Shown here in pieces: positions 1-64,000 of a stretch of DNA of 64,000 nucleotides. This DNA comes from Sedimentisphaerales bacterium (GTDB lineage Bacteria > Planctomycetota > Phycisphaerae > Sedimentisphaerales > SM23-30). Position 1 is the stretch's first letter. Each line of letters starts with the position of its first letter. Position numbers and translations under genes: made by a program. The notes beneath the pieces are model-generated. The model saw only the letters and a program-made list of their open reading frames with translations, was not told where the DNA came from and searched no databases. Where the stretch lies: assembly GCA_963666285.1 (NCBI GenBank), contig OY762711.1. The stretch is one strand, 5' to 3'.

Positions 1-1047
1 GTAAACGGGGCCGTTGGACTGGAGGGCGTCGCCATCGCCGACAATGGTTAGATCAGAGCATATGATCCGTTCGCCGGCGAGCAGTAGACCTTCAGCCTGG
101 CCCTTGGCGGTGGTCATAATGGTCATATTGACGAGGTTGATGTCTGTGCTGTGGTCAACCATGAACGCGGCACGACGTGAAGGGAAAGTGCCGGGCCATT
201 CGTTGGTGGCGACATTTAAGGGGTGGGGGTTGAAGACCTCGTTGTTGGCATAATGGACGATAACATTTTCGCGGCTTTCGCCGATGATGGTGAGGTTTGA
301 TTTGTTGCGGAAATACACGATTTCTTCGTAGTCGCCGTTTTTGATGAAAATGGTAATGGGTTTGGTGCTGTAGTCGGGTGTGGAGTCGATAGCACCCTGG
401 ACGGTATTGAAGCTGCCTGAGCCGTCGGCGCTGACGGTGAGGTATTGTGAGTTTGCGGGCGGTGGAGCGGTTTTGGTGGAGAAAGTCCAGGCTGTTTTGT
501 CGTTTATGCCGGGAAAACTGTTGTCAGGGGTTGTGAGCACTTCGGGATCGATTTGTATATAGTAGGTTTTGTTGTATTCGAGCAGGTTGTTGTGTGGGTA
601 GATAGTGGCGGTGCTGCCGTGGATGATGACGGGGTAAAAATGGAACGCATCGGTAAAGCCGCCGATGATGGTGAGCTGATAGGTGTCCGGGGTTGGCAGA
701 GCGGCACCGGACGGAGTGCCAGGTCTGGTGTTGGCGTTGGTGAATTTGCCGGGTAGATATTGGTAGGGTATGGGGGTGTAGGGAACTTTTGTTTTGTCTG
801 GTTCGGTAGGCCCTGGCGGAATGCTGAGGTCCAGTGTATCGATGAGCCGGTCGTCAGCGGCATCGTAAATGCGTACCTGGCCAGATGAGCCGAGGTTTGG
901 CTGGTCGGGGAAAGTTATTACCAGGTGGGTGTCGGGGTTGACGTTTTGGGCGTTGTTAGCTGGGGAAAGGTTGAAATTTTGGGCTAAACCCAGGTTGCAC
1001 ATGGTGAGAGATATAGTAAATAATGCCAAAACCAGAAACTTTTTCAT
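1..1047 (-). CDS. Pectinesterase (CE8)-like secreted protein with N-terminal Ig-like domain; 3' end runs off the window
   Basis: Not in the ORF track. Manual translation from ATG at 1047: signal peptide MKKFLVLALF..., then TVSADGSGSFNTVQGAID, IFIKNGDYEEIV, GQAEGLL, GDGDALQ, typical of pectin methylesterases. Confidence 0.85.
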   Translation of the reverse strand, partial: MKKFLVLALFTISLTMCNLGLAQNFNLSPANNAQNVNPDTHLVITFPDQPNLGSSGQVRIYDAADDRLIDTLDLSIPPGPTEPDKTKVPYTPIPYQYLPGKFTNANTRPGTPSGAALPTPDTYQLTIIGGFTDAFHFYPVIIHGSTATIYPHNNLLEYNKTYYIQIDPEVLTTPDNSFPGINDKTAWTFSTKTAPPPANSQYLTVSADGSGSFNTVQGAIDSTPDYSTKPITIFIKNGDYEEIVYFRNKSNLTIIGESRENVIVHYANNEVFNPHPLNVATNEWPGTFPSRRAAFMVDHSTDINLVNMTIMTTAKGQAEGLLLAGERIICSDLTIVGDGDALQSNGPVY

Positions 1048-1204
1048 AGCGGGCTCCTATAACCGTTAGTGATTAAACAATTCGTAATCTTATTATGGGA
1101 GATGCGGGAAATAATGCAAGATGATTTCGGGTAATGAAAAGGTCGGTTTTGTGCAGGGGTGGGAGGGAGTATTATTTAATAGTAATCAATTGATCTCAGG
1201 TTGG

Positions 1205-2152
1205 TTAACATAATTTATTATGCAGTTTCCGTACTTCTTTCCAGTTTGGGTATTGTTTTAGTAATTTTGAGATTAACTTAACATCCTTAGAGATACGGGC
1301 AATATGATATTGTGCAATCAGAAAATAATTTTTATTGCATCGTTTCAGGTCTGCTTTGCTGTAAAATTTTCGATTTACTACATTGTCGACAATATGATCT
1401 GTAATACTATTTTCTGGCCACATACTGTATTTAAAGCGATTTTGTTTTGAGCAAACGGTTATTGCCTGCCAGAAATCGACACTATTCCAAACTGTGTCGG
1501 TCATATAAAACCAGTCGGCATAAGTCATTTCAATTTTACTTGTTAATTTTGCTATCTTTTGCCACTGCTCAACAGCTTCGCTGCCTTGTTCCAAGACAGA
1601 ATGAGCTCTTGACATGGTTTTATAAGCTTCGATTGATCGTTTGCCTTTCAGTAACTTTATGGCAGATTCGGGTTTGTCCTGTGCGATGAACTCTCTGGCC
1701 TGCCAGCATATATCGCCTTTTTTATATAAGGCTTCACATGGGTCTTCTATCGCGATTTGATAATCTACCGCAGCATATTTATCATCAGGGTCTATTTGAA
1801 GTGCTTTTTTTAATACAGTTGCAGCTTTTTTGTTTTGGCCCATATAATAATAACAACCGCCAATTTCACGCATGGCAGGTGCATTGAGAGGGTCAAATTC
1901 AAAACTCTTTCTATACGCCTTTATGGCTGCTTTTGGGCAATGTGTAAAATCATGTACATCACCGATCATATAATATGACCAGCCAAGGAGAAACTTATCT
2001 TTTTTAAAGTTTGCTTTTTCGAGGCATGCTACAGCTGGCAAATAGTTTTCCTTGAGCCAGAAACAATCTCTGGCAATAACCCCAGATATTCCCCGTTGAT
2101 TGTACCATTGTAAATATTTTCTTGCACTTTCCAGTGTATAAGCCATGACCAA
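1205..2152 (-). CDS. Tetratricopeptide repeat protein
   Basis: TPR-like helices AIKAYRKSFEFDP and AATVLKKALQIDPDD. Confidence 0.75.
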   Translation of the reverse strand: MVMAYTLESARKYLQWYNQRGISGVIARDCFWLKENYLPAVACLEKANFKKDKFLLGWSYYMIGDVHDFTHCPKAAIKAYRKSFEFDPLNAPAMREIGGCYYYMGQNKKAATVLKKALQIDPDDKYAAVDYQIAIEDPCEALYKKGDICWQAREFIAQDKPESAIKLLKGKRSIEAYKTMSRAHSVLEQGSEAVEQWQKIAKLTSKIEMTYADWFYMTDTVWNSVDFWQAITVCSKQNRFKYSMWPENSITDHIVDNVVNRKFYSKADLKRCNKNYFLIAQYHIARISKDVKLISKLLKQYPNWKEVRKLHNKLC

Positions 2153-2180
2153 TACCTCATTTACAAAGTTATATGTTTAT

Positions 2181-2537
2181 TTACGCTCCGTTAAGTTTTG
2201 CTCTGAATACGAAGAAAACAGCACCGAGCAGGCAGACTCCGGCACAGGCATAATCGAAGGTTATTTTTTCTTTCATATACAGTATTGAGAACGGAACGAA
2301 AACCGAAAGGCTGATGACTTCCTGGATGATTTTAAGCTGTCCGACGTTCATTACCTGGTGGCCGATCCGGTTGGCGGGTACCTGGAGCAGGTATTCGAAG
2401 AGGGCAATGCCCCAGCTGATAAGAACGACCAGCAGCAGCGGTTTGTTGGCCAGGTGCTTGAGGTGTCCGTACCAGGCGAAGGTCATGAATATATTGCTAC
2501 AGCTTAATAAAACAACAGTTAAAAAGATTTTGTCCAT
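2181..2537 (-). CDS. DMT family (DUF486-like) small membrane protein
   Basis: SNIFMTFAWYGHLK, EYLLQVPANRIG and QLKIIQEVISL motifs; 4 TM segments. Confidence 0.9.
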   Translation of the reverse strand: MDKIFLTVVLLSCSNIFMTFAWYGHLKHLANKPLLLVVLISWGIALFEYLLQVPANRIGHQVMNVGQLKIIQEVISLSVFVPFSILYMKEKITFDYACAGVCLLGAVFFVFRAKLNGA

Positions 2538-2585
2538 ATCATTCTCGAAAAAAGTTTTATTTGTTTTGCATTTTGTGCGTGTTAA

Positions 2586-2747
2586 TTACTCAAACTGACC
2601 GATGTTCAGTTAGAGAGGTACCAGGTATTAGTTTTAGGTATTAGGGAAGGAATGCCGCTGAGCGGCAATCAATAAATTATTAATGTAACAGACTGAGCTA
2701 TAATTTATTATAGCTCAGCAAAGTGTAAAACCGATTACTTTGAGTAA
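2586..2747. repeat. Repeat family A, copy 1 (MITE-like, imperfect terminal inverted repeats)
   Basis: Starts TTACTCAAACTGACCGAT and ends ACCGATTACTTTGAGTAA; internal hairpin CTGAGCTATAAT-TT-ATTATAGCTCAG; homologous to 5549-5692. Confidence 0.7.
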
Positions 2748-2814
2748 ATTACATTTTTGATGGCTTTGAGATATTGTGCGTTTGGGTCGCCTTTGGTGGG
2801 TGCGATATACCCAC
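2735..2814 (-). repeat. 80-bp duplicate of the 3' end of the GH99-like gene (3792-3871)
   Basis: 78/80 identity by direct comparison. Confidence 0.95.
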
Positions 2815-2824
2815 TTTTTGTTTT

Positions 2825-3628
2825 TTACCAGTTATCATCATCGTCATCAAAATCAGGGTACTGTTCAGGGGAATCTCCTTTACGTTCTATAATACGTGGA
2901 TATTCGTCCTCATCAGCTTTAATATTAATTTTTTCTATCTTAAGTTCATGCCACCATTCATCGCCGAAGTCAAACAGGTAATAGAATTTTTGCCCCTCGA
3001 TTAAATGCAGTGATTCTAGAGTAGTTTTTGCACCATTAAGGCTGCTGTTATAAGATTCTGAGTCTTCACAATCGCACGGATGAGAATACCGGTTAGAATT
3101 TTTATATATTTTACGTGCATTGAAACTTTTTTGAGTTAGATGCGGGAAAAAGAAAGAATACAAATGTTCATCATATCTGTCAAAAGCATCAAATATGGCA
3201 TTATGTAAAGAATGAAGAGTTTGTCCTTCTCGAATTGCAATTTTTCGCCATATTTTTGCTCCAATAAGAGCTACTTTTATAATGCAGACCGGGCCAGAAT
3301 AAGTCGAACAATCATCCTCATCGCCAAAAATGTCACTGTATTGGCTTATATGATCGTATAAATCGTCAAGTTCGTCCTGGGTTTTCTCGTCTTGCTCGTT
3401 ATTGCTAAATTCGCCAATCTGGTCGAGTAATTCTTCAAGCTGCTGTGGTTCCGGATAAATTTCATATTTCTGACCTTTTTTGACTGTAATAGAAACCAAT
3501 CTGAATAGCTCTTGGTCCTCATAAAAAGGTTCATATGTTAAAAGTAGTTTCCGCTGCTTTTTTGTAAGTGGAATTGTAATTTTATCTTCCATGTATTGCA
3601 CCTCATAAAAATCGGATAATATGCTCAA
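2825..3628 (-). CDS. Plasmid pRiA4b ORF-3 family protein (likely start ATG 3592)
   Basis: IWRKIAI...TLHSLHNAIFDAFD...EHLYSF, YLFDFGDEWWHEL, YPRIIERKGDSPEQY. Confidence 0.85.
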   Translation of the reverse strand: MSILSDFYEVQYMEDKITIPLTKKQRKLLLTYEPFYEDQELFRLVSITVKKGQKYEIYPEPQQLEELLDQIGEFSNNEQDEKTQDELDDLYDHISQYSDIFGDEDDCSTYSGPVCIIKVALIGAKIWRKIAIREGQTLHSLHNAIFDAFDRYDEHLYSFFFPHLTQKSFNARKIYKNSNRYSHPCDCEDSESYNSSLNGAKTTLESLHLIEGQKFYYLFDFGDEWWHELKIEKINIKADEDEYPRIIERKGDSPEQYPDFDDDDDNW

Positions 3629-3791
3629 CTAATAGAGTTATTTTTGTCTGATCGGTCCGGTGTGTTCGTACTTCATATGACCGGGCCAAGCATGTGTTTC
3701 CAAACTATATTATTGCTATTTTAATTGGGATATCCAACTATAAACTTAATGAAATATCTTACATAAGATTGTCCTTCAAGTAAAAAAATGG

Positions 3792-4886
3792 TTACTTTGA
3801 GTAAATTACATTTTTGATGGCTTTGAGATATTGTGCGTTTGGATCGCCTTTGGTGGGTGCGATATATCCACCTTCGCCAAGCTCGTTCCAGGCATATAGC
3901 AGAATGAGTCTTTCGGCGGTGGTCTGGTCGGGGTGGCTGTCGAGCCACTTTACGGCGTCGTCGAGCAGGTTGGCGGTCTGGTCGGGAGTTCGGTCTGGGA
4001 AATACCATCCTTCCTGCTGGTTCAGGCCGGCAGGTCCTTCCCATGGCCGTTTGTCCCAGCCGGTAGTGACAACAGGTATATAAGGCTGGGTTTTGGAGCC
4101 TTGCCAGTTGGTATGATGGTGGGGGACCAGTTCGGAGTAGCTGTGTTGTTCTGATTTGTCGATGTAGCCCTTGTTGATGTTGTAGTGGGTTTTGATGGAG
4201 TAGCCCTGTTTGGCGGTACCATTGCCGCAGGAGGCGATAGCTATGCCTGGCAGCCCGGCTTTTCTGGCGGTAGCCTGTAGGATATCGAGTTCGGCTTTGG
4301 TCGCACCATCGGGGTTGAATAAGATGATAAGCGGTTTACCATCAACGGTGAGATGCTGTGGGTGTTTGAAATATGGCATCCAGAAATCCGCGGCGGCCTG
4401 CCATTGATCAGGTCCTTTGATATCGTAGCCGGCATGGTTGGCGACGAGCAGGCAGAATTTGATCCGATGGTTGTTTTCGGCCTTGAGGAAGAGGTTCAGG
4501 CTGGTATGTTTGGGGTCGGATTGGATGGCTGCCGGGTTGATGGGTTCGGCGTTGTCGTGCCAGTACCAGCAGAATGCGAACCATTCGAGGCCATGGTCGG
4601 CGGCGAGGTCGATCTGCTGCTGCATAGTGGGCATGGAGTCGTCACGCCAGCCCCATATCGGTTCCCTTTCGGGGAATTCTTCGACCATGCGGCGGGTAAG
4701 ATGGGTAGGAGCGTTTTTGGCCCAGGGCTGAGCGGGGTCATGGGTCCATCGGCTCTGGCCGGACCAGCCGTCGAAGTAGTAGGCACCAACCGATGCCCTG
4801 GGGGCAGGTTTATCGGTTTGGGCGAAGGTTGAGGCTGTGAAGCAGGTGACGATAAGTATGAGGATGAATAAAATTGTTTTTTTCAT
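3792..4886 (-). CDS. Glycoside hydrolase family 99-like / WbsX-like secreted protein
   Basis: Signal peptide; GAYYFDGW, QQIDLAADHGL.WFAFCWYW, GWDKRPW, YAWNELGEGGYI.PT. Confidence 0.8.
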   Translation of the reverse strand: MKKTILFILILIVTCFTASTFAQTDKPAPRASVGAYYFDGWSGQSRWTHDPAQPWAKNAPTHLTRRMVEEFPEREPIWGWRDDSMPTMQQQIDLAADHGLEWFAFCWYWHDNAEPINPAAIQSDPKHTSLNLFLKAENNHRIKFCLLVANHAGYDIKGPDQWQAAADFWMPYFKHPQHLTVDGKPLIILFNPDGATKAELDILQATARKAGLPGIAIASCGNGTAKQGYSIKTHYNINKGYIDKSEQHSYSELVPHHHTNWQGSKTQPYIPVVTTGWDKRPWEGPAGLNQQEGWYFPDRTPDQTANLLDDAVKWLDSHPDQTTAERLILLYAWNELGEGGYIAPTKGDPNAQYLKAIKNVIYSK

Positions 4887-4950
4887 AGCAGAATTGTGGT
4901 TGGCGGAGTTTTCTGTTGATAGTTTAATATAGTTTAGTTTTTTTGATCGT

Positions 4951-5433
4951 TTAATTAGTCGGCGGTGTGTCGCTGTTGTATATTTCGACTGCGATTTTAA
5001 GTTTGCCGTCTGGTTGAAGTTTCCATATGGTGATATATTTGCCGGTCTGGTTTATTGGTTCCTGTGAGCCGGGAAGGAGTATGGACTGTCGGAAAGTACC
5101 GATTTCATAGACCAGGCTGCCATCGGCCTGTGCATCGATAGTAGTGGATTCCAGAGCCAGGAATTTCATGCCGGAGGTGAGTACGGTTTCGGTCATTTTC
5201 TTTAAGTTTTGTTTGCCTTTAATCATGGGGTGGGTATTGGGCATAGATATGATATCATCACAATAGAACTCGAGCAAATCATCAATTTTGCCGTTGAGGA
5301 AGCATTGTTCGGCCTGGTTGCCAAGCGAATCGACGATGGATTTCAGGTCTTGTTCCGGCTTGCTGTTGATGTGGGAGCATCCGGTTTGCATGATTAGTAT
5401 TATGCCGAGGAATAGGATAATGATGTTTTTCAC
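4951..5433 (-). CDS. DUF4440/SnoaL-like (NTF2 fold) lipoprotein
   Basis: Lipobox-like TGC; LVYEIGTF, GKYITIWKLQPDG.LKI. Confidence 0.8.
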   Translation of the reverse strand: MKNIIILFLGIILIMQTGCSHINSKPEQDLKSIVDSLGNQAEQCFLNGKIDDLLEFYCDDIISMPNTHPMIKGKQNLKKMTETVLTSGMKFLALESTTIDAQADGSLVYEIGTFRQSILLPGSQEPINQTGKYITIWKLQPDGKLKIAVEIYNSDTPPTN

Positions 5434-5548
5434 GCCAGGCTCCTTTTTTTGCGGGATCAGAATATTATTGATAATTCACTATTAAATGCATTTTTGATAC
5501 TAAAGCAAGATTATTTGAAGGAATTATAATTGTTAATATTGAATATAT

Positions 5549-5692
5549 TTACTCAAACTGACCAATGGCCAGTTTGAGAGGTATCAGGGATGGTTTGCTG
5601 CAATGCGTTGAGCTAATTAAATCATTAATGTAACAATTTGCATTAAATTGTGTTACAGCAATAAAAGTGTAAAATCGGTCACTTTGAAATAA
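5549..5692. repeat. Repeat family A, copy 2
   Basis: TTACTCAAACTGACC...AAAGTGTAAAATCGGTCACTTTGAAATAA; similar to 2586-2747 at both ends and at TAATGTAACA. Confidence 0.7.
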
Positions 5693-5761
5693 GTATGTTT
5701 TGACTTTTTTTGGTGGGAAAGGGGGCGAGAATTGTCTGTTGTAGTCGTATAAATATCGCTA

Positions 5762-5790
5762 TTGACTATATTTCCGGTAGATATTATAAT
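5762..5790 (+). promoter_or_regulatory. Sigma70-type promoter of tmRNA
   Basis: TTGACT-17 nt-TATAAT, 30 nt upstream of the tmRNA 5' end. Confidence 0.75.
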
Positions 5791-5819
5791 AATATATTCA
5801 GTCACACTTTGGCTATTCC

Positions 5820-6175
5820 GGGGATGACAGGTATCGACCGGATTGTTTGAGGTGCGAGTGGCATGTCCAGGATGTCGGTTGGCCTGGTTAATCATCCGGC
5901 AACATAAACTTAAATGGCAACACACAGTTGCGCATGGCTGCCTAAATAAAGGCGCCCGTCTGTACCGAGACGCCCGCTATCGGATACAGGCGCCATTAGT
6001 GGGCTGGCTTGCATTGGTCGCCTGAGGCGATGCGAGTGAGATAATACTTTGGGCTGGCCGAAGAGATATCCTGTCTGTTGGAGATTTCCGAGGCGAGACC
6101 TTAATAAATAGACTAAACATGTAGAGGCTCGTACTGATCCATCACGGGACGGGGGTTCGATTCCCCCCATCTCCA
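5820..6175 (+). ncRNA. ssrA: tmRNA; tag reading frame 5916-5945 encodes (A)GNTQLRMAA
   Basis: 5' GGGGATGACAGGTATCGAC; 3' T-arm GGGGGTTCGATTCCCCC with CATCTCCA pairing to the 5' end; tag ends in ...AA-stop; CCA not encoded. Confidence 0.97.
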
Positions 6176-6448
6176 ATAAGCCCTTATTTTGCAAGGATTT
6201 ATGGAAGCTATTCTTGCTAATGCGCTAATGGGATGTGCTATTTTTTTTAGTGTTTCAAAGGATGAAAATTATTTCTATCTTCTCCTGATAATTCTTCTAA
6301 TTCCTTATTTAATAGATTGACTTTAAGTATTTGATTTTGGTACCATAGATAATGAAAATATGGGACTTATATATAGGGAGAAAGTTCTAAATTATTCCCT
6401 GATTCTCCCTTATTTATTGACTGCCTTAGATTATATAAAGGCTGTTCA

Positions 6449-9436
6449 ATGGGAACAGTTTTGAGGATAGAAGTTGTTAAGTGTTACGAAAGGAAGAATG
6501 GAATAATGAGGAATGTTTTTACAAGGTGTTTTCTGGGAGTAGTTACTTTAATGTTAGTAACATCAGGGGTAATAGCAGATGGAAATCTTCATGATACCAC
6601 AACTGGACAAATTGGAGTTATGTCTGTATCTTCTGGACCTGAATCAATCGATAATGCAGAGGATTATAAGTTTTTAGTTTATGATTGTGGCTCAATAGAT
6701 AATGGTAGTCAAACTACTGATATAGTCTTGGCGTTGGAAGAGTTGGGACTGTATTCAGATGATTATACTTTAAGAAGAGGTAGTTCAAATCCTGTTACTA
6801 TTCAAGATTTACAAGAACATGATATTCTTATTGTAGGTTGGAATCTTATAGGGGATATAAGTGGTCTTGACCCATCTGTTATTGATGTAGGCATTCATGG
6901 TAGGGTTATTTTGACTGGACATGATGCAGACTATCACACTGCTACTCATGCTGGAAGCCACGATGAGGGAGATTTCCAACCTGCTGATATTTTTCTTTCA
7001 CAAGCAATAGAATATGTTTTAGAGGGTGAAGGAACAGGATTAATTGCATTAGGAGACCCTGACGATGGTTTTTCTTGGCTTCCTTCATATTGGGGAATAG
7101 ATACTACAACAATTAATACTGGTGAAGAGGTTACAGAAATAACTACTGAAGGAATAGCAAGTGGAGTTTATGATAGACTTGACCCTAACTATCTCTCTGA
7201 TTGGTCATATTCTTATCATAATAGTTTTGATAATTGGGGAGTTGGTTTTGTTCCTTTTGAACTTGGAGAATATGCAAATGTGGAGAGAGTTATTACTATT
7301 GCGGCAAATATAAATCCTTATGCCTTTGAGTTTGATAAAGAAGATGATGTGGCTGATGAGGATTGTGTTTCTCCTGAAGAAACATTAACATATACAATTA
7401 CATGGAATAATTTGTCTGACACAATTTATACAGATGTTTCTATAGTTGATTATCTTCCATTTGAAGTGTATTATCCTGAGGGTTTCTATCAAGAGTCAGG
7501 AGACATTTGGAATCCAATTCCCCCAGACCCTAATTACTTTGAGGAAAGCCATTCCTATGTATGGAATATAGGGACAATTGGAGCATGGGAAACAGGAAGT
7601 GTTACTTTGGAAGTAGTAGTTTCTGAAGCGGCAATGCCTGGAATGTCTTTTATGAATATTGCATATATCTATTCTGGTCAAGCTACATTAGGTGTAGCAA
7701 ATGAATATACAAATGTATGTTGTTGGCAAACTACCAATCCTGATATTATTTATGTAGATAAAAATGCAAATGGATACAATTCTGGAATTAGTTGGGTTCA
7801 TGCTTATACTGATTTGAAAGATGCTGTTAACAGAGCTACTGTTACTGAATGTTCTGCAACGGGATATAAGATTTATGTTGCACAAGGAGAATATAGTCCT
7901 GGGGGAGATGTTTCTGATAGTTTTGATTTGCCAATTTATACAGAAATGTATGGAGGATTCATAACAGGTGGTAGTGACTTTGAAGACAGAAACCCAAACA
8001 AATATATTACTATTTTACAAGGAAAAATTAGTGATACATTACAAAATGAATCCATAGTTAATGTTGAAAATGAATGTATAATTGATGGATTTATAATTCA
8101 GAATGCTAGTGATTATGGCATTTATGGGAGTGATTCTGATTTTGAAATTAAAAATTGTCAAGTTCTTAATTCTGGATATGGTGTTTATTCTATTGGTGGA
8201 GATGTTAATGTAGAATGGTCATGGTTTAAATATAATACCCATCATGGGATTTATCACTATGGAGCAACGAAAACACTTTCAATCTTAAATTGTTTTTCTT
8301 CATTTAATAAAGAACATGGTATTTTAGCTGAAAATTCATCACTTACTCTCAAAAACAGCGTAGTCACTAAAAACGGTATCGAAAATGACGCATACTGTGG
8401 TGTTAAGGTGATAGACCCTAATGATGTTCCCGTCTTATATAATAATACAATCTCATACAATTATAACGAAGGCATTTCTTATGTAAAATCAGACCCTAAC
8501 GCTTTTGCTGATGTTCAAAATTGTATTATATATTACAATAATGTTGGTGGGGAGCAAATGTCTGGGATTGAGTATCCTGAATACTGTTGTATCTATGACC
8601 CTGTAAATGACCCAAATGGACTTGATTACATTGATTATGGGGATGGTAATGTCTCTGGTAAGCCAATGTTTGTCTATTTTGGGGACCCCAATAATATCCA
8701 TCTCGCATATAATTCAGAATTGATAGACAGTGGAAATCCATCTTTTACAAATGCAGAAACAGGCACTGAAGATATAGACAATGAAACAAGGATTATTAAT
8801 AGTTGGATTGATATTGGAGCAGATGAAGTCTATTCTTGTGATGACGATTTAAGTGAAGATGATATATATAATGAAAGAGATTGGAATGGAGATGGAATTG
8901 TAAACTTGCATGAGTTTGCAATGATGTCTGCTGCTTGGTTAGCCAACAGCCCAAATAACCCTGCTTACGTGGCTGACCCTAATTCATTTCCATCTAGCTA
9001 CTGTGATAACTGGGATGAGACATGTAATTTATATGTTGATTACAAAATAGACATATCAGACCTTACATTATTTACCCCTGAGTGGCTTTGGACTGCCTGT
9101 TGGAAAGATAGTTATGGTAGTAGATTTGAGAATGTTACAGTTCCTTTAGGTGGTGAGTCTTTGATGGTCTCTATGTCTTTGTCAGTAGAAACAATATCTT
9201 CAACAGAATTAGAAAGCATAAATGAAACAACAGAGGAAGAAAATCTTGCTATGTTGGTAATTGCTATCTATCAACTAATGGACATTATGGATGAGGCTAA
9301 ATATAACCCAAGTCCTGATTTTGCCATAGAGAACATTGATGAGGAAAAAGCCAAATTAGAAGAAATTCTATGGGAAATGTATGATGATTATTATTCAATA
9401 GATGGCAAAAAAACTAAGAAAGATAAATTTAAATAA
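6449..9436 (+). CDS. Large secreted protein: DUF11-like Ig domain, right-handed beta-helix, C-terminal dockerin-like EF-hand pair
   Basis: Signal peptide; TLTYTITW.N...IVDYLP; IIYVDKNANG.NSG.SW..AY.DL..A; IDIGADE; DWNGDGIVNL.EF..M.AAWL; very AT-rich. Confidence 0.75.
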   Translation: MGTVLRIEVVKCYERKNGIMRNVFTRCFLGVVTLMLVTSGVIADGNLHDTTTGQIGVMSVSSGPESIDNAEDYKFLVYDCGSIDNGSQTTDIVLALEELGLYSDDYTLRRGSSNPVTIQDLQEHDILIVGWNLIGDISGLDPSVIDVGIHGRVILTGHDADYHTATHAGSHDEGDFQPADIFLSQAIEYVLEGEGTGLIALGDPDDGFSWLPSYWGIDTTTINTGEEVTEITTEGIASGVYDRLDPNYLSDWSYSYHNSFDNWGVGFVPFELGEYANVERVITIAANINPYAFEFDKEDDVADEDCVSPEETLTYTITWNNLSDTIYTDVSIVDYLPFEVYYPEGFYQESGDIWNPIPPDPNYFEESHSYVWNIGTIGAWETGSVTLEVVVSEAAMPGMSFMNIAYIYSGQATLGVANEYTNVCCWQTTNPDIIYVDKNANGYNSGISWVHAYTDLKDAVNRATVTECSATGYKIYVAQGEYSPGGDVSDSFDLPIYTEMYGGFITGGSDFEDRNPNKYITILQGKISDTLQNESIVNVENECIIDGFIIQNASDYGIYGSDSDFEIKNCQVLNSGYGVYSIGGDVNVEWSWFKYNTHHGIYHYGATKTLSILNCFSSFNKEHGILAENSSLTLKNSVVTKNGIENDAYCGVKVIDPNDVPVLYNNTISYNYNEGISYVKSDPNAFADVQNCIIYYNNVGGEQMSGIEYPEYCCIYDPVNDPNGLDYIDYGDGNVSGKPMFVYFGDPNNIHLAYNSELIDSGNPSFTNAETGTEDIDNETRIINSWIDIGADEVYSCDDDLSEDDIYNERDWNGDGIVNLHEFAMMSAAWLANSPNNPAYVADPNSFPSSYCDNWDETCNLYVDYKIDISDLTLFTPEWLWTACWKDSYGSRFENVTVPLGGESLMVSMSLSVETISSTELESINETTEEENLAMLVIAIYQLMDIMDEAKYNPSPDFAIENIDEEKAKLEEILWEMYDDYYSIDGKKTKKDKFK

Positions 9437-9449
9437 GGAGAATTAAGTT

Positions 9450-10097
9450 ATGAAAAAGTTATTAGTTTGTATTATTGGATTGTTGTGTAGTATTTCATAT
9501 GCTTCATCGTTTGATTATACTATAACAAGTGGTTTTACTAGTGGATTCTTTAAAATAACTAATGAGTCTCTTCTTGTAGAAGGTGGTGGCATAGAAAATA
9601 TCCAAGCGTATGAAAATAGCTATGTAAAAGTCACTGGAACTGATGCTTATGTTTATCAAAATAGTGGGATAAGAACTATCACACTTAAAGATGATAGTAG
9701 TTTAGATTTATATGATGGTGAAATAGGGAAGGGTATTGATGCGTATGATTCGAGTTCAATCAATATATATGGTGGAAGTATTGAAAGCTTAACTGCAATG
9801 GGTGCCTCTACGATTAATATATATGGTGGGAATATTAGTGTTATTGATACAGCACAATATGTTCTATTTGATGATAGTTTTGAAATTACTATTGTTTGCT
9901 ATGATTGGGCTTGGGATGATGATAACAATATTCTTTCAGGTTATTGGGAAGATGGATCTATATTAAGTATAGAATTACCTGATTCTATTTGGGAAGATGG
10001 TTCAGCATATAGTTTGTATGAGCATGTTACTATAGTCCCTGAACCTTGTTCTTTAGTTCTACTAGGATTAGGTGGATTATTGATTAGAAGGAAGTAA
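9450..10097 (+). CDS. PEP-CTERM sorting domain protein
   Basis: C-terminal VPEPCSLVLLGLGGLLIRRK plus signal peptide. Confidence 0.92.
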   Translation: MKKLLVCIIGLLCSISYASSFDYTITSGFTSGFFKITNESLLVEGGGIENIQAYENSYVKVTGTDAYVYQNSGIRTITLKDDSSLDLYDGEIGKGIDAYDSSSINIYGGSIESLTAMGASTINIYGGNISVIDTAQYVLFDDSFEITIVCYDWAWDDDNNILSGYWEDGSILSIELPDSIWEDGSAYSLYEHVTIVPEPCSLVLLGLGGLLIRRK

Positions 10098-10359
10098 CTC
10101 AACTTCTACCGAACAAGTAACCGAACAAGTAGAAAAACTGATTAACACTTTGTATGGCAAGGAGTTAAGTACTAAAGAAGCAATGAAGGAGGTAGGGATT
10201 TCGCACAGACCTACTTTCAGAGATAACTACCTGTTGCCAGCAATAGAGCTGGGTATAGTGGAAATGACAAATCCGTCATCACCTACCGCCAAAAACCAAA
10301 AATACCGACTTACTTCTAAAGGCACAGCCATTGTATCTTCAAGAAATAAAGGCAGCTGA
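10098..10359 (+). pseudogene. Orphan C-terminal HTH fragment of a Fic/RecG-C-like protein
   Basis: In-frame TEQVTEQV (ACCGAACAAGTA x2 at 10108-10131), then HRPTFRDNYL.PA...G.VEMT.P.SPTAKNQKYRLT; no N-terminal part or good start. Confidence 0.7.
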
Positions 10360-10479
10360 CTTTACGCATTTGTAAAATAATAATGCCCATTCTACTCCTT
10401 CGGCAAATGCCCTGAGTAAACTAAGTGCATCAAAGGGAAAGTAATATGAATTATATAAGTAATGAAGTAGTATGTTACT

Positions 10480-11121
10480 ATGCTGAAAAAAATAATAAAT
10501 AAAGTAAGAAGTCTGTTCAAAAAAACGAAGGAAGTAGATCCTTCATCTTTTAATGATCCTGTAGCCAAAATTACAGATTGGTCACCTGCTAAAGGAGGAG
10601 GTTCAAATTTTAGAACTCATAGGATTGTTACGGTTAGCCCAGACAGAGTTGAGTTTAAAATATCTGTTGGAGGCTTTCTATTCTGTTTCGCATTTATAGC
10701 AATTGGTGTTGGGGCACCTGTGGGGATACTGCTATCAGCCGAAACAAGTAATGCCAGGATCTTCGGCATTTCATTTGGTGCTATTTTTGCTACTGTTGGG
10801 TTAGTTATGCTATACTGCTTTGCTTCACCCAGAGTTTTTGACAAGAGCAAGGGCTATTACTGGAAAGGTAGAAAATCCCCTGACAATTATGATCTCAGCT
10901 CAATAAAGGAATACACCGAACTAAGCAGAATTCATGCATTACAGATAATTTCAGAACATTGCAGTGGTAATGACAGTTCCTATTACAGCTACGAGCTAAA
11001 CCTGGTACTAAAAGATGGAGCCAGAATTAATGTTATTGATCATGGCAGCAGGAAAAAACTATGTCAGGATGCAGAAGTACTTGCAGATTTTTTAAATGTT
11101 CCGATCTGGGATGCTACCTAA
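10480..11121 (+). CDS. Hypothetical membrane protein (2 TM)
   Basis: 213-aa ORF with two hydrophobic segments and a YELNLVL..G.RINV motif. Confidence 0.7.
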   Translation: MLKKIINKVRSLFKKTKEVDPSSFNDPVAKITDWSPAKGGGSNFRTHRIVTVSPDRVEFKISVGGFLFCFAFIAIGVGAPVGILLSAETSNARIFGISFGAIFATVGLVMLYCFASPRVFDKSKGYYWKGRKSPDNYDLSSIKEYTELSRIHALQIISEHCSGNDSSYYSYELNLVLKDGARINVIDHGSRKKLCQDAEVLADFLNVPIWDAT

Positions 11122-11357
11122 ACTTGCGTATATATCGAACCCGGGAATAATTAAGCTATTTCTTTGATTTTTCAAATTTGCAGAATTATAGAATGAGAAA
11201 TTATGTGTATTGGGGTACACAATAAAATAATTTTGACCCTATAATATATTTATGCTAGAATCATTTGCGTAATCGCGAGAAAATCATATTTTATAAGTAC
11301 TTATGAGAAAAGAGATAGTGAAATGTGTATTGTTGCGATTTTGCATATGCATTAAGT

Positions 11358-11561
11358 GCGGTATCGCACTTTTGACTGTTCAACATTACACGCAAAGGCC
11401 GGAACAGGGCCAATTAAGTGAAAAATGAAAAATTAAGGTGTCCCGATGTACGTTGACATCAGGAATAATTCGCTATCGTCTCACATTTTGTTTAAATTCA
11501 AAGTGTTGCAGGAAGGCCCTTTTAGGCGATTTATGCAACTTGAAAACTGCGAAAGTAAACT
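11358..11561. repeat. Repeat family B, copy 1
   Basis: GCGGTATCGCACTTTTGACTGTTCAA...GGAACAGGGCC.ATTAAGTGAAAAATG...AAAACTGCGAAAGT.AACT; homologous to 16216-16426. Confidence 0.85.
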
Positions 11562-11604
11562 TTAATGGATATATATAATATTGCAGGTGGTATGATAAAA
11601 TCGG

Positions 11605-12519
11605 TTGGTAGTTATGAATGAACAGGTACTAATACAGCATGCACTGAAATTGCTTGCCGAATGTGAGTATGAGAAGGTTGTAGTAACAGCCGAGTTATTA
11701 GCTGATAAGCTTTCGGTTACGCAGGTTCAGGCTGAGCATTTGCTGGGCGATTTGAGGTCGGCCGGCTTGGTGGAGTCGGCAAATATTGTTTTGACAACAA
11801 GCGGTCGAGAGTATGCCATGCATGTCTTGCAGGCTCACCGTCTGTATGAGACGTACCTGGCGAGGAAGACTGGTGTTCCGGAAGCTTCCTGGCATACACT
11901 GGCGGATGCGAGGGAGCATGAGCTATCGGAAAGTGATGTCCGTGAGCTGGCCCGTGAACTGGGGAACCCGCGATTTGACCCGCATGGCGACCCGATCCCT
12001 ACCAGAAGCGGTAAGATGCCGGAGAAGCAGGGTAAGTCCCTGGTAGAATATTCGGCCGGTTGGGTGGGTCGCGTCGTGCATGTGGAAGATGAGCCGCCGA
12101 GACTATATGCCCATATTTCCAAGGCGGGTATTGCCCCTGATACGGTACTGCGGATTGACAAGATAGATTCCAAAGAGCTGGCAATAAGTACCGAAGGACG
12201 AAAGTTTGTCTTTCCTTATGAAGTTGCCGAGCAGATATCAGCGGTTGAACTGACAGAGGGTGAGCAGTATGATGAATCAGTTGCACGCTTATCGAGCCTG
12301 GAGCCGGGCGAGTCGGCGGATATAATAAGTTTATCGCCTTTATGCCGGGGGCTGGAGAGAAACCGGCTGCTGGATCTGGGTTTTGTACCTGGTACCAGGG
12401 TAAAGGTTGAGTTGACGAGCGCTTCGGGCAGCCCGATCGGGTATCGTATTCGTGGAGCATGTATAGCGTTGCGACTGGATCAGATAGAGCGTATACGTAT
12501 AAGAAAGGTCGGGGTATAA
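11605..12519 (+). CDS. DtxR/MntR-family metal-dependent regulator fused to two FeoA/SH3 domains
   Basis: HRLYETYL, EHEL, PRFDPHGDPIP; C-terminal RLLDLGFVPGT.V......SGSPI.YRIRG..IALR. Confidence 0.9.
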   Translation: MVVMNEQVLIQHALKLLAECEYEKVVVTAELLADKLSVTQVQAEHLLGDLRSAGLVESANIVLTTSGREYAMHVLQAHRLYETYLARKTGVPEASWHTLADAREHELSESDVRELARELGNPRFDPHGDPIPTRSGKMPEKQGKSLVEYSAGWVGRVVHVEDEPPRLYAHISKAGIAPDTVLRIDKIDSKELAISTEGRKFVFPYEVAEQISAVELTEGEQYDESVARLSSLEPGESADIISLSPLCRGLERNRLLDLGFVPGTRVKVELTSASGSPIGYRIRGACIALRLDQIERIRIRKVGV

Positions 12520-12520
12520 A

Positions 12521-13345
12521 ATGAGTAAAAAAGGTCAACATTGCGGAAACTGTCAGATTCCGGCGATTTCCAAGCTTGAGAAGCTTGGCATGAAGCTGGG
12601 CAGATCTGATTATGTGGTGGCTTTGGCAGGAAATCCGAATACGGGTAAGAGTACGGTTTTTAATTCCCTGACCGGTTTGAGACAGCATACCGGCAATTGG
12701 CCGGGTAAGACAATAGCTAGGGCAGAGGGGGCATTTTCGCTGAATGGTAAGCAGTATAAGCTTGTCGATCTGCCGGGCACATACTCGCTGCAATCGGCGA
12801 CAGATGATGAAGAGGTTGCACGCAACTTTATTTTGTTTGGTCGTCCGGATGTGACTGTGATAGTAGTTGACGCGACACGGCTGGAGCGTAACCTTAATCT
12901 TGCGTTGCAGGTATTGCAGATAACCGATAAAGCGATCCTGTGTGTTAATCTGATAGATGAGGCAAAGGCTCATGGTATTGAAGTTGACGGCAGGGGTCTG
13001 GCTCGAGATCTTGGAATACCGGTTGTAATGGCAGCGGCTCGCCAGGGAGTTGGAATTGACCAGCTGCTAAATGAAATTGAAGATATGGCTCATGGCCGCA
13101 GTGAATGTCGACCGCATCAGTTGCCGATAGATATTCCAACGGTAAATGAAAGTGTTACCGAGCTGGTAGATGCTTTAGGAGAGGCATTTCCTAATATGCC
13201 GCACCGGGAATGGGTAGCCTTGAGGCTGCTGGAAGGCGATCCGCGAGTTGTCCAGGCGGTAGCCAGTGGCGAAATTGGATCGCTGGGTGCGGACCACGCC
13301 TCTTCCGGAGGTTCCGACGCAACAAATACGAGAGGTCAGGAATGA
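12521..13345 (+). CDS. feoB: Ferrous iron transporter FeoB, G-protein domain (split gene)
   Basis: GNPNTGKS, GNWPGKT, DLPGTYSL, DATRLERNL. Confidence 0.92.
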   Translation: MSKKGQHCGNCQIPAISKLEKLGMKLGRSDYVVALAGNPNTGKSTVFNSLTGLRQHTGNWPGKTIARAEGAFSLNGKQYKLVDLPGTYSLQSATDDEEVARNFILFGRPDVTVIVVDATRLERNLNLALQVLQITDKAILCVNLIDEAKAHGIEVDGRGLARDLGIPVVMAAARQGVGIDQLLNEIEDMAHGRSECRPHQLPIDIPTVNESVTELVDALGEAFPNMPHREWVALRLLEGDPRVVQAVASGEIGSLGADHASSGGSDATNTRGQE

Positions 13346-14760
13346 TGAATCCAGAACAAATAGTCGAGCGAGCAAGTGAGTTGCGCTGGAAGCTACCGCA
13401 GAATTTTCACGATCACTGGGTGGAGAATATTTATGCAGAGTCTGCCCGTATAGCGTCACGAAATGTTAGTCAGAGTAATAAAACACATCGTCTCTCATGG
13501 GAGCGTCGTTTGGACTGGCTGCTGACTAACCGCTGGACGGGAGTGCCAATAATGGTGTTTATGCTTGCACTGGTACTTTGGCTGACAATTGAAGGAGCCA
13601 ATGTGCCATCCGGCTGGCTGGCGACATTATTGCTGGATATGGGTCATCCATTCCTGAACGGTCTAGCCGAGTCAGTGAATATGCCATGGTGGCTATCCGG
13701 TGTGCTGATAGATGGATTGTATCTTACTACAGCATGGGTTGTAAGTGTTATGCTGCCGCCGATGGCGATATTTTTTTCAATGTTCACTTTGCTGGAAGAT
13801 TTTGGCTATTTACCGAGGGTTGCCTTCAATATGGATAATCTGTTTCGTCGGGCCGGAGCTCATGGCAAGCAGGCTTTGACGATGTCGATGGGGTGGGGTT
13901 GTAATGCGGCAGGAGTTGTGGCGACACGAGTGATAGATAGTCCCCGTGAGCGGCTGATCGCAATAATAACAAATAATTTTGCCTTATGTAACGGCAGATG
14001 GCCGACGCAGATATTGCTGGCCACTATATTTCTGGGTGTACTGGCACCGCCTGCCATGGCAAGTTTTGTCTCTGCCGGTGCAGTTCTGGGAGTAGCTTTG
14101 CTAGGAGTCTTTTTGACCTTTGTATCATCATGGATGCTGTCGCGTACGGTGTTAAAGGGAGAGGCGTCTACATTTACACTGGAGCTGCCGCCGTTCAGGC
14201 CGCCGAATATATTACGGACATTGTATACATCGATAATTGACAGGACCTTGATTGTATTGTGGCGTGCAATTGTATTTGCGGCTCCAGCCGGAGTAGTGTT
14301 GTGGACGATCTGTAATTTGAGTTTGGGTGAAACGACACTAGCAGAAGGGCTGGTACATTTTCTGGACGGACCAGGCTGGCTGTTGGGATTGAATGGTGTT
14401 ATACTGGTAGCCTATATAGTAGCGATTCCGGCCAATGAAATAGTGATTCCAACGGTACTTATGCTTACAGTAATGACAACCGGAGTTACCGGGGTAGGTG
14501 AACAAGGTGCCGGAGTGATGTTCGAGACCAATGAAAATTCGGCTCTGGCAACTTTATTGCATGCCGGTGGATGGACCACGTTGACCGCGATATGCCTGAT
14601 GCTTTTCAGTCTGTGTCATAATCCATGTTCGACAACAATATTTACTATCTGGAAAGAGACTAAGAGTGTTAAGTGGACGATCCTGGCGACGTTTATGCCG
14701 ATAGTTTTTGGAGTAATAATATGCGGCACAGTGGCACTTGTCTGGCGGTTAGTGACCTGA
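13342..14760 (+). CDS. feoB: FeoB membrane (gate/nucleoside recognition) domain; start likely ATG 13342, overlapping the upstream stop
   Basis: LEDFGYLPRVAF, GWGCNA, ELPPFRPP, PANEIV, HNPCSTT. Confidence 0.9.
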   Translation: MMNPEQIVERASELRWKLPQNFHDHWVENIYAESARIASRNVSQSNKTHRLSWERRLDWLLTNRWTGVPIMVFMLALVLWLTIEGANVPSGWLATLLLDMGHPFLNGLAESVNMPWWLSGVLIDGLYLTTAWVVSVMLPPMAIFFSMFTLLEDFGYLPRVAFNMDNLFRRAGAHGKQALTMSMGWGCNAAGVVATRVIDSPRERLIAIITNNFALCNGRWPTQILLATIFLGVLAPPAMASFVSAGAVLGVALLGVFLTFVSSWMLSRTVLKGEASTFTLELPPFRPPNILRTLYTSIIDRTLIVLWRAIVFAAPAGVVLWTICNLSLGETTLAEGLVHFLDGPGWLLGLNGVILVAYIVAIPANEIVIPTVLMLTVMTTGVTGVGEQGAGVMFETNENSALATLLHAGGWTTLTAICLMLFSLCHNPCSTTIFTIWKETKSVKWTILATFMPIVFGVIICGTVALVWRLVT

Positions 14761-15022
14761 TATTTTGAGCAACTTGGGCTGCCGGGCAGAATGAGAAGAG
14801 TGGTGTGTAAAAAAAACAGAAACTGCAATAAAATATATGTAATATTCGTTAAGCTTTAGGCAACTCTGAAAAATCATTTTGAGCGACTAGTTTTTCTTTT
14901 GCCAGCAACCAAAATCTTAAAATATCGCATCAAAAGCAATTTCCAGAGGTCATCTTAATATTTTGTATGTTAAGCAAGATCAGGTATGTTGTAACCTGTT
15001 TTTGTTAATGGGTATATGAAAC

Positions 15023-16078
15023 ATGTCAGTTTTTTTTGAAAAGGAGCGCATCGTGAAACACTTAACCATTTTTAAACAATCTGTATGTTCTATTATTCTG
15101 TTGGTATTATTTCTTTCTGTGCCTGTTATGGCCCAGACAAACCGGCCATTCGGACGTGGGATTTACGGTGACTGGCAGATAAAAATGCAGTTTGGCGAAC
15201 GGGAATTTGAGTCGATATTATCATTTTCGCGCAATGATGACCGTCAATTGACCGGCCAGTGGATCACAAACTGGGGGATGAGTGATCTGAAAGAAGTTCA
15301 GTTTGAAGACGGGAAATTAAGTTTCACTCACGAAAGGCAGACACGTGAGGGAGACACGATGACATCGAAATTCTCCGGAACAGTTGAGGAAGGCAAGCTG
15401 ACCGGAACACTTACCAGCGACCGAGGTGAAACGAAAATTGAAGGCCAGCGTAGTGGGCGTATGCCTCGAGTAGTTGGAAACTGGGAAATGAAATATAAGA
15501 TAGGTGACAGAGATATAACCAGTACACTGGTGATTAAAGCAGACAAAGATGGTAATCTGGCAGGTGAATGGAAGAGTGAATGGGGCGAGCATGAAATTTC
15601 CGAACTGAAGTATGAGCGTGGCAGCCTGAGCTTTAAGAGAAAGTCAACTATGGGTGATCGTCAGTTTGAATCCAGCTTTGAAGGAAATATTCAGCGTGAA
15701 GGATTGACAGGTGTATTTAAGTCTGATCGGGGAGAAATAACGGTTGAGGGTCAAAAGGCCGGCCAGGACCTAATCGGCACCTGGAACCTTGATATAGATA
15801 CTGAATATGGTCAGATGAAGCAAAGATTGGTTGTTAATCCTGATATGAGCGGTCTTTACGGGGCAATTCCAGTTGAGAAAATCGAACTGAAAGATAACCA
15901 GGTAAGTTTCAAGATTGAGATGCAGTTTGGTGATCAGAAAATGGAAATGAGTTTTTCCGGAACAATAAAAGACCAGACTATTACAGGAGAAACAGAATCC
16001 GACTTTGGTACCAATAAGATTAGTGGCAAGAAGGTTGTTCGTTCGTTTCGCAGGCCTACGGCAGCATCAGAACGATAA
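15023..16078 (+). CDS. Secreted hypothetical protein with three ~100-aa beta-rich repeats
   Basis: Repeated G.W...(G.W)...G.LSF...F.G.....LTG units. Confidence 0.75.
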   Translation: MSVFFEKERIVKHLTIFKQSVCSIILLVLFLSVPVMAQTNRPFGRGIYGDWQIKMQFGEREFESILSFSRNDDRQLTGQWITNWGMSDLKEVQFEDGKLSFTHERQTREGDTMTSKFSGTVEEGKLTGTLTSDRGETKIEGQRSGRMPRVVGNWEMKYKIGDRDITSTLVIKADKDGNLAGEWKSEWGEHEISELKYERGSLSFKRKSTMGDRQFESSFEGNIQREGLTGVFKSDRGEITVEGQKAGQDLIGTWNLDIDTEYGQMKQRLVVNPDMSGLYGAIPVEKIELKDNQVSFKIEMQFGDQKMEMSFSGTIKDQTITGETESDFGTNKISGKKVVRSFRRPTAASER

Positions 16079-16158
16079 GATCTAAATCCAATAATTGCTA
16101 TTTAGAATTTAAAGGAAATGATTTATATTTTCCTTTTTATCTGCAAGCTATTAATATT

Positions 16159-16193
16159 AAAGCATGGGTTTCTTTGGAGTCCATGCTTTTTTT
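16159..16193 (+). terminator. Intrinsic terminator
   Basis: AAAGCATGG...CCATGCTTT followed by a T tract. Confidence 0.65.
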
Positions 16194-16215
16194 GTATTGA
16201 GCAAAATATTGAGAC

Positions 16216-16426
16216 GCGGTATCATACTTTTTACTGTTCAATATTACATGCAAAGGTTGGAACAGGGCCGATTAAGTGAAAAATGAATAATGAAAAGTGA
16301 AAAATTAAGGTGTTTCTACTATCCTTCGACTAGCTCAAGACAGGTCGTCTCACGCTTTTAAACTCAAGATTCGCCAGAAAGGACTTTAAGGCGATTATTG
16401 TAACTAAAAAACTGCGAAAGTTAACT
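16216..16426. repeat. Repeat family B, copy 2
   Basis: Homologous to 11358-11561; extra TGAAAAA/TGAATAA/TGAAAAG heptamers and a CCTTCGACTAGCTCAAGACAGG REP-like insert. Confidence 0.85.
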
Positions 16427-18256
16427 ATGTGTAGATACATACTAAATATCTGGTTCAATCGTTTGGTAAAAGCGATATTCATTTTAGTTTTAGCTTTAAT
16501 AATATCCTGCGGTAGTAAAACATTTGCAGGATATCTTGAAGCGATTAAAGATATATTTGATAAACCGGTTGAATTTTCAGAAGCTGATCGGAAAGAGTTG
16601 AATGAATGGCTGCAAGAAAATGCAATTAAGTTTAAAACTGTTCAGGTAGGGACGGGCTATGATGATTTGCAGCCTTTAAAGAAAGTTATAGGTGATGCGC
16701 GAATAGTATCTCTAGGTGAAGCAGCGCATATGAATCGCGATTTCTACCAAATGAAACATCGTATAGTCGAGTTTTTAGTAAACGAGATGGGTTTCAATGT
16801 TATTGCGATAGAGGGCACTTTTGCCGGCGGCATGGAACTTAATGAATATATTCAGACAGGTAAAGGCGACCCGCAGCGGGCATTGGGGGCGTTATCTTAC
16901 CCGGCATGGAATACTGAAGAGATTCTGGATATGGTAGTATGGATGAGGGAATATAATGCTACCCATGAAAACAAGATCAAATTTTATGGTTTCGATGTTA
17001 AGCCGGCATGTGGTTCTGCAAAAGTTGTTTATGATTATCTGCAAAAGACCGGTGCTATAGATGAATATGACCAATTGCTAAGCCGGATGATGAACCCTTG
17101 GATTATGTCGAGGTTGACAGATGAGTTCAAAAAAGATCCGTCCGGTATTAACGTTAAGCTGAAAAATTTAGTAGAGCATATGGAAACTATCAGTCCGGAT
17201 AGTGTTTCAAATGATATAAAAGAGTGGGAGCTGGCGATACAACATGCTCGTGTTCTCCGGCAATATGTTAATTTCTATAGTAAGTCTTCCATTTCGCAAG
17301 CTACCGAATTTAGAGATAAAAGCATGGCCGAAAATGTTCGGTGGATAATGGATTATGAGCCGGGAGCGAAAGCAATTTTATGGGCAGCGAATCCTCACAT
17401 ATCCAAATTTCCATCAAGCGGGACAATGGGTTGTTGTTTGTCTGATATCTACGGCGATGATATTGTTATTATAGGAATGCTGAGAAACAGGAAATTCGCC
17501 AGTGAGCAGGAAAAAGCTGATGGAGCAAATTATCCAATTGACATTGGCGGCAGAAGGGAAGGAACCCTTGAAGATACTTTAGGCCGGGCCGGACTTCAGA
17601 ATGCATTAGTTGATTTTCGTTTTTTGCCTGAAGGTTTAGTTTCTGATTATTTCAATAGCCCCATATCAGGGAATGCGGGTATTAATATTGAATATCCTTT
17701 AGCGTATGATGCTGTTATCTTTATCGAGTCAACCTTAGATGCCATATCTCTCGAAGCAGGCAATATTCGCAGGTTTAATATCCTCGATAAGCCGTCTAAC
17801 CTGGATTTTGAAATAATTGAAGATGGCAGACCAAAGGGTTGGATCAGGCAGGCCGGTCAATCGCGAGTAGAGTATGATGTTATCCCGATGCGAGAGGAGC
17901 CTTATCACGGTGAGTTATGCTGTATGATTAAAAGGAGACCGGGTCGGGCGTTTCATGGCGCGTTTGGGAATGTAGGTCAGGTAATAGATGCATCAAACCT
18001 TTCAGACGGTAGTCTGCAATTTAACGCAGCAGTAAGAGTTGAAGATGGAAAAGGGTACCTTTGGCTATCGGTGGAGCACTTCAATGGTCCTGCAGTATTC
18101 CAGGAGAAAATGATATGTTCTGATGAGTGGCAGGAGTATTCTTTGCAGATAGAAATTCCGCAAAAAGCTAAGAAGCTGATTTATGGTTTAGCTTTTGTAG
18201 GTGAGGGAGCAGCTTTTATAGACAATGTCGAACTAAAAAATATAACAGCTAAATAG
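16427..18256 (+). CDS. Erythromycin esterase family protein with C-terminal beta-sandwich domain
   Basis: IGDARIVSLGEA.H, KHRIVEFLV.EMGF..IAIE, FYGFD, RDKSMAENV.W. Confidence 0.85.
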   Translation: MCRYILNIWFNRLVKAIFILVLALIISCGSKTFAGYLEAIKDIFDKPVEFSEADRKELNEWLQENAIKFKTVQVGTGYDDLQPLKKVIGDARIVSLGEAAHMNRDFYQMKHRIVEFLVNEMGFNVIAIEGTFAGGMELNEYIQTGKGDPQRALGALSYPAWNTEEILDMVVWMREYNATHENKIKFYGFDVKPACGSAKVVYDYLQKTGAIDEYDQLLSRMMNPWIMSRLTDEFKKDPSGINVKLKNLVEHMETISPDSVSNDIKEWELAIQHARVLRQYVNFYSKSSISQATEFRDKSMAENVRWIMDYEPGAKAILWAANPHISKFPSSGTMGCCLSDIYGDDIVIIGMLRNRKFASEQEKADGANYPIDIGGRREGTLEDTLGRAGLQNALVDFRFLPEGLVSDYFNSPISGNAGINIEYPLAYDAVIFIESTLDAISLEAGNIRRFNILDKPSNLDFEIIEDGRPKGWIRQAGQSRVEYDVIPMREEPYHGELCCMIKRRPGRAFHGAFGNVGQVIDASNLSDGSLQFNAAVRVEDGKGYLWLSVEHFNGPAVFQEKMICSDEWQEYSLQIEIPQKAKKLIYGLAFVGEGAAFIDNVELKNITAK

Positions 18257-18270
18257 AATTTTCTGTTTGT

Positions 18271-19398
18271 TTATTGTATTGTCATACTTAGAAGGCCAAT
18301 TGCCGCACCGCCGAGTATCAGCCAGGTAGTATTGATCTTATAGCGGATAAGAAGAACAAGTGATATTATGGCTACAATGATAGTTAACGGGTCGGTAAGT
18401 GAGTTTTTACTGAGTGTCCATGTGACCGCGGCCATAAGACTCAAAGAAGCAGCATTAACGCCATCGAGCAGACTGCCAAACCAGATTGATTTACGCATCC
18501 GAGGGATAACAGGGCTGGAGAGGGCAACGAAAATAAACGAGGGCAGGAATATTCCTATAGTTGCCAGTAGAGCCCCGGTCCATCCGCCCACAACATAACC
18601 GATAAAAGTAGCGGTAGTGAAAACCGGTCCAGGTGTGACCTGTCCAATTGCAACGGCATCGACAAGCTGCCGGTCGGTCATCCAGCCAAATTTTTCGACA
18701 AGATCGCCGTGAAGGAAGGCGAGCAGAACATAGCCGCTGCCATACAGGACAGAACCGATTTTGAGGAATGTAAAAAACAGTGTTGGGAAGCTGAAAGCTG
18801 TGACAGCCTGTGGGGCGGCAGATATAGTACCAAGCGGCAGTAACATTAATCCCAGGTTATGAGTATTGATTTTTTTGTAGTTGGAAGCGATCATTACGGT
18901 GAGTCCGCCGGCAAAGAGCAGAATAATCTCATTTATGCCGGTGAAGTAGAGGGCTAGTAATACTATTCCAACGGAAATCGTAAGAGGACCTTTTATGGCT
19001 TTTTTGCCCAGATTAAAAAGAGCCTGCAGAATTACAGCAATAACAACCGGTTTAATGCCATAGATGAGTCCTTGTGTCTGTGGCATTGTTCCGAAGCGTA
19101 CATATGCCCAAGACAAAAGAAGAACAATTGCCATTGCCGGGACTATAAAGCAGAATCCTGCGGTGATAAGCCCTTTCCAGCCACCTCTCAGGAATCCAAT
19201 ATGGATGGCTAATTCAGTTGAGTTTGGACCTGGTATGAGGTTGGTGGCCCCGATCAGGTCTAGGAATTCCTGGTCGGTAAGCCATTTTCTGCGTTTAACA
19301 GTCTCATCATGCATCATTGAAATATGCGCAGCCGGACCGCCGAAAGCAGTGATGCCGAGTCTGAAAAACAATTTGGCAATTTCTGTTAGATTTTGCAT
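18271..19398 (-). CDS. chrA: Chromate efflux transporter (CHR family)
   Basis: FGGPAAHI, PGPNSTE, YGSGYVL, GQVTPGPV. Confidence 0.9.
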   Translation of the reverse strand: MQNLTEIAKLFFRLGITAFGGPAAHISMMHDETVKRRKWLTDQEFLDLIGATNLIPGPNSTELAIHIGFLRGGWKGLITAGFCFIVPAMAIVLLLSWAYVRFGTMPQTQGLIYGIKPVVIAVILQALFNLGKKAIKGPLTISVGIVLLALYFTGINEIILLFAGGLTVMIASNYKKINTHNLGLMLLPLGTISAAPQAVTAFSFPTLFFTFLKIGSVLYGSGYVLLAFLHGDLVEKFGWMTDRQLVDAVAIGQVTPGPVFTTATFIGYVVGGWTGALLATIGIFLPSFIFVALSSPVIPRMRKSIWFGSLLDGVNAASLSLMAAVTWTLSKNSLTDPLTIIVAIISLVLLIRYKINTTWLILGGAAIGLLSMTIQ

Positions 19399-19699
19399 AT
19401 CAATTTACATTACAAGGGTTTATGTGGTTTGTTGTCTGGTCTGATATTAAATTTAACTTGTTGTGGATATTATAGACGGAAAAAATAGCGGAGTCATATT
19501 TTTGCCCAATTTGTTAGCAAATCATGAGCTGGTATGCCTGTTGTCGTAAAATTAACTTATAACGTCTTTGCTGGCAATGTGTTATAGTATTATTAGTGTT
19601 GTTTTAGAGGTTTGTTAAATAATGGCAAGCTGTAAGTTTCTAGCAATAAAGATTTTACAGTAATAAAAAGGTAATTTTCTTATTTTTATGTTTCAGTGA

Positions 19700-19729
19700 T
19701 TGACATAACTACCCGATATTTAATACTAT
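19700..19729 (+). promoter_or_regulatory. Possible sigma70 promoter for the CotH gene
   Basis: TTGACA-18 nt-TACTAT. Confidence 0.45.
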
Positions 19730-19914
19730 ATAAGGAATAGCCCTCAGATAATTTATTATTTTCGGAAAAAAGTTCTTATATTCTGCAAGGGATGACCTTG
19801 TACCAGTTCCAGGAGTCATTATCTAAGGCCTGTTCAAAATAGTTATATGTTGCCCGTCGTCATTGAAAAGTATATTGTTGAAAATAAAGTATTTGTTAAG
19901 TAACCGAGGAGAGT

Positions 19915-22900
19915 ATGAAAGCAGCATATTTGTTTTCCAGTGCAGCGTTGAAAAAAGTTTCGTTCCTTCTAGCAATCACCTTTTTGTATAGTACCTCTGT
20001 GTATGCAGTATGGATGGACCGCACCGACAAGGGCGGGGTAGTCAAGGCCAGTTCTCAGATCCATGAGGGTGAAGCAATGGAAATGGCGTTTGATAATACC
20101 ACCAGTACTAAGTGGTTGACGGATCATACCTCAACCGGCTGGCTCCAGTTTCAATTTCCAAACAACCAGCAATATTCAATAACGCGATATTCAATATCAT
20201 CAGCCAATGATGCACAAGAACGCGACCCTTACAATTGGACATTATACGGCTCCAATGATGAAGAAACCTGGACCGTAGTAGATACCAAGGAAGGTGAAAC
20301 CTGGACAGACAGGTGGCAGAGGCGAGAGTTTATTTGCGACAGTCCCGGCGCGTATAATTTTTATAAGCTGGATATAACAGCGAATAGGGTTGCATCATCA
20401 AACCTGACAGGTTTTTCGGAGATGGAACTTCTAGAGGATGTATTCCAGGCACAGACACCAACACCGGCAGATAATTCAGAGGGAATATTATATTATAATC
20501 CAACATTGAGCTGGGAAGGGCCGTCAGAATTAGCTACCCCAGAATATGCAATTTATCTGTCAGACGATCTTTCATTGGTAGAGCAGTCAGATCCATCAGT
20601 TTTGGTGGCACAGCAGTTTGAAACAAGTTTGTCTGTAGGTTATCTTGATACTTTTACTACTTATTACTGGCGAGTAAATGTAATTAATGGCGGCCATGCC
20701 GGAGATGTCTGGCAGTTTCAGACAGAGCAGCCGAGTTTGGATTGTCTGACGCTGACAGGCGATATTGATAATGACTGCCAGGTAGATATGTCTGAACTTG
20801 AACTAATCGCAGCTCAGTGGTTAGCAGAGGCATGTCCGGCGGGTCCTTGTGCCGATATTGATGACTCTTCAAAAGTTGATATGGCGGATCTGGCGAAGGT
20901 TTCCGATGACTGGTCCAAAGAGGCAGGTACAATTGTCCTGCACGAGATAATGGCAGATAATGAAACTACCTTGGCAGATAATTTTGGTGAATATCCAGAT
21001 TGGATAGAGATACGGAATCTAGGCAATACAGCGCAGAACCTGGAAGGCTGGTACCTGACAGATGATGATGAACAACTGGATAAATGGGTTTTTCCAAGTG
21101 TAGAGATAAGTCCGAAAGGATACCTGATAGTATTTGCTTCAGGATTAGACCTGACAGATGATCCGGAATATTTGCATTTGAACTTTAAGTTAAGTAAAGG
21201 CGGTCAGTACTTGGCACTGGTACGGCCTGATATGTCAATAGCTCACGAATTCAGCCCGGAATATCCAGAGCTGGGTAATGACGAGGCTTACGGTTTGACA
21301 TTACTGTCGGGAGAAGAATCCTTTGTAACCAGTCTTCTGGCATCTCCAACGCCAAACGCTTCAAATGCATCGGCGGTAGTATGGGGCAAGCCGGAATTTT
21401 CGGTTCCGTCAGGCATTTACGAGGATGCATTAACTTTAGAGCTATCTTATGCTAAGCCAGGATACGAGATACGTTACACGCTAGATGGTTCATTACCGAC
21501 AGGGATATCAGAGTTGTATACCGGTCCACTGACAGTGTCGCATTCGACCTGTATCCGAGCGTCAGCATATAAAGAGAAATATCTGCCCGGCAAACCAGCG
21601 ACGCAGACGTTTATTTTCCTGGACGACGTTGCCCAGCAGTCAGCTTTGCCGGATGGATTTCCAGATTACTGGAAGGCAACAGAAGCCGATTATGAAATGG
21701 ACCCTGATATTGTAGGCGACCCTGTTTACGGTCCACAGTTGAAATCTTCGCTGCTTTCGCTGCCAACAATTTCAATTGTAACAGATCAGGATAATCTGTT
21801 TGATTCTAATATTGGTATTTACTCGAACCCGACCCAGGAGGGCGTAAGCTGGGAACGACCAGCTCATGTTGAGCTAATAACTCAGGATGGTTCAGATGAG
21901 TTCCAGATAGATTGCGGATTAAGGATACAAGGTGGAGCGTTCAGGCGTTTTGACCTGACAAGGAAGAAGTCGTTCAGGCTGGTATTTAAGCGAGAGTATG
22001 GAAATGGCAAGCTGAACTTCCCTCTATTTGACTATGACCCAGACGCTTCAGAAAGTTATGATACAATAACGTTGCGTGCCGGTGCTAATGACGGTTATTC
22101 CTGGAGCACAGGATATCTGACCGAGCAATATATTCGAGATGAATTTGGCCGTAGTGTGCAGTGTGATTCCGGTAATGCCGGGTCGCATGGAACATTTTTC
22201 CATTTATATCTAAACGGATTATACTGGGGTTTATATAACGCAGTAGAGCGACCTGATAATTCCTTTAGCGCCACTTATAACGGTGGAGATAAGGATGACT
22301 GGGATGCAATTAATGCCGGAGACCTTAGTGAGGGCAGTATGGATGCCTGGAATAGTCTTGTAAGCAAATGTCAGTCCGGTATGAGTACGATGGAAGCTTA
22401 CGAGGAAATTCAGGGTAATAATGCAGACGGCAGTCGCAACCCAGAATACCCCGTTCTTATTGATATGGCCAATTATATTGACTATATAACAATCAATATG
22501 TGGGGCGGAAACGGCGACTGGCCGCATCGTAACTACTGGGTAGGCAGAGATCGCAGTGAAGACAGTGAAGGTTTCCAATTCTATTGCTGGGATTATGAAG
22601 GAACGATATCATCGCCATTTGCCCAATATAATAAAGTTACAGCAGATTTAAATTCCGGAGCAGGAATACCACATAATTATTTGAGAGCCAATTCAGAGTA
22701 TAAGGTTTTATTTGGAGATCGCGTCCACAAGTTATTCTTTAATGGTGGAGCATTGACTACAGATGTTAATATTCAACGTTATACTGATCTTGCCAATTGG
22801 GTAGAGCCTGCGATAATAGCAGAATCAGCCCGGTGGGCGGACCAGCATCATACAGATCCGCCAAGTTTGGATGAATGGATAGCCAAGCGAGATGATATTC

Positions 22901-25251
22901 TGACAAATTATCTGCCAACGAGATCAGATATTGTACTGCAACAATTGCGAGATGCGGGTTATTATCCAGACTTAGACGCACCGGTATTCAATGTAAACGG
23001 TACTTATCAGTATGGCGGATACGTTGAATCCGGAGATGTTTTGACAATGGCCAGCACTGTTTCGGGTGTAGGTGAAATGTACCTGGTTCCAGAGTCATAT
23101 CCGGTTTATATATATGTACCAATAGATGATACATTAGGTTTGAGCTGGACTGCGCCGGAGTTTGTTCCGGATTCCAGCTGGACAGACGGGACAACAGTAA
23201 CCGGTGTTGGTTATGAGCGTTCTTCCGGTTATGAAGATCTAATAGGTACAGACATGCATGATGCGATGTACGGGGTTTCTACCTCTGTTTACTGCCGTAT
23301 GGAATTTAGCTGTGAGAGCGTCGCCCAGGTGCAGGGTCTGGTCCTGGAAATGAAATATGATGATGGTTTCATAGCTTATCTGAATGGTGTTGAAGTATGC
23401 CGTACGACAAATATCACGTCAGATGTTCCGGGCAGTGCATCGGCAAGAAATCATGAAGCCGGATACTATTATGAAGAGTTTGATATTACCTCTTATATCA
23501 ATCTGCTGAATACAGGGACAAATGTTTTAGCGATTCATGGAATTAATTATTCCACGACCAGCAGTGATATGATAATTATGCCGCAATTGAAGATGCAATA
23601 TGAATCAGTTCCGGTATATTATACGACTGATGGTACTGATCCTCGTTTGCTAGGCGGGGAAGTTAATCCAAGCGCTAAAACTTATTATGGCCCGATATCA
23701 ATGACTGAAAGCTGTCTGATAAAGGCACGGGTATATGTGAACGAGCAATGGAGCGCATTAAATGAAGCTCAATATGCAGTTGGTCCGGTTGCTGACAGTC
23801 TGCGTATAACAGAGATTATGTATAACCCGTCAACAGATCCAAACAGTGAGTTTATTGAACTGATGAATATAGGTGTAGAATCAATAAATCTTAACCAGGC
23901 AGAACTGACCAAAGGTGTAGAGTTTATTTTTGGTTCTCTTGAAGTTGCACCGGGTGATCGTGTTGTCGTTGTTAGGAATATTGATGCTTTTACTGCCCAG
24001 TATCCCGATTTTAGTGGTGTGATAGCCGGTGAATATAGTGGTTCTCTTGATAACGGCGGAGAGAGGATCAAGCTTATTGATGTTCTAGGTACCGAGATAC
24101 TTGATTTTGACTATAAAGATTCATGGTATGATATAACCGATGGAGAAGGATTTTCGCTGGTAATCAAAGATCCGTTAGCGTCAGATATAACATTATGGGA
24201 TGATAAATCAGGTTGGCGTCCAGGAGCAGTGCCGGGCGGAACCCCTGGTACAGACGATAGCGACCTGATACCAGCTATAGGTTCAATTGTGTTCAATGAA
24301 ATTTTATCACATTCAGATCAGGATGAATATGACTGGATAGAACTGTATAATACAACAGATGAACCAATTAATATTGGCGGCTGGTATTTGTCAGATAATA
24401 ATGACGATGATGCCAAACGCAAGAAGTACCAGATTGCCGAGGGTACTGTTATCAAAGCCCATGATTATAAAGTATTTTATGAAAATCTGCATTTTGGCAA
24501 TATAGGCGATTCCGGCTGCAGTATACCATTCCAGTTAAGTGAAAATGGTGAGACAATCTACCTCCAGTCCGGCAGTAACGGTGTACTAACCGGTTACTAT
24601 CAGGAGGAAGAGTTTGGTGCGGCAGAAAGAGATATTGCTTTTGGCCGATATCAGAAGAGTGACGGCGGAATTAATTTTGTAGCTATGAGTTCCAATACCC
24701 CGGGAGATGATAATGCGTATCCTAAGGTAGGGCCTGTTATTATAACAGAGATTATGTACCATCCTGAAGATGACGGTGATGCTGAATATGTAGAGCTGCA
24801 GAATATTAGCGGATCACCGGTGCCGCTTTATGATTATGAGACAGGAGCCGCCTGGCGTTTTGTTGATAATAAAGATGATATTGGTGTTGAGTTTTATTTT
24901 CCAGTGGATAGCCCGGTTGTTCTTGCGGCAAATGAAAAGATCCTGCTGGTTAAGAACCTGGCAGCGTTTAGCGATGAATTTGGAGAACCTGCATCCGGTC
25001 TGAAAATATTCGAATGGCTGGACGGCAGCCTGAGCAATGGCAGCGAGAAGCCAGAGCTTCAGATGCCGGGTGATGTTGATGAATCTATGACTCGATATTA
25101 TATTCGCATTGATCGTGTCAGTTATGATGATGAGTCTCCATGGCCAACAGAAGCAGATGGAGATGGATATTCACTGGAACGTATCAGTACAACAGTATAT
25201 GGTAATGATCCTGCCAGCTGGCAGGCCGCCAGTCCGACACCTGGCAGTTGA
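19915..25251 (+). CDS. Giant secreted CotH-kinase family protein with discoidin-like, dockerin-like, several lamin-tail and chitobiase-type FN3 domains
   Basis: LHEIMADN..DWIEI.N, IRYTLDGS.P, KKSFRL.F, LYLNG.YWGLY...ER, DWPH.N, WDYE, ITEIMY.P repeats. Confidence 0.88.
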   Translation: MKAAYLFSSAALKKVSFLLAITFLYSTSVYAVWMDRTDKGGVVKASSQIHEGEAMEMAFDNTTSTKWLTDHTSTGWLQFQFPNNQQYSITRYSISSANDAQERDPYNWTLYGSNDEETWTVVDTKEGETWTDRWQRREFICDSPGAYNFYKLDITANRVASSNLTGFSEMELLEDVFQAQTPTPADNSEGILYYNPTLSWEGPSELATPEYAIYLSDDLSLVEQSDPSVLVAQQFETSLSVGYLDTFTTYYWRVNVINGGHAGDVWQFQTEQPSLDCLTLTGDIDNDCQVDMSELELIAAQWLAEACPAGPCADIDDSSKVDMADLAKVSDDWSKEAGTIVLHEIMADNETTLADNFGEYPDWIEIRNLGNTAQNLEGWYLTDDDEQLDKWVFPSVEISPKGYLIVFASGLDLTDDPEYLHLNFKLSKGGQYLALVRPDMSIAHEFSPEYPELGNDEAYGLTLLSGEESFVTSLLASPTPNASNASAVVWGKPEFSVPSGIYEDALTLELSYAKPGYEIRYTLDGSLPTGISELYTGPLTVSHSTCIRASAYKEKYLPGKPATQTFIFLDDVAQQSALPDGFPDYWKATEADYEMDPDIVGDPVYGPQLKSSLLSLPTISIVTDQDNLFDSNIGIYSNPTQEGVSWERPAHVELITQDGSDEFQIDCGLRIQGGAFRRFDLTRKKSFRLVFKREYGNGKLNFPLFDYDPDASESYDTITLRAGANDGYSWSTGYLTEQYIRDEFGRSVQCDSGNAGSHGTFFHLYLNGLYWGLYNAVERPDNSFSATYNGGDKDDWDAINAGDLSEGSMDAWNSLVSKCQSGMSTMEAYEEIQGNNADGSRNPEYPVLIDMANYIDYITINMWGGNGDWPHRNYWVGRDRSEDSEGFQFYCWDYEGTISSPFAQYNKVTADLNSGAGIPHNYLRANSEYKVLFGDRVHKLFFNGGALTTDVNIQRYTDLANWVEPAIIAESARWADQHHTDPPSLDEWIAKRDDILTNYLPTRSDIVLQQLRDAGYYPDLDAPVFNVNGTYQYGGYVESGDVLTMASTVSGVGEMYLVPESYPVYIYVPIDDTLGLSWTAPEFVPDSSWTDGTTVTGVGYERSSGYEDLIGTDMHDAMYGVSTSVYCRMEFSCESVAQVQGLVLEMKYDDGFIAYLNGVEVCRTTNITSDVPGSASARNHEAGYYYEEFDITSYINLLNTGTNVLAIHGINYSTTSSDMIIMPQLKMQYESVPVYYTTDGTDPRLLGGEVNPSAKTYYGPISMTESCLIKARVYVNEQWSALNEAQYAVGPVADSLRITEIMYNPSTDPNSEFIELMNIGVESINLNQAELTKGVEFIFGSLEVAPGDRVVVVRNIDAFTAQYPDFSGVIAGEYSGSLDNGGERIKLIDVLGTEILDFDYKDSWYDITDGEGFSLVIKDPLASDITLWDDKSGWRPGAVPGGTPGTDDSDLIPAIGSIVFNEILSHSDQDEYDWIELYNTTDEPINIGGWYLSDNNDDDAKRKKYQIAEGTVIKAHDYKVFYENLHFGNIGDSGCSIPFQLSENGETIYLQSGSNGVLTGYYQEEEFGAAERDIAFGRYQKSDGGINFVAMSSNTPGDDNAYPKVGPVIITEIMYHPEDDGDAEYVELQNISGSPVPLYDYETGAAWRFVDNKDDIGVEFYFPVDSPVVLAANEKILLVKNLAAFSDEFGEPASGLKIFEWLDGSLSNGSEKPELQMPGDVDESMTRYYIRIDRVSYDDESPWPTEADGDGYSLERISTTVYGNDPASWQAASPTPGS

Positions 25252-25391
25252 CGAATGATGCCGTTTACAGGCTGAGAAACATCAGTATCGAAAAGAACTT
25301 CAAGCTCTTCAGGGTAACTTTACCAGTATATCCAGAAGAGCTTTTTTATAAACGTTATTGTAGAGAGTGTCGATTGTGTATTACAGGGTTA

Positions 25392-26054
25392 TCAGTGCAG
25401 CTCACCATTTTGCAGTTTTATACAATCGCCGGCTAGCTCCGGAACCATTTGTGGGATATGGTTGCATATATAATCAATATGTTTCTGCTCTGCGAGTTGA
25501 AAGGTTTGCAGGTTTTGTAAAAAAGCAGAGTTGGCAGAATTGATAACTCCGGTGAACAGTGAGTTGATTTCCGAGCCTTCGATACTTATTACAAGCTGTA
25601 AAACTTCGTGTTCGGTCTCAATATGTTCAGATTGCAGTTCAATATCATCCATTGTTTGTTCCAGTATGGGCAGGGTATTTTCCCATTGAGCGAATCTTGC
25701 ATATTGTGTATGTTTTCTGCCTGAGAGTTTTCGGCATATTTCCAGAATTTCAGCATGTTCCTGTTCCTGATCAGCCAGATTCTGCAGGAAAATACACAAA
25801 TCTTTTTTGTGCTGCATTCGCAATGAAAGATAATAATACAGGTGGTTGGCACGCTGCTCAAGTTTAATGCAGCGATCAATGACTTTAGCAACGTTTACCT
25901 GTGGAGGAGTCATCTGGCAGTGAATCGCTACCAGGTCAAGAAAGGTCTGGTTCGGGCTGGCAAACAGTACATGCCAGAATAATTTCCAACCGAAGCACCG
26001 GATCGTGACAATAGGGTGAGAGCAAACTTCTTTTTTGCATATTACGCCAGTCAT
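25392..26054 (-). CDS. Ferritin/rubrerythrin-like four-helix protein
   Basis: E..A..LY, LA.QE.EH, E..H motifs. Confidence 0.7.
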   Translation of the reverse strand: MTGVICKKEVCSHPIVTIRCFGWKLFWHVLFASPNQTFLDLVAIHCQMTPPQVNVAKVIDRCIKLEQRANHLYYYLSLRMQHKKDLCIFLQNLADQEQEHAEILEICRKLSGRKHTQYARFAQWENTLPILEQTMDDIELQSEHIETEHEVLQLVISIEGSEINSLFTGVINSANSAFLQNLQTFQLAEQKHIDYICNHIPQMVPELAGDCIKLQNGELH

Positions 26055-26488
26055 TATATAACCTTAGGTGATTTTTAGTGTTTTGCACCAGATGGCAAAC
26101 GAGCGTCTCCTAGCCATTCTAATCTTATCCCATTATTAAGTTTGGGTCAAGAGATGCAGGCAGAGAGTTGCATCTATCAGTTCATATTTTCAAGATGTGA
26201 TATTAATAACTAGTTATGATTAAAAGGTTTATCGTTAAAAAGCCTCCTGTATTTTACTGATTGATAAGTAGGCATATTATTTTAGAGAAACTCACAGAAT
26301 TATGATAGATGTTTGAAGAATGGTTAGATTTTGTGGTTTGCAAGTTAGGTTTAAGTGTTGCTGTATTTGATATAAGTTATTGTTTGTTATGAGTTTATTA
26401 ACTATGTTGACAAAGTTGGTGTTGTTATTTAGAATTAATTCAAATATTTTGGAATATCAGATTATCTAATGAAAGAGAGAGTCAGGGC

Positions 26489-27985
26489 GTGAAAAAAAAA
26501 GTAAATATTATTGGAGCCGGTATTGCCGGTTTGTCGGCAGGTTGTTATCTCCAGATGAATGGTTATGATTCCGAGATTTTTGAGCTGCATAATATTCCCG
26601 GTGGGTTGTGCACAACCTGGAAGCGGGGAGAGTATACTTTTGACGGCTGTATTCACTGGCTGGTAGGCTCCAATCCAAGGGACTCGTTTTATAAAATCTG
26701 GAATGAACTAATTGATATGTCTTCGATAGATTTTGTTGAACCGGAAGAGGCATTGCGGGTAGAAGATGGTTCGGGGGACAGTATAAGGGTTTTCAGTAAT
26801 GTCGACAAGCTGGAAGAAGAGATGCTGGCAAAGGCTCCGTCTGATAAAGAGCTTATCTGTAAGTTTTGCAATGCGGTTCGCAAGTTCAGTGAGTTTGAGT
26901 TGCCAATAGAAAAGTCTCAAGAGTTGTTTTCAGTATTTGATAAGATGAAATTCATATTTAGATTTCTACCATACTTTAAGGATATGAAATACTGGATGGG
27001 TATGACAGCCCATGAGCTGGCAGATAAATGTACTGACCCTCTGTTAAGAAAGACATTTGAATATTTATTTTTTCCTGATATGGCTGCATTGTTTCTAGTC
27101 TTTACCCTGGCCTGGCGTAATAAAGGCAGTGCCGGGTATCCTATAGGAGGATCACTAGAGTTTGCCCGGAAAATAGAAGAGAGATATTTAAGTTTAGGAG
27201 GCAAGGTCAGTTATAAGTCAAGAGTCAAGAAGATTGTTGTTGAGAATGGCTGTACTAAAGGTGTTCGGCTGGAGAATGATGAAATTCATAATGCTGATAT
27301 TGTGATTTCTGCGGCAGATGGTTATTGTACAGTCTATGAAATGTTAGAAGGAAAGTATGTTGATGATGAGATTAACGGTTATTATAAAAATTTCAATGTC
27401 TTTCCATCTTATCTCCAGATTTCTTTAGGGGTAGGCAGGACTTTTGATGATTGCCCTCATACTACAGTTTTTCCGCTGGAGACTCCGATTCAAATCGGCA
27501 GGGCGGATAAGGCAGACTATATCGGGGCAAGGATATTCAACTTTGACTCTACTATGGCACCAGAAGGAAAGACGGTTTTAACTGTAATTTTACCAACAGA
27601 TGATAATGAATATTGGGAAAAGATGAGGCTGGAGGATATTGATAAATATCGAAAAGAGAAAAGCAGAATTGCAGGTGAAGTTATATCAGCGTTAGAGAAG
27701 AGATTTGGTGATATCGAAGGCAAGGTTGAGCAAATAGATGTATCTACGCCGGCAACGGTCAGGCGTTATACAAATAACTGGAAGGGCAGCCTGGAAGGTT
27801 GGGTTTTGTCGCCAGAGGTTGGCTTCAAGCAGATGAAAAAGGTATTGCCGGGATTAAGTAATTTTTATATGGCCGGGCAATGGGTAGAGCCGGGTGGAGG
27901 TTTGCCGCCTGCAATATTGTCAGGAAGAAATGTTACGCAGTTGATATGCAGGGCGGATAAGGTGAAATTTAGGAACAGTTTATAG
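26489..27985 (+). CDS. Phytoene dehydrogenase-like NAD(P)/FAD oxidoreductase
   Basis: IIGAGIAGLSAG, GGLCTTW.R..Y.FDG, GQWV.PGGGLP. Confidence 0.9.
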   Translation: MKKKVNIIGAGIAGLSAGCYLQMNGYDSEIFELHNIPGGLCTTWKRGEYTFDGCIHWLVGSNPRDSFYKIWNELIDMSSIDFVEPEEALRVEDGSGDSIRVFSNVDKLEEEMLAKAPSDKELICKFCNAVRKFSEFELPIEKSQELFSVFDKMKFIFRFLPYFKDMKYWMGMTAHELADKCTDPLLRKTFEYLFFPDMAALFLVFTLAWRNKGSAGYPIGGSLEFARKIEERYLSLGGKVSYKSRVKKIVVENGCTKGVRLENDEIHNADIVISAADGYCTVYEMLEGKYVDDEINGYYKNFNVFPSYLQISLGVGRTFDDCPHTTVFPLETPIQIGRADKADYIGARIFNFDSTMAPEGKTVLTVILPTDDNEYWEKMRLEDIDKYRKEKSRIAGEVISALEKRFGDIEGKVEQIDVSTPATVRRYTNNWKGSLEGWVLSPEVGFKQMKKVLPGLSNFYMAGQWVEPGGGLPPAILSGRNVTQLICRADKVKFRNSL

Positions 27986-28006
27986 TAAATTGTTTTTACT
28001 AAAAGG

Positions 28007-28045
28007 AAAAAGCGACTATTTCTTAATGCAGAAACAGTCGCTTTT
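28007..28045 (+). terminator. Intrinsic terminator (possibly bidirectional)
   Basis: AAAAGCGACT...AGTCGCTTTT. Confidence 0.6.
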
Positions 28046-28399
28046 AATTTACATGATTAGTTGACGGATTCCAATCTATGAAATCGATTATACATAGAAA
28101 AGCAGAATCAAGAATAATCATAGGTGTTATCGGCACTAAAAACGACTAATTTGAGCATGAAGTCTAAAATGGACAATTTTGCCTGTTTGCGTTTTATAAG
28201 GTCTTTATTACAAGGCGGTTACTCTTTGTTATTTAATTGACCATAATACTTATTAAGCGCACAGTATGCGTAAAACGGAGTATTTTCCTGCGCTAAATAG
28301 CCTTGCATTAGTCGATTTAATTTTGGACAATAAAAATATAAATCTTTTTTAGGTTTGGAAAGATTTTCTAGAAAATTATTATAATTTGAAAGTGGAATT

Positions 28400-30301
28400 A
28401 TGGAGGTCGTAATGAGAAAGGTCGTATTGGCTCTGTCTGCAGTAGTTTTGTTGTCTTATTCAATGGTTTATGCCGTTGATGGTTTTGCCTCCGAAAATGG
28501 AGGGACGACCGGTGGTGCCGGTGGAGCAACAGTTACAGTTACGAATGGCGCAGATTTTTTGACTTATGTAGAAGAGGAAGATACTCCTTATATCATTCAG
28601 ATATCCGGAACAGTTGAGCTTTCTGAAGCAGATGGCGGAAGAGTCCGAATTCAGTCTAATAAGACCATAAAAGGTATTGGTGACAATCCTACAATAATAG
28701 GAAGCCTGGGTTTTAAAAATAAATGCAGGAATGTTATTATCGAAGGTCTGACGGTTACGTGTCCAGATGGTTATACAAGTGAGGAAGATGGTATAAGTGT
28801 AAAAGATGATATTGAAAATGTTTTTATCACCAAGTGTACTCTTTTTGATTGTTATGATGGTTGTATTGATGTTGCCCGCCGGTCTGACTGGGTAACAATT
28901 TCATGGTGCAGATTTTATTTTAATGGAAATAACGGCAATAACAACCGTGTCAGCCTGATAGGAAATTCTGATGGTGCTTCTGACGATCTTGGTCATTTAC
29001 ACGTAACACTGCATCATAACTGGTACGATAAGGACTGTATGCAGCGAATACCGTCGGTTCGCTACGGTCGTGTACACATATACAATAACTATTATGACTG
29101 TCAGAATGAAGAAATGATTTACTGTGTCTGGTCTCGTATACAGGCAGAGTGTCTGATAGAGAATAACTATTTCAAGGAAGTGAATAACCCTTATGTGAAT
29201 AATCGTGATGGAGCCCCCGTGGAAGAGTGGGGTAAGATTGGAGCATCCGGCAATATAATTGATAATTGCACCGGCGATGTTCATGATGGTACCGATGTCG
29301 TTTTTGACCCACCGTATGACTATTCTCTGGACGATGCAAATTTTGTTCCTGCTATAGTTAAATATAGTGCCGGTGCAGATGGTAAGGAAGGTACTCCGCC
29401 TCATTGGTATTTTGGCCAGTATGGTGATTTTGATATGAGTGGTTTTGTCGATATTGTAGATTTTGCGTCGTTTGCTACTTACTGGCTAGGGACAGAAAAT
29501 ATAGAAAACGCAGATTATGATGAAAGCGGAAGAGTTGATCTGGGTGAATTTGCGATGTTCTCAGGTAACTATATGTATGTCGCACCAGACACGACAGCTC
29601 CTGAAGTGCCAGCAGACCTTTGGGCTCTCGGACAGGACGGGCAGATAAGTTTAGATTGGTCAGAAAACAATACCGAAGCTGATTTTGCCGGATATAATCT
29701 GTATCGTTCTACAAGTCCATCTTCAGGTTTTGTCAAAGTAAACGGTATGCTGCTGCAAAACTCAAAATTCAACGATATTGCTGTTACTAACGGCACAATG
29801 TATTTCTATGAAGTTAAGTCATTAGATACAAGTGGCAATGAGTCTGTCGGTTCGATTCTAGCTTGTGCTGTTCCGGGAACAACGAATCTGCTTATCCAGG
29901 AAGAGGCTCTTGGTTTCTGTATGTCTGGTGACATTCAGACGATTGAAACCAAAAACAGCGGATTTACCGGTCTTGCTTATGCCAATACTTATAACGAGAC
30001 AGGCATGGGAGTTGACTATAGTGTTAATATAACAACCGCCGGTACGTACACATTGACTTTCAGGTATGCCGGTACAACCAACAGAACGGCAAATCTAATT
30101 GTTAACGGTGTTACTGAAGTGACAGGTATTCCATTTGTCAGCACAGGTGCCTGGACCAGCTGGGCTACAGAAACAGTGATGGTTGATCTTAGTGCAGGCG
30201 TTAAATCAATCCGGCTGGAAGCTACTACCGGTGATGGTTTGAGCAATATTGATTATATGCAGATTGAGGGGGCCGGTCCTGAGGCTACTGTTTGTCCATA
30301 A
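28400..30301 (+). CDS. Pectate lyase (PL1) with dockerin-like, FN3 and CBM35-like domains
   Basis: GTTGGAGG, SNKTI.G, DG.ID, VT.HHNW, R.PSVRYG.VH.YNNY; C-terminal FRYA...TGAWTSW...NIDY. Confidence 0.9.
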   Translation: MEVVMRKVVLALSAVVLLSYSMVYAVDGFASENGGTTGGAGGATVTVTNGADFLTYVEEEDTPYIIQISGTVELSEADGGRVRIQSNKTIKGIGDNPTIIGSLGFKNKCRNVIIEGLTVTCPDGYTSEEDGISVKDDIENVFITKCTLFDCYDGCIDVARRSDWVTISWCRFYFNGNNGNNNRVSLIGNSDGASDDLGHLHVTLHHNWYDKDCMQRIPSVRYGRVHIYNNYYDCQNEEMIYCVWSRIQAECLIENNYFKEVNNPYVNNRDGAPVEEWGKIGASGNIIDNCTGDVHDGTDVVFDPPYDYSLDDANFVPAIVKYSAGADGKEGTPPHWYFGQYGDFDMSGFVDIVDFASFATYWLGTENIENADYDESGRVDLGEFAMFSGNYMYVAPDTTAPEVPADLWALGQDGQISLDWSENNTEADFAGYNLYRSTSPSSGFVKVNGMLLQNSKFNDIAVTNGTMYFYEVKSLDTSGNESVGSILACAVPGTTNLLIQEEALGFCMSGDIQTIETKNSGFTGLAYANTYNETGMGVDYSVNITTAGTYTLTFRYAGTTNRTANLIVNGVTEVTGIPFVSTGAWTSWATETVMVDLSAGVKSIRLEATTGDGLSNIDYMQIEGAGPEATVCP

Positions 30302-30332
30302 AATAACTTTACCAATAAAGTTAAATTATTTG

Positions 30333-30372
30333 TGCCGTTACCGGGTATATATCCCGATAGCGGCATTTTTTT
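30333..30372 (+). terminator. Intrinsic terminator
   Basis: TGCCGTTACCGGG...CCCGATAGCGGCA followed by T7. Confidence 0.7.
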
Positions 30373-30420
30373 ATATGAAACTACATTTGTGGTGATTATA
30401 ATTAATGTACGTGAGGAAAT

Positions 30421-31050
30421 ATGATTTCATTTAACGATATAATTCTATTCTCGATAACTGTATTTATCGCATCTATTATACCAGGACCGAGTATGCTGCT
30501 TGCACTTACACATGGAATGCAGTATGGCATGCGCAGGACTGTTGTATCTGCACTTGGCAATGTTACAGTAACTATATTGCAGGCCATTGTATCTATTGCG
30601 GGTTTAGGTACAATACTTATAGCTTCTGAGTCGTTTTTTCATTATGTAAAGCTTGCCGGAGCATGTTATCTTATCTATATGGGAGTCTGTATTTTATTTT
30701 TTTCCGGTTTCTTTACAGGTCCTACAATTCAAGATGATAAACGTAAAGCGAAGTCGTTATTGAAAATGTATGTGCAGTCAGTATGTGTAACGGGAGGAAA
30801 TCCAAAGGCTATCGTATTTTTTACAGCTGTTTTTCCCCAGTTTATAGATCTTAATTCATCCTGTCTGCCCCAGTTTTGTCTGCTTATCAGTATTCTGGCA
30901 AGTATCGCATTTGCATGTTTTATGATCTATGCTTTTGGCGGCCAGAAGGTAGTATCCTTATTTACACGCACTACAGTAGTGAAATATATCAAAGTTATAT
31001 TGGGGCAGGACTGCATCTGGCACTGGACAGAGATTAGGGTTATCAAATAG
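30421..31050 (+). CDS. LysE/RhtB family translocator; C-terminus apparently frameshifted
   Basis: PGPSMLL, GACYLIYMG, NPKAIVFF..VFPQF. Confidence 0.85.
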   Translation: MISFNDIILFSITVFIASIIPGPSMLLALTHGMQYGMRRTVVSALGNVTVTILQAIVSIAGLGTILIASESFFHYVKLAGACYLIYMGVCILFFSGFFTGPTIQDDKRKAKSLLKMYVQSVCVTGGNPKAIVFFTAVFPQFIDLNSSCLPQFCLLISILASIAFACFMIYAFGGQKVVSLFTRTTVVKYIKVILGQDCIWHWTEIRVIK

Positions 31051-31185
31051 TACTTGTAGTAAATTGCATATGCCGATATATAAGTGGTATTACCAAAAAA
31101 CTTCTTGAAAAATCCAATTTGCGGAGTATTATCTAACTCTTTATAGCAAACGGTTTAATTAACACTTTTCATAAAGGAGCAACAC

Positions 31186-34158
31186 ATGAAAAAAAGTCTC
31201 TGGACTAAATTTGCAGGTATTTGTATATTTGCAGCTTTGATCTCTGTTTCCTGCGTAAGTACTTTGTTCGCAGGGGATTATCCACTAGCTGAAAAGGTAG
31301 ATCCATTTATTGGGACAGGTGCCCATGGTCATACCTATCCAGGAGTATCATTGCCGTTCGGTATGGTTCAGCTTAGCCCTGATACAAAAACTCAGGGTTG
31401 GGACTGGTGTTCCGGTTACCATTACAGCAGTAAGACAATAATGGGCTTTAGTCATACCCATCTGGATGGTACAGGCTGTGCAGATCTTGGTGATTTTCTG
31501 TTTATGCCTACAATTGGCAAGATCCAGTTTGAACCAGGCTCCGAAAATCAAACATCCAGTGGATATCGCTCTTCTTTCAGCCACGATCAGGAAAAAGCCA
31601 TGGCGGGCTATTATGCCGTAAAGCTACTGGACTATGATATTGATGTAGAGCTAACAGCAACTCCGCGTGTTGGTGTTCATAGATATATTTACCCTAAGAG
31701 TAAGGAAGCAAATGTAATTATTGACCTTACACATCATATTGGCGGTTCAAATATCCGTGAGAGCAAGGCTGAGATTGTTGGAAAAGATGAAATTCGCGGT
31801 TATGTACGTAAAAGCGGCTGGTCGCCAGACCGATTTATGTATTTTGTAGCGAAATTTTCCCGTCCGTTCGAGGAAAGTGGTTTATTTGCTGATGGTAAGG
31901 CTCTTGACAGCTCTGTGACTAGCAGTGATGCCCGCAGGATTCAGTGTTATGCTCGTTTTGATACTACATCTAATAAGGAACTGATTGTAAAGGTTGGTAT
32001 TTCAGCAGTAAGCTGGGATGGAGCCGCGTTAAACCTGGAGAAAGAATGTCCCGGCTGGGATTTCGATGCTGTTTGTGATAAAGCCAAGTCAAGCTGGCAG
32101 AAGCAGCTGTCTCATATCAGTATAGATGGAGGTTCTATTGCGGATGAGACAGTGTTTTATACCGCGTTTTATCGCTGTAACCTGACACCAAACCTGTTTA
32201 TGGATGTTGACGGCAAATATCGCGGCACAGATAAGAAAATCCACCAGGCAGATAAATACGACAATTACTCGATATTTTCTCTTTGGGATACTTTCCGTGC
32301 CGAAGCCCCGTTATTTACCATTGTTGATCCCAAACGTCACAATGATTTTGTAAACTCTATGCTGGGCAAATACCAGCAGAGTGGTTTGCTGCCGTACTGG
32401 GAACTGCATTCCGGTGAAACATGGTGTATGATCGGTTATCATTCTATCCCGGTAATCGCAGATGCCTGGATGAAGGGTATTCGTGATTTTGATGTTAACC
32501 TGGCTCTCAAGGCGATGGAGAATTCAGCCATGCAGGATCACCAGGGCCTTAAAGAATACAAGCAGCTGGGTTATTGTGCTTCAGATAAGCCGGGTGCCTG
32601 CTGTTCGAGGACAGTTGAGTATGCTTATGATGACTGGTGTATCGGCCAGGTAGCAAAATCTATTGGTAAGATGGAAGATTATGAATACTATAATAAGCGT
32701 TCCCAGTTCTATAAGAACCTGTTTGACCGTTCTATCGGTTTCAACCGCCCTAAGGACTCGAACGGTGTCTGGCAATCGGAATTCGATCCGGACCAGAATA
32801 CATTCCAGGGTGCTCATGGCTATACAGAAGGTAATTCATGGCATTTCACGTTCTTTGCACCTCATGATGTTTACGGTTTAATAGAATTACTGGGTGGAGA
32901 TAAGAAGTTTGTTAATAAGCTTGACGAGTTGTTTACCCGTCCGGGTGAAGAGCATGTAGATATTTCCGGTCTTATCGGTCAGTATGCCCATGGTAACGAA
33001 CCTTGTCATAATTATGCCTACCTGTTTACTTATGCCGGGCAGGGCTGGAAGACTCAGGAAAGGGTAGCAGAAATATGCTCTACTCTGTATACGAACAAGC
33101 CTGACGGTTTATGCGGAAATAATGACTGCGGCCAGATGTCGGCATGGTATGTATTTAGTGCTATGGGTTTTTACCCGGTATGTCCGGCCCAGCCAATGTA
33201 TGTTTTTGGTTCACCACGTTTTCCACAGGCGACAATCAATCTATCCAATGGAAAAAGCTTTAATGTAATGGCTAAAAATGTATCAAAGAAGAATATTTAT
33301 ATTCAATCTGTAACCCTGAATGGTAAGCCTTATGCCAAATCATATATCAACCATTCTGATATTCTGGATGGCGGTGAACTGGTATTTAAGATGGGTTCCA
33401 AGCCAAATATGCGATGGGCCGCAGCAGAGCAGGATCGTCCTCTGGATGTTTCCGGCAAAGCTCTGGCAATGATGCCTTATGCGAAGACTGATACTCTCAT
33501 TTTTTCAGATAGTTTCAGCTTTGAGATAGGTTGTTTCGATAGTGATAAAGTTTATTATACTACTGACGGTTCAGAGCCGACAGAATCTTCCAGCTTGTAT
33601 ACTAAGCCACTGAAGTTGACAGATACTACTACTATTAAAGCAAAGGCATTCAAGAAGGACTGTCTGCCTAGTATGACAATGGTAACTACAGTAACCAAGC
33701 TGGTGCCAAAGGCAGCCAAAGATATTACAGATGTGGTAAATGGTCTGAACTATTCAGCTTATCAGGGCAGATTTAGAGGTGTTGGCCGCATCGAATCAGC
33801 AACTCCGGTTAAAAGTGGTGATTGCAATAATATTGGTGTTGATGTGACTGATATGAAGGATAATTTTGCTCTAAAATTCACCGGATATTATAAAGCCCCG
33901 GAAGACGGATTGTATGAATTTACTACGACTTCTGACGATGGCAGTTGTCTTTATATAGATTCAGAGATGGTTGTCGATAATGATGGTGATCATGGGTCAC
34001 AGTTGAAACTCGGTCAGGTTGTACTTAAAGCCGGTATGCATGAAATCAAGGTTTTATATTACGAGGGCAGTGTTGATGAGAAGTTGGAAGTGACAGTGAA
34101 AACTCCATCCGGCAAACAGCAGCCAATTCCTAGTAAATCGCTATTTAGGAAAAAGTAA
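31186..34158 (+). CDS. GH92 alpha-1,2-mannosidase with FN3 and PA14 domains
   Basis: VDPFIGT..HGHTYPG...PFGMVQLSPD, FSLWDTFRA, GQYAHGNEP, GNNDCGQMSAW; SDDGS.L.ID..VVDNDG.H. Confidence 0.93.
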   Translation: MKKSLWTKFAGICIFAALISVSCVSTLFAGDYPLAEKVDPFIGTGAHGHTYPGVSLPFGMVQLSPDTKTQGWDWCSGYHYSSKTIMGFSHTHLDGTGCADLGDFLFMPTIGKIQFEPGSENQTSSGYRSSFSHDQEKAMAGYYAVKLLDYDIDVELTATPRVGVHRYIYPKSKEANVIIDLTHHIGGSNIRESKAEIVGKDEIRGYVRKSGWSPDRFMYFVAKFSRPFEESGLFADGKALDSSVTSSDARRIQCYARFDTTSNKELIVKVGISAVSWDGAALNLEKECPGWDFDAVCDKAKSSWQKQLSHISIDGGSIADETVFYTAFYRCNLTPNLFMDVDGKYRGTDKKIHQADKYDNYSIFSLWDTFRAEAPLFTIVDPKRHNDFVNSMLGKYQQSGLLPYWELHSGETWCMIGYHSIPVIADAWMKGIRDFDVNLALKAMENSAMQDHQGLKEYKQLGYCASDKPGACCSRTVEYAYDDWCIGQVAKSIGKMEDYEYYNKRSQFYKNLFDRSIGFNRPKDSNGVWQSEFDPDQNTFQGAHGYTEGNSWHFTFFAPHDVYGLIELLGGDKKFVNKLDELFTRPGEEHVDISGLIGQYAHGNEPCHNYAYLFTYAGQGWKTQERVAEICSTLYTNKPDGLCGNNDCGQMSAWYVFSAMGFYPVCPAQPMYVFGSPRFPQATINLSNGKSFNVMAKNVSKKNIYIQSVTLNGKPYAKSYINHSDILDGGELVFKMGSKPNMRWAAAEQDRPLDVSGKALAMMPYAKTDTLIFSDSFSFEIGCFDSDKVYYTTDGSEPTESSSLYTKPLKLTDTTTIKAKAFKKDCLPSMTMVTTVTKLVPKAAKDITDVVNGLNYSAYQGRFRGVGRIESATPVKSGDCNNIGVDVTDMKDNFALKFTGYYKAPEDGLYEFTTTSDDGSCLYIDSEMVVDNDGDHGSQLKLGQVVLKAGMHEIKVLYYEGSVDEKLEVTVKTPSGKQQPIPSKSLFRKK

Positions 34159-34189
34159 TTGTTTGTCTTTTTAGCACAAATTAAACATT

Positions 34190-34228
34190 AAAAAAAAGAC
34201 CTGCCCAGAGATGAGCAGGTCTTTTTTT
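34190..34228. terminator. Bidirectional intrinsic terminator between convergent genes
   Basis: A8-GACCTGC...GCAGGTC-T7. Confidence 0.8.
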
Positions 34229-34257
34229 GTTATATTTTATTTTGTTGCAAGTGTTTA

Positions 34258-36762
34258 TTAGTTTTGGTTAGTAAAGACATTATATGCATTGTCTTTAATT
34301 TCTTTACCGGTCAGAGTGTAAGTTTTGGTTGTGTCAAAACCGTTGTGTCTTCCAGAGAGTAAAACAATGTCATTTGTGTTATCTTTTAGTATGTAAATAA
34401 ACGGATATTCCTGGGAAAGTGTAACATCGAATAGATATTCTGTATCATCATCCAAGTCATCATTTACTTCTTCTAAAGATTCCTGGGAAGGAATGTTTTC
34501 ATAATATGAATACAAGCCATAGTATTCCTTATAAAATTTATGTTCGACTGTTGCGGTAGTAGAATAATAAGAAGATATATTCAGATCACCTGAGATGCCG
34601 GTGTTTTTGATATTGAAAGAAACTGAAAATGTTGTGTTACTTTCGCTGTCGCCGTATTCTACACTGGAATTATCGATACCCTGCAGGTCAACTCCGACTA
34701 TGAGTTTTTTCAAATCATCATCGGAGTAACCGCTGTTGATTGCCAGTGCAGGGATGTCAAATGCAACTTGTTCGGGTTGAGCCTGATCGAGCCAGTCAGG
34801 CAGCTGTGTAATGTTTTCAGCAATTGTGTCAAGGGTCGAACTGTTTTGCGGGAAGATAAGCAGCAGGCTGTGGCTGCCTTCATTAAGCGGGATTTCACAC
34901 AGGATTTTATCGTTATCTTCCAGGTAATTATACTGACCATTGAAAGACAGTTTTTCAATAGAATCCAAGAGAAACTCAGTGTCTGCTTCTATCAGGTTGG
35001 CAGCAGAGCTCAGATAGTAGCTGCTTACCTCGTTAAATATTTCATCTTGAGGAGTTATTTCCTTTACGCTAAGTTCTACTTCTTCTGTCAGGTTTTCAAC
35101 CGTTTGATCCCAGGTTAGTTCTGAGATTGCCAGACTGCTTTTGGCTCGTGTACTGACATAGTAAGTATCTTGTTCATCGCCGTAGGTTACGTCACCGCTG
35201 AATGTCTGGTAGGCGTAAAACGAAACAAGTTCTCCGAGTTTTTCATCAATACTGTCCCAAAGGTTGTCTAGCTTGTCATTCTGGCCGATAATTGAGTTCA
35301 TAGCGTCAGTAAGCAGACTTGAAAAGACAAATTCAGAACCAGCTTCTTCGTTAGCCTTAGCCAATGTGCTGATACTGCTATCGTCGAGCATGATTTCTGT
35401 CAAAGGGGTAGTGTCTTCTATGGATATTTCTGTTTTCAGGAAAGGATTTTCTTTTTCCTGCAATGAGGCAGATTGCTCATAATCTTCCATGTTTAAGGTA
35501 AATGAAAGTAAATCGTCGCTGTTGACAGCGAAAATTGTCTCTGAGTTGTTGTCACCTAAAAAAAGATCTGCTGTAATTTTAAACCGGCATTTGTCAAAGT
35601 CAATTTCCGCTTCTGAAATGATCAACTCAAAGGGTTTATTACCAACCAGGTTAAGAGAAGTCAGATTGTATGCCAGGTTGGTGTTATAAGTGTATTTTGA
35701 GGTATTGCCTTTTTGAACAAAGTTATTCATCCAGACAGTGTCAGATAGCGACCCCAGGGAAATTCCGATTGAATTAGTATCATTCACACCAGAAATATTT
35801 TTAGAAGTAAATGTGCCTGAGATTACAGCACGTTTAACTGCGGTTTTGTATGGAGATTTGCGGTATTTTACAGACTTGAGATCCAGGTAGTCGGCATTGC
35901 CTTTGAGTAGGCTTAGAGGTACATCGCCGGTTATTCCGGCGGTACTTGCGATTGCCTGGTCGCTGAAATAAATTTCCGTTTTATAATCGTCATCAGTTTT
36001 GTTGTCAAGGTGCAGTCCTTTGGCCTTGATCTGGAAGGTGCCGTCGATGAAGTTGAACCGGGCTTCACAGTTGTTATCTTTAGCGATCATCTTAGAAGAT
36101 GATGACTTGACCTGAATTATTCTGCCTGTATCGTCATCAATAGATTTAGCTGTTCGGTAGTCATTTAGCGGCATTACCCATTCGTATCCACAGAAGTAGA
36201 TTGAAACATATTCAGAGTGTAAGAGTTTGCTGCATTCCAGATCGAATTTGCCTTTAATCAGTACCGAATCATTGTTTTGCTTACTTGAGTCTTTTACTTT
36301 GTAATAAATGTTGTTTATTGTCTTTTCCTGAATTGAAGAAGACGGCATTGGCAGACCGTTGCCTGTTTGAAATTCTCCGTTTGATACTGTTTCATATTCT
36401 TCAATGAGTTTAACAGTTTTGCCTTTAATCCAGAATGTACTGACATAAATCAGGCTGTTGTCGCTATTGGTATTGCTGGAATAGACGGTATAGAAAGGAG
36501 GCTTAACATAAATAACAGAGCCGTAAAAAAGATTTTCATATTTTTGATGCAGGGCAGCAATATCATTGTCGATAGTTTCCTGAAGCTTATCATCAATTGT
36601 CCCTTCGGGAAGATTTGTGGTTACGTACTGTTGAAATCCGGGAGTTGAGTTTTCCTCAGCCCAAACGGCAAAGTTAAGTATCAATAATATAGCAGTTAGA
36701 GATAAAAAGATATTTCTCATGATAATGTCCGTCCTTTTCCAAGCTAAATCCTTGTTTTCCAT
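34258..36762 (-). CDS. Secreted hypothetical protein with a divergent C-terminal serpin-like domain (start probably 36720)
   Basis: Signal peptide; ILCEIPLNEGSHSLLLIFP, V.FDIP, YPFIYILKDNTNDIVLLSGR resemble serpin strands. Confidence 0.6.
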   Translation of the reverse strand: MENKDLAWKRTDIIMRNIFLSLTAILLILNFAVWAEENSTPGFQQYVTTNLPEGTIDDKLQETIDNDIAALHQKYENLFYGSVIYVKPPFYTVYSSNTNSDNSLIYVSTFWIKGKTVKLIEEYETVSNGEFQTGNGLPMPSSSIQEKTINNIYYKVKDSSKQNNDSVLIKGKFDLECSKLLHSEYVSIYFCGYEWVMPLNDYRTAKSIDDDTGRIIQVKSSSSKMIAKDNNCEARFNFIDGTFQIKAKGLHLDNKTDDDYKTEIYFSDQAIASTAGITGDVPLSLLKGNADYLDLKSVKYRKSPYKTAVKRAVISGTFTSKNISGVNDTNSIGISLGSLSDTVWMNNFVQKGNTSKYTYNTNLAYNLTSLNLVGNKPFELIISEAEIDFDKCRFKITADLFLGDNNSETIFAVNSDDLLSFTLNMEDYEQSASLQEKENPFLKTEISIEDTTPLTEIMLDDSSISTLAKANEEAGSEFVFSSLLTDAMNSIIGQNDKLDNLWDSIDEKLGELVSFYAYQTFSGDVTYGDEQDTYYVSTRAKSSLAISELTWDQTVENLTEEVELSVKEITPQDEIFNEVSSYYLSSAANLIEADTEFLLDSIEKLSFNGQYNYLEDNDKILCEIPLNEGSHSLLLIFPQNSSTLDTIAENITQLPDWLDQAQPEQVAFDIPALAINSGYSDDDLKKLIVGVDLQGIDNSSVEYGDSESNTTFSVSFNIKNTGISGDLNISSYYSTTATVEHKFYKEYYGLYSYYENIPSQESLEEVNDDLDDDTEYLFDVTLSQEYPFIYILKDNTNDIVLLSGRHNGFDTTKTYTLTGKEIKDNAYNVFTNQN

Positions 36763-36862
36763 AGTTTTTCCAGCACTTAACTGTAGCAGTATGGTGAAAA
36801 ATTATCAAGCAAATAACCTTTAATTAGAAAAATGAAGAATATTGAGAATATGAAATATATAC

Positions 36863-36894
36863 AAAAAAACCTGTCCATTTCTGAACAGGTTTTT
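36863..36894 (-). terminator. Terminator downstream of the tRNA-Leu 3' end
   Basis: AAAAAAACCTGT...ACAGGTTTTT. Confidence 0.7.
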
Positions 36895-36901
36895 GTTTTA
36901 A

Positions 36902-36956
36902 TACGGGCGAAAGGAGTCGAACCTTCACATCTCTCGATACCAGAACCTAAATCTGG
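36902..36956 (-). tRNA. 3' fragment of tRNA-Leu(TAG); prophage att junction, not a complete tRNA
   Basis: Reverse complement CCAGATTTAGGTTCTGG-TATCGAGAGATGT-GAAGGTTCGACTCCTTT-CGCCCGTA gives anticodon arm, long variable arm and T arm; D arm and 5' acceptor strand absent. Confidence 0.88.
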
Positions 36957-37012
36957 ACATTACGTATCATATCTAATTAAAAACAAATGAGTTATATAAT
37001 ACACATTTCTAG

Positions 37013-37033
37013 TATGACGACAAATATGACGAC
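37013..37033 (+). promoter_or_regulatory. Putative integrase arm-type binding sites
   Basis: Direct repeat TATGACGAC x2 between att and the integrase. Confidence 0.55.
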
Positions 37034-37130
37034 TTTTTTCTTGACCTTTCGCCTATTACTTATTAACATTTTCTATATGCCGTTAGTTAAGCTAATTTCA
37101 GACAAAACAAGAAAGTGGAAATAATCAAAT

Positions 37131-38303
37131 ATGGCTACAGTATATCAACAAAACAATTCACCGTATTGGTCGTACCGATTTTCTTTCAATGGTAAAGAAT
37201 ATCGCAAAACTACAAAAACTACAAAACGCGCAGAAGCAGTAAGGATCATGAAAGACCTTATTGCCGAACTAAAAGGCTCCAGCAAACCAGACGAACTATT
37301 TCAGCGGCTGGTTGACCTACTTTTGGAATTAGACAAAAACGAGCGAAACAGGCTTAAAAACGACTATATAAGCAAACTAAGGTCACTTTCCGCTGCCCAA
37401 ATCACTCTTGAACAAGCTTGGAAAATGTACATAGAATTACCAAAAAAACACTCCCAATCAAAAAGAACTATTCAAGATTATGAATCTATGTGGAATAAGC
37501 TTAAAATATGGGCAAAAGACAACAGTATAAAATACCTACACGACATAGACGACCAGACCGCTATTAAATTCACGACAAAGCTACACAAGGACAAATTAAG
37601 CCCTCGCAGGTACAATCTATACCTAACTTTTTTTACGCACTTATACAAGCTTCTAGCCGTTCCTGTTGGCCTAACAGAAAACCCCTGGCAGTCAATAGAC
37701 CGAATGGAACTAAATACAATTAGCAAAAAACCACTTTCACAAGACCAACTGCAAAAACTATTTAATACCGCTAAAGGTGAATTTTTGATTCTGTTTTACT
37801 TGGGGTGCTATACCGCATTACGACTTGGCGATTGCTGCCAGTTAAAATGGTCACTTATAGATTTTAGCGATGATTGCCTAACTATAATGCCAAGTAAAAC
37901 AAAAAAGAAAGGCAAAGAAATTATTATCCCCCTCAACCAACACCTGCTTAAAATATTAACTGACTTAAAAGATAATAATAACAAATCTGACTACATATTA
38001 CCCAATCTTGCTGAAAAATATCAAACTGGCAGACAAAATGTAGTTAGGTCAATTCAAAAAATATTTAGAGATGCCGGAATTGAAACACAAGTTAAAAGAG
38101 AAGAAACTGGACGTTCTCAAGCAGTTTTTGGCTTCCATAGCTTCCGTCACAGCTTTGTAACCCTTTTGTCAAACGAAAACATCCCCAGACACGTTGTGAT
38201 GGATATGGTCGGCCACAGCACAACAGTAGTCCACCAGGTATATCAGCACGTTGAAACAAGCCAGAAAAAGCAAGCTATTAAGAAACTACCTAAAATCGTA
38301 TAA
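37131..38303 (+). CDS. Tyrosine recombinase / phage integrase
   Basis: YTALRLGD (R), K, FHSFRHSF (HxxR), VGHS (H), VYQH (Y); N-terminal arm-binding beta domain. Confidence 0.95.
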   Translation: MATVYQQNNSPYWSYRFSFNGKEYRKTTKTTKRAEAVRIMKDLIAELKGSSKPDELFQRLVDLLLELDKNERNRLKNDYISKLRSLSAAQITLEQAWKMYIELPKKHSQSKRTIQDYESMWNKLKIWAKDNSIKYLHDIDDQTAIKFTTKLHKDKLSPRRYNLYLTFFTHLYKLLAVPVGLTENPWQSIDRMELNTISKKPLSQDQLQKLFNTAKGEFLILFYLGCYTALRLGDCCQLKWSLIDFSDDCLTIMPSKTKKKGKEIIIPLNQHLLKILTDLKDNNNKSDYILPNLAEKYQTGRQNVVRSIQKIFRDAGIETQVKREETGRSQAVFGFHSFRHSFVTLLSNENIPRHVVMDMVGHSTTVVHQVYQHVETSQKKQAIKKLPKIV

Positions 38304-38406
38304 CCCGTTCACATAAAGACCACCATTTCAATTTAATACAAATCTAACATCTATACATAAAATATCCTTATTAAAATAGGTAAGTTTTTGTATAGAAAGG
38401 TATTAA

Positions 38407-38598
38407 ATGCAGAAAAGACAGGTTAAACAAATGTATTGCCCTGAATGTCAGACAAATAAGAAATTTGAAAGACATGTTACCATTCTCGGTTCAGGTGATT
38501 TTCTATTTATCTTCCTTACTGGCGGATTATGGTGGGTTTTAAGATTGATTTTACGACCTAGTTACAGGTGTTTTGAATGTGGCAGTAAGCCCAAATAA
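38407..38598 (+). CDS. Small zinc-ribbon membrane protein (LITAF-like pattern)
   Basis: CPEC...hydrophobic stretch LFIFLTGGLWW...CFECG. Confidence 0.65.
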   Translation: MQKRQVKQMYCPECQTNKKFERHVTILGSGDFLFIFLTGGLWWVLRLILRPSYRCFECGSKPK

Positions 38599-38647
38599 CA
38601 GCACTTTATATAATAAGCACAATAACAACTTTTTCAGGAGTAAACAA

Positions 38648-38809
38648 ATGACTCAAAGTAAAGAAGAAATGATGAAAAACCTAAACCAAGAAATCCAAAG
38701 ACTTAAATCCATATTCAATGAACTAAGTAAAAATGGATATGACACTAGCGAAGTAGAATTAACCATGCTAGAGCTTAGAAGAAAAATCAATGAATTATTT
38801 GATAAGTAA
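38648..38809 (+). CDS. Small coiled-coil hypothetical protein
   Basis: AGGAG RBS before ATG 38648 (MTQSKEEM...). Confidence 0.55.
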   Translation: MTQSKEEMMKNLNQEIQRLKSIFNELSKNGYDTSEVELTMLELRRKINELFDK

Positions 38810-38856
38810 GCCGACACTATAGTATAACCCTATCAACTATCTATCTCAAAACATCA

Positions 38857-39066
38857 TTATAGCCGGGCCAAATACTGCACCCCCGCAAGTATCAGCCCGG
38901 CTATAATAACCGCAAGCATACCGGCGATCCAGCCGCCTATCCGCTTCAACCACATCAAATCATTTTTAATTTGGGTAACATCCTGTTTCAGACCTGGCCG
39001 ACCGTTGCCGTACAGGTCATGTTCAATATTTGTTACCCTTTTTTCTTGTACACAGTTATCACACAT
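38857..39066 (-). CDS. Holin/XhlA-like small membrane protein
   Basis: LYGNGRPGL coiled segment and a single C-terminal TM helix; end of the late operon. Confidence 0.55.
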   Translation of the reverse strand: MCDNCVQEKRVTNIEHDLYGNGRPGLKQDVTQIKNDLMWLKRIGGWIAGMLAVIIAGLILAGVQYLARL

Positions 39067-39076
39067 ACAGCACCTT

Positions 39077-40195
39077 TTAGAATTTATTAAGCGGGCAAGC
39101 GTTATCCTGCTTGATCCAGTTATCCAAATTTGTTGTCCTGGTTAAATACAGGCACATATCACCACTCTCTACATAATACTTACACTCAGTACACATTTTC
39201 TTTTTACGGCAAAAGCTGCTATCTTCAGATTGCAATTCTGCTTTATTTTCCAATGGACAGGCGTTACCATTTTTCAGCCATTCAATCAAGTTCTTTTGCC
39301 TGGTTAACCATAAACAATATGGTGAACAGCCATTACATTTATTCCTGTAATACTCACAAGAATAGCATTTCTGCAAAGCTTTGATACTGTCTCTATACTC
39401 AGCCTGCAAATCCAATATATGACTTACAACTTCCTCGCCATAGACTTTTTTAATACGTTCAATTTCATCAATGATAAACCTGGTATCAGCATTGTATTCA
39501 TACAAAAATTCAACCATAGCAATAAAGCCATCAGCATAGTATGTATTATTTGATGAAACGATATTAAACTCATCACTATTAACAATTGATGGTTCAAATA
39601 ACTCACTTGTATAAACTTCCCTCTTGTCAGGATTCATCATCATAAAAAAGCTTTTATGTTTATCAAAACAAAAGAAGCAGTCAACCGTAATATTGTTTAC
39701 GGTTTTAGGTATCTTTGACATTATCTCGTCATACTTCTGACCAAACAATTTTTCATTCTTAACCTCAAGTAAAATATCCATATCTTTCAATGGTGCATCA
39801 ACAATCATTAAGGAGCCTGTTATAAGTATTCCGCTTAAACAATCATTAAACTCATCTAAAATTGGCTGAAAACTTTCTTTTATCAGTTCCCACATTTTCG
39901 GCACTGCAATTTCAAATGTACCAAAATATTTCTTGAGTATCTTTTCAATAAACAGCGAATTAAGAAACGGCATCGATTTACCAAACATCTTTTTAAATAC
40001 GACTTTTGGTTCATTACCGTCACATTCTTTATTGCATGGGCCGCCTTTAGCAGCACATAAGAACTTACAAAACACTTCATTTACCCAACAGGCTCTACCT
40101 GTCCGCTTAGAGCCATATAAACAAATATCACCTACCCTATGGAAACATTCTGGATATTCATGTACAAGATTCTTTTTTTCTAATACTACAACCAT
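39077..40195 (-). CDS. Cys-rich protein with a central Pol-beta-like nucleotidyltransferase motif
   Basis: ILITGSL......KDMDILL...VDCF; two C-terminal CxxC..Y....C..L....NL..W.K..NACPL repeats. Confidence 0.6.
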   Translation of the reverse strand: MVVVLEKKNLVHEYPECFHRVGDICLYGSKRTGRACWVNEVFCKFLCAAKGGPCNKECDGNEPKVVFKKMFGKSMPFLNSLFIEKILKKYFGTFEIAVPKMWELIKESFQPILDEFNDCLSGILITGSLMIVDAPLKDMDILLEVKNEKLFGQKYDEIMSKIPKTVNNITVDCFFCFDKHKSFFMMMNPDKREVYTSELFEPSIVNSDEFNIVSSNNTYYADGFIAMVEFLYEYNADTRFIIDEIERIKKVYGEEVVSHILDLQAEYRDSIKALQKCYSCEYYRNKCNGCSPYCLWLTRQKNLIEWLKNGNACPLENKAELQSEDSSFCRKKKMCTECKYYVESGDMCLYLTRTTNLDNWIKQDNACPLNKF

Positions 40196-41640
40196 TATAA
40201 ATACTCGATACTATCAATTACGGCATCCGCAAAATATGCGTTACAACAACTTGCACAATATGTTCCTCCACCAACAGACACCGTAACTTTTTTGTTGCCT
40301 GGACATAAAATTGTGTAAGTACCTGGGCCACCTATACCGCCACACAGCGAAGCTAAATCAGAATCACAACTACCACCAGAGTATTGACCAGTTCCACCTC
40401 CCCAACCAACAGTAACATCTTTGCCACTTAATAAAGCACATAAACAGCAATCGCCACCGACTTCTATCGGAAGGTCACTTGAAGATGATTCGCTGGAGCT
40501 GCCTTCTGAGCTGCTTGATGAATTGTCAGAACTTGAACTTGAGCTATCGCCGGAACTGGAGCTTGACTTTTTACTGGAACTGCCGCTCGAACTGGCCGAA
40601 CTGTCAGAGCTTGAACCGGAACTGCCGGACGAATCACCAGAGCTTGACGAAGATTCATCATCAGAACTGCCAGAACTATGGTCAGAACTGAAACTTGAAA
40701 AAGGCGGCGGCGTACTGAAATCATGGCTGCTTGAGCTTTTACGTGATTCTGATGTATGGTCAGAACTGCCACTGCTTTTATCTGAACTGCCAGAGGTAAA
40801 ATCAGAACTGCCCGAACTTTCGCTTGAACTGCCGGAAGTGTGGTCAGAACTACCGGAACTACTATATGAACTGCCAGAAGTATTATCCGAGCTTCCAGAA
40901 CTTTTATCAGAGCTGCCCGATGTAAAATCTGAACTGCCTGTGCTTTTGTCGGAACTGCCGGAAGTATGGTCGGAGCTGCCCGAACTACCGTCTGAACTGC
41001 CGGAACTGCCCTTTGAACTTGAACTATGCCATGAGCTACATGAGCTATGAGAACTCTTTTGTGATGTACCGGAACTGCCGGAACTATCATAAGAGCTAAA
41101 ACTTGACAATGACGAACTGCTGCTTATAGATTTTGATTCACTGGAAAAGCTATAAGACGAACTTGCCGTTGTATCGTATGAACTGCCACTTGTCGATTCT
41201 GAGCTATCACTTGAATGCTTCGAGCTGCTTTCAGTTTCAGAGCTGAAGTATGAACTTAACGAACTGGCATCACCTACATAGATACCGGTACAATACCATT
41301 CATCTTGTTTTTTATTCCTGATAGCAGTAAAGTAGTTGTTCTTTAATACATTTGGGTATTCAGCTATCTGACACTTTATCAGTATATCATAATATGGATT
41401 AGTTTCCGGCACTTCTTCATTAACACGATTAAATAATGTACCCCTGAAATAGCCCTCATCGTCTATATCTGAACTTGTAATAATACCAAAGACCATTTCA
41501 TCTTTAAGCACTTTACCATTAAGAACACTTGTTTTCCGACTGGACAGCGTGTTAACTGTGTCGATAACCTGGTTCAAACGCTTAACGGTTGAATGCGGGC
41601 CTTGTGTAAATTTTTCGATTTTAAATGAATTTCTGCTCAT
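40195..41640 (-). CDS. Serine-rich (mucin-like) tail-module protein with Cys/Gly-rich C-terminal domain
   Basis: About 260-aa Ser-dominated tract flanked by globular N- and C-terminal parts; second gene after the tape measure. Confidence 0.85.
   Translation of the reverse strand: MSRNSFKIEKFTQGPHSTVKRLNQVIDTVNTLSSRKTSVLNGKVLKDEMVFGIITSSDIDDEGYFRGTLFNRVNEEVPETNPYYDILIKCQIAEYPNVLKNNYFTAIRNKKQDEWYCTGIYVGDASSLSSYFSSETESSSKHSSDSSESTSGSSYDTTASSSYSFSSESKSISSSSSLSSFSSYDSSGSSGTSQKSSHSSCSSWHSSSSKGSSGSSDGSSGSSDHTSGSSDKSTGSSDFTSGSSDKSSGSSDNTSGSSYSSSGSSDHTSGSSSESSGSSDFTSGSSDKSSGSSDHTSESRKSSSSHDFSTPPPFSSFSSDHSSGSSDDESSSSSGDSSGSSGSSSDSSASSSGSSSKKSSSSSGDSSSSSSDNSSSSSEGSSSESSSSDLPIEVGGDCCLCALLSGKDVTVGWGGGTGQYSGGSCDSDLASLCGGIGGPGTYTILCPGNKKVTVSVGGGTYCASCCNAYFADAVIDSIEYL
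40752..41003 (-). repeat. 12 tandem 21-bp coding repeats (heptad SGSSDxx)
   Basis: GA(A/G)CT(G/A/T)CC recurs every 21 nt from 40763 to 40994. Confidence 0.92.
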
Positions 41641-42440
41641 GTTATTATACTGTCAATAAGACTGTTAAAAGCTATCTGGTCTAATACTTCAAAATCATCA
41701 GCCTCGGCATCTGCGGGCGGGTCGCCTGTATTGGGATCAACATAAATCAGCGATTCATTCCAGGCTTTAGAATTATATTGAAACTGGTATGTCATATCAT
41801 AAACATACTGCTTACCAGAATTAAATATTGGAAGTACATAATTAAAGTCTATACCTGTACATTTCCATTTTCTAACTGCACCATCAAAGGCAACAGACCA
41901 GTTATCACTATTAACTTTACCGACATAACTTTCCGCAAGCTGCTGAGGTTTCTGAATAGTAGAAAATATCTGTCTGCGTTTAATTGTTAACGGTACAACT
42001 GATTTATCAACTGCAATTAACTTGCTGACTTTATCAGTCTGCCCGGCATATTTTATATCAATAGTGTAGTCATCTGGATACGTGTATTCTAAAACAATTG
42101 CTTTGCCGTTCCGATCCAGGTTAGTTTCAATCTGTATCAACCCGCCGCCGCCGCTTATCTCGTCGGCAAATCCTGCCATTTGCTCATACTGTATTAGAAA
42201 TGTTACAGTATCAGAAGCTATCGAAGTTGGCGAAATAGAACGGATATAATTATTAGTAAATGATGGGTGCTGCATACCAATATCAAGCCCCAACATATTA
42301 AAAGCCTGCTTAATCTTGGCATGACCGCTTTGCCCTGCGGTAATACCACTTACCAAAGCTGAACGGCTGACATTCTCCCAACCCCGGCGGGTATAGGTTG
42401 CCGCATCACCATCGATCAAATCTGTATATACTACTGACAT
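41637..42440 (-). CDS. Putative tail-tip / distal tail protein
   Basis: Position directly after the tape measure gene; function inferred from synteny only. Confidence 0.55.
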   Translation of the reverse strand: MSVVYTDLIDGDAATYTRRGWENVSRSALVSGITAGQSGHAKIKQAFNMLGLDIGMQHPSFTNNYIRSISPTSIASDTVTFLIQYEQMAGFADEISGGGGLIQIETNLDRNGKAIVLEYTYPDDYTIDIKYAGQTDKVSKLIAVDKSVVPLTIKRRQIFSTIQKPQQLAESYVGKVNSDNWSVAFDGAVRKWKCTGIDFNYVLPIFNSGKQYVYDMTYQFQYNSKAWNESLIYVDPNTGDPPADAEADDFEVLDQIAFNSLIDSIIT

Positions 42441-42443
42441 CTA

Positions 42444-43850
42444 TTACCTCAAAACAATATTCTGGATAGTATTTGCTATCGCTGTTGTATTCTGTGCCGT
42501 CTTTTCGTTTGCCTTTAAGTTCTGAGCTATCTTGTTATTACTCAAGGAAGAGCCAAGCGAACCAACCGAAACAGCACCGGCATCTATACTCATTATCGAG
42601 CCGCCTTTCATAGCAGCAGACACCGGCATATTACCGCCGCTAATTGAGCCTATCGGATCTCTGGTTTTTATCTTTAATTCTGTAGCCTTACGCCTTTTCT
42701 CAACCTCGGCAAATATCTTGTCAATAGTCTTTTTGCCATCGTCAAAGGAAAATATCTGGTCTAAACCTTCTTTGGCAAGGTTGTTATTCTGCCTGCTCAT
42801 CTCATTTGCAAACGCTTCAAGCTCACTTGCCTTATTGCCGGTAGATTCAGCAAAATCTGATATAGACTGCAAATCAAGCAATTTGCCGACCAGCTTTGAC
42901 ACTGCCGACACCACATCAAGCACAACACTTGCAAGGCCGCTAAACAAGGTAATAACACTACCTATAAAGGCCGATACGATTTTCAGTATCCCATGAATAA
43001 CACTAAAAGCCTTTGCGATAACATTGGCTATCAAAAAGGTTTTTTCCAGGCCCTTGTTAATACTGTCAGAACTGGCTATCCCGCTGGTACGCATATCCAT
43101 AAAAAGCTCACTTACATATTGAATATACGGCGCAAGGCCAACCGCTAATTTATCAATAAGTAAGGAAGTTGACTTTCTAAGGTTAGTAATAGCATCGTTA
43201 GCGGCTTCCACCTGTGCAGCGTCAACCCTGTTAATTGCACCGCCAAATTTATCTACCTCATTCATCATCTCACGAAGTGAGCCGGAACCGCCTTGCAGCA
43301 TTTGCAGCATTGCCACACCTTCAGTATCGAACAGCTTAAAGGCATATCTGACACGATCAGCCTGGCTCGGTACTTTAGCAAAGGCATCTGCCAGCGTTAA
43401 AAGTGCTTTTGCCGGGCCTTCCCGGTTGAGCTTCTTGGCATCTACCCCCAAAGCGATAAGGGCGTTTTTCGCCTCTCCTGTTCCCTGTGCAGCTTCACCG
43501 ACACGCCGAACCATTCTTTGTATAGAAGTATTCAGCGATTCGGTTTTAACCCCTGACAGCTCGGCGGCATGTTGCAGCTTGATTAAATCATCTGTCGCTA
43601 TTCCAAGCCGGTCTGACAGTTTGGCAAGATTATCAATTCTACCCATAGCCTTACCAACAGCCACAGAAACCGCACCAAAGCCCGCCGCCGCTGCTATGCC
43701 CATAGCCTTAAATATTCTGGAAACAGCCGTCACGCTTGCTTGTGCGGCTTTCTCGAACCTGTTCAGCTTCTTACGGCTTCGCTTGATATTTCGCTCAAAC
43801 AAAACAGTCTTTGCGGTAAGGTTTATTAGTAATGTTGCTACAGTTGCCAT
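42444..43850 (-). CDS. Tape measure protein (short, 468 aa)
   Basis: MATVATL.INL.A; IDNLAKLSDRLG..L.HAAELSGV; helical Ala-rich; follows the tail chaperones. Confidence 0.9.
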   Translation of the reverse strand: MATVATLLINLTAKTVLFERNIKRSRKKLNRFEKAAQASVTAVSRIFKAMGIAAAAGFGAVSVAVGKAMGRIDNLAKLSDRLGIATDDLIKLQHAAELSGVKTESLNTSIQRMVRRVGEAAQGTGEAKNALIALGVDAKKLNREGPAKALLTLADAFAKVPSQADRVRYAFKLFDTEGVAMLQMLQGGSGSLREMMNEVDKFGGAINRVDAAQVEAANDAITNLRKSTSLLIDKLAVGLAPYIQYVSELFMDMRTSGIASSDSINKGLEKTFLIANVIAKAFSVIHGILKIVSAFIGSVITLFSGLASVVLDVVSAVSKLVGKLLDLQSISDFAESTGNKASELEAFANEMSRQNNNLAKEGLDQIFSFDDGKKTIDKIFAEVEKRRKATELKIKTRDPIGSISGGNMPVSAAMKGGSIMSIDAGAVSVGSLGSSLSNNKIAQNLKANEKTAQNTTAIANTIQNIVLR

Positions 43851-43865
43851 AATGACCTTTACATA

Positions 43866-44173
43866 CTATGTATGTTTACACGTTGCCTTTAATAGTTCTT
43901 TCATCATCTGCCAGCTCATTATTTTTTTGAACCGGCTAAATGTCGGCATAAATTCTTTAAGATTATAATTCTTCTTACTATGCAGATTAGCGTTAACCTG
44001 GCATAACAGGGCATTTCTAAAATCTGCCCGCCATTCGCCAAAAGGATTAACCTTATAATATGCCATCCATTCGGATAGTTCCTTGCTGGTCATTCGGTTT
44101 AACAGTTCGCTAACTGTCATCCCCAAATGACCGGCAAGGGTAAATACAAATTGCCTGAACGGATGGTTTACGA
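43866..44173 (-). CDS. Tail assembly chaperone, -1 frameshift extension (gpT-like)
   Basis: The -1 frame is open from the slippery site: LVNHPFRQFVFTLAGHLGMTVSELL.RM.S.EL.EW.AY....PFG..R.D. Confidence 0.85.
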
Positions 44174-44512
44174 GTTTTTTTCAAGCTCATCAATGTCATT
44201 CTGACTTATACCTGACAGCTTGCTTGCTACCGAAAATATCCTGTCCAGGGCCGCCGCCGATTTATTGCCAAGCTCAACGATATCAGCCTGGGTAAACATC
44301 AGGTTGCGGCTTGAATCAACAACGCTCATAGCCGCAAGTTTAGCACGAATATTGCGGGTGTCAGTTACACCGCCTTGCACGATTGACGCTTCAAATGCGT
44401 CACGTTCAACGCCTGACATTGCCTTTACTATTACATCGCCGCCCCATTCAGGGACAGAAACAACCTGTATTTTAAGGTCTTGTGAATTAAGTATATCTTC
44501 TCTTGTCAACAT
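44168..44512 (-). CDS. Tail assembly chaperone (gpG-like)
   Basis: LTREDIL...V.VPEWGG.V.V..MSG.ERD.FE...ELEKNS; slippery A AAA AAC at 44174-44180. Confidence 0.88.
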   Translation of the reverse strand: MLTREDILNSQDLKIQVVSVPEWGGDVIVKAMSGVERDAFEASIVQGGVTDTRNIRAKLAAMSVVDSSRNLMFTQADIVELGNKSAAALDRIFSVASKLSGISQNDIDELEKNS

Positions 44513-44548
44513 CTTTGCTACTTCCTTGTATTAGTATGTTAGATTAAA

Positions 44549-44953
44549 TTAAGCACCTGCCGAAAATTCAGGTTTGCCGGTTAGTTTGATTGTTATATCA
44601 GCCGTAATTTTATCATCGTTTGGCGATGTGCCGGAAATACCGGAAACATAGCCGGAACCTTTCCAGCTTGCACTATCAGGGAAAGTAACCGTCCAATCTT
44701 CTGCTGTTCTGCCGTCGGCAGAAGTTTTCAGGGCATTGAATGTTGTTTTCAAATAATTACCTGAAAAGGTAATTTCCCCGGCATCGATCATGCCGGCGAT
44801 AAATTCCTTGTAAGCGTCGGGACTGTCCATATTGCTTACTTCGATCATATCAACGGTTAAACCGCCGATTGTGATTGATATAAGCTCGCCGATAGTACCG
44901 GCTTTACTTCCTTTTAATGTTGTGCCAAATCCATGTATTGCACTGCTTGTCAT
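44549..44953 (-). CDS. Major tail tube protein
   Basis: IEVSNMDS...KEFIAGMIDAGEITF, W.VTFPD, ITIKLTGKP. Confidence 0.88.
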   Translation of the reverse strand: MTSSAIHGFGTTLKGSKAGTIGELISITIGGLTVDMIEVSNMDSPDAYKEFIAGMIDAGEITFSGNYLKTTFNALKTSADGRTAEDWTVTFPDSASWKGSGYVSGISGTSPNDDKITADITIKLTGKPEFSAGA

Positions 44954-45075
44954 TTTTCTTTACTCCTTTAAGATTTATACACATAGTGTATTTTTGCCTG
45001 ATCGCTCGCAGAGAACAAATGCCAGTGAAATCATTTATATCACGCTCTGGCGGGCAATCTGAATTGTGATTATTC

Positions 45076-45510
45076 TTACAGGTTATACCACAACTGAATA
45101 TCTATTCTCTTTCCGTAGCGTTTAGATTTATCAGTTCCCTCTGTATAGTCAAAGATATCACCTATATCATTTACATGAACACATTGTATTATTAAGCCAT
45201 CAATAGAGCCGCTAAAGCAGTCTATACCACCGGTATTATCTTCCTTGACATATTCTGCAACTACAGCATTTTTAAGCTCTACAGTGCTTATATAACTGTC
45301 AGACCAGCAATTTAGCTGCATACGTGCTTTACTCATACCACTTACACCATCTAATACATGGTCTCTTTCTTCAGAGATAAGATTATAAGTAATATATGGC
45401 ATTACTGATTTAGGCTCGCCCAGTTCCGGCGATATCCGTTCAGCCACTAAAGCCGTTACCTGGCTGCAATTTGCCAGAAGCTTATATACTGCTTTTTCTG
45501 CACTGCTCAT
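45076..45510 (-). CDS. Tail completion/terminator protein (DUF3168-like)
   Basis: V..RI.P....PYITY..IS...RMQL.CWS..Y; synteny. Confidence 0.8.
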   Translation of the reverse strand: MSSAEKAVYKLLANCSQVTALVAERISPELGEPKSVMPYITYNLISEERDHVLDGVSGMSKARMQLNCWSDSYISTVELKNAVVAEYVKEDNTGGIDCFSGSIDGLIIQCVHVNDIGDIFDYTEGTDKSKRYGKRIDIQLWYNL

Positions 45511-45595
45511 TCTGTCCTCGTTACAATCTCATCTGCCCGCCTGATCGTGGTATAAATGTCCACAATTAACAATCAGGTATCAGGCGATTAGTTAA

Positions 45596-46048
45596 TCACA
45601 CACTTTGTGTGTCAATACCTTTTTTGATTTCCTTTTCCATTACCTTTATACGTGCCTCGTTGGTCTTTTCCGCTGCCGTTCTCATATACGGTATCGGTGG
45701 AACCTTACCGCCATTTGTTGTTACATGACCATACTCGATAGCGGTCGGGATAAAATACCTTTCGCCTGATTCGGTATTATGGACAAACTCGTCTGCACGT
45801 TTAGCGTCAATTTCAACATTTGTCCGGTATTCACCCGGCTTCTGTCTGCGAGCCGCTTTAACCTGCAATGCGCCGCTTATCTTATTACCCATCTCACCGC
45901 CAACCATAGAAACAGCGTTTGCCTTTGCTTCCTTGAGCGTTACCCTTTGGGCTACTCTACTGGCCTTACGGACAATATTTTTAGCCTTGCTCTTTTCCAT
46001 CTTTAACAGCTTGCGTTCAAGATTATCAAATCCCTCTAAACTGCTCAT
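45596..46048 (-). CDS. HK97 gp10-like neck protein
   Basis: EG.D.LERKL, IEYG, P.PYMR.A. Confidence 0.8.
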   Translation of the reverse strand: MSSLEGFDNLERKLLKMEKSKAKNIVRKASRVAQRVTLKEAKANAVSMVGGEMGNKISGALQVKAARRQKPGEYRTNVEIDAKRADEFVHNTESGERYFIPTAIEYGHVTTNGGKVPPIPYMRTAAEKTNEARIKVMEKEIKKGIDTQSV

Positions 46049-46365
46049 TTCTGCTCCTGTGCCGTTACTATCATAAAGATATTGCGTTCCTGATAGTTCT
46101 GTACGGCTATAATTTCAAAGATTCTATCTTCCCACTTTATCCGGCAATTCTCGTCTAAATCGGCGTTATACCTGATTACAATACTATGTGTTACGCTGGC
46201 AGTTTCACGATTACCCTGTTCTTTAACCTGGCCTGATACCGGCTTTATATTGGCCCAGGCATAAGCAATCTTTGTCCAGTTTTTAACCGGCTCGCCGTAA
46301 TCACTATTTACAGTTGTGCTATAGTTCTGTAATTCTACTAAATGCCTTAACTGTCCAACCTGCAT
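46045..46365 (-). CDS. Head closure protein (SPP1 gp16-like)
   Basis: GQLRH.V.LQ...YGEP...W....WA.I.PVSG...TH.IVIRY. Confidence 0.88.
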   Translation of the reverse strand: MQVGQLRHLVELQNYSTTVNSDYGEPVKNWTKIAYAWANIKPVSGQVKEQGNRETASVTHSIVIRYNADLDENCRIKWEDRIFEIIAVQNYQERNIFMIVTAQEQK

Positions 46366-46922
46366 TAAAACACCCTCTCAAACAATAAATCCTTTGCGTT
46401 CATTGGCATTTCTTCAAGTTTTAACTCGCTGTTCTGTTCCCGGTGTTCATACAAATGAGTAAGTATAAGCTTTATAGCCTGCTTGACTCTTTCAGGTACA
46501 GCGTCAGCATTACCGAAACCGGCAACATAAACGATTTCAACAGCGTTTCTAATATCCAGCGGTGTCGGAAAATCAACATTGTAAGCCTCATAAACAACAG
46601 GCGGCATACTATAAGTATCAAGCACATAATCGGCGGCATCGATTGTCTGTTCAACCTGGTCATCATCAATATACTTAAATGAAGTTACAGACTGAGCCGG
46701 GCCAACTGGCAATTCAATAACACTTCTCATAGCATTATATTTAACCGTTATAGTCTGAGTAATATACCTGGTATTTTCGTAGCCTTCGCACCATTGCCGG
46801 GCAATAGTTATCAAAGACGATATATAACTATCCTCTGCGGTTGATGTTACCCGCAAATGCGTTTTAGCCTCTTCCAGCGTTACAGGCTCGGTATTTGGTT
46901 CAATTGTTACTTTATAATTCAT
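46365..46922 (-). CDS. Head-tail connector (gp6/gp15-like); start probably ATG 46922
   Basis: EPVTLEEAK.HLRV...ED..I..LI..AR, YVAGFG..VPE..KQAI.L...HLYEHRE. Confidence 0.88.
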   Translation of the reverse strand: MNYKVTIEPNTEPVTLEEAKTHLRVTSTAEDSYISSLITIARQWCEGYENTRYITQTITVKYNAMRSVIELPVGPAQSVTSFKYIDDDQVEQTIDAADYVLDTYSMPPVVYEAYNVDFPTPLDIRNAVEIVYVAGFGNADAVPERVKQAIKLILTHLYEHREQNSELKLEEMPMNAKDLLFERVF

Positions 46923-47081
46923 ATACACCTTGTGTATTTTATTTAGCCGCTTGTTGATATTCTATATTGTCAATATTTACAATACGCCCTAACGAATAAT
47001 TGCAATTGTAAACATTAAATATATTAGTGTGACTGCCATTTAGACAGTCACACATAAAAAATGAAGAAAACTTTTAGTATA

Positions 47082-47555
47082 TTACACTGCTGAAGGCGGC
47101 GTTTCCTGGTGATAGCGGCCTTCGTAAAGCTGATATACAGCACTTAACGCCATATTAGCACCGTCAGCGGTAACAAGCCTTACATGGGTATAGTCCTCGT
47201 TAACATCAAGGTCGGCGACATCAATTCCAATCACATACAACAGGTTAGCGTCAGCAGTTGCATCAGTAGTAAAAGTATCTGATTCAACTGCTGTCTCAAC
47301 TAATGTATCACTGGAAACGGTATCAATATTTGCAAATACAGTATCAAACGATAAAGCCTTAGCGTCTGTACCGTCTGCATCTTTAGCCTGGATCAAGGAA
47401 ATAGCAGAGCCGGTTACACCTGTTGCATTGTCAACAGTAATAATAACTGCCAACTTTCTATAGTTCACCAGGCTTACAAAAGCCGGGACAGAACCAGCCG
47501 GGGTAATCGGTGCTAAAGCCGATACATACTTTGTTTCTTCTAAAACTGATTTCAT
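47082..47555 (-). CDS. Putative head decoration/cement protein
   Basis: Directly after the capsid gene; beta-rich L.QAKDA.GT.AK.L...LD....YTHVRL. Confidence 0.6.
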   Translation of the reverse strand: MKSVLEETKYVSALAPITPAGSVPAFVSLVNYRKLAVIITVDNATGVTGSAISLIQAKDADGTDAKALSFDTVFANIDTVSSDTLVETAVESDTFTTDATADANLLYVIGIDVADLDVNEDYTHVRLVTADGANMALSAVYQLYEGRYHQETPPSAV

Positions 47556-47600
47556 TATCTCAAATCTCCATATTATGAAAGTTAATAGTTAATTGCCGTA

Positions 47601-48902
47601 TTACTTACGGCTGTTCAAAGCTATCATTGGCGATAGTTCCGGGCCATTTTCCGGTATGATTACTCCATTCAGCCAGCTTTGACCGTCGATTTCAAAGGTA
47701 AAGCGGAAAACAGATTCATCATAGTCAAACCGCAAATGAATACTCATCGCAGATTTCACACCGCCACGCAAACCAACAGCGTAGAAAGAAGGGTCAACAA
47801 GGATAATATCGCCTTTTGTACCAAGCTCTTTACAATACTCAGTTGTCAGCATTGGACGGCCTTTAAGCGTTTCTTTACCGCTGTTATAAATACCGGAAGC
47901 CAAACCAACTACAGTCTTAGAACCGTTATTATCAGTTGATATTACATTCAGGCCATCAAACTGCTCGCTGCAACCATGATTATGCAGCCAGATAGAACGG
48001 TTACGGCATTCGGCAGGCATACGCGCCCACATCTTGTTAATGTTAGGTGCTATAATAGTCTGCTTTGACTGTGAACTTTCAGAGCCAATACCAAGCAGAC
48101 AGCCGGAGTTCATAATACCATGCGGTTTACCTGTACCGTTACCGTTTAGAATGGCATCATTAACCTTTGCCTTTAATGCTGCGGTTGCGGCCCTGGCTAT
48201 AAACTGGTCAGCCGCTACAGCCTGACTAAGCAGCTCATTTGTAGCAGGTATCAACACCGCCAGCTTTTGCGGTTTAAGCTCCATTTCACGAAGCTTATAA
48301 TCACTGGTGTTAATTTTGTTGCCTTCCTTAACCCAAAACGCAACAACACCGCCATAACGAGAACCGCCGCTTCTTACATTACCATCAACAGCAGAGAATG
48401 TTAGGCTTGAGCCGGTTACTGTGTACTGGTCACACAAGGAAAGAAGACTTGCCTCATCAGCCATCAAACCTTCATGTATGGTATTGGAAAACTGAGGCGG
48501 AATTGCAAAGCCGCCTTCCGATCCGGTTTGAGTATTAGCACCGGAAGCAGCAGCAGAAACTAACAACCGTTCATCCGGCCTGACTCCACCCTGACCGGCG
48601 GCATGTACTACAGTTGCAAATTCGCCCAGGTTAGAAAAACCGCAGGTCGGGTCATCTTCCCGGCGGTCATGTACATTACTAATTGTAGTATCTGTATTTT
48701 TGGCCGGGATAGTACGCTTCTGGTCGATAAGCTTCTCTTCATTGGCTATCTGCTTCTGTACCTTTTCGGCACTTTCCATAAGCTCATTGAATTTTACCTG
48801 CTCATCTTCTGTAATTTCGTGGCCGTCCTCTGGATTAAGAATTGCGTCGGCCTTGTCGCAAATCTCCTGATGCTTCGCTCTAAGCTTAAATAACTTATCC
48901 AT
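47601..48902 (-). CDS. Major capsid protein, HK97 fold (start ATG 48902 after a GGAG RBS)
   Basis: N-terminal coiled-coil delta domain; GGFAIP.QF, W..EG, KLA.L...TNELL, ILNG.G.GKP.GI, L.GRP, S.HLRFDYD...FRF....DGQ. Confidence 0.93.
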   Translation of the reverse strand: MDKLFKLRAKHQEICDKADAILNPEDGHEITEDEQVKFNELMESAEKVQKQIANEEKLIDQKRTIPAKNTDTTISNVHDRREDDPTCGFSNLGEFATVVHAAGQGGVRPDERLLVSAAASGANTQTGSEGGFAIPPQFSNTIHEGLMADEASLLSLCDQYTVTGSSLTFSAVDGNVRSGGSRYGGVVAFWVKEGNKINTSDYKLREMELKPQKLAVLIPATNELLSQAVAADQFIARAATAALKAKVNDAILNGNGTGKPHGIMNSGCLLGIGSESSQSKQTIIAPNINKMWARMPAECRNRSIWLHNHGCSEQFDGLNVISTDNNGSKTVVGLASGIYNSGKETLKGRPMLTTEYCKELGTKGDIILVDPSFYAVGLRGGVKSAMSIHLRFDYDESVFRFTFEIDGQSWLNGVIIPENGPELSPMIALNSRK

Positions 48903-48948
48903 TCTCTTTACTCCTTCAAATGAAATGGTGTTTATATATAGCGTATAT

Positions 48949-49788
48949 TCAGCTTGCTGTCCGCGCAAGTCTTAATCTGTTACGCATTGCCTGTTTATTG
49001 ACAGGACTTTCCCTCATTATCTGTTCAAATGTAGCTATACGGTCGATCATACCAGCCTGTAAAGCGTCACTTGCAATTAACATTCTGCCCTTGCCGTATG
49101 TGCCTTTAACATTATCTGCCGTTGTCTGGCGGTTACTGGCAACGGTATTTACAAAGCGGTCATAATACTGATTAACCTGGTATTGTAAGTATTCCTTAGC
49201 GTCCTTACTTAACGGCTCATAAGGGTTTGCCTCAACTTTGTATTCACCGGCCTTAACAATAGTGAGTTTAACACCCATCTTATCAAGTGCCTCGCTGACA
49301 TCCTGATGAACAACCAGAGTGCCAATACTGCCGACCTGACTGGTAGGCATTGCCACAATTTCACTTGCCGCCGAGCCGATACCATAAGCAGCAGAAGCCA
49401 TCCAGCCGTTAACCAGTGCGACAATCGGCTTTTGTGACCGCATAGAAGCAATCTTACCGCTCATCTCATCCATTCCCATAGCGTCACCGCCGGGGCTGTC
49501 AATATCAAGTATGATACGGTTAACCTTTTTATTGCTCATAGCCTGTTCTAACAGGTTATCCAAGTTCTGGTAACTCTGACCGAAATAGCGGGAATATGCA
49601 CTGTCCCGGTTAAATAAAGGCCCTTGTATCGGGATTACACCGGCAGAGCCGACCACATTTAACATAGCCGCCTTTTCATACCAGCTTGCATTCTGCGGCT
49701 TTTCCATATCGTGACATTCAGTAATAATGTCTTTAATGTCAGCGGCGTAATCCTCGTGTATATGCCAGATTTTATTCTTGTTCTTCAT
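48949..49788 (-). CDS. S49 family head maturation protease
   Basis: LDIDSPGG, MASAAYGIGSAA, VGSIG, AGEYK. Confidence 0.9.
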   Translation of the reverse strand: MKNKNKIWHIHEDYAADIKDIITECHDMEKPQNASWYEKAAMLNVVGSAGVIPIQGPLFNRDSAYSRYFGQSYQNLDNLLEQAMSNKKVNRIILDIDSPGGDAMGMDEMSGKIASMRSQKPIVALVNGWMASAAYGIGSAASEIVAMPTSQVGSIGTLVVHQDVSEALDKMGVKLTIVKAGEYKVEANPYEPLSKDAKEYLQYQVNQYYDRFVNTVASNRQTTADNVKGTYGKGRMLIASDALQAGMIDRIATFEQIMRESPVNKQAMRNRLRLARTAS

Positions 49789-51004
49789 CTGTTGGCTCTT
49801 TCACCTGTTCAATACCAGAACTTTCAATTGTGCCATCTTCGCTAATTCTGGTCATATTGGTTTGCATGTAATAACTGTCACCGCCGGGGATTGGGTTTCG
49901 GTTTTCTAATATCCTTATTTCATTGCGAGACAATGTACCCCGGTAAAATTCCTTTGTGTATGCGTCCTGTCTGGTTTTGATATCACCTCTTAATAAGCCT
50001 TCCATAAGCATTTCACAGAAGTAATTATCACCATCTAATACAGTTTTCTTTATACGGCCTTCAAAGCTTTTGACCTGCGGTAAAATAGTATCTGTCGCAA
50101 ATTCCAGACTCTGATGTTCGATATTGGTAAAGGTTGATCTAAGTAAATGTGCTATCTTATGCGGCGGCATACGATACCAGCGGCATACTTCCTCTATCTG
50201 GTGCTGGCGGGTCTGTAAAAACTGTGACTCTTCCGGGGTATTTGACATTGAAGAATATTTAATACCTTCCTCGGTAACTAATACGCCTTCTTCTGCCATA
50301 CGCTTTACTGACTTGACAAGCCTGTTTTGTGCGCCTTCTGATAAAGTATTAGGATGTTCTAATACAGCATTCGGCCTTGCTCCCTTTTGAAAGAACTTAG
50401 CACCAAACAACTCGGTAGCCCTTGCCAGCCCGATAGTATCGCTGCCCGCTTCAATTGGTGATATGCCATCATAACCATTCAAAGTCAAGCCCGGCAGATA
50501 CAGCATTTCATCTTGTAGATATATGCGGTTCTCGCCGTTCCTTGTGACTTTATACCGTAATGTATCATCGGCCATTAACTGGTTCTGTACCTGGGTCGGA
50601 TGTATCGGTAAACCAAACTCTATTATATTGCCAAAGTAATCACGCTTAATCGGACTGTATGCACGCCCGTAAAGGTTCTTATGTGTTAATAGCGTCATAC
50701 GCCATTCAAAACTTGTCTGTATCTTATTAGGCGATTCTTTAAGCAGATAATACAAATAATGGTTCTCGGCCCGCTGCTTGCCGCCGTCCGACTGTTTCTG
50801 ATATGTCAAAAACGGTAACAATGCTATTGTTTCACATATAACTTTGTTACAGGCCCATATCGCACTTACCCTTAATGCGTTCTCAGGTGTAACCGGAACG
50901 CCAGCCGCCGACAAAGCAGGTACGGCAGAATACCAGAAGTCATCATAAGGACTTTTTTTAGGCTTTTCGCTTGCCTTAAATTTATTAAACAGACTTCTCA
51001 GCAT
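49772..51004 (-). CDS. HK97-family portal protein
   Basis: AL..SA.WAC..VI.ETIA.LP, GISPI, FF..GARP..VL, QFLQTR, R.PPHKI, NIEHQ, NEIR.LEN.NPI.GGD. Confidence 0.95.
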   Translation of the reverse strand: MLRSLFNKFKASEKPKKSPYDDFWYSAVPALSAAGVPVTPENALRVSAIWACNKVICETIALLPFLTYQKQSDGGKQRAENHYLYYLLKESPNKIQTSFEWRMTLLTHKNLYGRAYSPIKRDYFGNIIEFGLPIHPTQVQNQLMADDTLRYKVTRNGENRIYLQDEMLYLPGLTLNGYDGISPIEAGSDTIGLARATELFGAKFFQKGARPNAVLEHPNTLSEGAQNRLVKSVKRMAEEGVLVTEEGIKYSSMSNTPEESQFLQTRQHQIEEVCRWYRMPPHKIAHLLRSTFTNIEHQSLEFATDTILPQVKSFEGRIKKTVLDGDNYFCEMLMEGLLRGDIKTRQDAYTKEFYRGTLSRNEIRILENRNPIPGGDSYYMQTNMTRISEDGTIESSGIEQVKEPTDEEQE

Positions 51005-51665
51005 ATACGTTACTTGTTGGCCTTAGCTTTTTATAGTGCTTGTAATTAGCAAGCTGTAAATATTCGGTATTAACTTTATGGTCACGCATGGCAGTTACTA
51101 TACTGCACTGGTCACGCTTACAAACCTTTATCATCTCAGCCCATGTTTTAAGGGCTTCGCACATCTTTTCTGTACACTTATAAATTACAATCGAAGTATC
51201 AAACAAACCAGATTTTTCGGGCAGGTTTGTAGTAAGGTTTGTAGTAGTTATGGCATCTAAAGCCTCGTTACTATCCCTTTTATATTTGCGGTTGCGGGCT
51301 ATTTCGTGATAGGTACAATCTGTTATTCTATGCCTTAACGCTGCAAATTCTGTTTCCGGCTGTAACTGACAGACAAGAGCGTCCAGGTCTGAATCAACGA
51401 TATACTTTTCAGTATCAATAAACACACACCAGTCATATTTTGGATATATTATTGGAAACATGGCCTTAATGATCTTTGATTCATGTTCGCCGCTATAGCC
51501 TGGGAAACGCATTAAAAGCGATTCCCATATATCAGAGCTGTTATGTGATAAATCATCGGTTACAAACAAATAGTCCCACCCCTCAGTAATATAACCAGGG
51601 GCAATAATTCTCGGTGTCCCAGGCCCATACCAGCGGATTACAACTGCTTTATTATTCTCTTCCAT
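50985..51665 (-). CDS. DUF616 (TOD1/MUCI70-like) putative glycosyltransferase; start probably ATG 51665
   Basis: WDYLFVTD, K....P....YD..VFID, H....C.Y.E, P...GL, W.......RDQ.S. Confidence 0.7.
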   Translation of the reverse strand: MEENNKAVVIRWYGPGTPRIIAPGYITEGWDYLFVTDDLSHNSSDIWESLLMRFPGYSGEHESKIIKAMFPIIYPKYDWCVFIDTEKYIVDSDLDALVCQLQPETEFAALRHRITDCTYHEIARNRKYKRDSNEALDAITTTNLTTNLPEKSGLFDTSIVIYKCTEKMCEALKTWAEMIKVCKRDQCSIVTAMRDHKVNTEYLQLANYKHYKKLRPTSNVYAEKSV

Positions 51666-51748
51666 ATACACCTCGTGTATTTAAACATTTAATCGCTTGA
51701 TAAAATAACAATATTGAAACCCTATATATCACGCTCAACAGGCTAATA

Positions 51749-54700
51749 TCAATTGCCAAGACCATATATTACCACTCCATGCAGTTTATGCTTTTTACTT
51801 GGCTCAAGCCTGGCTATTTCCCTGTAACCTGTGCCGACAAGGTATTTACTAATAAAATCCTGTTCCTGCTTTCTGAATATATCGTGACAGGCAATGTATT
51901 TACTCTTTGAATTAACGGCAGTAATAAATGATTCTTCCCTTGCTTCCGGCGGGTCTGGCCCATCGATAATAACAAAGTCATGTGCAGACATACTAAAAGC
52001 CTTACCATCATATAATTCAATACAATCCCGGTCTAATAGCAGCCTGATTTTATCATGCCAATACTGACTTGTTTCATAGCTGGTAATATCAAAGCCAAGT
52101 GAAGCAAAGGAAAGAGTAGAAGCACCACAGCCAAATTCTACTATTTTGCTGATACTATGTTCCTTCAGGAAATCAACAACAAAATTAAATTCCTTTGTCC
52201 GCATTGCTCCTTTATCATCCAAATGCACATAAAAGGCATTTTTACCATGCAGCCGCTTTTCTTCTGCCTTGTACAGAAACGCCGTAAATTCGCTGTTATA
52301 GTCTTTATCAAAATGCGGCTGCCAAATACCATTATCAACCAAATTCGCCCGCTGTTCGACATTCTCGTAAGCATAATCCGCTAACTGCTTGTTCTTACCC
52401 GTCATTGACAAATGGAAACCATCACCGCCGCCACGCCAGACATAGCCCGGCAAAAATGGATAACTGATACGCTGTTCATGCCATGAGCTTAAACGAACCC
52501 GGCCATCGTAACAGTTATCAGGAAGGCCCTTAACCGGCTTATTAAACTTAGCCGCCAGCATATCGCGGCTCACAGTCTCAAATACCGCACAAGTCCAGCC
52601 GGAACCGTTCTTGATAAAGGCATAGTCATTATTACACATTACAACCTTGCGTTCATGTGAAGACTGCAAAGGCCGTTTATTGGTTTTCTTATGATAACCT
52701 TGCTTATTCCAGTAATTGACCTGCATTAAGGTTAATATGTGATTTTCCAGCATAATATCGTCATCATCACAAATCATCCAATACGGCGTATTAACCAGGC
52801 TGATAGCGCGTTCGTGCTTTTTAGCAAGAGTATCAAAGTTATGACCGGGCATTTCCACAACCTCTATATTGCTGTACCGCTGCTGAAATACTATCGGGTC
52901 TTTATGGGTATTAAGAAGTAATAATCTTGCCTTTGGATAGCTCTGGCGTAAAAACGATTCTATCATTTCTTCGGTACGGTGTTTATGTGCGCCATACGTG
53001 CAGCAAACTACAGTAACTTCAGGATATTCACCTAAAGTATAATCAAGTGTGACAGGCTGCGGGCTGGCCTCGGCTCTGGCCCTTGTAATCCGATCCAGTT
53101 TGTTTTCATGGGCGTTTTTGCCGGACTTGCTTTCATGTATTACATGGTTGCGACACCATGTATAAGTAACCGGCAAATCAAGTTCCAGCGGCGCTAAAGC
53201 TTCCATAATGCGTTTATCGAAGCCCTGCAAATCTGAACCGATATCAACTTTACGCATATCGTCGGTACGATAGACACCATTCCACCACATAAGCTTTTTA
53301 AGCTGCTTTACCGGCCCGGTCATATTTCCAGGCTTGATATTACTGCAATCCATTTCCTCAAAGTTCAGATTGATAACATTCTTGAACTTATTGGCCTTTA
53401 AAGCTTGTGCCATCTGTTGAACATGGTTAATACTTACCCGGTCATCATCGTCAAGAATAGATACATGCGAAGTCGTAACATGCTTTAAGGCTTGCTTAAA
53501 CTCGGTTATATGGTCAGACGGTGCAATATTGACAACCTCAATACAAGGATGATAGCCGTTAATCCATAGCGGTTTAGGATTGCTGTTAACAATAAGAAGC
53601 TTTTTATTCTCATAGTTATTATTCAAAAAGGAATTAACCGCTATTTCTAGCGAAGTTCTATCCCTTTGGAATGTATTCATAATGTAGGTAATAGCGGGAT
53701 TGTTAAAGTTATCTATCATATCATTATAATCTTTCTGCCAACCTGGTTTAATTGACTCTAATATGTTGTCCCTGACCTTTTCTATCGAGTTTTTATAATA
53801 GCCCGGCTTACTGTGCTCATTCCTGATATGAAAACCCACGCCGAGCCGGTGCAATACGGTCGGTTTTTCATTGTGGTATTTAGTCCAGTTCCATTCACTG
53901 TTTTTAATGAAATGTAAGTCGCTGCCGGTGTCTTTCTGTTTACTGGCTAGAAAGTCATTGAATACCTCATCAATAAAGTCATTATCAACCTTTTCATACA
54001 GACAACACCACCAGCCACGCTCCCGGCATTTAGGCCAGTTATTTTTAACCTGCTCCCAGGCAATATCATTTATCACATAGCCGGGACTTTCCAGACCTTC
54101 ACTTTTAGCCCTGTAATATAGCTTGACAAGGCTGCTTATATGGTCAGAACTAAATACATCATCTGAATCCATAATGCACCATAGCGGCGTTTTAACCTGC
54201 TTTAAGGCATAGGCTATCTGCTGCGGGAAACGGTTAAACGGCTCATGGTTGATTACTGTGATATTATCATAATCCTTGTCAAGTTTGTATGTGGGATTGG
54301 TTGCCACGATAACAAGCTGCTTGTTTTCGTAATCCTGCCGTAAAAAGCTTTCTATAGCCTCTGCGTCTAAATGTGGGTAAAGACCGTTTGTATTCATTAT
54401 CGCCGTTACAGCTGGCTTGTCGCCGCTTACAACAGAAACAGGCGGCAACGAGACAATTAAAGGCCGTTTATGCTCATGCTTTACCTTTTTAGGCAATAGA
54501 TACCCAAGCTCGGTTTCAAAAAAGTCAAATCCCCGGCACTGGTTCTCACCTGTACCATCAAACCACTTGAATAAATCCTGCCTGCCCTTTGATACTCCCG
54601 GTGTCTTATAGCCTGTACTGCCGTTTTTCCACATGTGAGCGAATGGAGCCTCACCGCACAATATAACCTTACCGCCTATACTCTCGCCGTATGGATCGGA

Positions 54701-55324
54701 CAGCCAGACCTTAGAAGCCCATTCAACCCCGAAATTACCCCACCGGGCAGGCTGTTTTTTACAACAGCCATTAAAAGCATCATAAAACTGCTTTTCCAGA
54801 AACCAGCCCATGCCGTTACCGGTAATGGTATATTCATTACGGCCCTGGGTTTTAATGCCGCTCCACTGGTCCTTATAGCGAACATCGATATACTTATGCC
54901 CTTGCCGACGGCCTTTACACTTATAATCAGGTAATATCAGGTTATCCAAATCAGGAATAACCATAGTACGCTTATCGATACATAGCTGCTTATATATAGT
55001 ATCCCAACCGAAAACATCAGTTTTACAGTGTGAATCTATATGAAAAACATACTTGCCTTTAGCATAAGAAACAGCCTTGTCAGTTGCGGGCCTTCTGCCG
55101 ACATTATCTTTCAGGGTGATAATAGTAGTCTTTGCACCTGCTATATCAATCGGCTCATCATTTGGCCCATCAAGTAAAACAATAAACTCTATCGGGCCTT
55201 CTGACATACGCTGCATATTATTTAAGGTCTTACCAAGCAACTTTTCATTGCGTGCAACCATAATAACACTGACAAGCTCATCAAGTACCTCATCCTTATT
55301 CTTTTTTATAATTTCCGGTAACAT
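51749..55324 (-). CDS. Multidomain glycosyltransferase: ppGalNAc-T-like GT-A domain, three GT2 domains, C-terminal SAM methyltransferase
   Basis: aa17-235 SVIMVARNE, DSH, WGNFGVE, AHMWK; GT2 units starting at about aa304, 543 and 768 (SFL.Q.Y...L.I, DSDD/DDDD/DDDD, H); aa1063 EFGCGAST, DFVIIDG, HD. Confidence 0.85.
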   Translation of the reverse strand: MLPEIIKKNKDEVLDELVSVIMVARNEKLLGKTLNNMQRMSEGPIEFIVLLDGPNDEPIDIAGAKTTIITLKDNVGRRPATDKAVSYAKGKYVFHIDSHCKTDVFGWDTIYKQLCIDKRTMVIPDLDNLILPDYKCKGRRQGHKYIDVRYKDQWSGIKTQGRNEYTITGNGMGWFLEKQFYDAFNGCCKKQPARWGNFGVEWASKVWLSDPYGESIGGKVILCGEAPFAHMWKNGSTGYKTPGVSKGRQDLFKWFDGTGENQCRGFDFFETELGYLLPKKVKHEHKRPLIVSLPPVSVVSGDKPAVTAIMNTNGLYPHLDAEAIESFLRQDYENKQLVIVATNPTYKLDKDYDNITVINHEPFNRFPQQIAYALKQVKTPLWCIMDSDDVFSSDHISSLVKLYYRAKSEGLESPGYVINDIAWEQVKNNWPKCRERGWWCCLYEKVDNDFIDEVFNDFLASKQKDTGSDLHFIKNSEWNWTKYHNEKPTVLHRLGVGFHIRNEHSKPGYYKNSIEKVRDNILESIKPGWQKDYNDMIDNFNNPAITYIMNTFQRDRTSLEIAVNSFLNNNYENKKLLIVNSNPKPLWINGYHPCIEVVNIAPSDHITEFKQALKHVTTSHVSILDDDDRVSINHVQQMAQALKANKFKNVINLNFEEMDCSNIKPGNMTGPVKQLKKLMWWNGVYRTDDMRKVDIGSDLQGFDKRIMEALAPLELDLPVTYTWCRNHVIHESKSGKNAHENKLDRITRARAEASPQPVTLDYTLGEYPEVTVVCCTYGAHKHRTEEMIESFLRQSYPKARLLLLNTHKDPIVFQQRYSNIEVVEMPGHNFDTLAKKHERAISLVNTPYWMICDDDDIMLENHILTLMQVNYWNKQGYHKKTNKRPLQSSHERKVVMCNNDYAFIKNGSGWTCAVFETVSRDMLAAKFNKPVKGLPDNCYDGRVRLSSWHEQRISYPFLPGYVWRGGGDGFHLSMTGKNKQLADYAYENVEQRANLVDNGIWQPHFDKDYNSEFTAFLYKAEEKRLHGKNAFYVHLDDKGAMRTKEFNFVVDFLKEHSISKIVEFGCGASTLSFASLGFDITSYETSQYWHDKIRLLLDRDCIELYDGKAFSMSAHDFVIIDGPDPPEAREESFITAVNSKSKYIACHDIFRKQEQDFISKYLVGTGYREIARLEPSKKHKLHGVVIYGLGN

Positions 55325-56934
55325 TAGAATGTAAAAGGGTCTCTTTCCTCATAAACAGATTCTTGGGTTTCGTGGTTCTCGGTAATTAACCGGCCTAAAG
55401 CCATTAGCCCGGCAACAATAATATCGATACGCTTAAAGTTCTTAGGCTTGACAGGCTTGATATTCTCGTTTTCATCCTGCTTGACCGTTACATTAGAAAC
55501 GCACCAGTTTAATACAGGATGGTCATCATGGGCGATCTTACCAGCCAGTAATAAAGCCTCTAACGCTTTACATGGCGGGGATATATTCTTTATACCCTGA
55601 CCATAAGGCGTACATTCGATACCTTTATCCTGTAAGTTTAATATCATCTGAGTAGCGTTATATGGGTCATAAGCGATTTCAGAAAAGTTATATACCTGGT
55701 GCATTTTCAATATATGATTCTGGATTACGCTATAATCAACAACATTACCATCTGTAAGAGTGATTTTACCTTGCCGCGCCCAGGTCAGATAAGGAACGCC
55801 GTCTTGATGTTCCCGTCTGGTTGCGTTCTCTTTAGGGATAAAAGGCCAGCTATGCCAGTGCAGATTACCAAGCGAATCGAAACCTAAAGCAGTAAAGGCC
55901 GTTAAATCCGTTGTAGTTGATAAGTCAAGCCCGCCAACCCAAATAATACCGTTATCACTTCTAAGTTCGATATTGCAATCCTGCCACGCCTTAACACTTA
56001 ACCAGCGGCATTCCTGCTCTGTCCACTGGTTCAAGTGTAAACGCCTGAAGGTGTTTTCCTTTGCCGGGATTGCCTTTGCTTTCTGACACTGCTTTTCCAG
56101 ATAGTCACGATTAACCGATATACCTAAATTCGGGTTGCAATATTCCCATACCGCCGGGTCATCCCATCTATCATAATCAGCCTGCTTGATTTCATAGATA
56201 ACAGGCAAAAAGGAACTGTCCTTTATTGCACCGTCACGCACCTTACAGGCATAATCATATTTTTCATAACAGATTGTTTCCTTGTCATATCCGGCAGTAG
56301 TAATATGAATTACTAAAGGCTGCCGACGTGAAGCGGTGGAAGTTTCCAGCGTATCAATTAAATCCCTTGTTTTATGTACATGCAGTTCATCATTGATAAT
56401 CAAATGGGCGTTCTGACCATGCTTGGTATTGGCATCAGCAGAAAGAGCATTATAAATACAGTCACCGCCGTAAAACTCGGCACTCTTATAGGTCTTGTAT
56501 ATCTTGGCCCGCTTGTCAAGCTCTGGATTACGCTGGATCATACCCGCTACATGACGGAAGATTAAAGCGGCCTGGTTCTTTTCCCCGGCACTGGAATAAA
56601 TCTGACCGCCCGGCTCATCCTCATTATAGGCCACATGGTTAATGACACCTGCCATTAGCGGGGTTTTACCGTTCTTACGTGGTATCATTAAAAACGCTTC
56701 GGTATAGCGTCTTGTACCATCAGGACACAGCCAGCCGAACAGATTAGCGATAATAGCCTTTTGCCAATCTTCCAGGACAAAGGCAGGATAGCCCGATACA
56801 CCCTCAATTAAACACAACTCTTCAGCAAAGAAATCGATAGCAAGTTGCGCAATATCAGCGTCAAAGATACAGTCCTCGGCTGTTGCAACCGAATCATAAT
56901 CCGGTATAAGTTGTAAATAATCGGGGTAATCCAT
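55324..56934 (-). CDS. Terminase large subunit
   Basis: LEDWQ, IPRKNGKT (Walker A), INDELH (Walker B), ITTAG, NPNLG, GLDLS.TTDLTA, YDPYNA, RID. Confidence 0.96.
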   Translation of the reverse strand: MDYPDYLQLIPDYDSVATAEDCIFDADIAQLAIDFFAEELCLIEGVSGYPAFVLEDWQKAIIANLFGWLCPDGTRRYTEAFLMIPRKNGKTPLMAGVINHVAYNEDEPGGQIYSSAGEKNQAALIFRHVAGMIQRNPELDKRAKIYKTYKSAEFYGGDCIYNALSADANTKHGQNAHLIINDELHVHKTRDLIDTLETSTASRRQPLVIHITTAGYDKETICYEKYDYACKVRDGAIKDSSFLPVIYEIKQADYDRWDDPAVWEYCNPNLGISVNRDYLEKQCQKAKAIPAKENTFRRLHLNQWTEQECRWLSVKAWQDCNIELRSDNGIIWVGGLDLSTTTDLTAFTALGFDSLGNLHWHSWPFIPKENATRREHQDGVPYLTWARQGKITLTDGNVVDYSVIQNHILKMHQVYNFSEIAYDPYNATQMILNLQDKGIECTPYGQGIKNISPPCKALEALLLAGKIAHDDHPVLNWCVSNVTVKQDENENIKPVKPKNFKRIDIIVAGLMALGRLITENHETQESVYEERDPFTF

Positions 56935-57353
56935 TACGCACGATCTCTAAAGAATTTCTTTTTCTCTACTTCCTTTTTAGGCATTTCAATTGACATATTA
57001 GCCCTTGCCGATGGACTGAACCCGAACTGAGAACCAAGCCTGTCTATCAACTGCGCCGCCTTTGCCATCTTGTCAAGCTGCTTAGGGTCTTTATCGTTCT
57101 TGAATACGTCCCTGAACTTAATGTATGTAGCGCAGTATATAGCCAGTTTATCAGCGTCAGCCTCACCCGCTATATTCATGTTTACAAGTCTCTGTACACA
57201 TCTATCCCAATGGGCCAGAGCGTCACCGTCTAACCAGTCCGGCGGCTCTGGCAGGCCGATTGTCCCAGGCTCATTATGCCTTGTCTTGGCCCGCCAGCTT
57301 CGCCGTTTCTCTAATATTGCCGTTGGTGTTTTTTGTGGCCCTCTTTTACCCAT
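56934..57353 (-). CDS. Terminase small subunit (P27 family)
   Basis: MGKRGP..TPT, P.PPDWL...A...W, FG.SPSAR. Confidence 0.92.
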   Translation of the reverse strand: MGKRGPQKTPTAILEKRRSWRAKTRHNEPGTIGLPEPPDWLDGDALAHWDRCVQRLVNMNIAGEADADKLAIYCATYIKFRDVFKNDKDPKQLDKMAKAAQLIDRLGSQFGFSPSARANMSIEMPKKEVEKKKFFRDRA

Positions 57354-57431
57354 TTTTACATAACCCGTGAAAAAAATATCGTCTGGGGGCGTTTGGTCTT
57401 GCTACTTTTACCCTGTAGAGATTTTTACCGC

Positions 57432-57728
57432 CTACCCCCGGTTTTCTATCCGCTTCTTTGTACTGTTGTGACACTGTAAACATAAGGCTTGCCAGTTGTC
57501 ACTATCCCAAAATAACGCCATATCGCCTTTGTGCGGCTTTATATGATCAACTACATTGGCCGCCGTTATCTTACCTTTTTCTTTACAGAATACACATAAG
57601 GGGTTTTGCTTTAAGAATAAAAGCCTTGCTTTCCTCCACCTTCTATCATATCCCCGCTTTGCCGCTGACGGTCTTTTATCTTTCGGGCGTTTCCTCTTCC
57701 TGCTGTGTGATACTGGTGCTACTGGCAT
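57432..57728 (-). CDS. HNH endonuclease (HK97 gp74-like terminase cofactor)
   Basis: RGYD.RW.KAR..FL..NPLC..C......A.VVDHI.PHKGD..LFWD..NWQ.LC..CHN. Confidence 0.93.
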   Translation of the reverse strand: MPVAPVSHSRKRKRPKDKRPSAAKRGYDRRWRKARLLFLKQNPLCVFCKEKGKITAANVVDHIKPHKGDMALFWDSDNWQALCLQCHNSTKKRIENRG

Positions 57729-58246
57729 TAGTCATTCAGATAGCTATAGAATAATACTAAGCTTCCGGCTCCTGCTGTTCTTTCCGCATATACATAATGT
57801 AAGCCAACTAAGTCCAGGTGAATACAGCCAAGCCTGTTATGGGCCGAGTCTGCACCCTCTATAATCAGCGGTGTATCCGGTAATGACCAGTTATCATTAG
57901 CAATAGTACAGGTATCTATTAACATGCCTGTTACCTTATCACCTGTAACCGGGTCTGCTGTAATAGCAGAAGTACCGACCGTTAATGTTACTGTTGCTAT
58001 ATATTCCGCTAAGGTAGAGCCGTTACGAAATCCCCACAGCTTAACAGTAAAGGTACTATTAGCCGATACACCTGTAGCATAGCCGCAAAGCTTTATTACC
58101 GATTCCAGGTTACTACCGAAAGAACATGTACCGTCCGGCCTCTTATCTAATAGCAAAGCGGTATCTGCTATCGTCTCACTGTCAATAGCACTGGTTGACC
58201 TTAACTTCTGCCATATTGATTTAACATCGCCATTCAGACTATTCAT
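57728..58246 (-). CDS. Hypothetical beta-rich phage protein (possible virion accessory)
   Basis: Tightly coupled ORF in the late operon. Confidence 0.6.
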   Translation of the reverse strand: MNSLNGDVKSIWQKLRSTSAIDSETIADTALLLDKRPDGTCSFGSNLESVIKLCGYATGVSANSTFTVKLWGFRNGSTLAEYIATVTLTVGTSAITADPVTGDKVTGMLIDTCTIANDNWSLPDTPLIIEGADSAHNRLGCIHLDLVGLHYVYAERTAGAGSLVLFYSYLND

Positions 58247-59132
58247 AATAGCGTTTTTCCTTTCTCATCATCCTTGAATTGAATCTGTTACGAAATGATT
58301 TAACTTTGTTCTTCTGGAATGCTCTTAACTTTGGCATACCGGAAAGTACATCCATATACCAGGTATTCACAAAGTCAAAGTTATTAAAGTTGTCCTTATT
58401 GGTAAACTCTTCTGTTGTTAAGCCTGTAGCCACCTGGCTACTACCTAAAACAGCTAAATCAGAATTGTAATAATTATCAGAAGTATAGCCATCTGCTCCA
58501 GGTTCGTAATATTCCATAAACGGATCAAACTGAGAATCACTATAAATTTGTGCATTTAAGATACAACGCCTTACGGTAAATTGGCTAGAACCTATTAAGC
58601 CAGGCTTACCGTTCTCTGTTGCCATTGTACTATAACAGTCCTGAACAATAGACAACTCAGCAAAGCCAACTAAACACGCAACTTCGTATCCGAAAGGTGT
58701 TTCACTGTACCCATCAACAAAACAGCGGGCAATTGTTATTTCACCATAATCATCAGCAGCTATAAAACCTATCAAACATCCTGCATCATTACTTAAATCA
58801 GTGCAGTAAGCATCAGTAAAACCTATTTCCTTTACTAAAGCTCTTCCTGTAAGCTCTTTTATAAAACCGTTTGCCGAACCATTAACCTTAAAGTTATGAA
58901 TAACATAGCCATTACCAAAAAAGTCATGCTGATAGCTTGAAAACCCTGTCCAGCTTGATTCTGCATAGCTTCGACTGTAAGGATCATTAAAAAGAATATC
59001 AGATTGCAGTTCTGCACCGTATGCCTGAAGGCCAGTTAACGGATTACTCAGGCTATCATAGTAATCTCTATAAGCCTGGAGAGTAGCAAAGTTAGCTATC
59101 TGTATGTAACCATCTCTTGTGTTAAATGCCAT
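58239..59132 (-). CDS. GLUG-motif-like beta-helical protein (possible adhesin/virion accessory)
   Basis: F.GNGYVIHN, G.LIG/LVG repeats, CYS, NFDF.NTW.M....PKL. Confidence 0.55.
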   Translation of the reverse strand: MAFNTRDGYIQIANFATLQAYRDYYDSLSNPLTGLQAYGAELQSDILFNDPYSRSYAESSWTGFSSYQHDFFGNGYVIHNFKVNGSANGFIKELTGRALVKEIGFTDAYCTDLSNDAGCLIGFIAADDYGEITIARCFVDGYSETPFGYEVACLVGFAELSIVQDCYSTMATENGKPGLIGSSQFTVRRCILNAQIYSDSQFDPFMEYYEPGADGYTSDNYYNSDLAVLGSSQVATGLTTEEFTNKDNFNNFDFVNTWYMDVLSGMPKLRAFQKNKVKSFRNRFNSRMMRKEKRYYE

Positions 59133-59433
59133 ACTGTACTATCCCTTCAGAAAATACCTGCATTAGAAATTCATCTCTAGCTAGTAGCCGCTCTTTAATC
59201 TCACCAGGCCGATAAACTCTCAAATCAACAGAAAAGGCAGGTTGTAAATCATATAACATTTGTTTCGCTAATACTATACTTGGCATATATGTTTCTATTT
59301 CTACCAGTAAGTCAATATCTGACTCATCTGTTGCCTTACCTGTAGCATAAGAACCAAACAATAATATTTTAACAGGATGGTATTTTGCTACTATGCTATC
59401 GATCAAGCTTTGAATATCACTTTCAGCTATCAT
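59122..59433 (-). CDS. Minimal nucleotidyltransferase (MNT) domain protein
   Basis: ILLFGSYATG.A...SDIDLLV...VDL. Confidence 0.88.
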   Translation of the reverse strand: MIAESDIQSLIDSIVAKYHPVKILLFGSYATGKATDESDIDLLVEIETYMPSIVLAKQMLYDLQPAFSVDLRVYRPGEIKERLLARDEFLMQVFSEGIVQYGI

Positions 59434-59671
59434 CTTCTATACTCGCTATTATCCCTTGCAGATAGGAAACTTTACTGTCAATATATGTCTGTCTGTTATT
59501 ATTGATTGCTTCAATCTGTAAAGCACAATTAGCCTTTACCGTAGGCCAGACACTAATATTATCAACGTGTAACTGTAACTTACTTACTATCTCATTCAGC
59601 ATGTCATCGGCTGTAACCGGGTCTTGCCATTGCGTAAGTTCAGCTTGTAATTTCTCTTTTTTATCGCTCAT
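59423..59671 (-). CDS. Hypothetical phage protein
   Basis: AGGAG RBS; overlaps the next gene. Confidence 0.6.
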   Translation of the reverse strand: MSDKKEKLQAELTQWQDPVTADDMLNEIVSKLQLHVDNISVWPTVKANCALQIEAINNNRQTYIDSKVSYLQGIIASIEDDS

Positions 59672-59746
59672 AAAAATACTCCTGTATGCGAATTTGATAT
59701 ATAATAATCATAACACACATACAGAAGTTTAATACGGAAAAGGCTT

Positions 59747-60106
59747 TCATTTGTGGTAGGATTTGTAGTATATATCCGCTATTGTAGTTAGTGAAACATA
59801 GCCGGTTTTACCCACCCTTATTAAACCGATCACCCGCTGACGCTGGATTGCGTAAGCTTCCCTTAAATACTGTAGCTGCTCGGCTGTTATTGATATGCCA
59901 TTGTCTTTATCAACTGTAGCGTCAAGTGTCTTTACCACTCTTGCCAGTAAAGTATTAAAATGTTTTTTCGGCATTCCATCCCACAAACTCATCATTTCAA
60001 CATATAGCTCATCTTTTGATATTGGCGATGTGCCTATCATCTCTGCCATAAATGCCGTCTGTGAAATAGGCAACTGATATACAGGGTGTAATTTTCTTTC
60101 TATCAT
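59747..60106 (-). CDS. Hypothetical phage protein
   Basis: ATGA-type coupling with the upstream gene. Confidence 0.6.
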   Translation of the reverse strand: MIERKLHPVYQLPISQTAFMAEMIGTSPISKDELYVEMMSLWDGMPKKHFNTLLARVVKTLDATVDKDNGISITAEQLQYLREAYAIQRQRVIGLIRVGKTGYVSLTTIADIYYKSYHK

Positions 60107-60447
60107 ATTAACTCCGTTTCTACATTTAGATAACTAATAGGCTTATTAAATTCTTTGGCAAGCCTGATTTCAGCCTGCACGCCTTTTGATTGTTGCCAGC
60201 CGGGAATTTGTAACACTTTCAATTCATCACATTTGCTTATCATCAAAGTGTCGTAACTTTCCCAAAAATCCCAATCACCAGGTAAACCATAGCGGGAAAT
60301 CGGGTGAGTGTGTGCTATAGGGCTATACACAAACAATCCCTGTTTCATTAACTCCGCTGCATATTTACAAACCAGTTCAAAACGCTTTTCTTTAATAGCT
60401 TCCGATTCATGCGAATACGGAGAGGCCAAATATATTAGTCTTTTCAT
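60103..60447 (-). CDS. DUF1937 family (nucleoside deoxyribosyltransferase-like fold)
   Basis: IYLASPYSH, YSPIAHTHP, GW..SKGV.AEI..A. Confidence 0.85.
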   Translation of the reverse strand: MKRLIYLASPYSHESEAIKEKRFELVCKYAAELMKQGLFVYSPIAHTHPISRYGLPGDWDFWESYDTLMISKCDELKVLQIPGWQQSKGVQAEIRLAKEFNKPISYLNVETELI

Positions 60448-60456
60448 CTTTACTCC

Positions 60457-61170
60457 TTAAAATAGCTGCCCTTGTTTTGTATGATTGCTCAATCGTTCAC
60501 AAGCAGCATGAAAATAATCTGTGTCAAGTTCACACGCTACTAAGTCAAAACCTAAATCCCAACATGCTATAGCAATCGAACCACTGCCGAGATGGGTATC
60601 TAAAATCAATTGACCATCTTTTGCGTATTTCTCCAGAAGCCATTTATATAAATCAACTGGCTTTTGTGTGGGATGAAACTTGCACTTATTTCTATTGTTT
60701 TTATGAATACTGTATCTAAACACCTTTGCAGGCATCTTTAGCCCTAAACTTACCCAGGCATACTCAGCAGAAGAAAAATTATCGACCGTCTGTTCTTTAT
60801 CCCAAACACAGAAGTATTCTGTTATTGGTAACTCGAAATTATTTGCACCCCATATAATTTGATTTGCACTGGCATTAAAAAGCTTTTGAAAGTAGCTTTC
60901 ATCAGGTTTATTATTATTCCATTGCAGCTTATTACCTATAGACTTAAACCTTGTGTCTTTTTCGCTACGTGGCTTTGTAAAACATTGCAGATTATAAGGT
61001 GGGTCAACAATGGCAAGGTCGAATTGTTTATCCTGACATCCCTGCAAAAAAGCCATACAATCCATATTGTATATAGTGATATTGGCTCTGCCTGAAATTT
61101 CAAACTTATCTAAATAATCCATTCTCGCAATCCTTTGCAAATGTCCTGCCCGCCGAAACGGGCAGAACAA
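60457..61170 (-). CDS. Orphan DNA N6-adenine/N4-cytosine methyltransferase (start probably ATG 61122)
   Basis: DLAIVDPPY, HPTQKP..LY.W, LDTHLGSGS, ELD..Y. Confidence 0.92.
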   Translation of the reverse strand: MFCPFRRAGHLQRIARMDYLDKFEISGRANITIYNMDCMAFLQGCQDKQFDLAIVDPPYNLQCFTKPRSEKDTRFKSIGNKLQWNNNKPDESYFQKLFNASANQIIWGANNFELPITEYFCVWDKEQTVDNFSSAEYAWVSLGLKMPAKVFRYSIHKNNRNKCKFHPTQKPVDLYKWLLEKYAKDGQLILDTHLGSGSIAIACWDLGFDLVACELDTDYFHAACERLSNHTKQGQLF

Positions 61171-61189
61171 TATTAAACATTCTCTTTCC

Positions 61190-61651
61190 TTATACCTTTT
61201 GCTCGGTGGGCTGGCTTGCCGCTTCCTCTTTGGTCAAGTCACCCGGACGCTTTAGAAAATTCCTGCCGACTAATAAGCCGCCCATACCATATAACATTGA
61301 ATTGACACCAGGTATCATATCAACGCCGTTTAATATAGTGCTTTGCAGTTCCCTTGAATCAGCAATATTATTTTCTACTACTACCCTGGCATCATCATAA
61401 GCCAGCTTGTCATCTTCAATTTGCCGCATAAATGCAAGCTGGTTATCACGATGGACAATACCAAGTTCACGCTTGATGATTTCAGCATCATACAGACTTT
61501 GCACACCTTCTTTATCCGGCATCTTTGCATAAGCTGCCGCACGCTTGGGAATCGTTGAAGGTGTAACCCTGTCAAGCAGGCTGCCACAGCCCACCAGCGC
61601 AATCATCATCAATACTACCAATACCAAAATTACATTACTTTTTGCTTTCAT
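61190..61651 (-). CDS. Phage lipoprotein
   Basis: Signal peptide with lipobox LVGC. Confidence 0.7.
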   Translation of the reverse strand: MKAKSNVILVLVVLMMIALVGCGSLLDRVTPSTIPKRAAAYAKMPDKEGVQSLYDAEIIKRELGIVHRDNQLAFMRQIEDDKLAYDDARVVVENNIADSRELQSTILNGVDMIPGVNSMLYGMGGLLVGRNFLKRPGDLTKEEAASQPTEQKV

Positions 61652-61663
61652 CTTTTGTACTCC

Positions 61664-61864
61664 TTACTTAGATTTAGCTTTTAACTGTCTTCCTTCGTAC
61701 AGTTCTATCATGTTCTTAATACATGCCATACCGTTAGACCTCATCTGGCAATCTACCGGCATAGCCTCAATAATTTGAATAAGCTGAACGGCATTTTTCC
61801 GAAACTCGCTTTGTTTTACTCTGCACTTGCCCGGTTTAATGTCGTCCCAGCTTTCAATAGTCAT
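61664..61864 (-). CDS. Hypothetical phage protein
   Basis: Coupled short ORF. Confidence 0.55.
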   Translation of the reverse strand: MTIESWDDIKPGKCRVKQSEFRKNAVQLIQIIEAMPVDCQMRSNGMACIKNMIELYEGRQLKAKSK

Positions 61865-62318
61865 ATACGTTATCCCTATCTCTAAATGCCTTCCTAAGTC
61901 CTGATAAAGTATGTTTACCCTTATAGCTCAACTTATCAGCAAGGACTTTCATCAAATAATCTTTCTGCTGCTGATACCAGGCAAGGTTATAAGTCTCTAA
62001 CGGCCTTTGGGTTTTATTGTCATTCCACCATTGACCATGTTCTGAGCCTTTCAGCCATTCAATAAAGTTTTCAACACCTGCGGTATTACTTGAATGTGCA
62101 GCACAATCATTACTAAACTCATGGCAGGTTGCACAAAGACAAACACCGTTACTAAGGTCATAACGATAGTGTATCCGCTCTCTTGATATTAAATGGTGGG
62201 CGTGTAGCTGCTTGGTCGAACTACCACATATTTCACACCTGCCGGGAAACCGTACAATCATTGACCAGAGCTGGTCACAATGCTTTTTAATAGTTTTTTT
62301 TGTTTGTTGTTTAGACAT
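61854..62318 (-). CDS. NinG-like / HNH nuclease
   Basis: D.LWS..VR...CEICG....HAHH...R....RYD..NG..LC..CH. Confidence 0.8.
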   Translation of the reverse strand: MSKQQTKKTIKKHCDQLWSMIVRFPGRCEICGSSTKQLHAHHLISRERIHYRYDLSNGVCLCATCHEFSNDCAAHSSNTAGVENFIEWLKGSEHGQWWNDNKTQRPLETYNLAWYQQQKDYLMKVLADKLSYKGKHTLSGLRKAFRDRDNVYDY

Positions 62319-62344
62319 AATATAAATCTCTTTACTTAAAATAG

Positions 62345-62740
62345 TTGTTAATATTAAATGCTCTATTGGTGAGAGTCGGAGCGCACTGCGTCCCAGGATA
62401 GGGACTGCACATGCTAAAATTCTGCTCTACCGGAGCCGAGCCGTCGCTTTCGTGCGGCGTATCATTTCACCATTACCGCTGACACTGCCTGATACGCTGG
62501 AGTGCTTAAAGTTGCGTTACCTTTAAGGCGTGCAGGCGGTAACGCTAGTAGCCTACACGACTTTTTCCTGAAAATATCATCACGACATTAACAGATACAT
62601 AATTCAGCTCATCGCCTGTTTTATTAAGCAGATAGACGGTGTAATCAAACTTCTGCTACTTCGATACCTCGCAAGGTTGAACGGTCGAAATCGCCGCTGT
62701 AATAAGTTGTCTATTGCTCTGCATGACCTTTTCAGGTTGA
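62345..62740 (-). ncRNA. Candidate structured non-coding RNA (or structured origin)
   Basis: About 400 nt without a listed ORF; at least six helices, with GAAA tetraloops and G-U pairs on the minus strand. Confidence 0.5.
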
Positions 62741-62743
62741 GAC

Positions 62744-63634
62744 TTACGAGCCTAAAATAAAGCGTCTGGTGTTCTTTACAACGCTATAAAACAATTGTTT
62801 TGTTAATCCATTCTGTACCCATTCCCTGACATCCTTGCAGCGAATAGGCTTGATAATACAAACTGGTATATCTTTATAAGGCAGTTCTTTTGCAAGCCTT
62901 AATGAACCGTCCTGACCTGGAAACCAGACAGAACCATCAGGCCGCTTTTTAGGCTCATCATTGTCAGTAACAATAATTATTTTCTTTGGCTTTGTACGCT
63001 TGATATAACTCTGGATATGATTAATACCACTATTACAGTTAGCCCTGCCTATTACGCCTTCAATACCAATATCAAGTAATGCAGGCGGGTCTGTCGCACC
63101 TTCTACAATGACAAGTTCACTGCTGCATATTTCATCAGGGATAAACAGGCCGTTTTCACTTCCTGGGTAACTTGCCTTACTGCCTGCATGTCTGGTTCTG
63201 ATACCTATAATATTTTCGTTACCATCTCGCATTGGAAACGTCCAGCATTGCCGGGCTGGTTGATCTGGCTTAAACCCAATTAAGCCGCTGCCTGTTTCCA
63301 TGCGTTCCAGGCTTGCCACAGAAACGCCCAGTTCAGCACTTAACGGCATTAAGTCACAACCGGCACGATAACCCATTACCAGCTCAAACCAGCGTTCAGG
63401 ACGTATTTTAGGCGGCATATTTATTGTCTGCTTAACAACAGGCTTTACCTCTGTACTGTCTGTAATTACGTGCAGCCAGCCATAAGAACCATCTTTGCCA
63501 ATCTTGAGCCAATCTGATTCAACCCGCATACAGCGAACGGTAGAGCCGTCAACGGTTATCTGACACCAGTCATTTTTACCACAAACCGGACATAGCTTGC
63601 GGGCCTTCTCTATTCCAACCCAATCAGCCGACAT
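62744..63634 (-). CDS. Phage DNA primase (Zn finger + TOPRIM)
   Basis: CPVCGK.DWC, FPMRD....IIGIR.R, VIVEGATD, IVTDND, KDVR.W. Confidence 0.9.
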   Translation of the reverse strand: MSADWVGIEKARKLCPVCGKNDWCQITVDGSTVRCMRVESDWLKIGKDGSYGWLHVITDSTEVKPVVKQTINMPPKIRPERWFELVMGYRAGCDLMPLSAELGVSVASLERMETGSGLIGFKPDQPARQCWTFPMRDGNENIIGIRTRHAGSKASYPGSENGLFIPDEICSSELVIVEGATDPPALLDIGIEGVIGRANCNSGINHIQSYIKRTKPKKIIIVTDNDEPKKRPDGSVWFPGQDGSLRLAKELPYKDIPVCIIKPIRCKDVREWVQNGLTKQLFYSVVKNTRRFILGS

Positions 63635-64000
63635 CCTTAATAAGTCCTCTTATATAATCATTCATTTTCCAGCCATTTTTAGCCAGACTCCCCATAATCT
63701 TATTAGCGGTCATCCTGTTAACGCTTGATGGGGCTATCCCTACCTGCCGTAACCTGTAAGCCTGTTTATCTGATGGTGGCATTGCATCTATTATCTGTGA
63801 AGCATGTATGCTATTCTCTATCTGGTCAATATTTGGCAAACCCCATCTTTCCAATGTTTCCCTTTGCTTGGTGGACATTGGCTTTTTAGTGATATAACCC
63901 GGTATGCGTTTAGGGATAATGTCCAGTACATCAAATGGTGAAACATCTACAGCGTAATATTGGGCCTGGAATTTAATCTGTTCACGCTCGGCGGCTTCTA
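63624..64000 (-). CDS. C-terminal part of a larger protein, probably an SF2 helicase; 5' end outside the window
   Basis: Frame open to the window edge (...VSPFDVL...KPMSTKQ...PSDKQ...L..NGW); lies upstream of the primase. Confidence 0.55.
   Translation of the reverse strand, partial: EAAEREQIKFQAQYYAVDVSPFDVLDIIPKRIPGYITKKPMSTKQRETLERWGLPNIDQIENSIHASQIIDAMPPSDKQAYRLRQVGIAPSSVNRMTANKIMGSLAKNGWKMNDYIRGLIKDVG

Follow-up and report, generated by a model that had tools for sequence, protein, structure and literature searches.

The first domain (domain 1) of a 1191-aa protein encoded in a prophage of a Sedimentisphaerales bacterium has the predicted fold and metal site of GT27, the animal mucin-initiating enzymes, as supported by profile and model comparisons. 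Given that fold and metal site, together with the presence of relatives beside genes for Ser-rich proteins, domain 1 likely puts the first sugar of a phage-made virion coat on serines of the phage's Ser-rich tail-region protein, and the domains fused to it are predicted to extend and methylate the glycan.

Prophage location and organization of the ORF

The ORF lies between the terminase and portal genes of a 40.5-kb prophage in a near-complete bacterial genome of 6.35 Mb. Positions refer to the window, the whole 64,000-nt stretch of DNA that was analysed.

55324..56934, minus strand: terminase large subunit, overlapping the glycosyltransferase (GT) start codon (phrog_9, E 3e-162)
51749..55324, minus strand: 1191-aa ORF, GT27-like domain, three GT2 domains and methyltransferase (Pfam, models)
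50985..51671, minus strand: TOD1/MUCI70 (DUF616) glycosyltransferase-like gene (PF04765, E 0.009)
49772..51004, minus strand: portal (phrog_12, E 1e-104)
48949..49788, minus strand: head maturation protease (phrog_53)
47601..48968, minus strand: major capsid protein (phrog_10)
42444..43850, minus strand: tape measure protein, 468 aa (phrog_9483)
40195..41640, minus strand: 481-aa tail-region protein, two genes after the tape measure, candidate acceptor (167 Ser, 29 Thr)
40477..41268, minus strand: Ser-rich tract of that protein (aa 125-388), 264 aa with 151 Ser and 13 Thr, all six Ser codons used
37131..38303, plus strand: tyrosine integrase (catalytic motifs in translation)
36898..36929, no strand: att core, a 32-bp direct repeat of a tRNA-Leu 3′ end located 40.5 kb further on (G000:C1:1005391)

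The integrase was recognized by motifs that we take to be those of the tyrosine integrase catalytic site. No clear attP junction was found in the contigs of three sequencing runs; one loose contig end, at 36898, agrees with the sequence that precedes the other att copy, as would be expected equally of an attR contig and of an excised circle. The genome has three copies of the ORF, all in prophages and under purifying selection, and in all three the ORF is co-oriented and overlapping with the terminase gene in a late operon. The DUF616 gene is also kept in all three prophages, with a PF04765 match of E 7e-12 for the third-prophage copy, and a profile search with the DUF616 alignment returned no viral loci.

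Relative to the second prophage copy, dN/dS is 0.11 for the whole ORF, 0.116 for domain 1 and 0.08-0.13 for every domain, and an open frame is kept by all three prophages and by seven relatives that share 45-70% identity. This argues against the ORF being a decayed, inactive remnant, a reading to which the long branch of the query in the family tree, a Met at GALNT position G309 and the transposases that interrupt the third prophage could be attached, and which we regard as very improbable.

By inspection, the 1191-aa ORF has no signal peptide or membrane anchor, and its GT core begins at residue 17, preceded by a charged N-terminus. Its parts are:

54515..55282, minus strand: domain 1, GT27/GALNT-like GT-A catalytic domain, aa 15-270 (profile against PDB, AlphaFold, Foldseek, VIA-align)
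55028..55036, minus strand: DxH metal motif, D97-S98-H99, equivalent to GalNAc-T2 D224-S225-H226 (alignment to 6e7i)
54722..54742, minus strand: WGNFGVE, aa 195-201, with W331, G332 and E337 equivalents kept and Phe at E334 (alignment)
54608..54637, minus strand: H230 and loop HMWKNGSTGY, equivalents of H359, F361, R362 and Y367 (alignment; H230 invariant)
52250..54424, minus strand: domains 2-4, aa 301-1025, three GT2-type domains with DxDD (PF00535 on each)
51752..52249, minus strand: domain 5, aa 1026-1191, class I SAM-dependent methyltransferase fold (model pLDDT 84.8)

Domains 2-4 are related to one another (phmmer E 1e-10 to 1e-20), none significantly to domain 1, and are predicted to extend glycans. 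In a Pfam scan of the whole protein, domain 1 is followed by GT2 domains, with no C-terminal ricin-type lectin (CBM13). Domain 5 has no Pfam match, but all listed Foldseek matches to its model are methyltransferases and it is predicted to cap the glycan.

Fold and metal site of domain 1

As a single sequence, domain 1 matches GALNTs weakly (phmmer E 0.19-0.83) and an ordinary GT2 better (1.7e-4); the significance of the GALNT match comes from the family profile and the structural model. With a profile of 125 family members, GalNAc-Ts occupy the first 15 ranks among PDB sequences (E 5e-21 to 3e-12), aligned from profile position 3 or 4 to 253 or 257 of 278, whereas other GT-A matches cover only about positions 1-103. 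The AlphaFold model of domain 1 (pLDDT 88.8) gave GalNAc-Ts in all Foldseek matches listed to rank 50 (TM 0.66-0.78). Among 48,161 chains compared by VIA-align, mouse GalNAc-T1 ranked first (Z 25.8, rmsd 2.9, 263 aligned residues), followed by Toxoplasma T3 (Z 23.5) and then the best GT2 (Z 19.8); identity to GALNTs is 14-19%. The preliminary description of this DNA, which proposed a GALNT-like domain, had named glycan-extending GT2 enzymes as the structural matches that would speak against it; over the full catalytic domain, the best matches are GT27 GALNTs. Pfam labels all 125 members GT2, but GALNTs themselves presumably bear this label (PF00535). An identity as an ordinary glycan-extending GT2 was rejected, as the metal motif is DxH rather than DxD(D), GT2 Z scores reach at most 19.8 and GT2 sequence matches are confined to the N-terminal half.

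The eight GT27-like motifs listed in the preliminary description are present in a single minus-strand frame in the order given, starting at 55273, 55189, 55099, 55009, 54961, 54814, 54742 and 54640, and the DxH placed at aa 97-99 is indeed D97-S98-H99, with H230 as the distal His. D97, H99 and H230, which in the register of the 6e7i alignment correspond to the Mn-binding D224, H226 and H359, are invariant in all 125 members. The collinearity claimed for these motifs holds but conceals the loss of two residues: the final Arg of GLIRAR is without a counterpart in GRRPATD, and the first Glu of WGGENLE is replaced by Phe in WGNFGVE. Of the four GT domains, only domain 1 has the spaced pattern DxHC...WGxxxxExxxxxW...H, and 0 of 100,000 shuffles reproduced it; the shuffle result speaks to order and spacing only, as the pattern was drawn from domain 1 itself. 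Chance motif order was rejected. DxH has been described as confined to GT27 and GT60, both of which carry out polypeptide Ser/Thr O-glycosylation (PMC7185993).

Donor and peptide residues

GalNAc selection has been attributed to R208, E334, G308/G309 and G332 (PMC13071866). The equivalents in domain 1 are T81, F198, G171/M172 and G196, so that only G308 and G332 are kept; no family member has R208, and the query's subfamily also lacks E334. With T81, M172 and F198 in place of R208, G309 and E334, the donor is probably a sugar nucleotide other than UDP-GalNAc, which is an unlikely though still credible choice. The likeness to GALNTs proposed in the preliminary description thus stands for the fold and metal triad but not for GalNAc, and direct membership of GT27 as a GalNAc-transferase was rejected. 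On the peptide side, F361 and W282 are reported to be needed for peptide recognition by GalNAc-T2 (PMC4432651). By sequence alignment, the peptide pocket and flexible-loop residues W282, W331, F361, R362 and Y367 are kept as W154, W195, W232, K233 and Y239. Across the 39 rows of the query's subfamily, W331 is conserved in 36, G332 in 38, F361 as F or W in 37, R362 in 35, Y367 in 34 and W282 as W or F in 34. Taken with the model, domain 1 likely works like a GT27/GT60 peptide O-glycosyltransferase and not as a GALNT.

Relatives and their association with Ser/Thr-rich proteins

One search yielded 2,079 relatives, reached by alignment (profile) searches only: word-index protein searches with the single domain gave 369 and 366 candidates, none of which scored, and a viral-contig scan with the single domain sequence gave no match. 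When 50,697 deposited phage records were searched by tblastn, the query gave three weak, half-length matches, a central member gave none, and no isolated phage with a domain-1 enzyme was found among those records. In a FastTree phylogeny of family members only, with the motif columns removed, 86 sequences with E/D334 separate cleanly from 39 without (SH 99). In the E334 subfamily (86), Trp is not among the four commonest residues at W331, and the F361 position is His in 63. The two subfamilies occur together in 79 of 151 viral loci; this, with the clean split, suggests two different reactions.

The genomic surroundings of the family were evaluated for ORFs with at least 25 Ser+Thr in 50 aa, within 10 kb, at loci anchored on the enzyme family. 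Such a tract is present at 124 of 151 viral family loci versus 6 of 233 control loci (3/80 anchored on tape measure, 2/80 on terminase and 1/73 on Che8 gp109); it is present in 90 of the 100 family loci of at least 12 kb and is in the adjacent gene in 72 of the 151. Family loci are not independent, and when clustered at 70% and 60% identity, tracts remain at 54/70 and 11/20, respectively. A looser threshold of 20 in 50 gave 14/80, 15/80 and 33/73 for the controls versus 132/151 for the family. On GTDB contigs, tracts accompany 21 of 44 family loci versus 0 of 29 ordinary GT2 loci. Where the query's subfamily is the only one present, 18 of 26 loci have a tract; the remaining 8, and 23 of the 44 GTDB loci, have none within the contig stretch, many loci being incomplete. 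No family member was found in the five records behind the tract-bearing control loci, in a search without a positive control of records that are 14-44% complete. In the 6.35-Mb genome, the three prophages hold all three family members and four of the six most Ser/Thr-rich long frames. This context provides independent support for a Ser/Thr peptide as the predicted acceptor.

In the prophage described here, the candidate acceptor is the 481-aa protein, encoded ~13 kb from domain 1; in most relatives the tract gene lies next to it. Homologues with tracts are present in the two other prophages and in a relative, G110. The protein has no family in Pfam or PHROGs, its N-terminal part matches only unnamed viral clusters in the ESM Atlas, and we infer its presence on the virion from gene position. 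In L253, the closest relative by terminase, the head-closure gene is Ser/Gly-rich, with a repeat type that scores collagen-like, and there is no GT between terminase and portal. SESASES-type repeats are present beside some family members. Family clusters also occur on contigs labelled Patescibacteria, where the neighbouring Ser-rich proteins are very large and may be cellular.

Initiation is provisionally assigned to domain 1 because it is the sole GT27-like unit in the prophage. It is rather unlikely, but deserves consideration, that the same pathway is initiated by domains 2-4, the DUF616 protein or a host enzyme, with domain 1 acting later or requiring a pre-glycosylated peptide. The co-occurrence and clean separation of the subfamilies, and the lack of E334 in the query's, could be so explained, and in G110 an MptE-like gene (PF01973, a family that presumably covers Maf flagellin transferases) directly follows the Ser-rich gene. 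However, the peptide-side residues are kept better in the query's subfamily than in the E334 subfamily, in 18 loci the tract is accompanied by no GT27-like gene other than a member of the query's subfamily, and domains 2-4 carry ordinary GT2 DxDD motifs.

That the ORF is a moron acting on the host surface, through its glycans or proteins (lysogenic conversion), or on phage DNA, with the GT27 likeness one of fold only, appears quite improbable. Glucosylation of DNA and serotype conversion are known activities of phage GTs (PMC12619734), the GT2 label covers all 125 members and the Patescibacteria-labelled contigs would be compatible with a cellular role, but the late-operon position with terminase in three prophages, a GALNT Z score 6 above that of the best GT2, the strong Ser-rich link and the absence of a membrane anchor all speak against it.

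Comparison with known glycosylation systems

Initiation of mucin-type glycosylation by GT27 enzymes is regarded as a eukaryotic Golgi process. Domain 1 shares with GALNT1/2/4/7/10/12, Drosophila PGANT9 and Toxoplasma GalNAc-T3 the catalytic fold, the DxH and distal His, the WG...E..K/R.W helix, the H-x-aromatic-basic loop with its Tyr and the W282 position, and the candidate acceptors are likewise Ser/Thr-dense tracts. Unlike these enzymes, which have a ricin-type lectin and a type II membrane anchor and act in the Golgi lumen, domain 1 lacks both, is phage-encoded and predicted to be cytoplasmic, and shares its polypeptide with three GT2 domains and a methyltransferase. For GT60 (Pfam PF11397), a scan for the Pfam GlcNAc family gave no match, either with the query (E 10) or with the 125 members (E 0.01), and no GT60-named chain was among the PDB matches listed by Foldseek and VIA-align; predicted phage proteins named 'Glycosyltransferase, GlcNAc' gave TM 0.55-0.63, below GALNTs. 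The GT60 polypeptide alpha-GlcNAc-transferases of Dictyostelium and Trypanosoma cruzi are nevertheless described as having DxH and no ricin lectin, as in domain 1, and act on peptide Ser/Thr, as domain 1 is predicted to do by analogy (PMC7185993, PMC8724618).

Phage GTs and a methyltransferase are also found in the mycobacteriophages Che8 (gp108-110), Corndog (gp35-38) and Myrna, where the glycosylated virion proteins are reported to be capsid and tail-tube proteins, modified at their C-termini (PMC11256854, PMC11600133, PMC12619734, PMC12363180). These enzymes are separate genes, whereas the query is one polypeptide with a dedicated Ser tract as candidate acceptor. Membership of Che8 gp108-110 and Corndog gp36-38 in the family was rejected (best match 10.6 bits, partial, over 80 positions). 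That domain 1 is a protein O-glycosyltransferase whose main acceptor is, as in mycobacteriophages, a capsid or tail-tube protein, the tract being incidental, is improbable. Its gene does lie in the head module, as do the methyltransferase and three GTs reported between portal and protease in Corndog (PMC11600133), but the Che8 and Corndog enzymes are outside the family, there are no family matches in the 73 Che8-gp109-anchored loci, which all but one also lack tracts, and the family itself tracks with tracts.

The streptococcal and staphylococcal Ser-rich repeat proteins Fap1, PsrP and GspB are described as undergoing cytoplasmic, stepwise O-glycosylation of Ser-X repeats by clustered GTs. There, a GT-B GtfA/B complex initiates and an accessory Sec system exports the product to the cell wall; here, the enzyme is GT-A and GT27-like and the candidate acceptor is a phage protein. 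A literature search did not find the system in print; the survey of phage GTs in the mycobacteriophage-glycosylation study could bear on its novelty.

Proposed pathway and implications

In the pathway that we favour, domain 1 would transfer a sugar from a nucleotide-sugar to serine of the 481-aa protein in the host cytoplasm, with retention and the Mn2+/UDP-sugar chemistry expected from GT27/GT60. Domains 2-4 and the DUF616 protein would then extend the glycan processively and domain 5 would methyl-cap it, which would leave the particle coated with a stiff sugar brush resistant to proteases. More tentatively, at somewhat less than an even chance, tailed phages may have a large, uncatalogued GT27/GT60 sister group of two subfamilies that builds a mucin-like glycocalyx on dedicated Ser/Thr-rich virion proteins, with the whole pathway (initiation, three extensions and methyl-capping) fused here in one 1191-aa polypeptide, and may preserve a prokaryotic or viral stock of mucin-type O-glycosylation. 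If so, sugar-brushed particles would be widespread among phages. Virion glycosylation as so far known in phages is the work of unrelated enzymes at capsid and tube termini. The family would also serve as an outgroup in tracing how GT27/GT60 arose, and bacterial glycoengineering would gain Ser/Thr O-glycosyltransferases that are small, soluble and adapted to the cytoplasm. The present copy is well suited to testing: the prophage is att-bounded in a near-complete genome, two sister prophages provide natural variants, and the enzyme and candidate acceptor are two co-expressible genes.

The GT ORF and its family

The 1191-aa ORF (51749..55324, minus strand) encodes four GT-A domains followed by a C-terminal domain. 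GALNT-type motifs had been claimed at 54600-55280, the region spanned by the N-terminal domain (domain 1, aa 15-270), and a sequence check found every one, in the order quoted. Taken alone, domain 1 aligns to GALNT sequences with E values no better than 0.19-0.83, behind an ordinary GT2, and its family was therefore needed to support the motif reading. Domains 2-4 resemble each other but not domain 1, and the structural matches of the domain 5 model (pLDDT 84.8) are class I methyltransferases. Neither a membrane anchor nor a lectin domain was found in the 1191-aa protein.

A seed alignment of four sequences, taken from prophages of the source genome and from two genomes in its class, found 2,079 relatives among 6,414 candidate proteins and, in viral contigs, 163 and 110 confirmed stretches (80 retained from each). 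A phmmer search of 1.84 billion representatives gave 432 matches; some are repeat artefacts, and seven have 45-70% identity. The family set of 228 domains was reduced to 126 below 65% identity, 124 of which were aligned with the query; all 125 are labelled PF00535 by Pfam. The best 15 PDB sequences for the family profile are all GalNAc-Ts, matched over the entire catalytic domain, whereas GT2 enzymes match only its first 100 positions. GalNAc-Ts alone are present among the Foldseek matches listed for the AlphaFold model of domain 1 (pLDDT 88.8), and comparison with 48,161 representative structures gave Z 25.8 for GalNAc-T1, 23.5 for Toxoplasma T3 and 19.8 for the best GT2. The proposed GT27 likeness is upheld by both approaches, and the fold, as modelled, can be considered established.

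Active site and subfamilies

Residues were placed in register by aligning domain 1 with chain 6e7i of GalNAc-T2 (the ranges in the alignment table give an offset of +43), with roles taken from PMC13071866 and PMC4432651. The metal site is established: D97, H99 and H230, the DxH and distal His regarded as a hallmark in the preliminary description, align with ligands D224, H226 and H359 and are invariant in 125/125 sequences. The peptide pocket and loop residues W282, W331, G332, F361, R362 and Y367 correspond to W154, W195, G196, W232, K233 and Y239, and sugar-selecting R208, G309 and E334 are T81, M172 and F198, hence lost. The family divides at position 334: 86 rows have E/D there and 39 do not, which corresponds to a single change on a FastTree phylogeny from which the motif columns had been removed and which was midpoint-rooted with no outgroup. 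The query is in the non-E334 group, in which W331-G332, F361, R362 and Y367 are far better kept than in the E/D334 group.

According to Taujale et al. (PMC7185993), DxH is restricted to GT27 and GT60, both of which O-glycosylate Ser/Thr of polypeptides. GT60, like the query protein, has no lectin domain (PMC8724618); no GT60 profile match to the query or family was found with Pfam. Among the structural neighbours in BFVD are several proteins of uncultured phages that carry the name 'Glycosyltransferase, GlcNAc' (GT60-like), and both DxH families may be carried by phages.

Retention of the metal and peptide-side residues, loss of R208/G309/E334 and the missing lectin domain and anchor argue for GT27/GT60-like action, not that of a GalNAc-T, and support the prediction of domain 1 as a GT27/GT60-like peptide O-glycosyltransferase. 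Of the polypeptide GalNAc-transferase first proposed, peptide O-glycosylation is supported by fold, metal site and Ser-tract context, but the GalNAc label is withdrawn; membership as a GalNAc-T fails on the three replaced residues and the absence of lectin domain and anchor. Domain 1 is probably the enzyme of peptide initiation. With three GT2-type domains in the same protein it could instead act at a later step of the same pathway, which, set beside the retained peptide-side residues, seems improbable.

Prophage setting

Features of the region are as follows.

5820-6175, plus: host tmRNA gene
36898, and the 3′-end of tRNA-Leu 40.5 kb away: 32-bp direct repeat, prophage boundary, with an integrase-like gene alongside
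39077-40195, minus: Cys-rich 372-aa gene immediately after the Ser-rich gene; no family found
57728-61170, minus: additional genes upstream of the packaging module, one for a 297-aa protein with no assigned family and the others for a minimal nucleotidyltransferase (PF01909), a DUF1937 protein and an N6/N4 DNA methylase

At its start the GT ORF shares sequence with the terminase large subunit gene, and a TOD1/MUCI70 GT-like gene (DUF616), portal, protease, capsid, head-tail adaptor and tape measure genes follow. This position is established. The source genome carries domain 1 three times (100, 93 and 50% identical), each at the same site of a prophage, and no further full-length family member. 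Selection is also established, the dN/dS between the two closest copies being 0.116 in domain 1 and 0.08-0.13 in the other domains; that domain 1, having lost its sugar-selecting residues, is decayed is scarcely credible. Modification of the host or of DNA is very unlikely.

The 93 and 50% copies lie in two tandem prophages (about 2,112,000-2,183,000 of the source contig) with the same terminase-GT-DUF616-portal block. In the third prophage, transposase ORFs break the terminase and one later gene; a head-closure protein of 627 aa there has SGTSG-type repeats that score as collagen-like. Toward the far prophage end (L019:6537-11355), two small exported-type proteins, with tails that we take to be PEP-CTERM-like by motif, and a 1130-aa repeat protein are probably cargo; proteins of this kind may point to a planctomycete as host.

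A candidate acceptor

Two genes past the tape measure, a 481-aa protein has a tract of 264 aa, 151 of them Ser and 13 Thr, in which all six Ser codons are used. Its homologues in the two sister prophages, and in G110, a genome with a related prophage, bear tracts as well, and four of the six Ser/Thr-richest long frames of the source genome fall in the three prophages. By eye, Cys-rich modules similar to the adjacent Cys-rich gene are fused ahead of domain 1 in its closest relatives (P0126, P0127, P0130, P0131, P0132), which ties the enzyme to the tail-tip region. In G110 (L017:7294-11953) the cluster is unfused: directly after a Ser-rich tail gene comes one of MptE type (PF01973), then a small GT, a stand-alone 261-aa domain 1 homologue and one more small ORF.

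Synthesis of the 1191-aa protein would fall late in the lytic cycle. With Mn2+ and a UDP-sugar bound, domain 1 would transfer the sugar to tract serines, domains 2-4 and the DUF616 protein would lengthen the glycan and domain 5 would methylate it. The modified protein would then become part of the tail tip, forming a brush that is stiff and hydrated. An acceptor in the capsid or tube is unlikely.

Ser/Thr-rich proteins beside family members

Co-occurrence with Ser-rich genes is established. Of the viral family loci (up to 10 kb on either side of the anchor gene), 124/151 have an ORF in which 25 or more of 50 residues are Ser+Thr, and in 72 it is the neighbouring gene; most of these loci were drawn by patterns favouring relatives of one member other than the query, and as they are mutually related, clustering at 90, 70 and 60% gives 103/127, 54/70 and 11/20. 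Control loci, on average shorter, have such an ORF at 3/80 (tape measure), 2/80 (terminase) and 1/73 (Che8 gp109), and no family member was found in these 233. A looser 20-of-50 threshold weakens the contrast (132/151 versus 14/80, 15/80 and 33/73). In GTDB contigs, 21/44 family loci, a few of them duplicates of earlier loci, and 0/29 ordinary GT2 loci from the same scan have such an ORF. Counting against the association, L253, the locus of the closest terminase relative, has no GT at the corresponding position, though its head-closure gene is Ser/Gly-rich.

Comparison of 89 genes of nine loci with PHROGs shows terminase, capsid, adaptor and tape-measure genes around the clusters, together with genes of sugar-nucleotide and methyltransferase type. 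On 81 Ser-rich proteins scanned, LamG is found on 12 and F5/8, Dit, PKD and head-completion domains on single proteins.

Virion glycosylation is known from mycobacteriophages (PMC11256854, PMC11600133, PMC12619734 and PMC12363180, and Freeman et al. 2023 as cited there), whose enzymes are unrelated to the domain 1 family. No published phage or prokaryotic GT27-like enzyme or phage Ser-rich glycoprotein was found in the literature searched, whose coverage excludes most subscription journals and includes PMC13738210, PMC13345888 and PMC12014285. Three features are distinctive here: the query's subfamily is divergent and non-E334, an entire predicted pathway is fused in one polypeptide, and a near-complete bacterial genome has three att- or chromosome-embedded prophage copies.

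In L121, L153, L115, L133 and similar viral loci, a 270-390-aa gene recurs straight after the major capsid gene and before the GT; its product, an N-terminal domain of roughly 110 aa with a C-terminal Ser-X tail, is a candidate for a decoration protein of the capsid whose tail is mucin-like. At another locus (L031:12992-13879) a protein has a poly-Thr run (50 of 50 residues); four genes away lies a family member to which a domain-5-type methyltransferase is fused. Six GTDB loci (L413, L417, L427, L432, L435, L437), on Patescibacteria-labelled and other small-genome contigs, have 2-4 clustered family members adjoined by Ser-rich proteins of up to 2372 aa.
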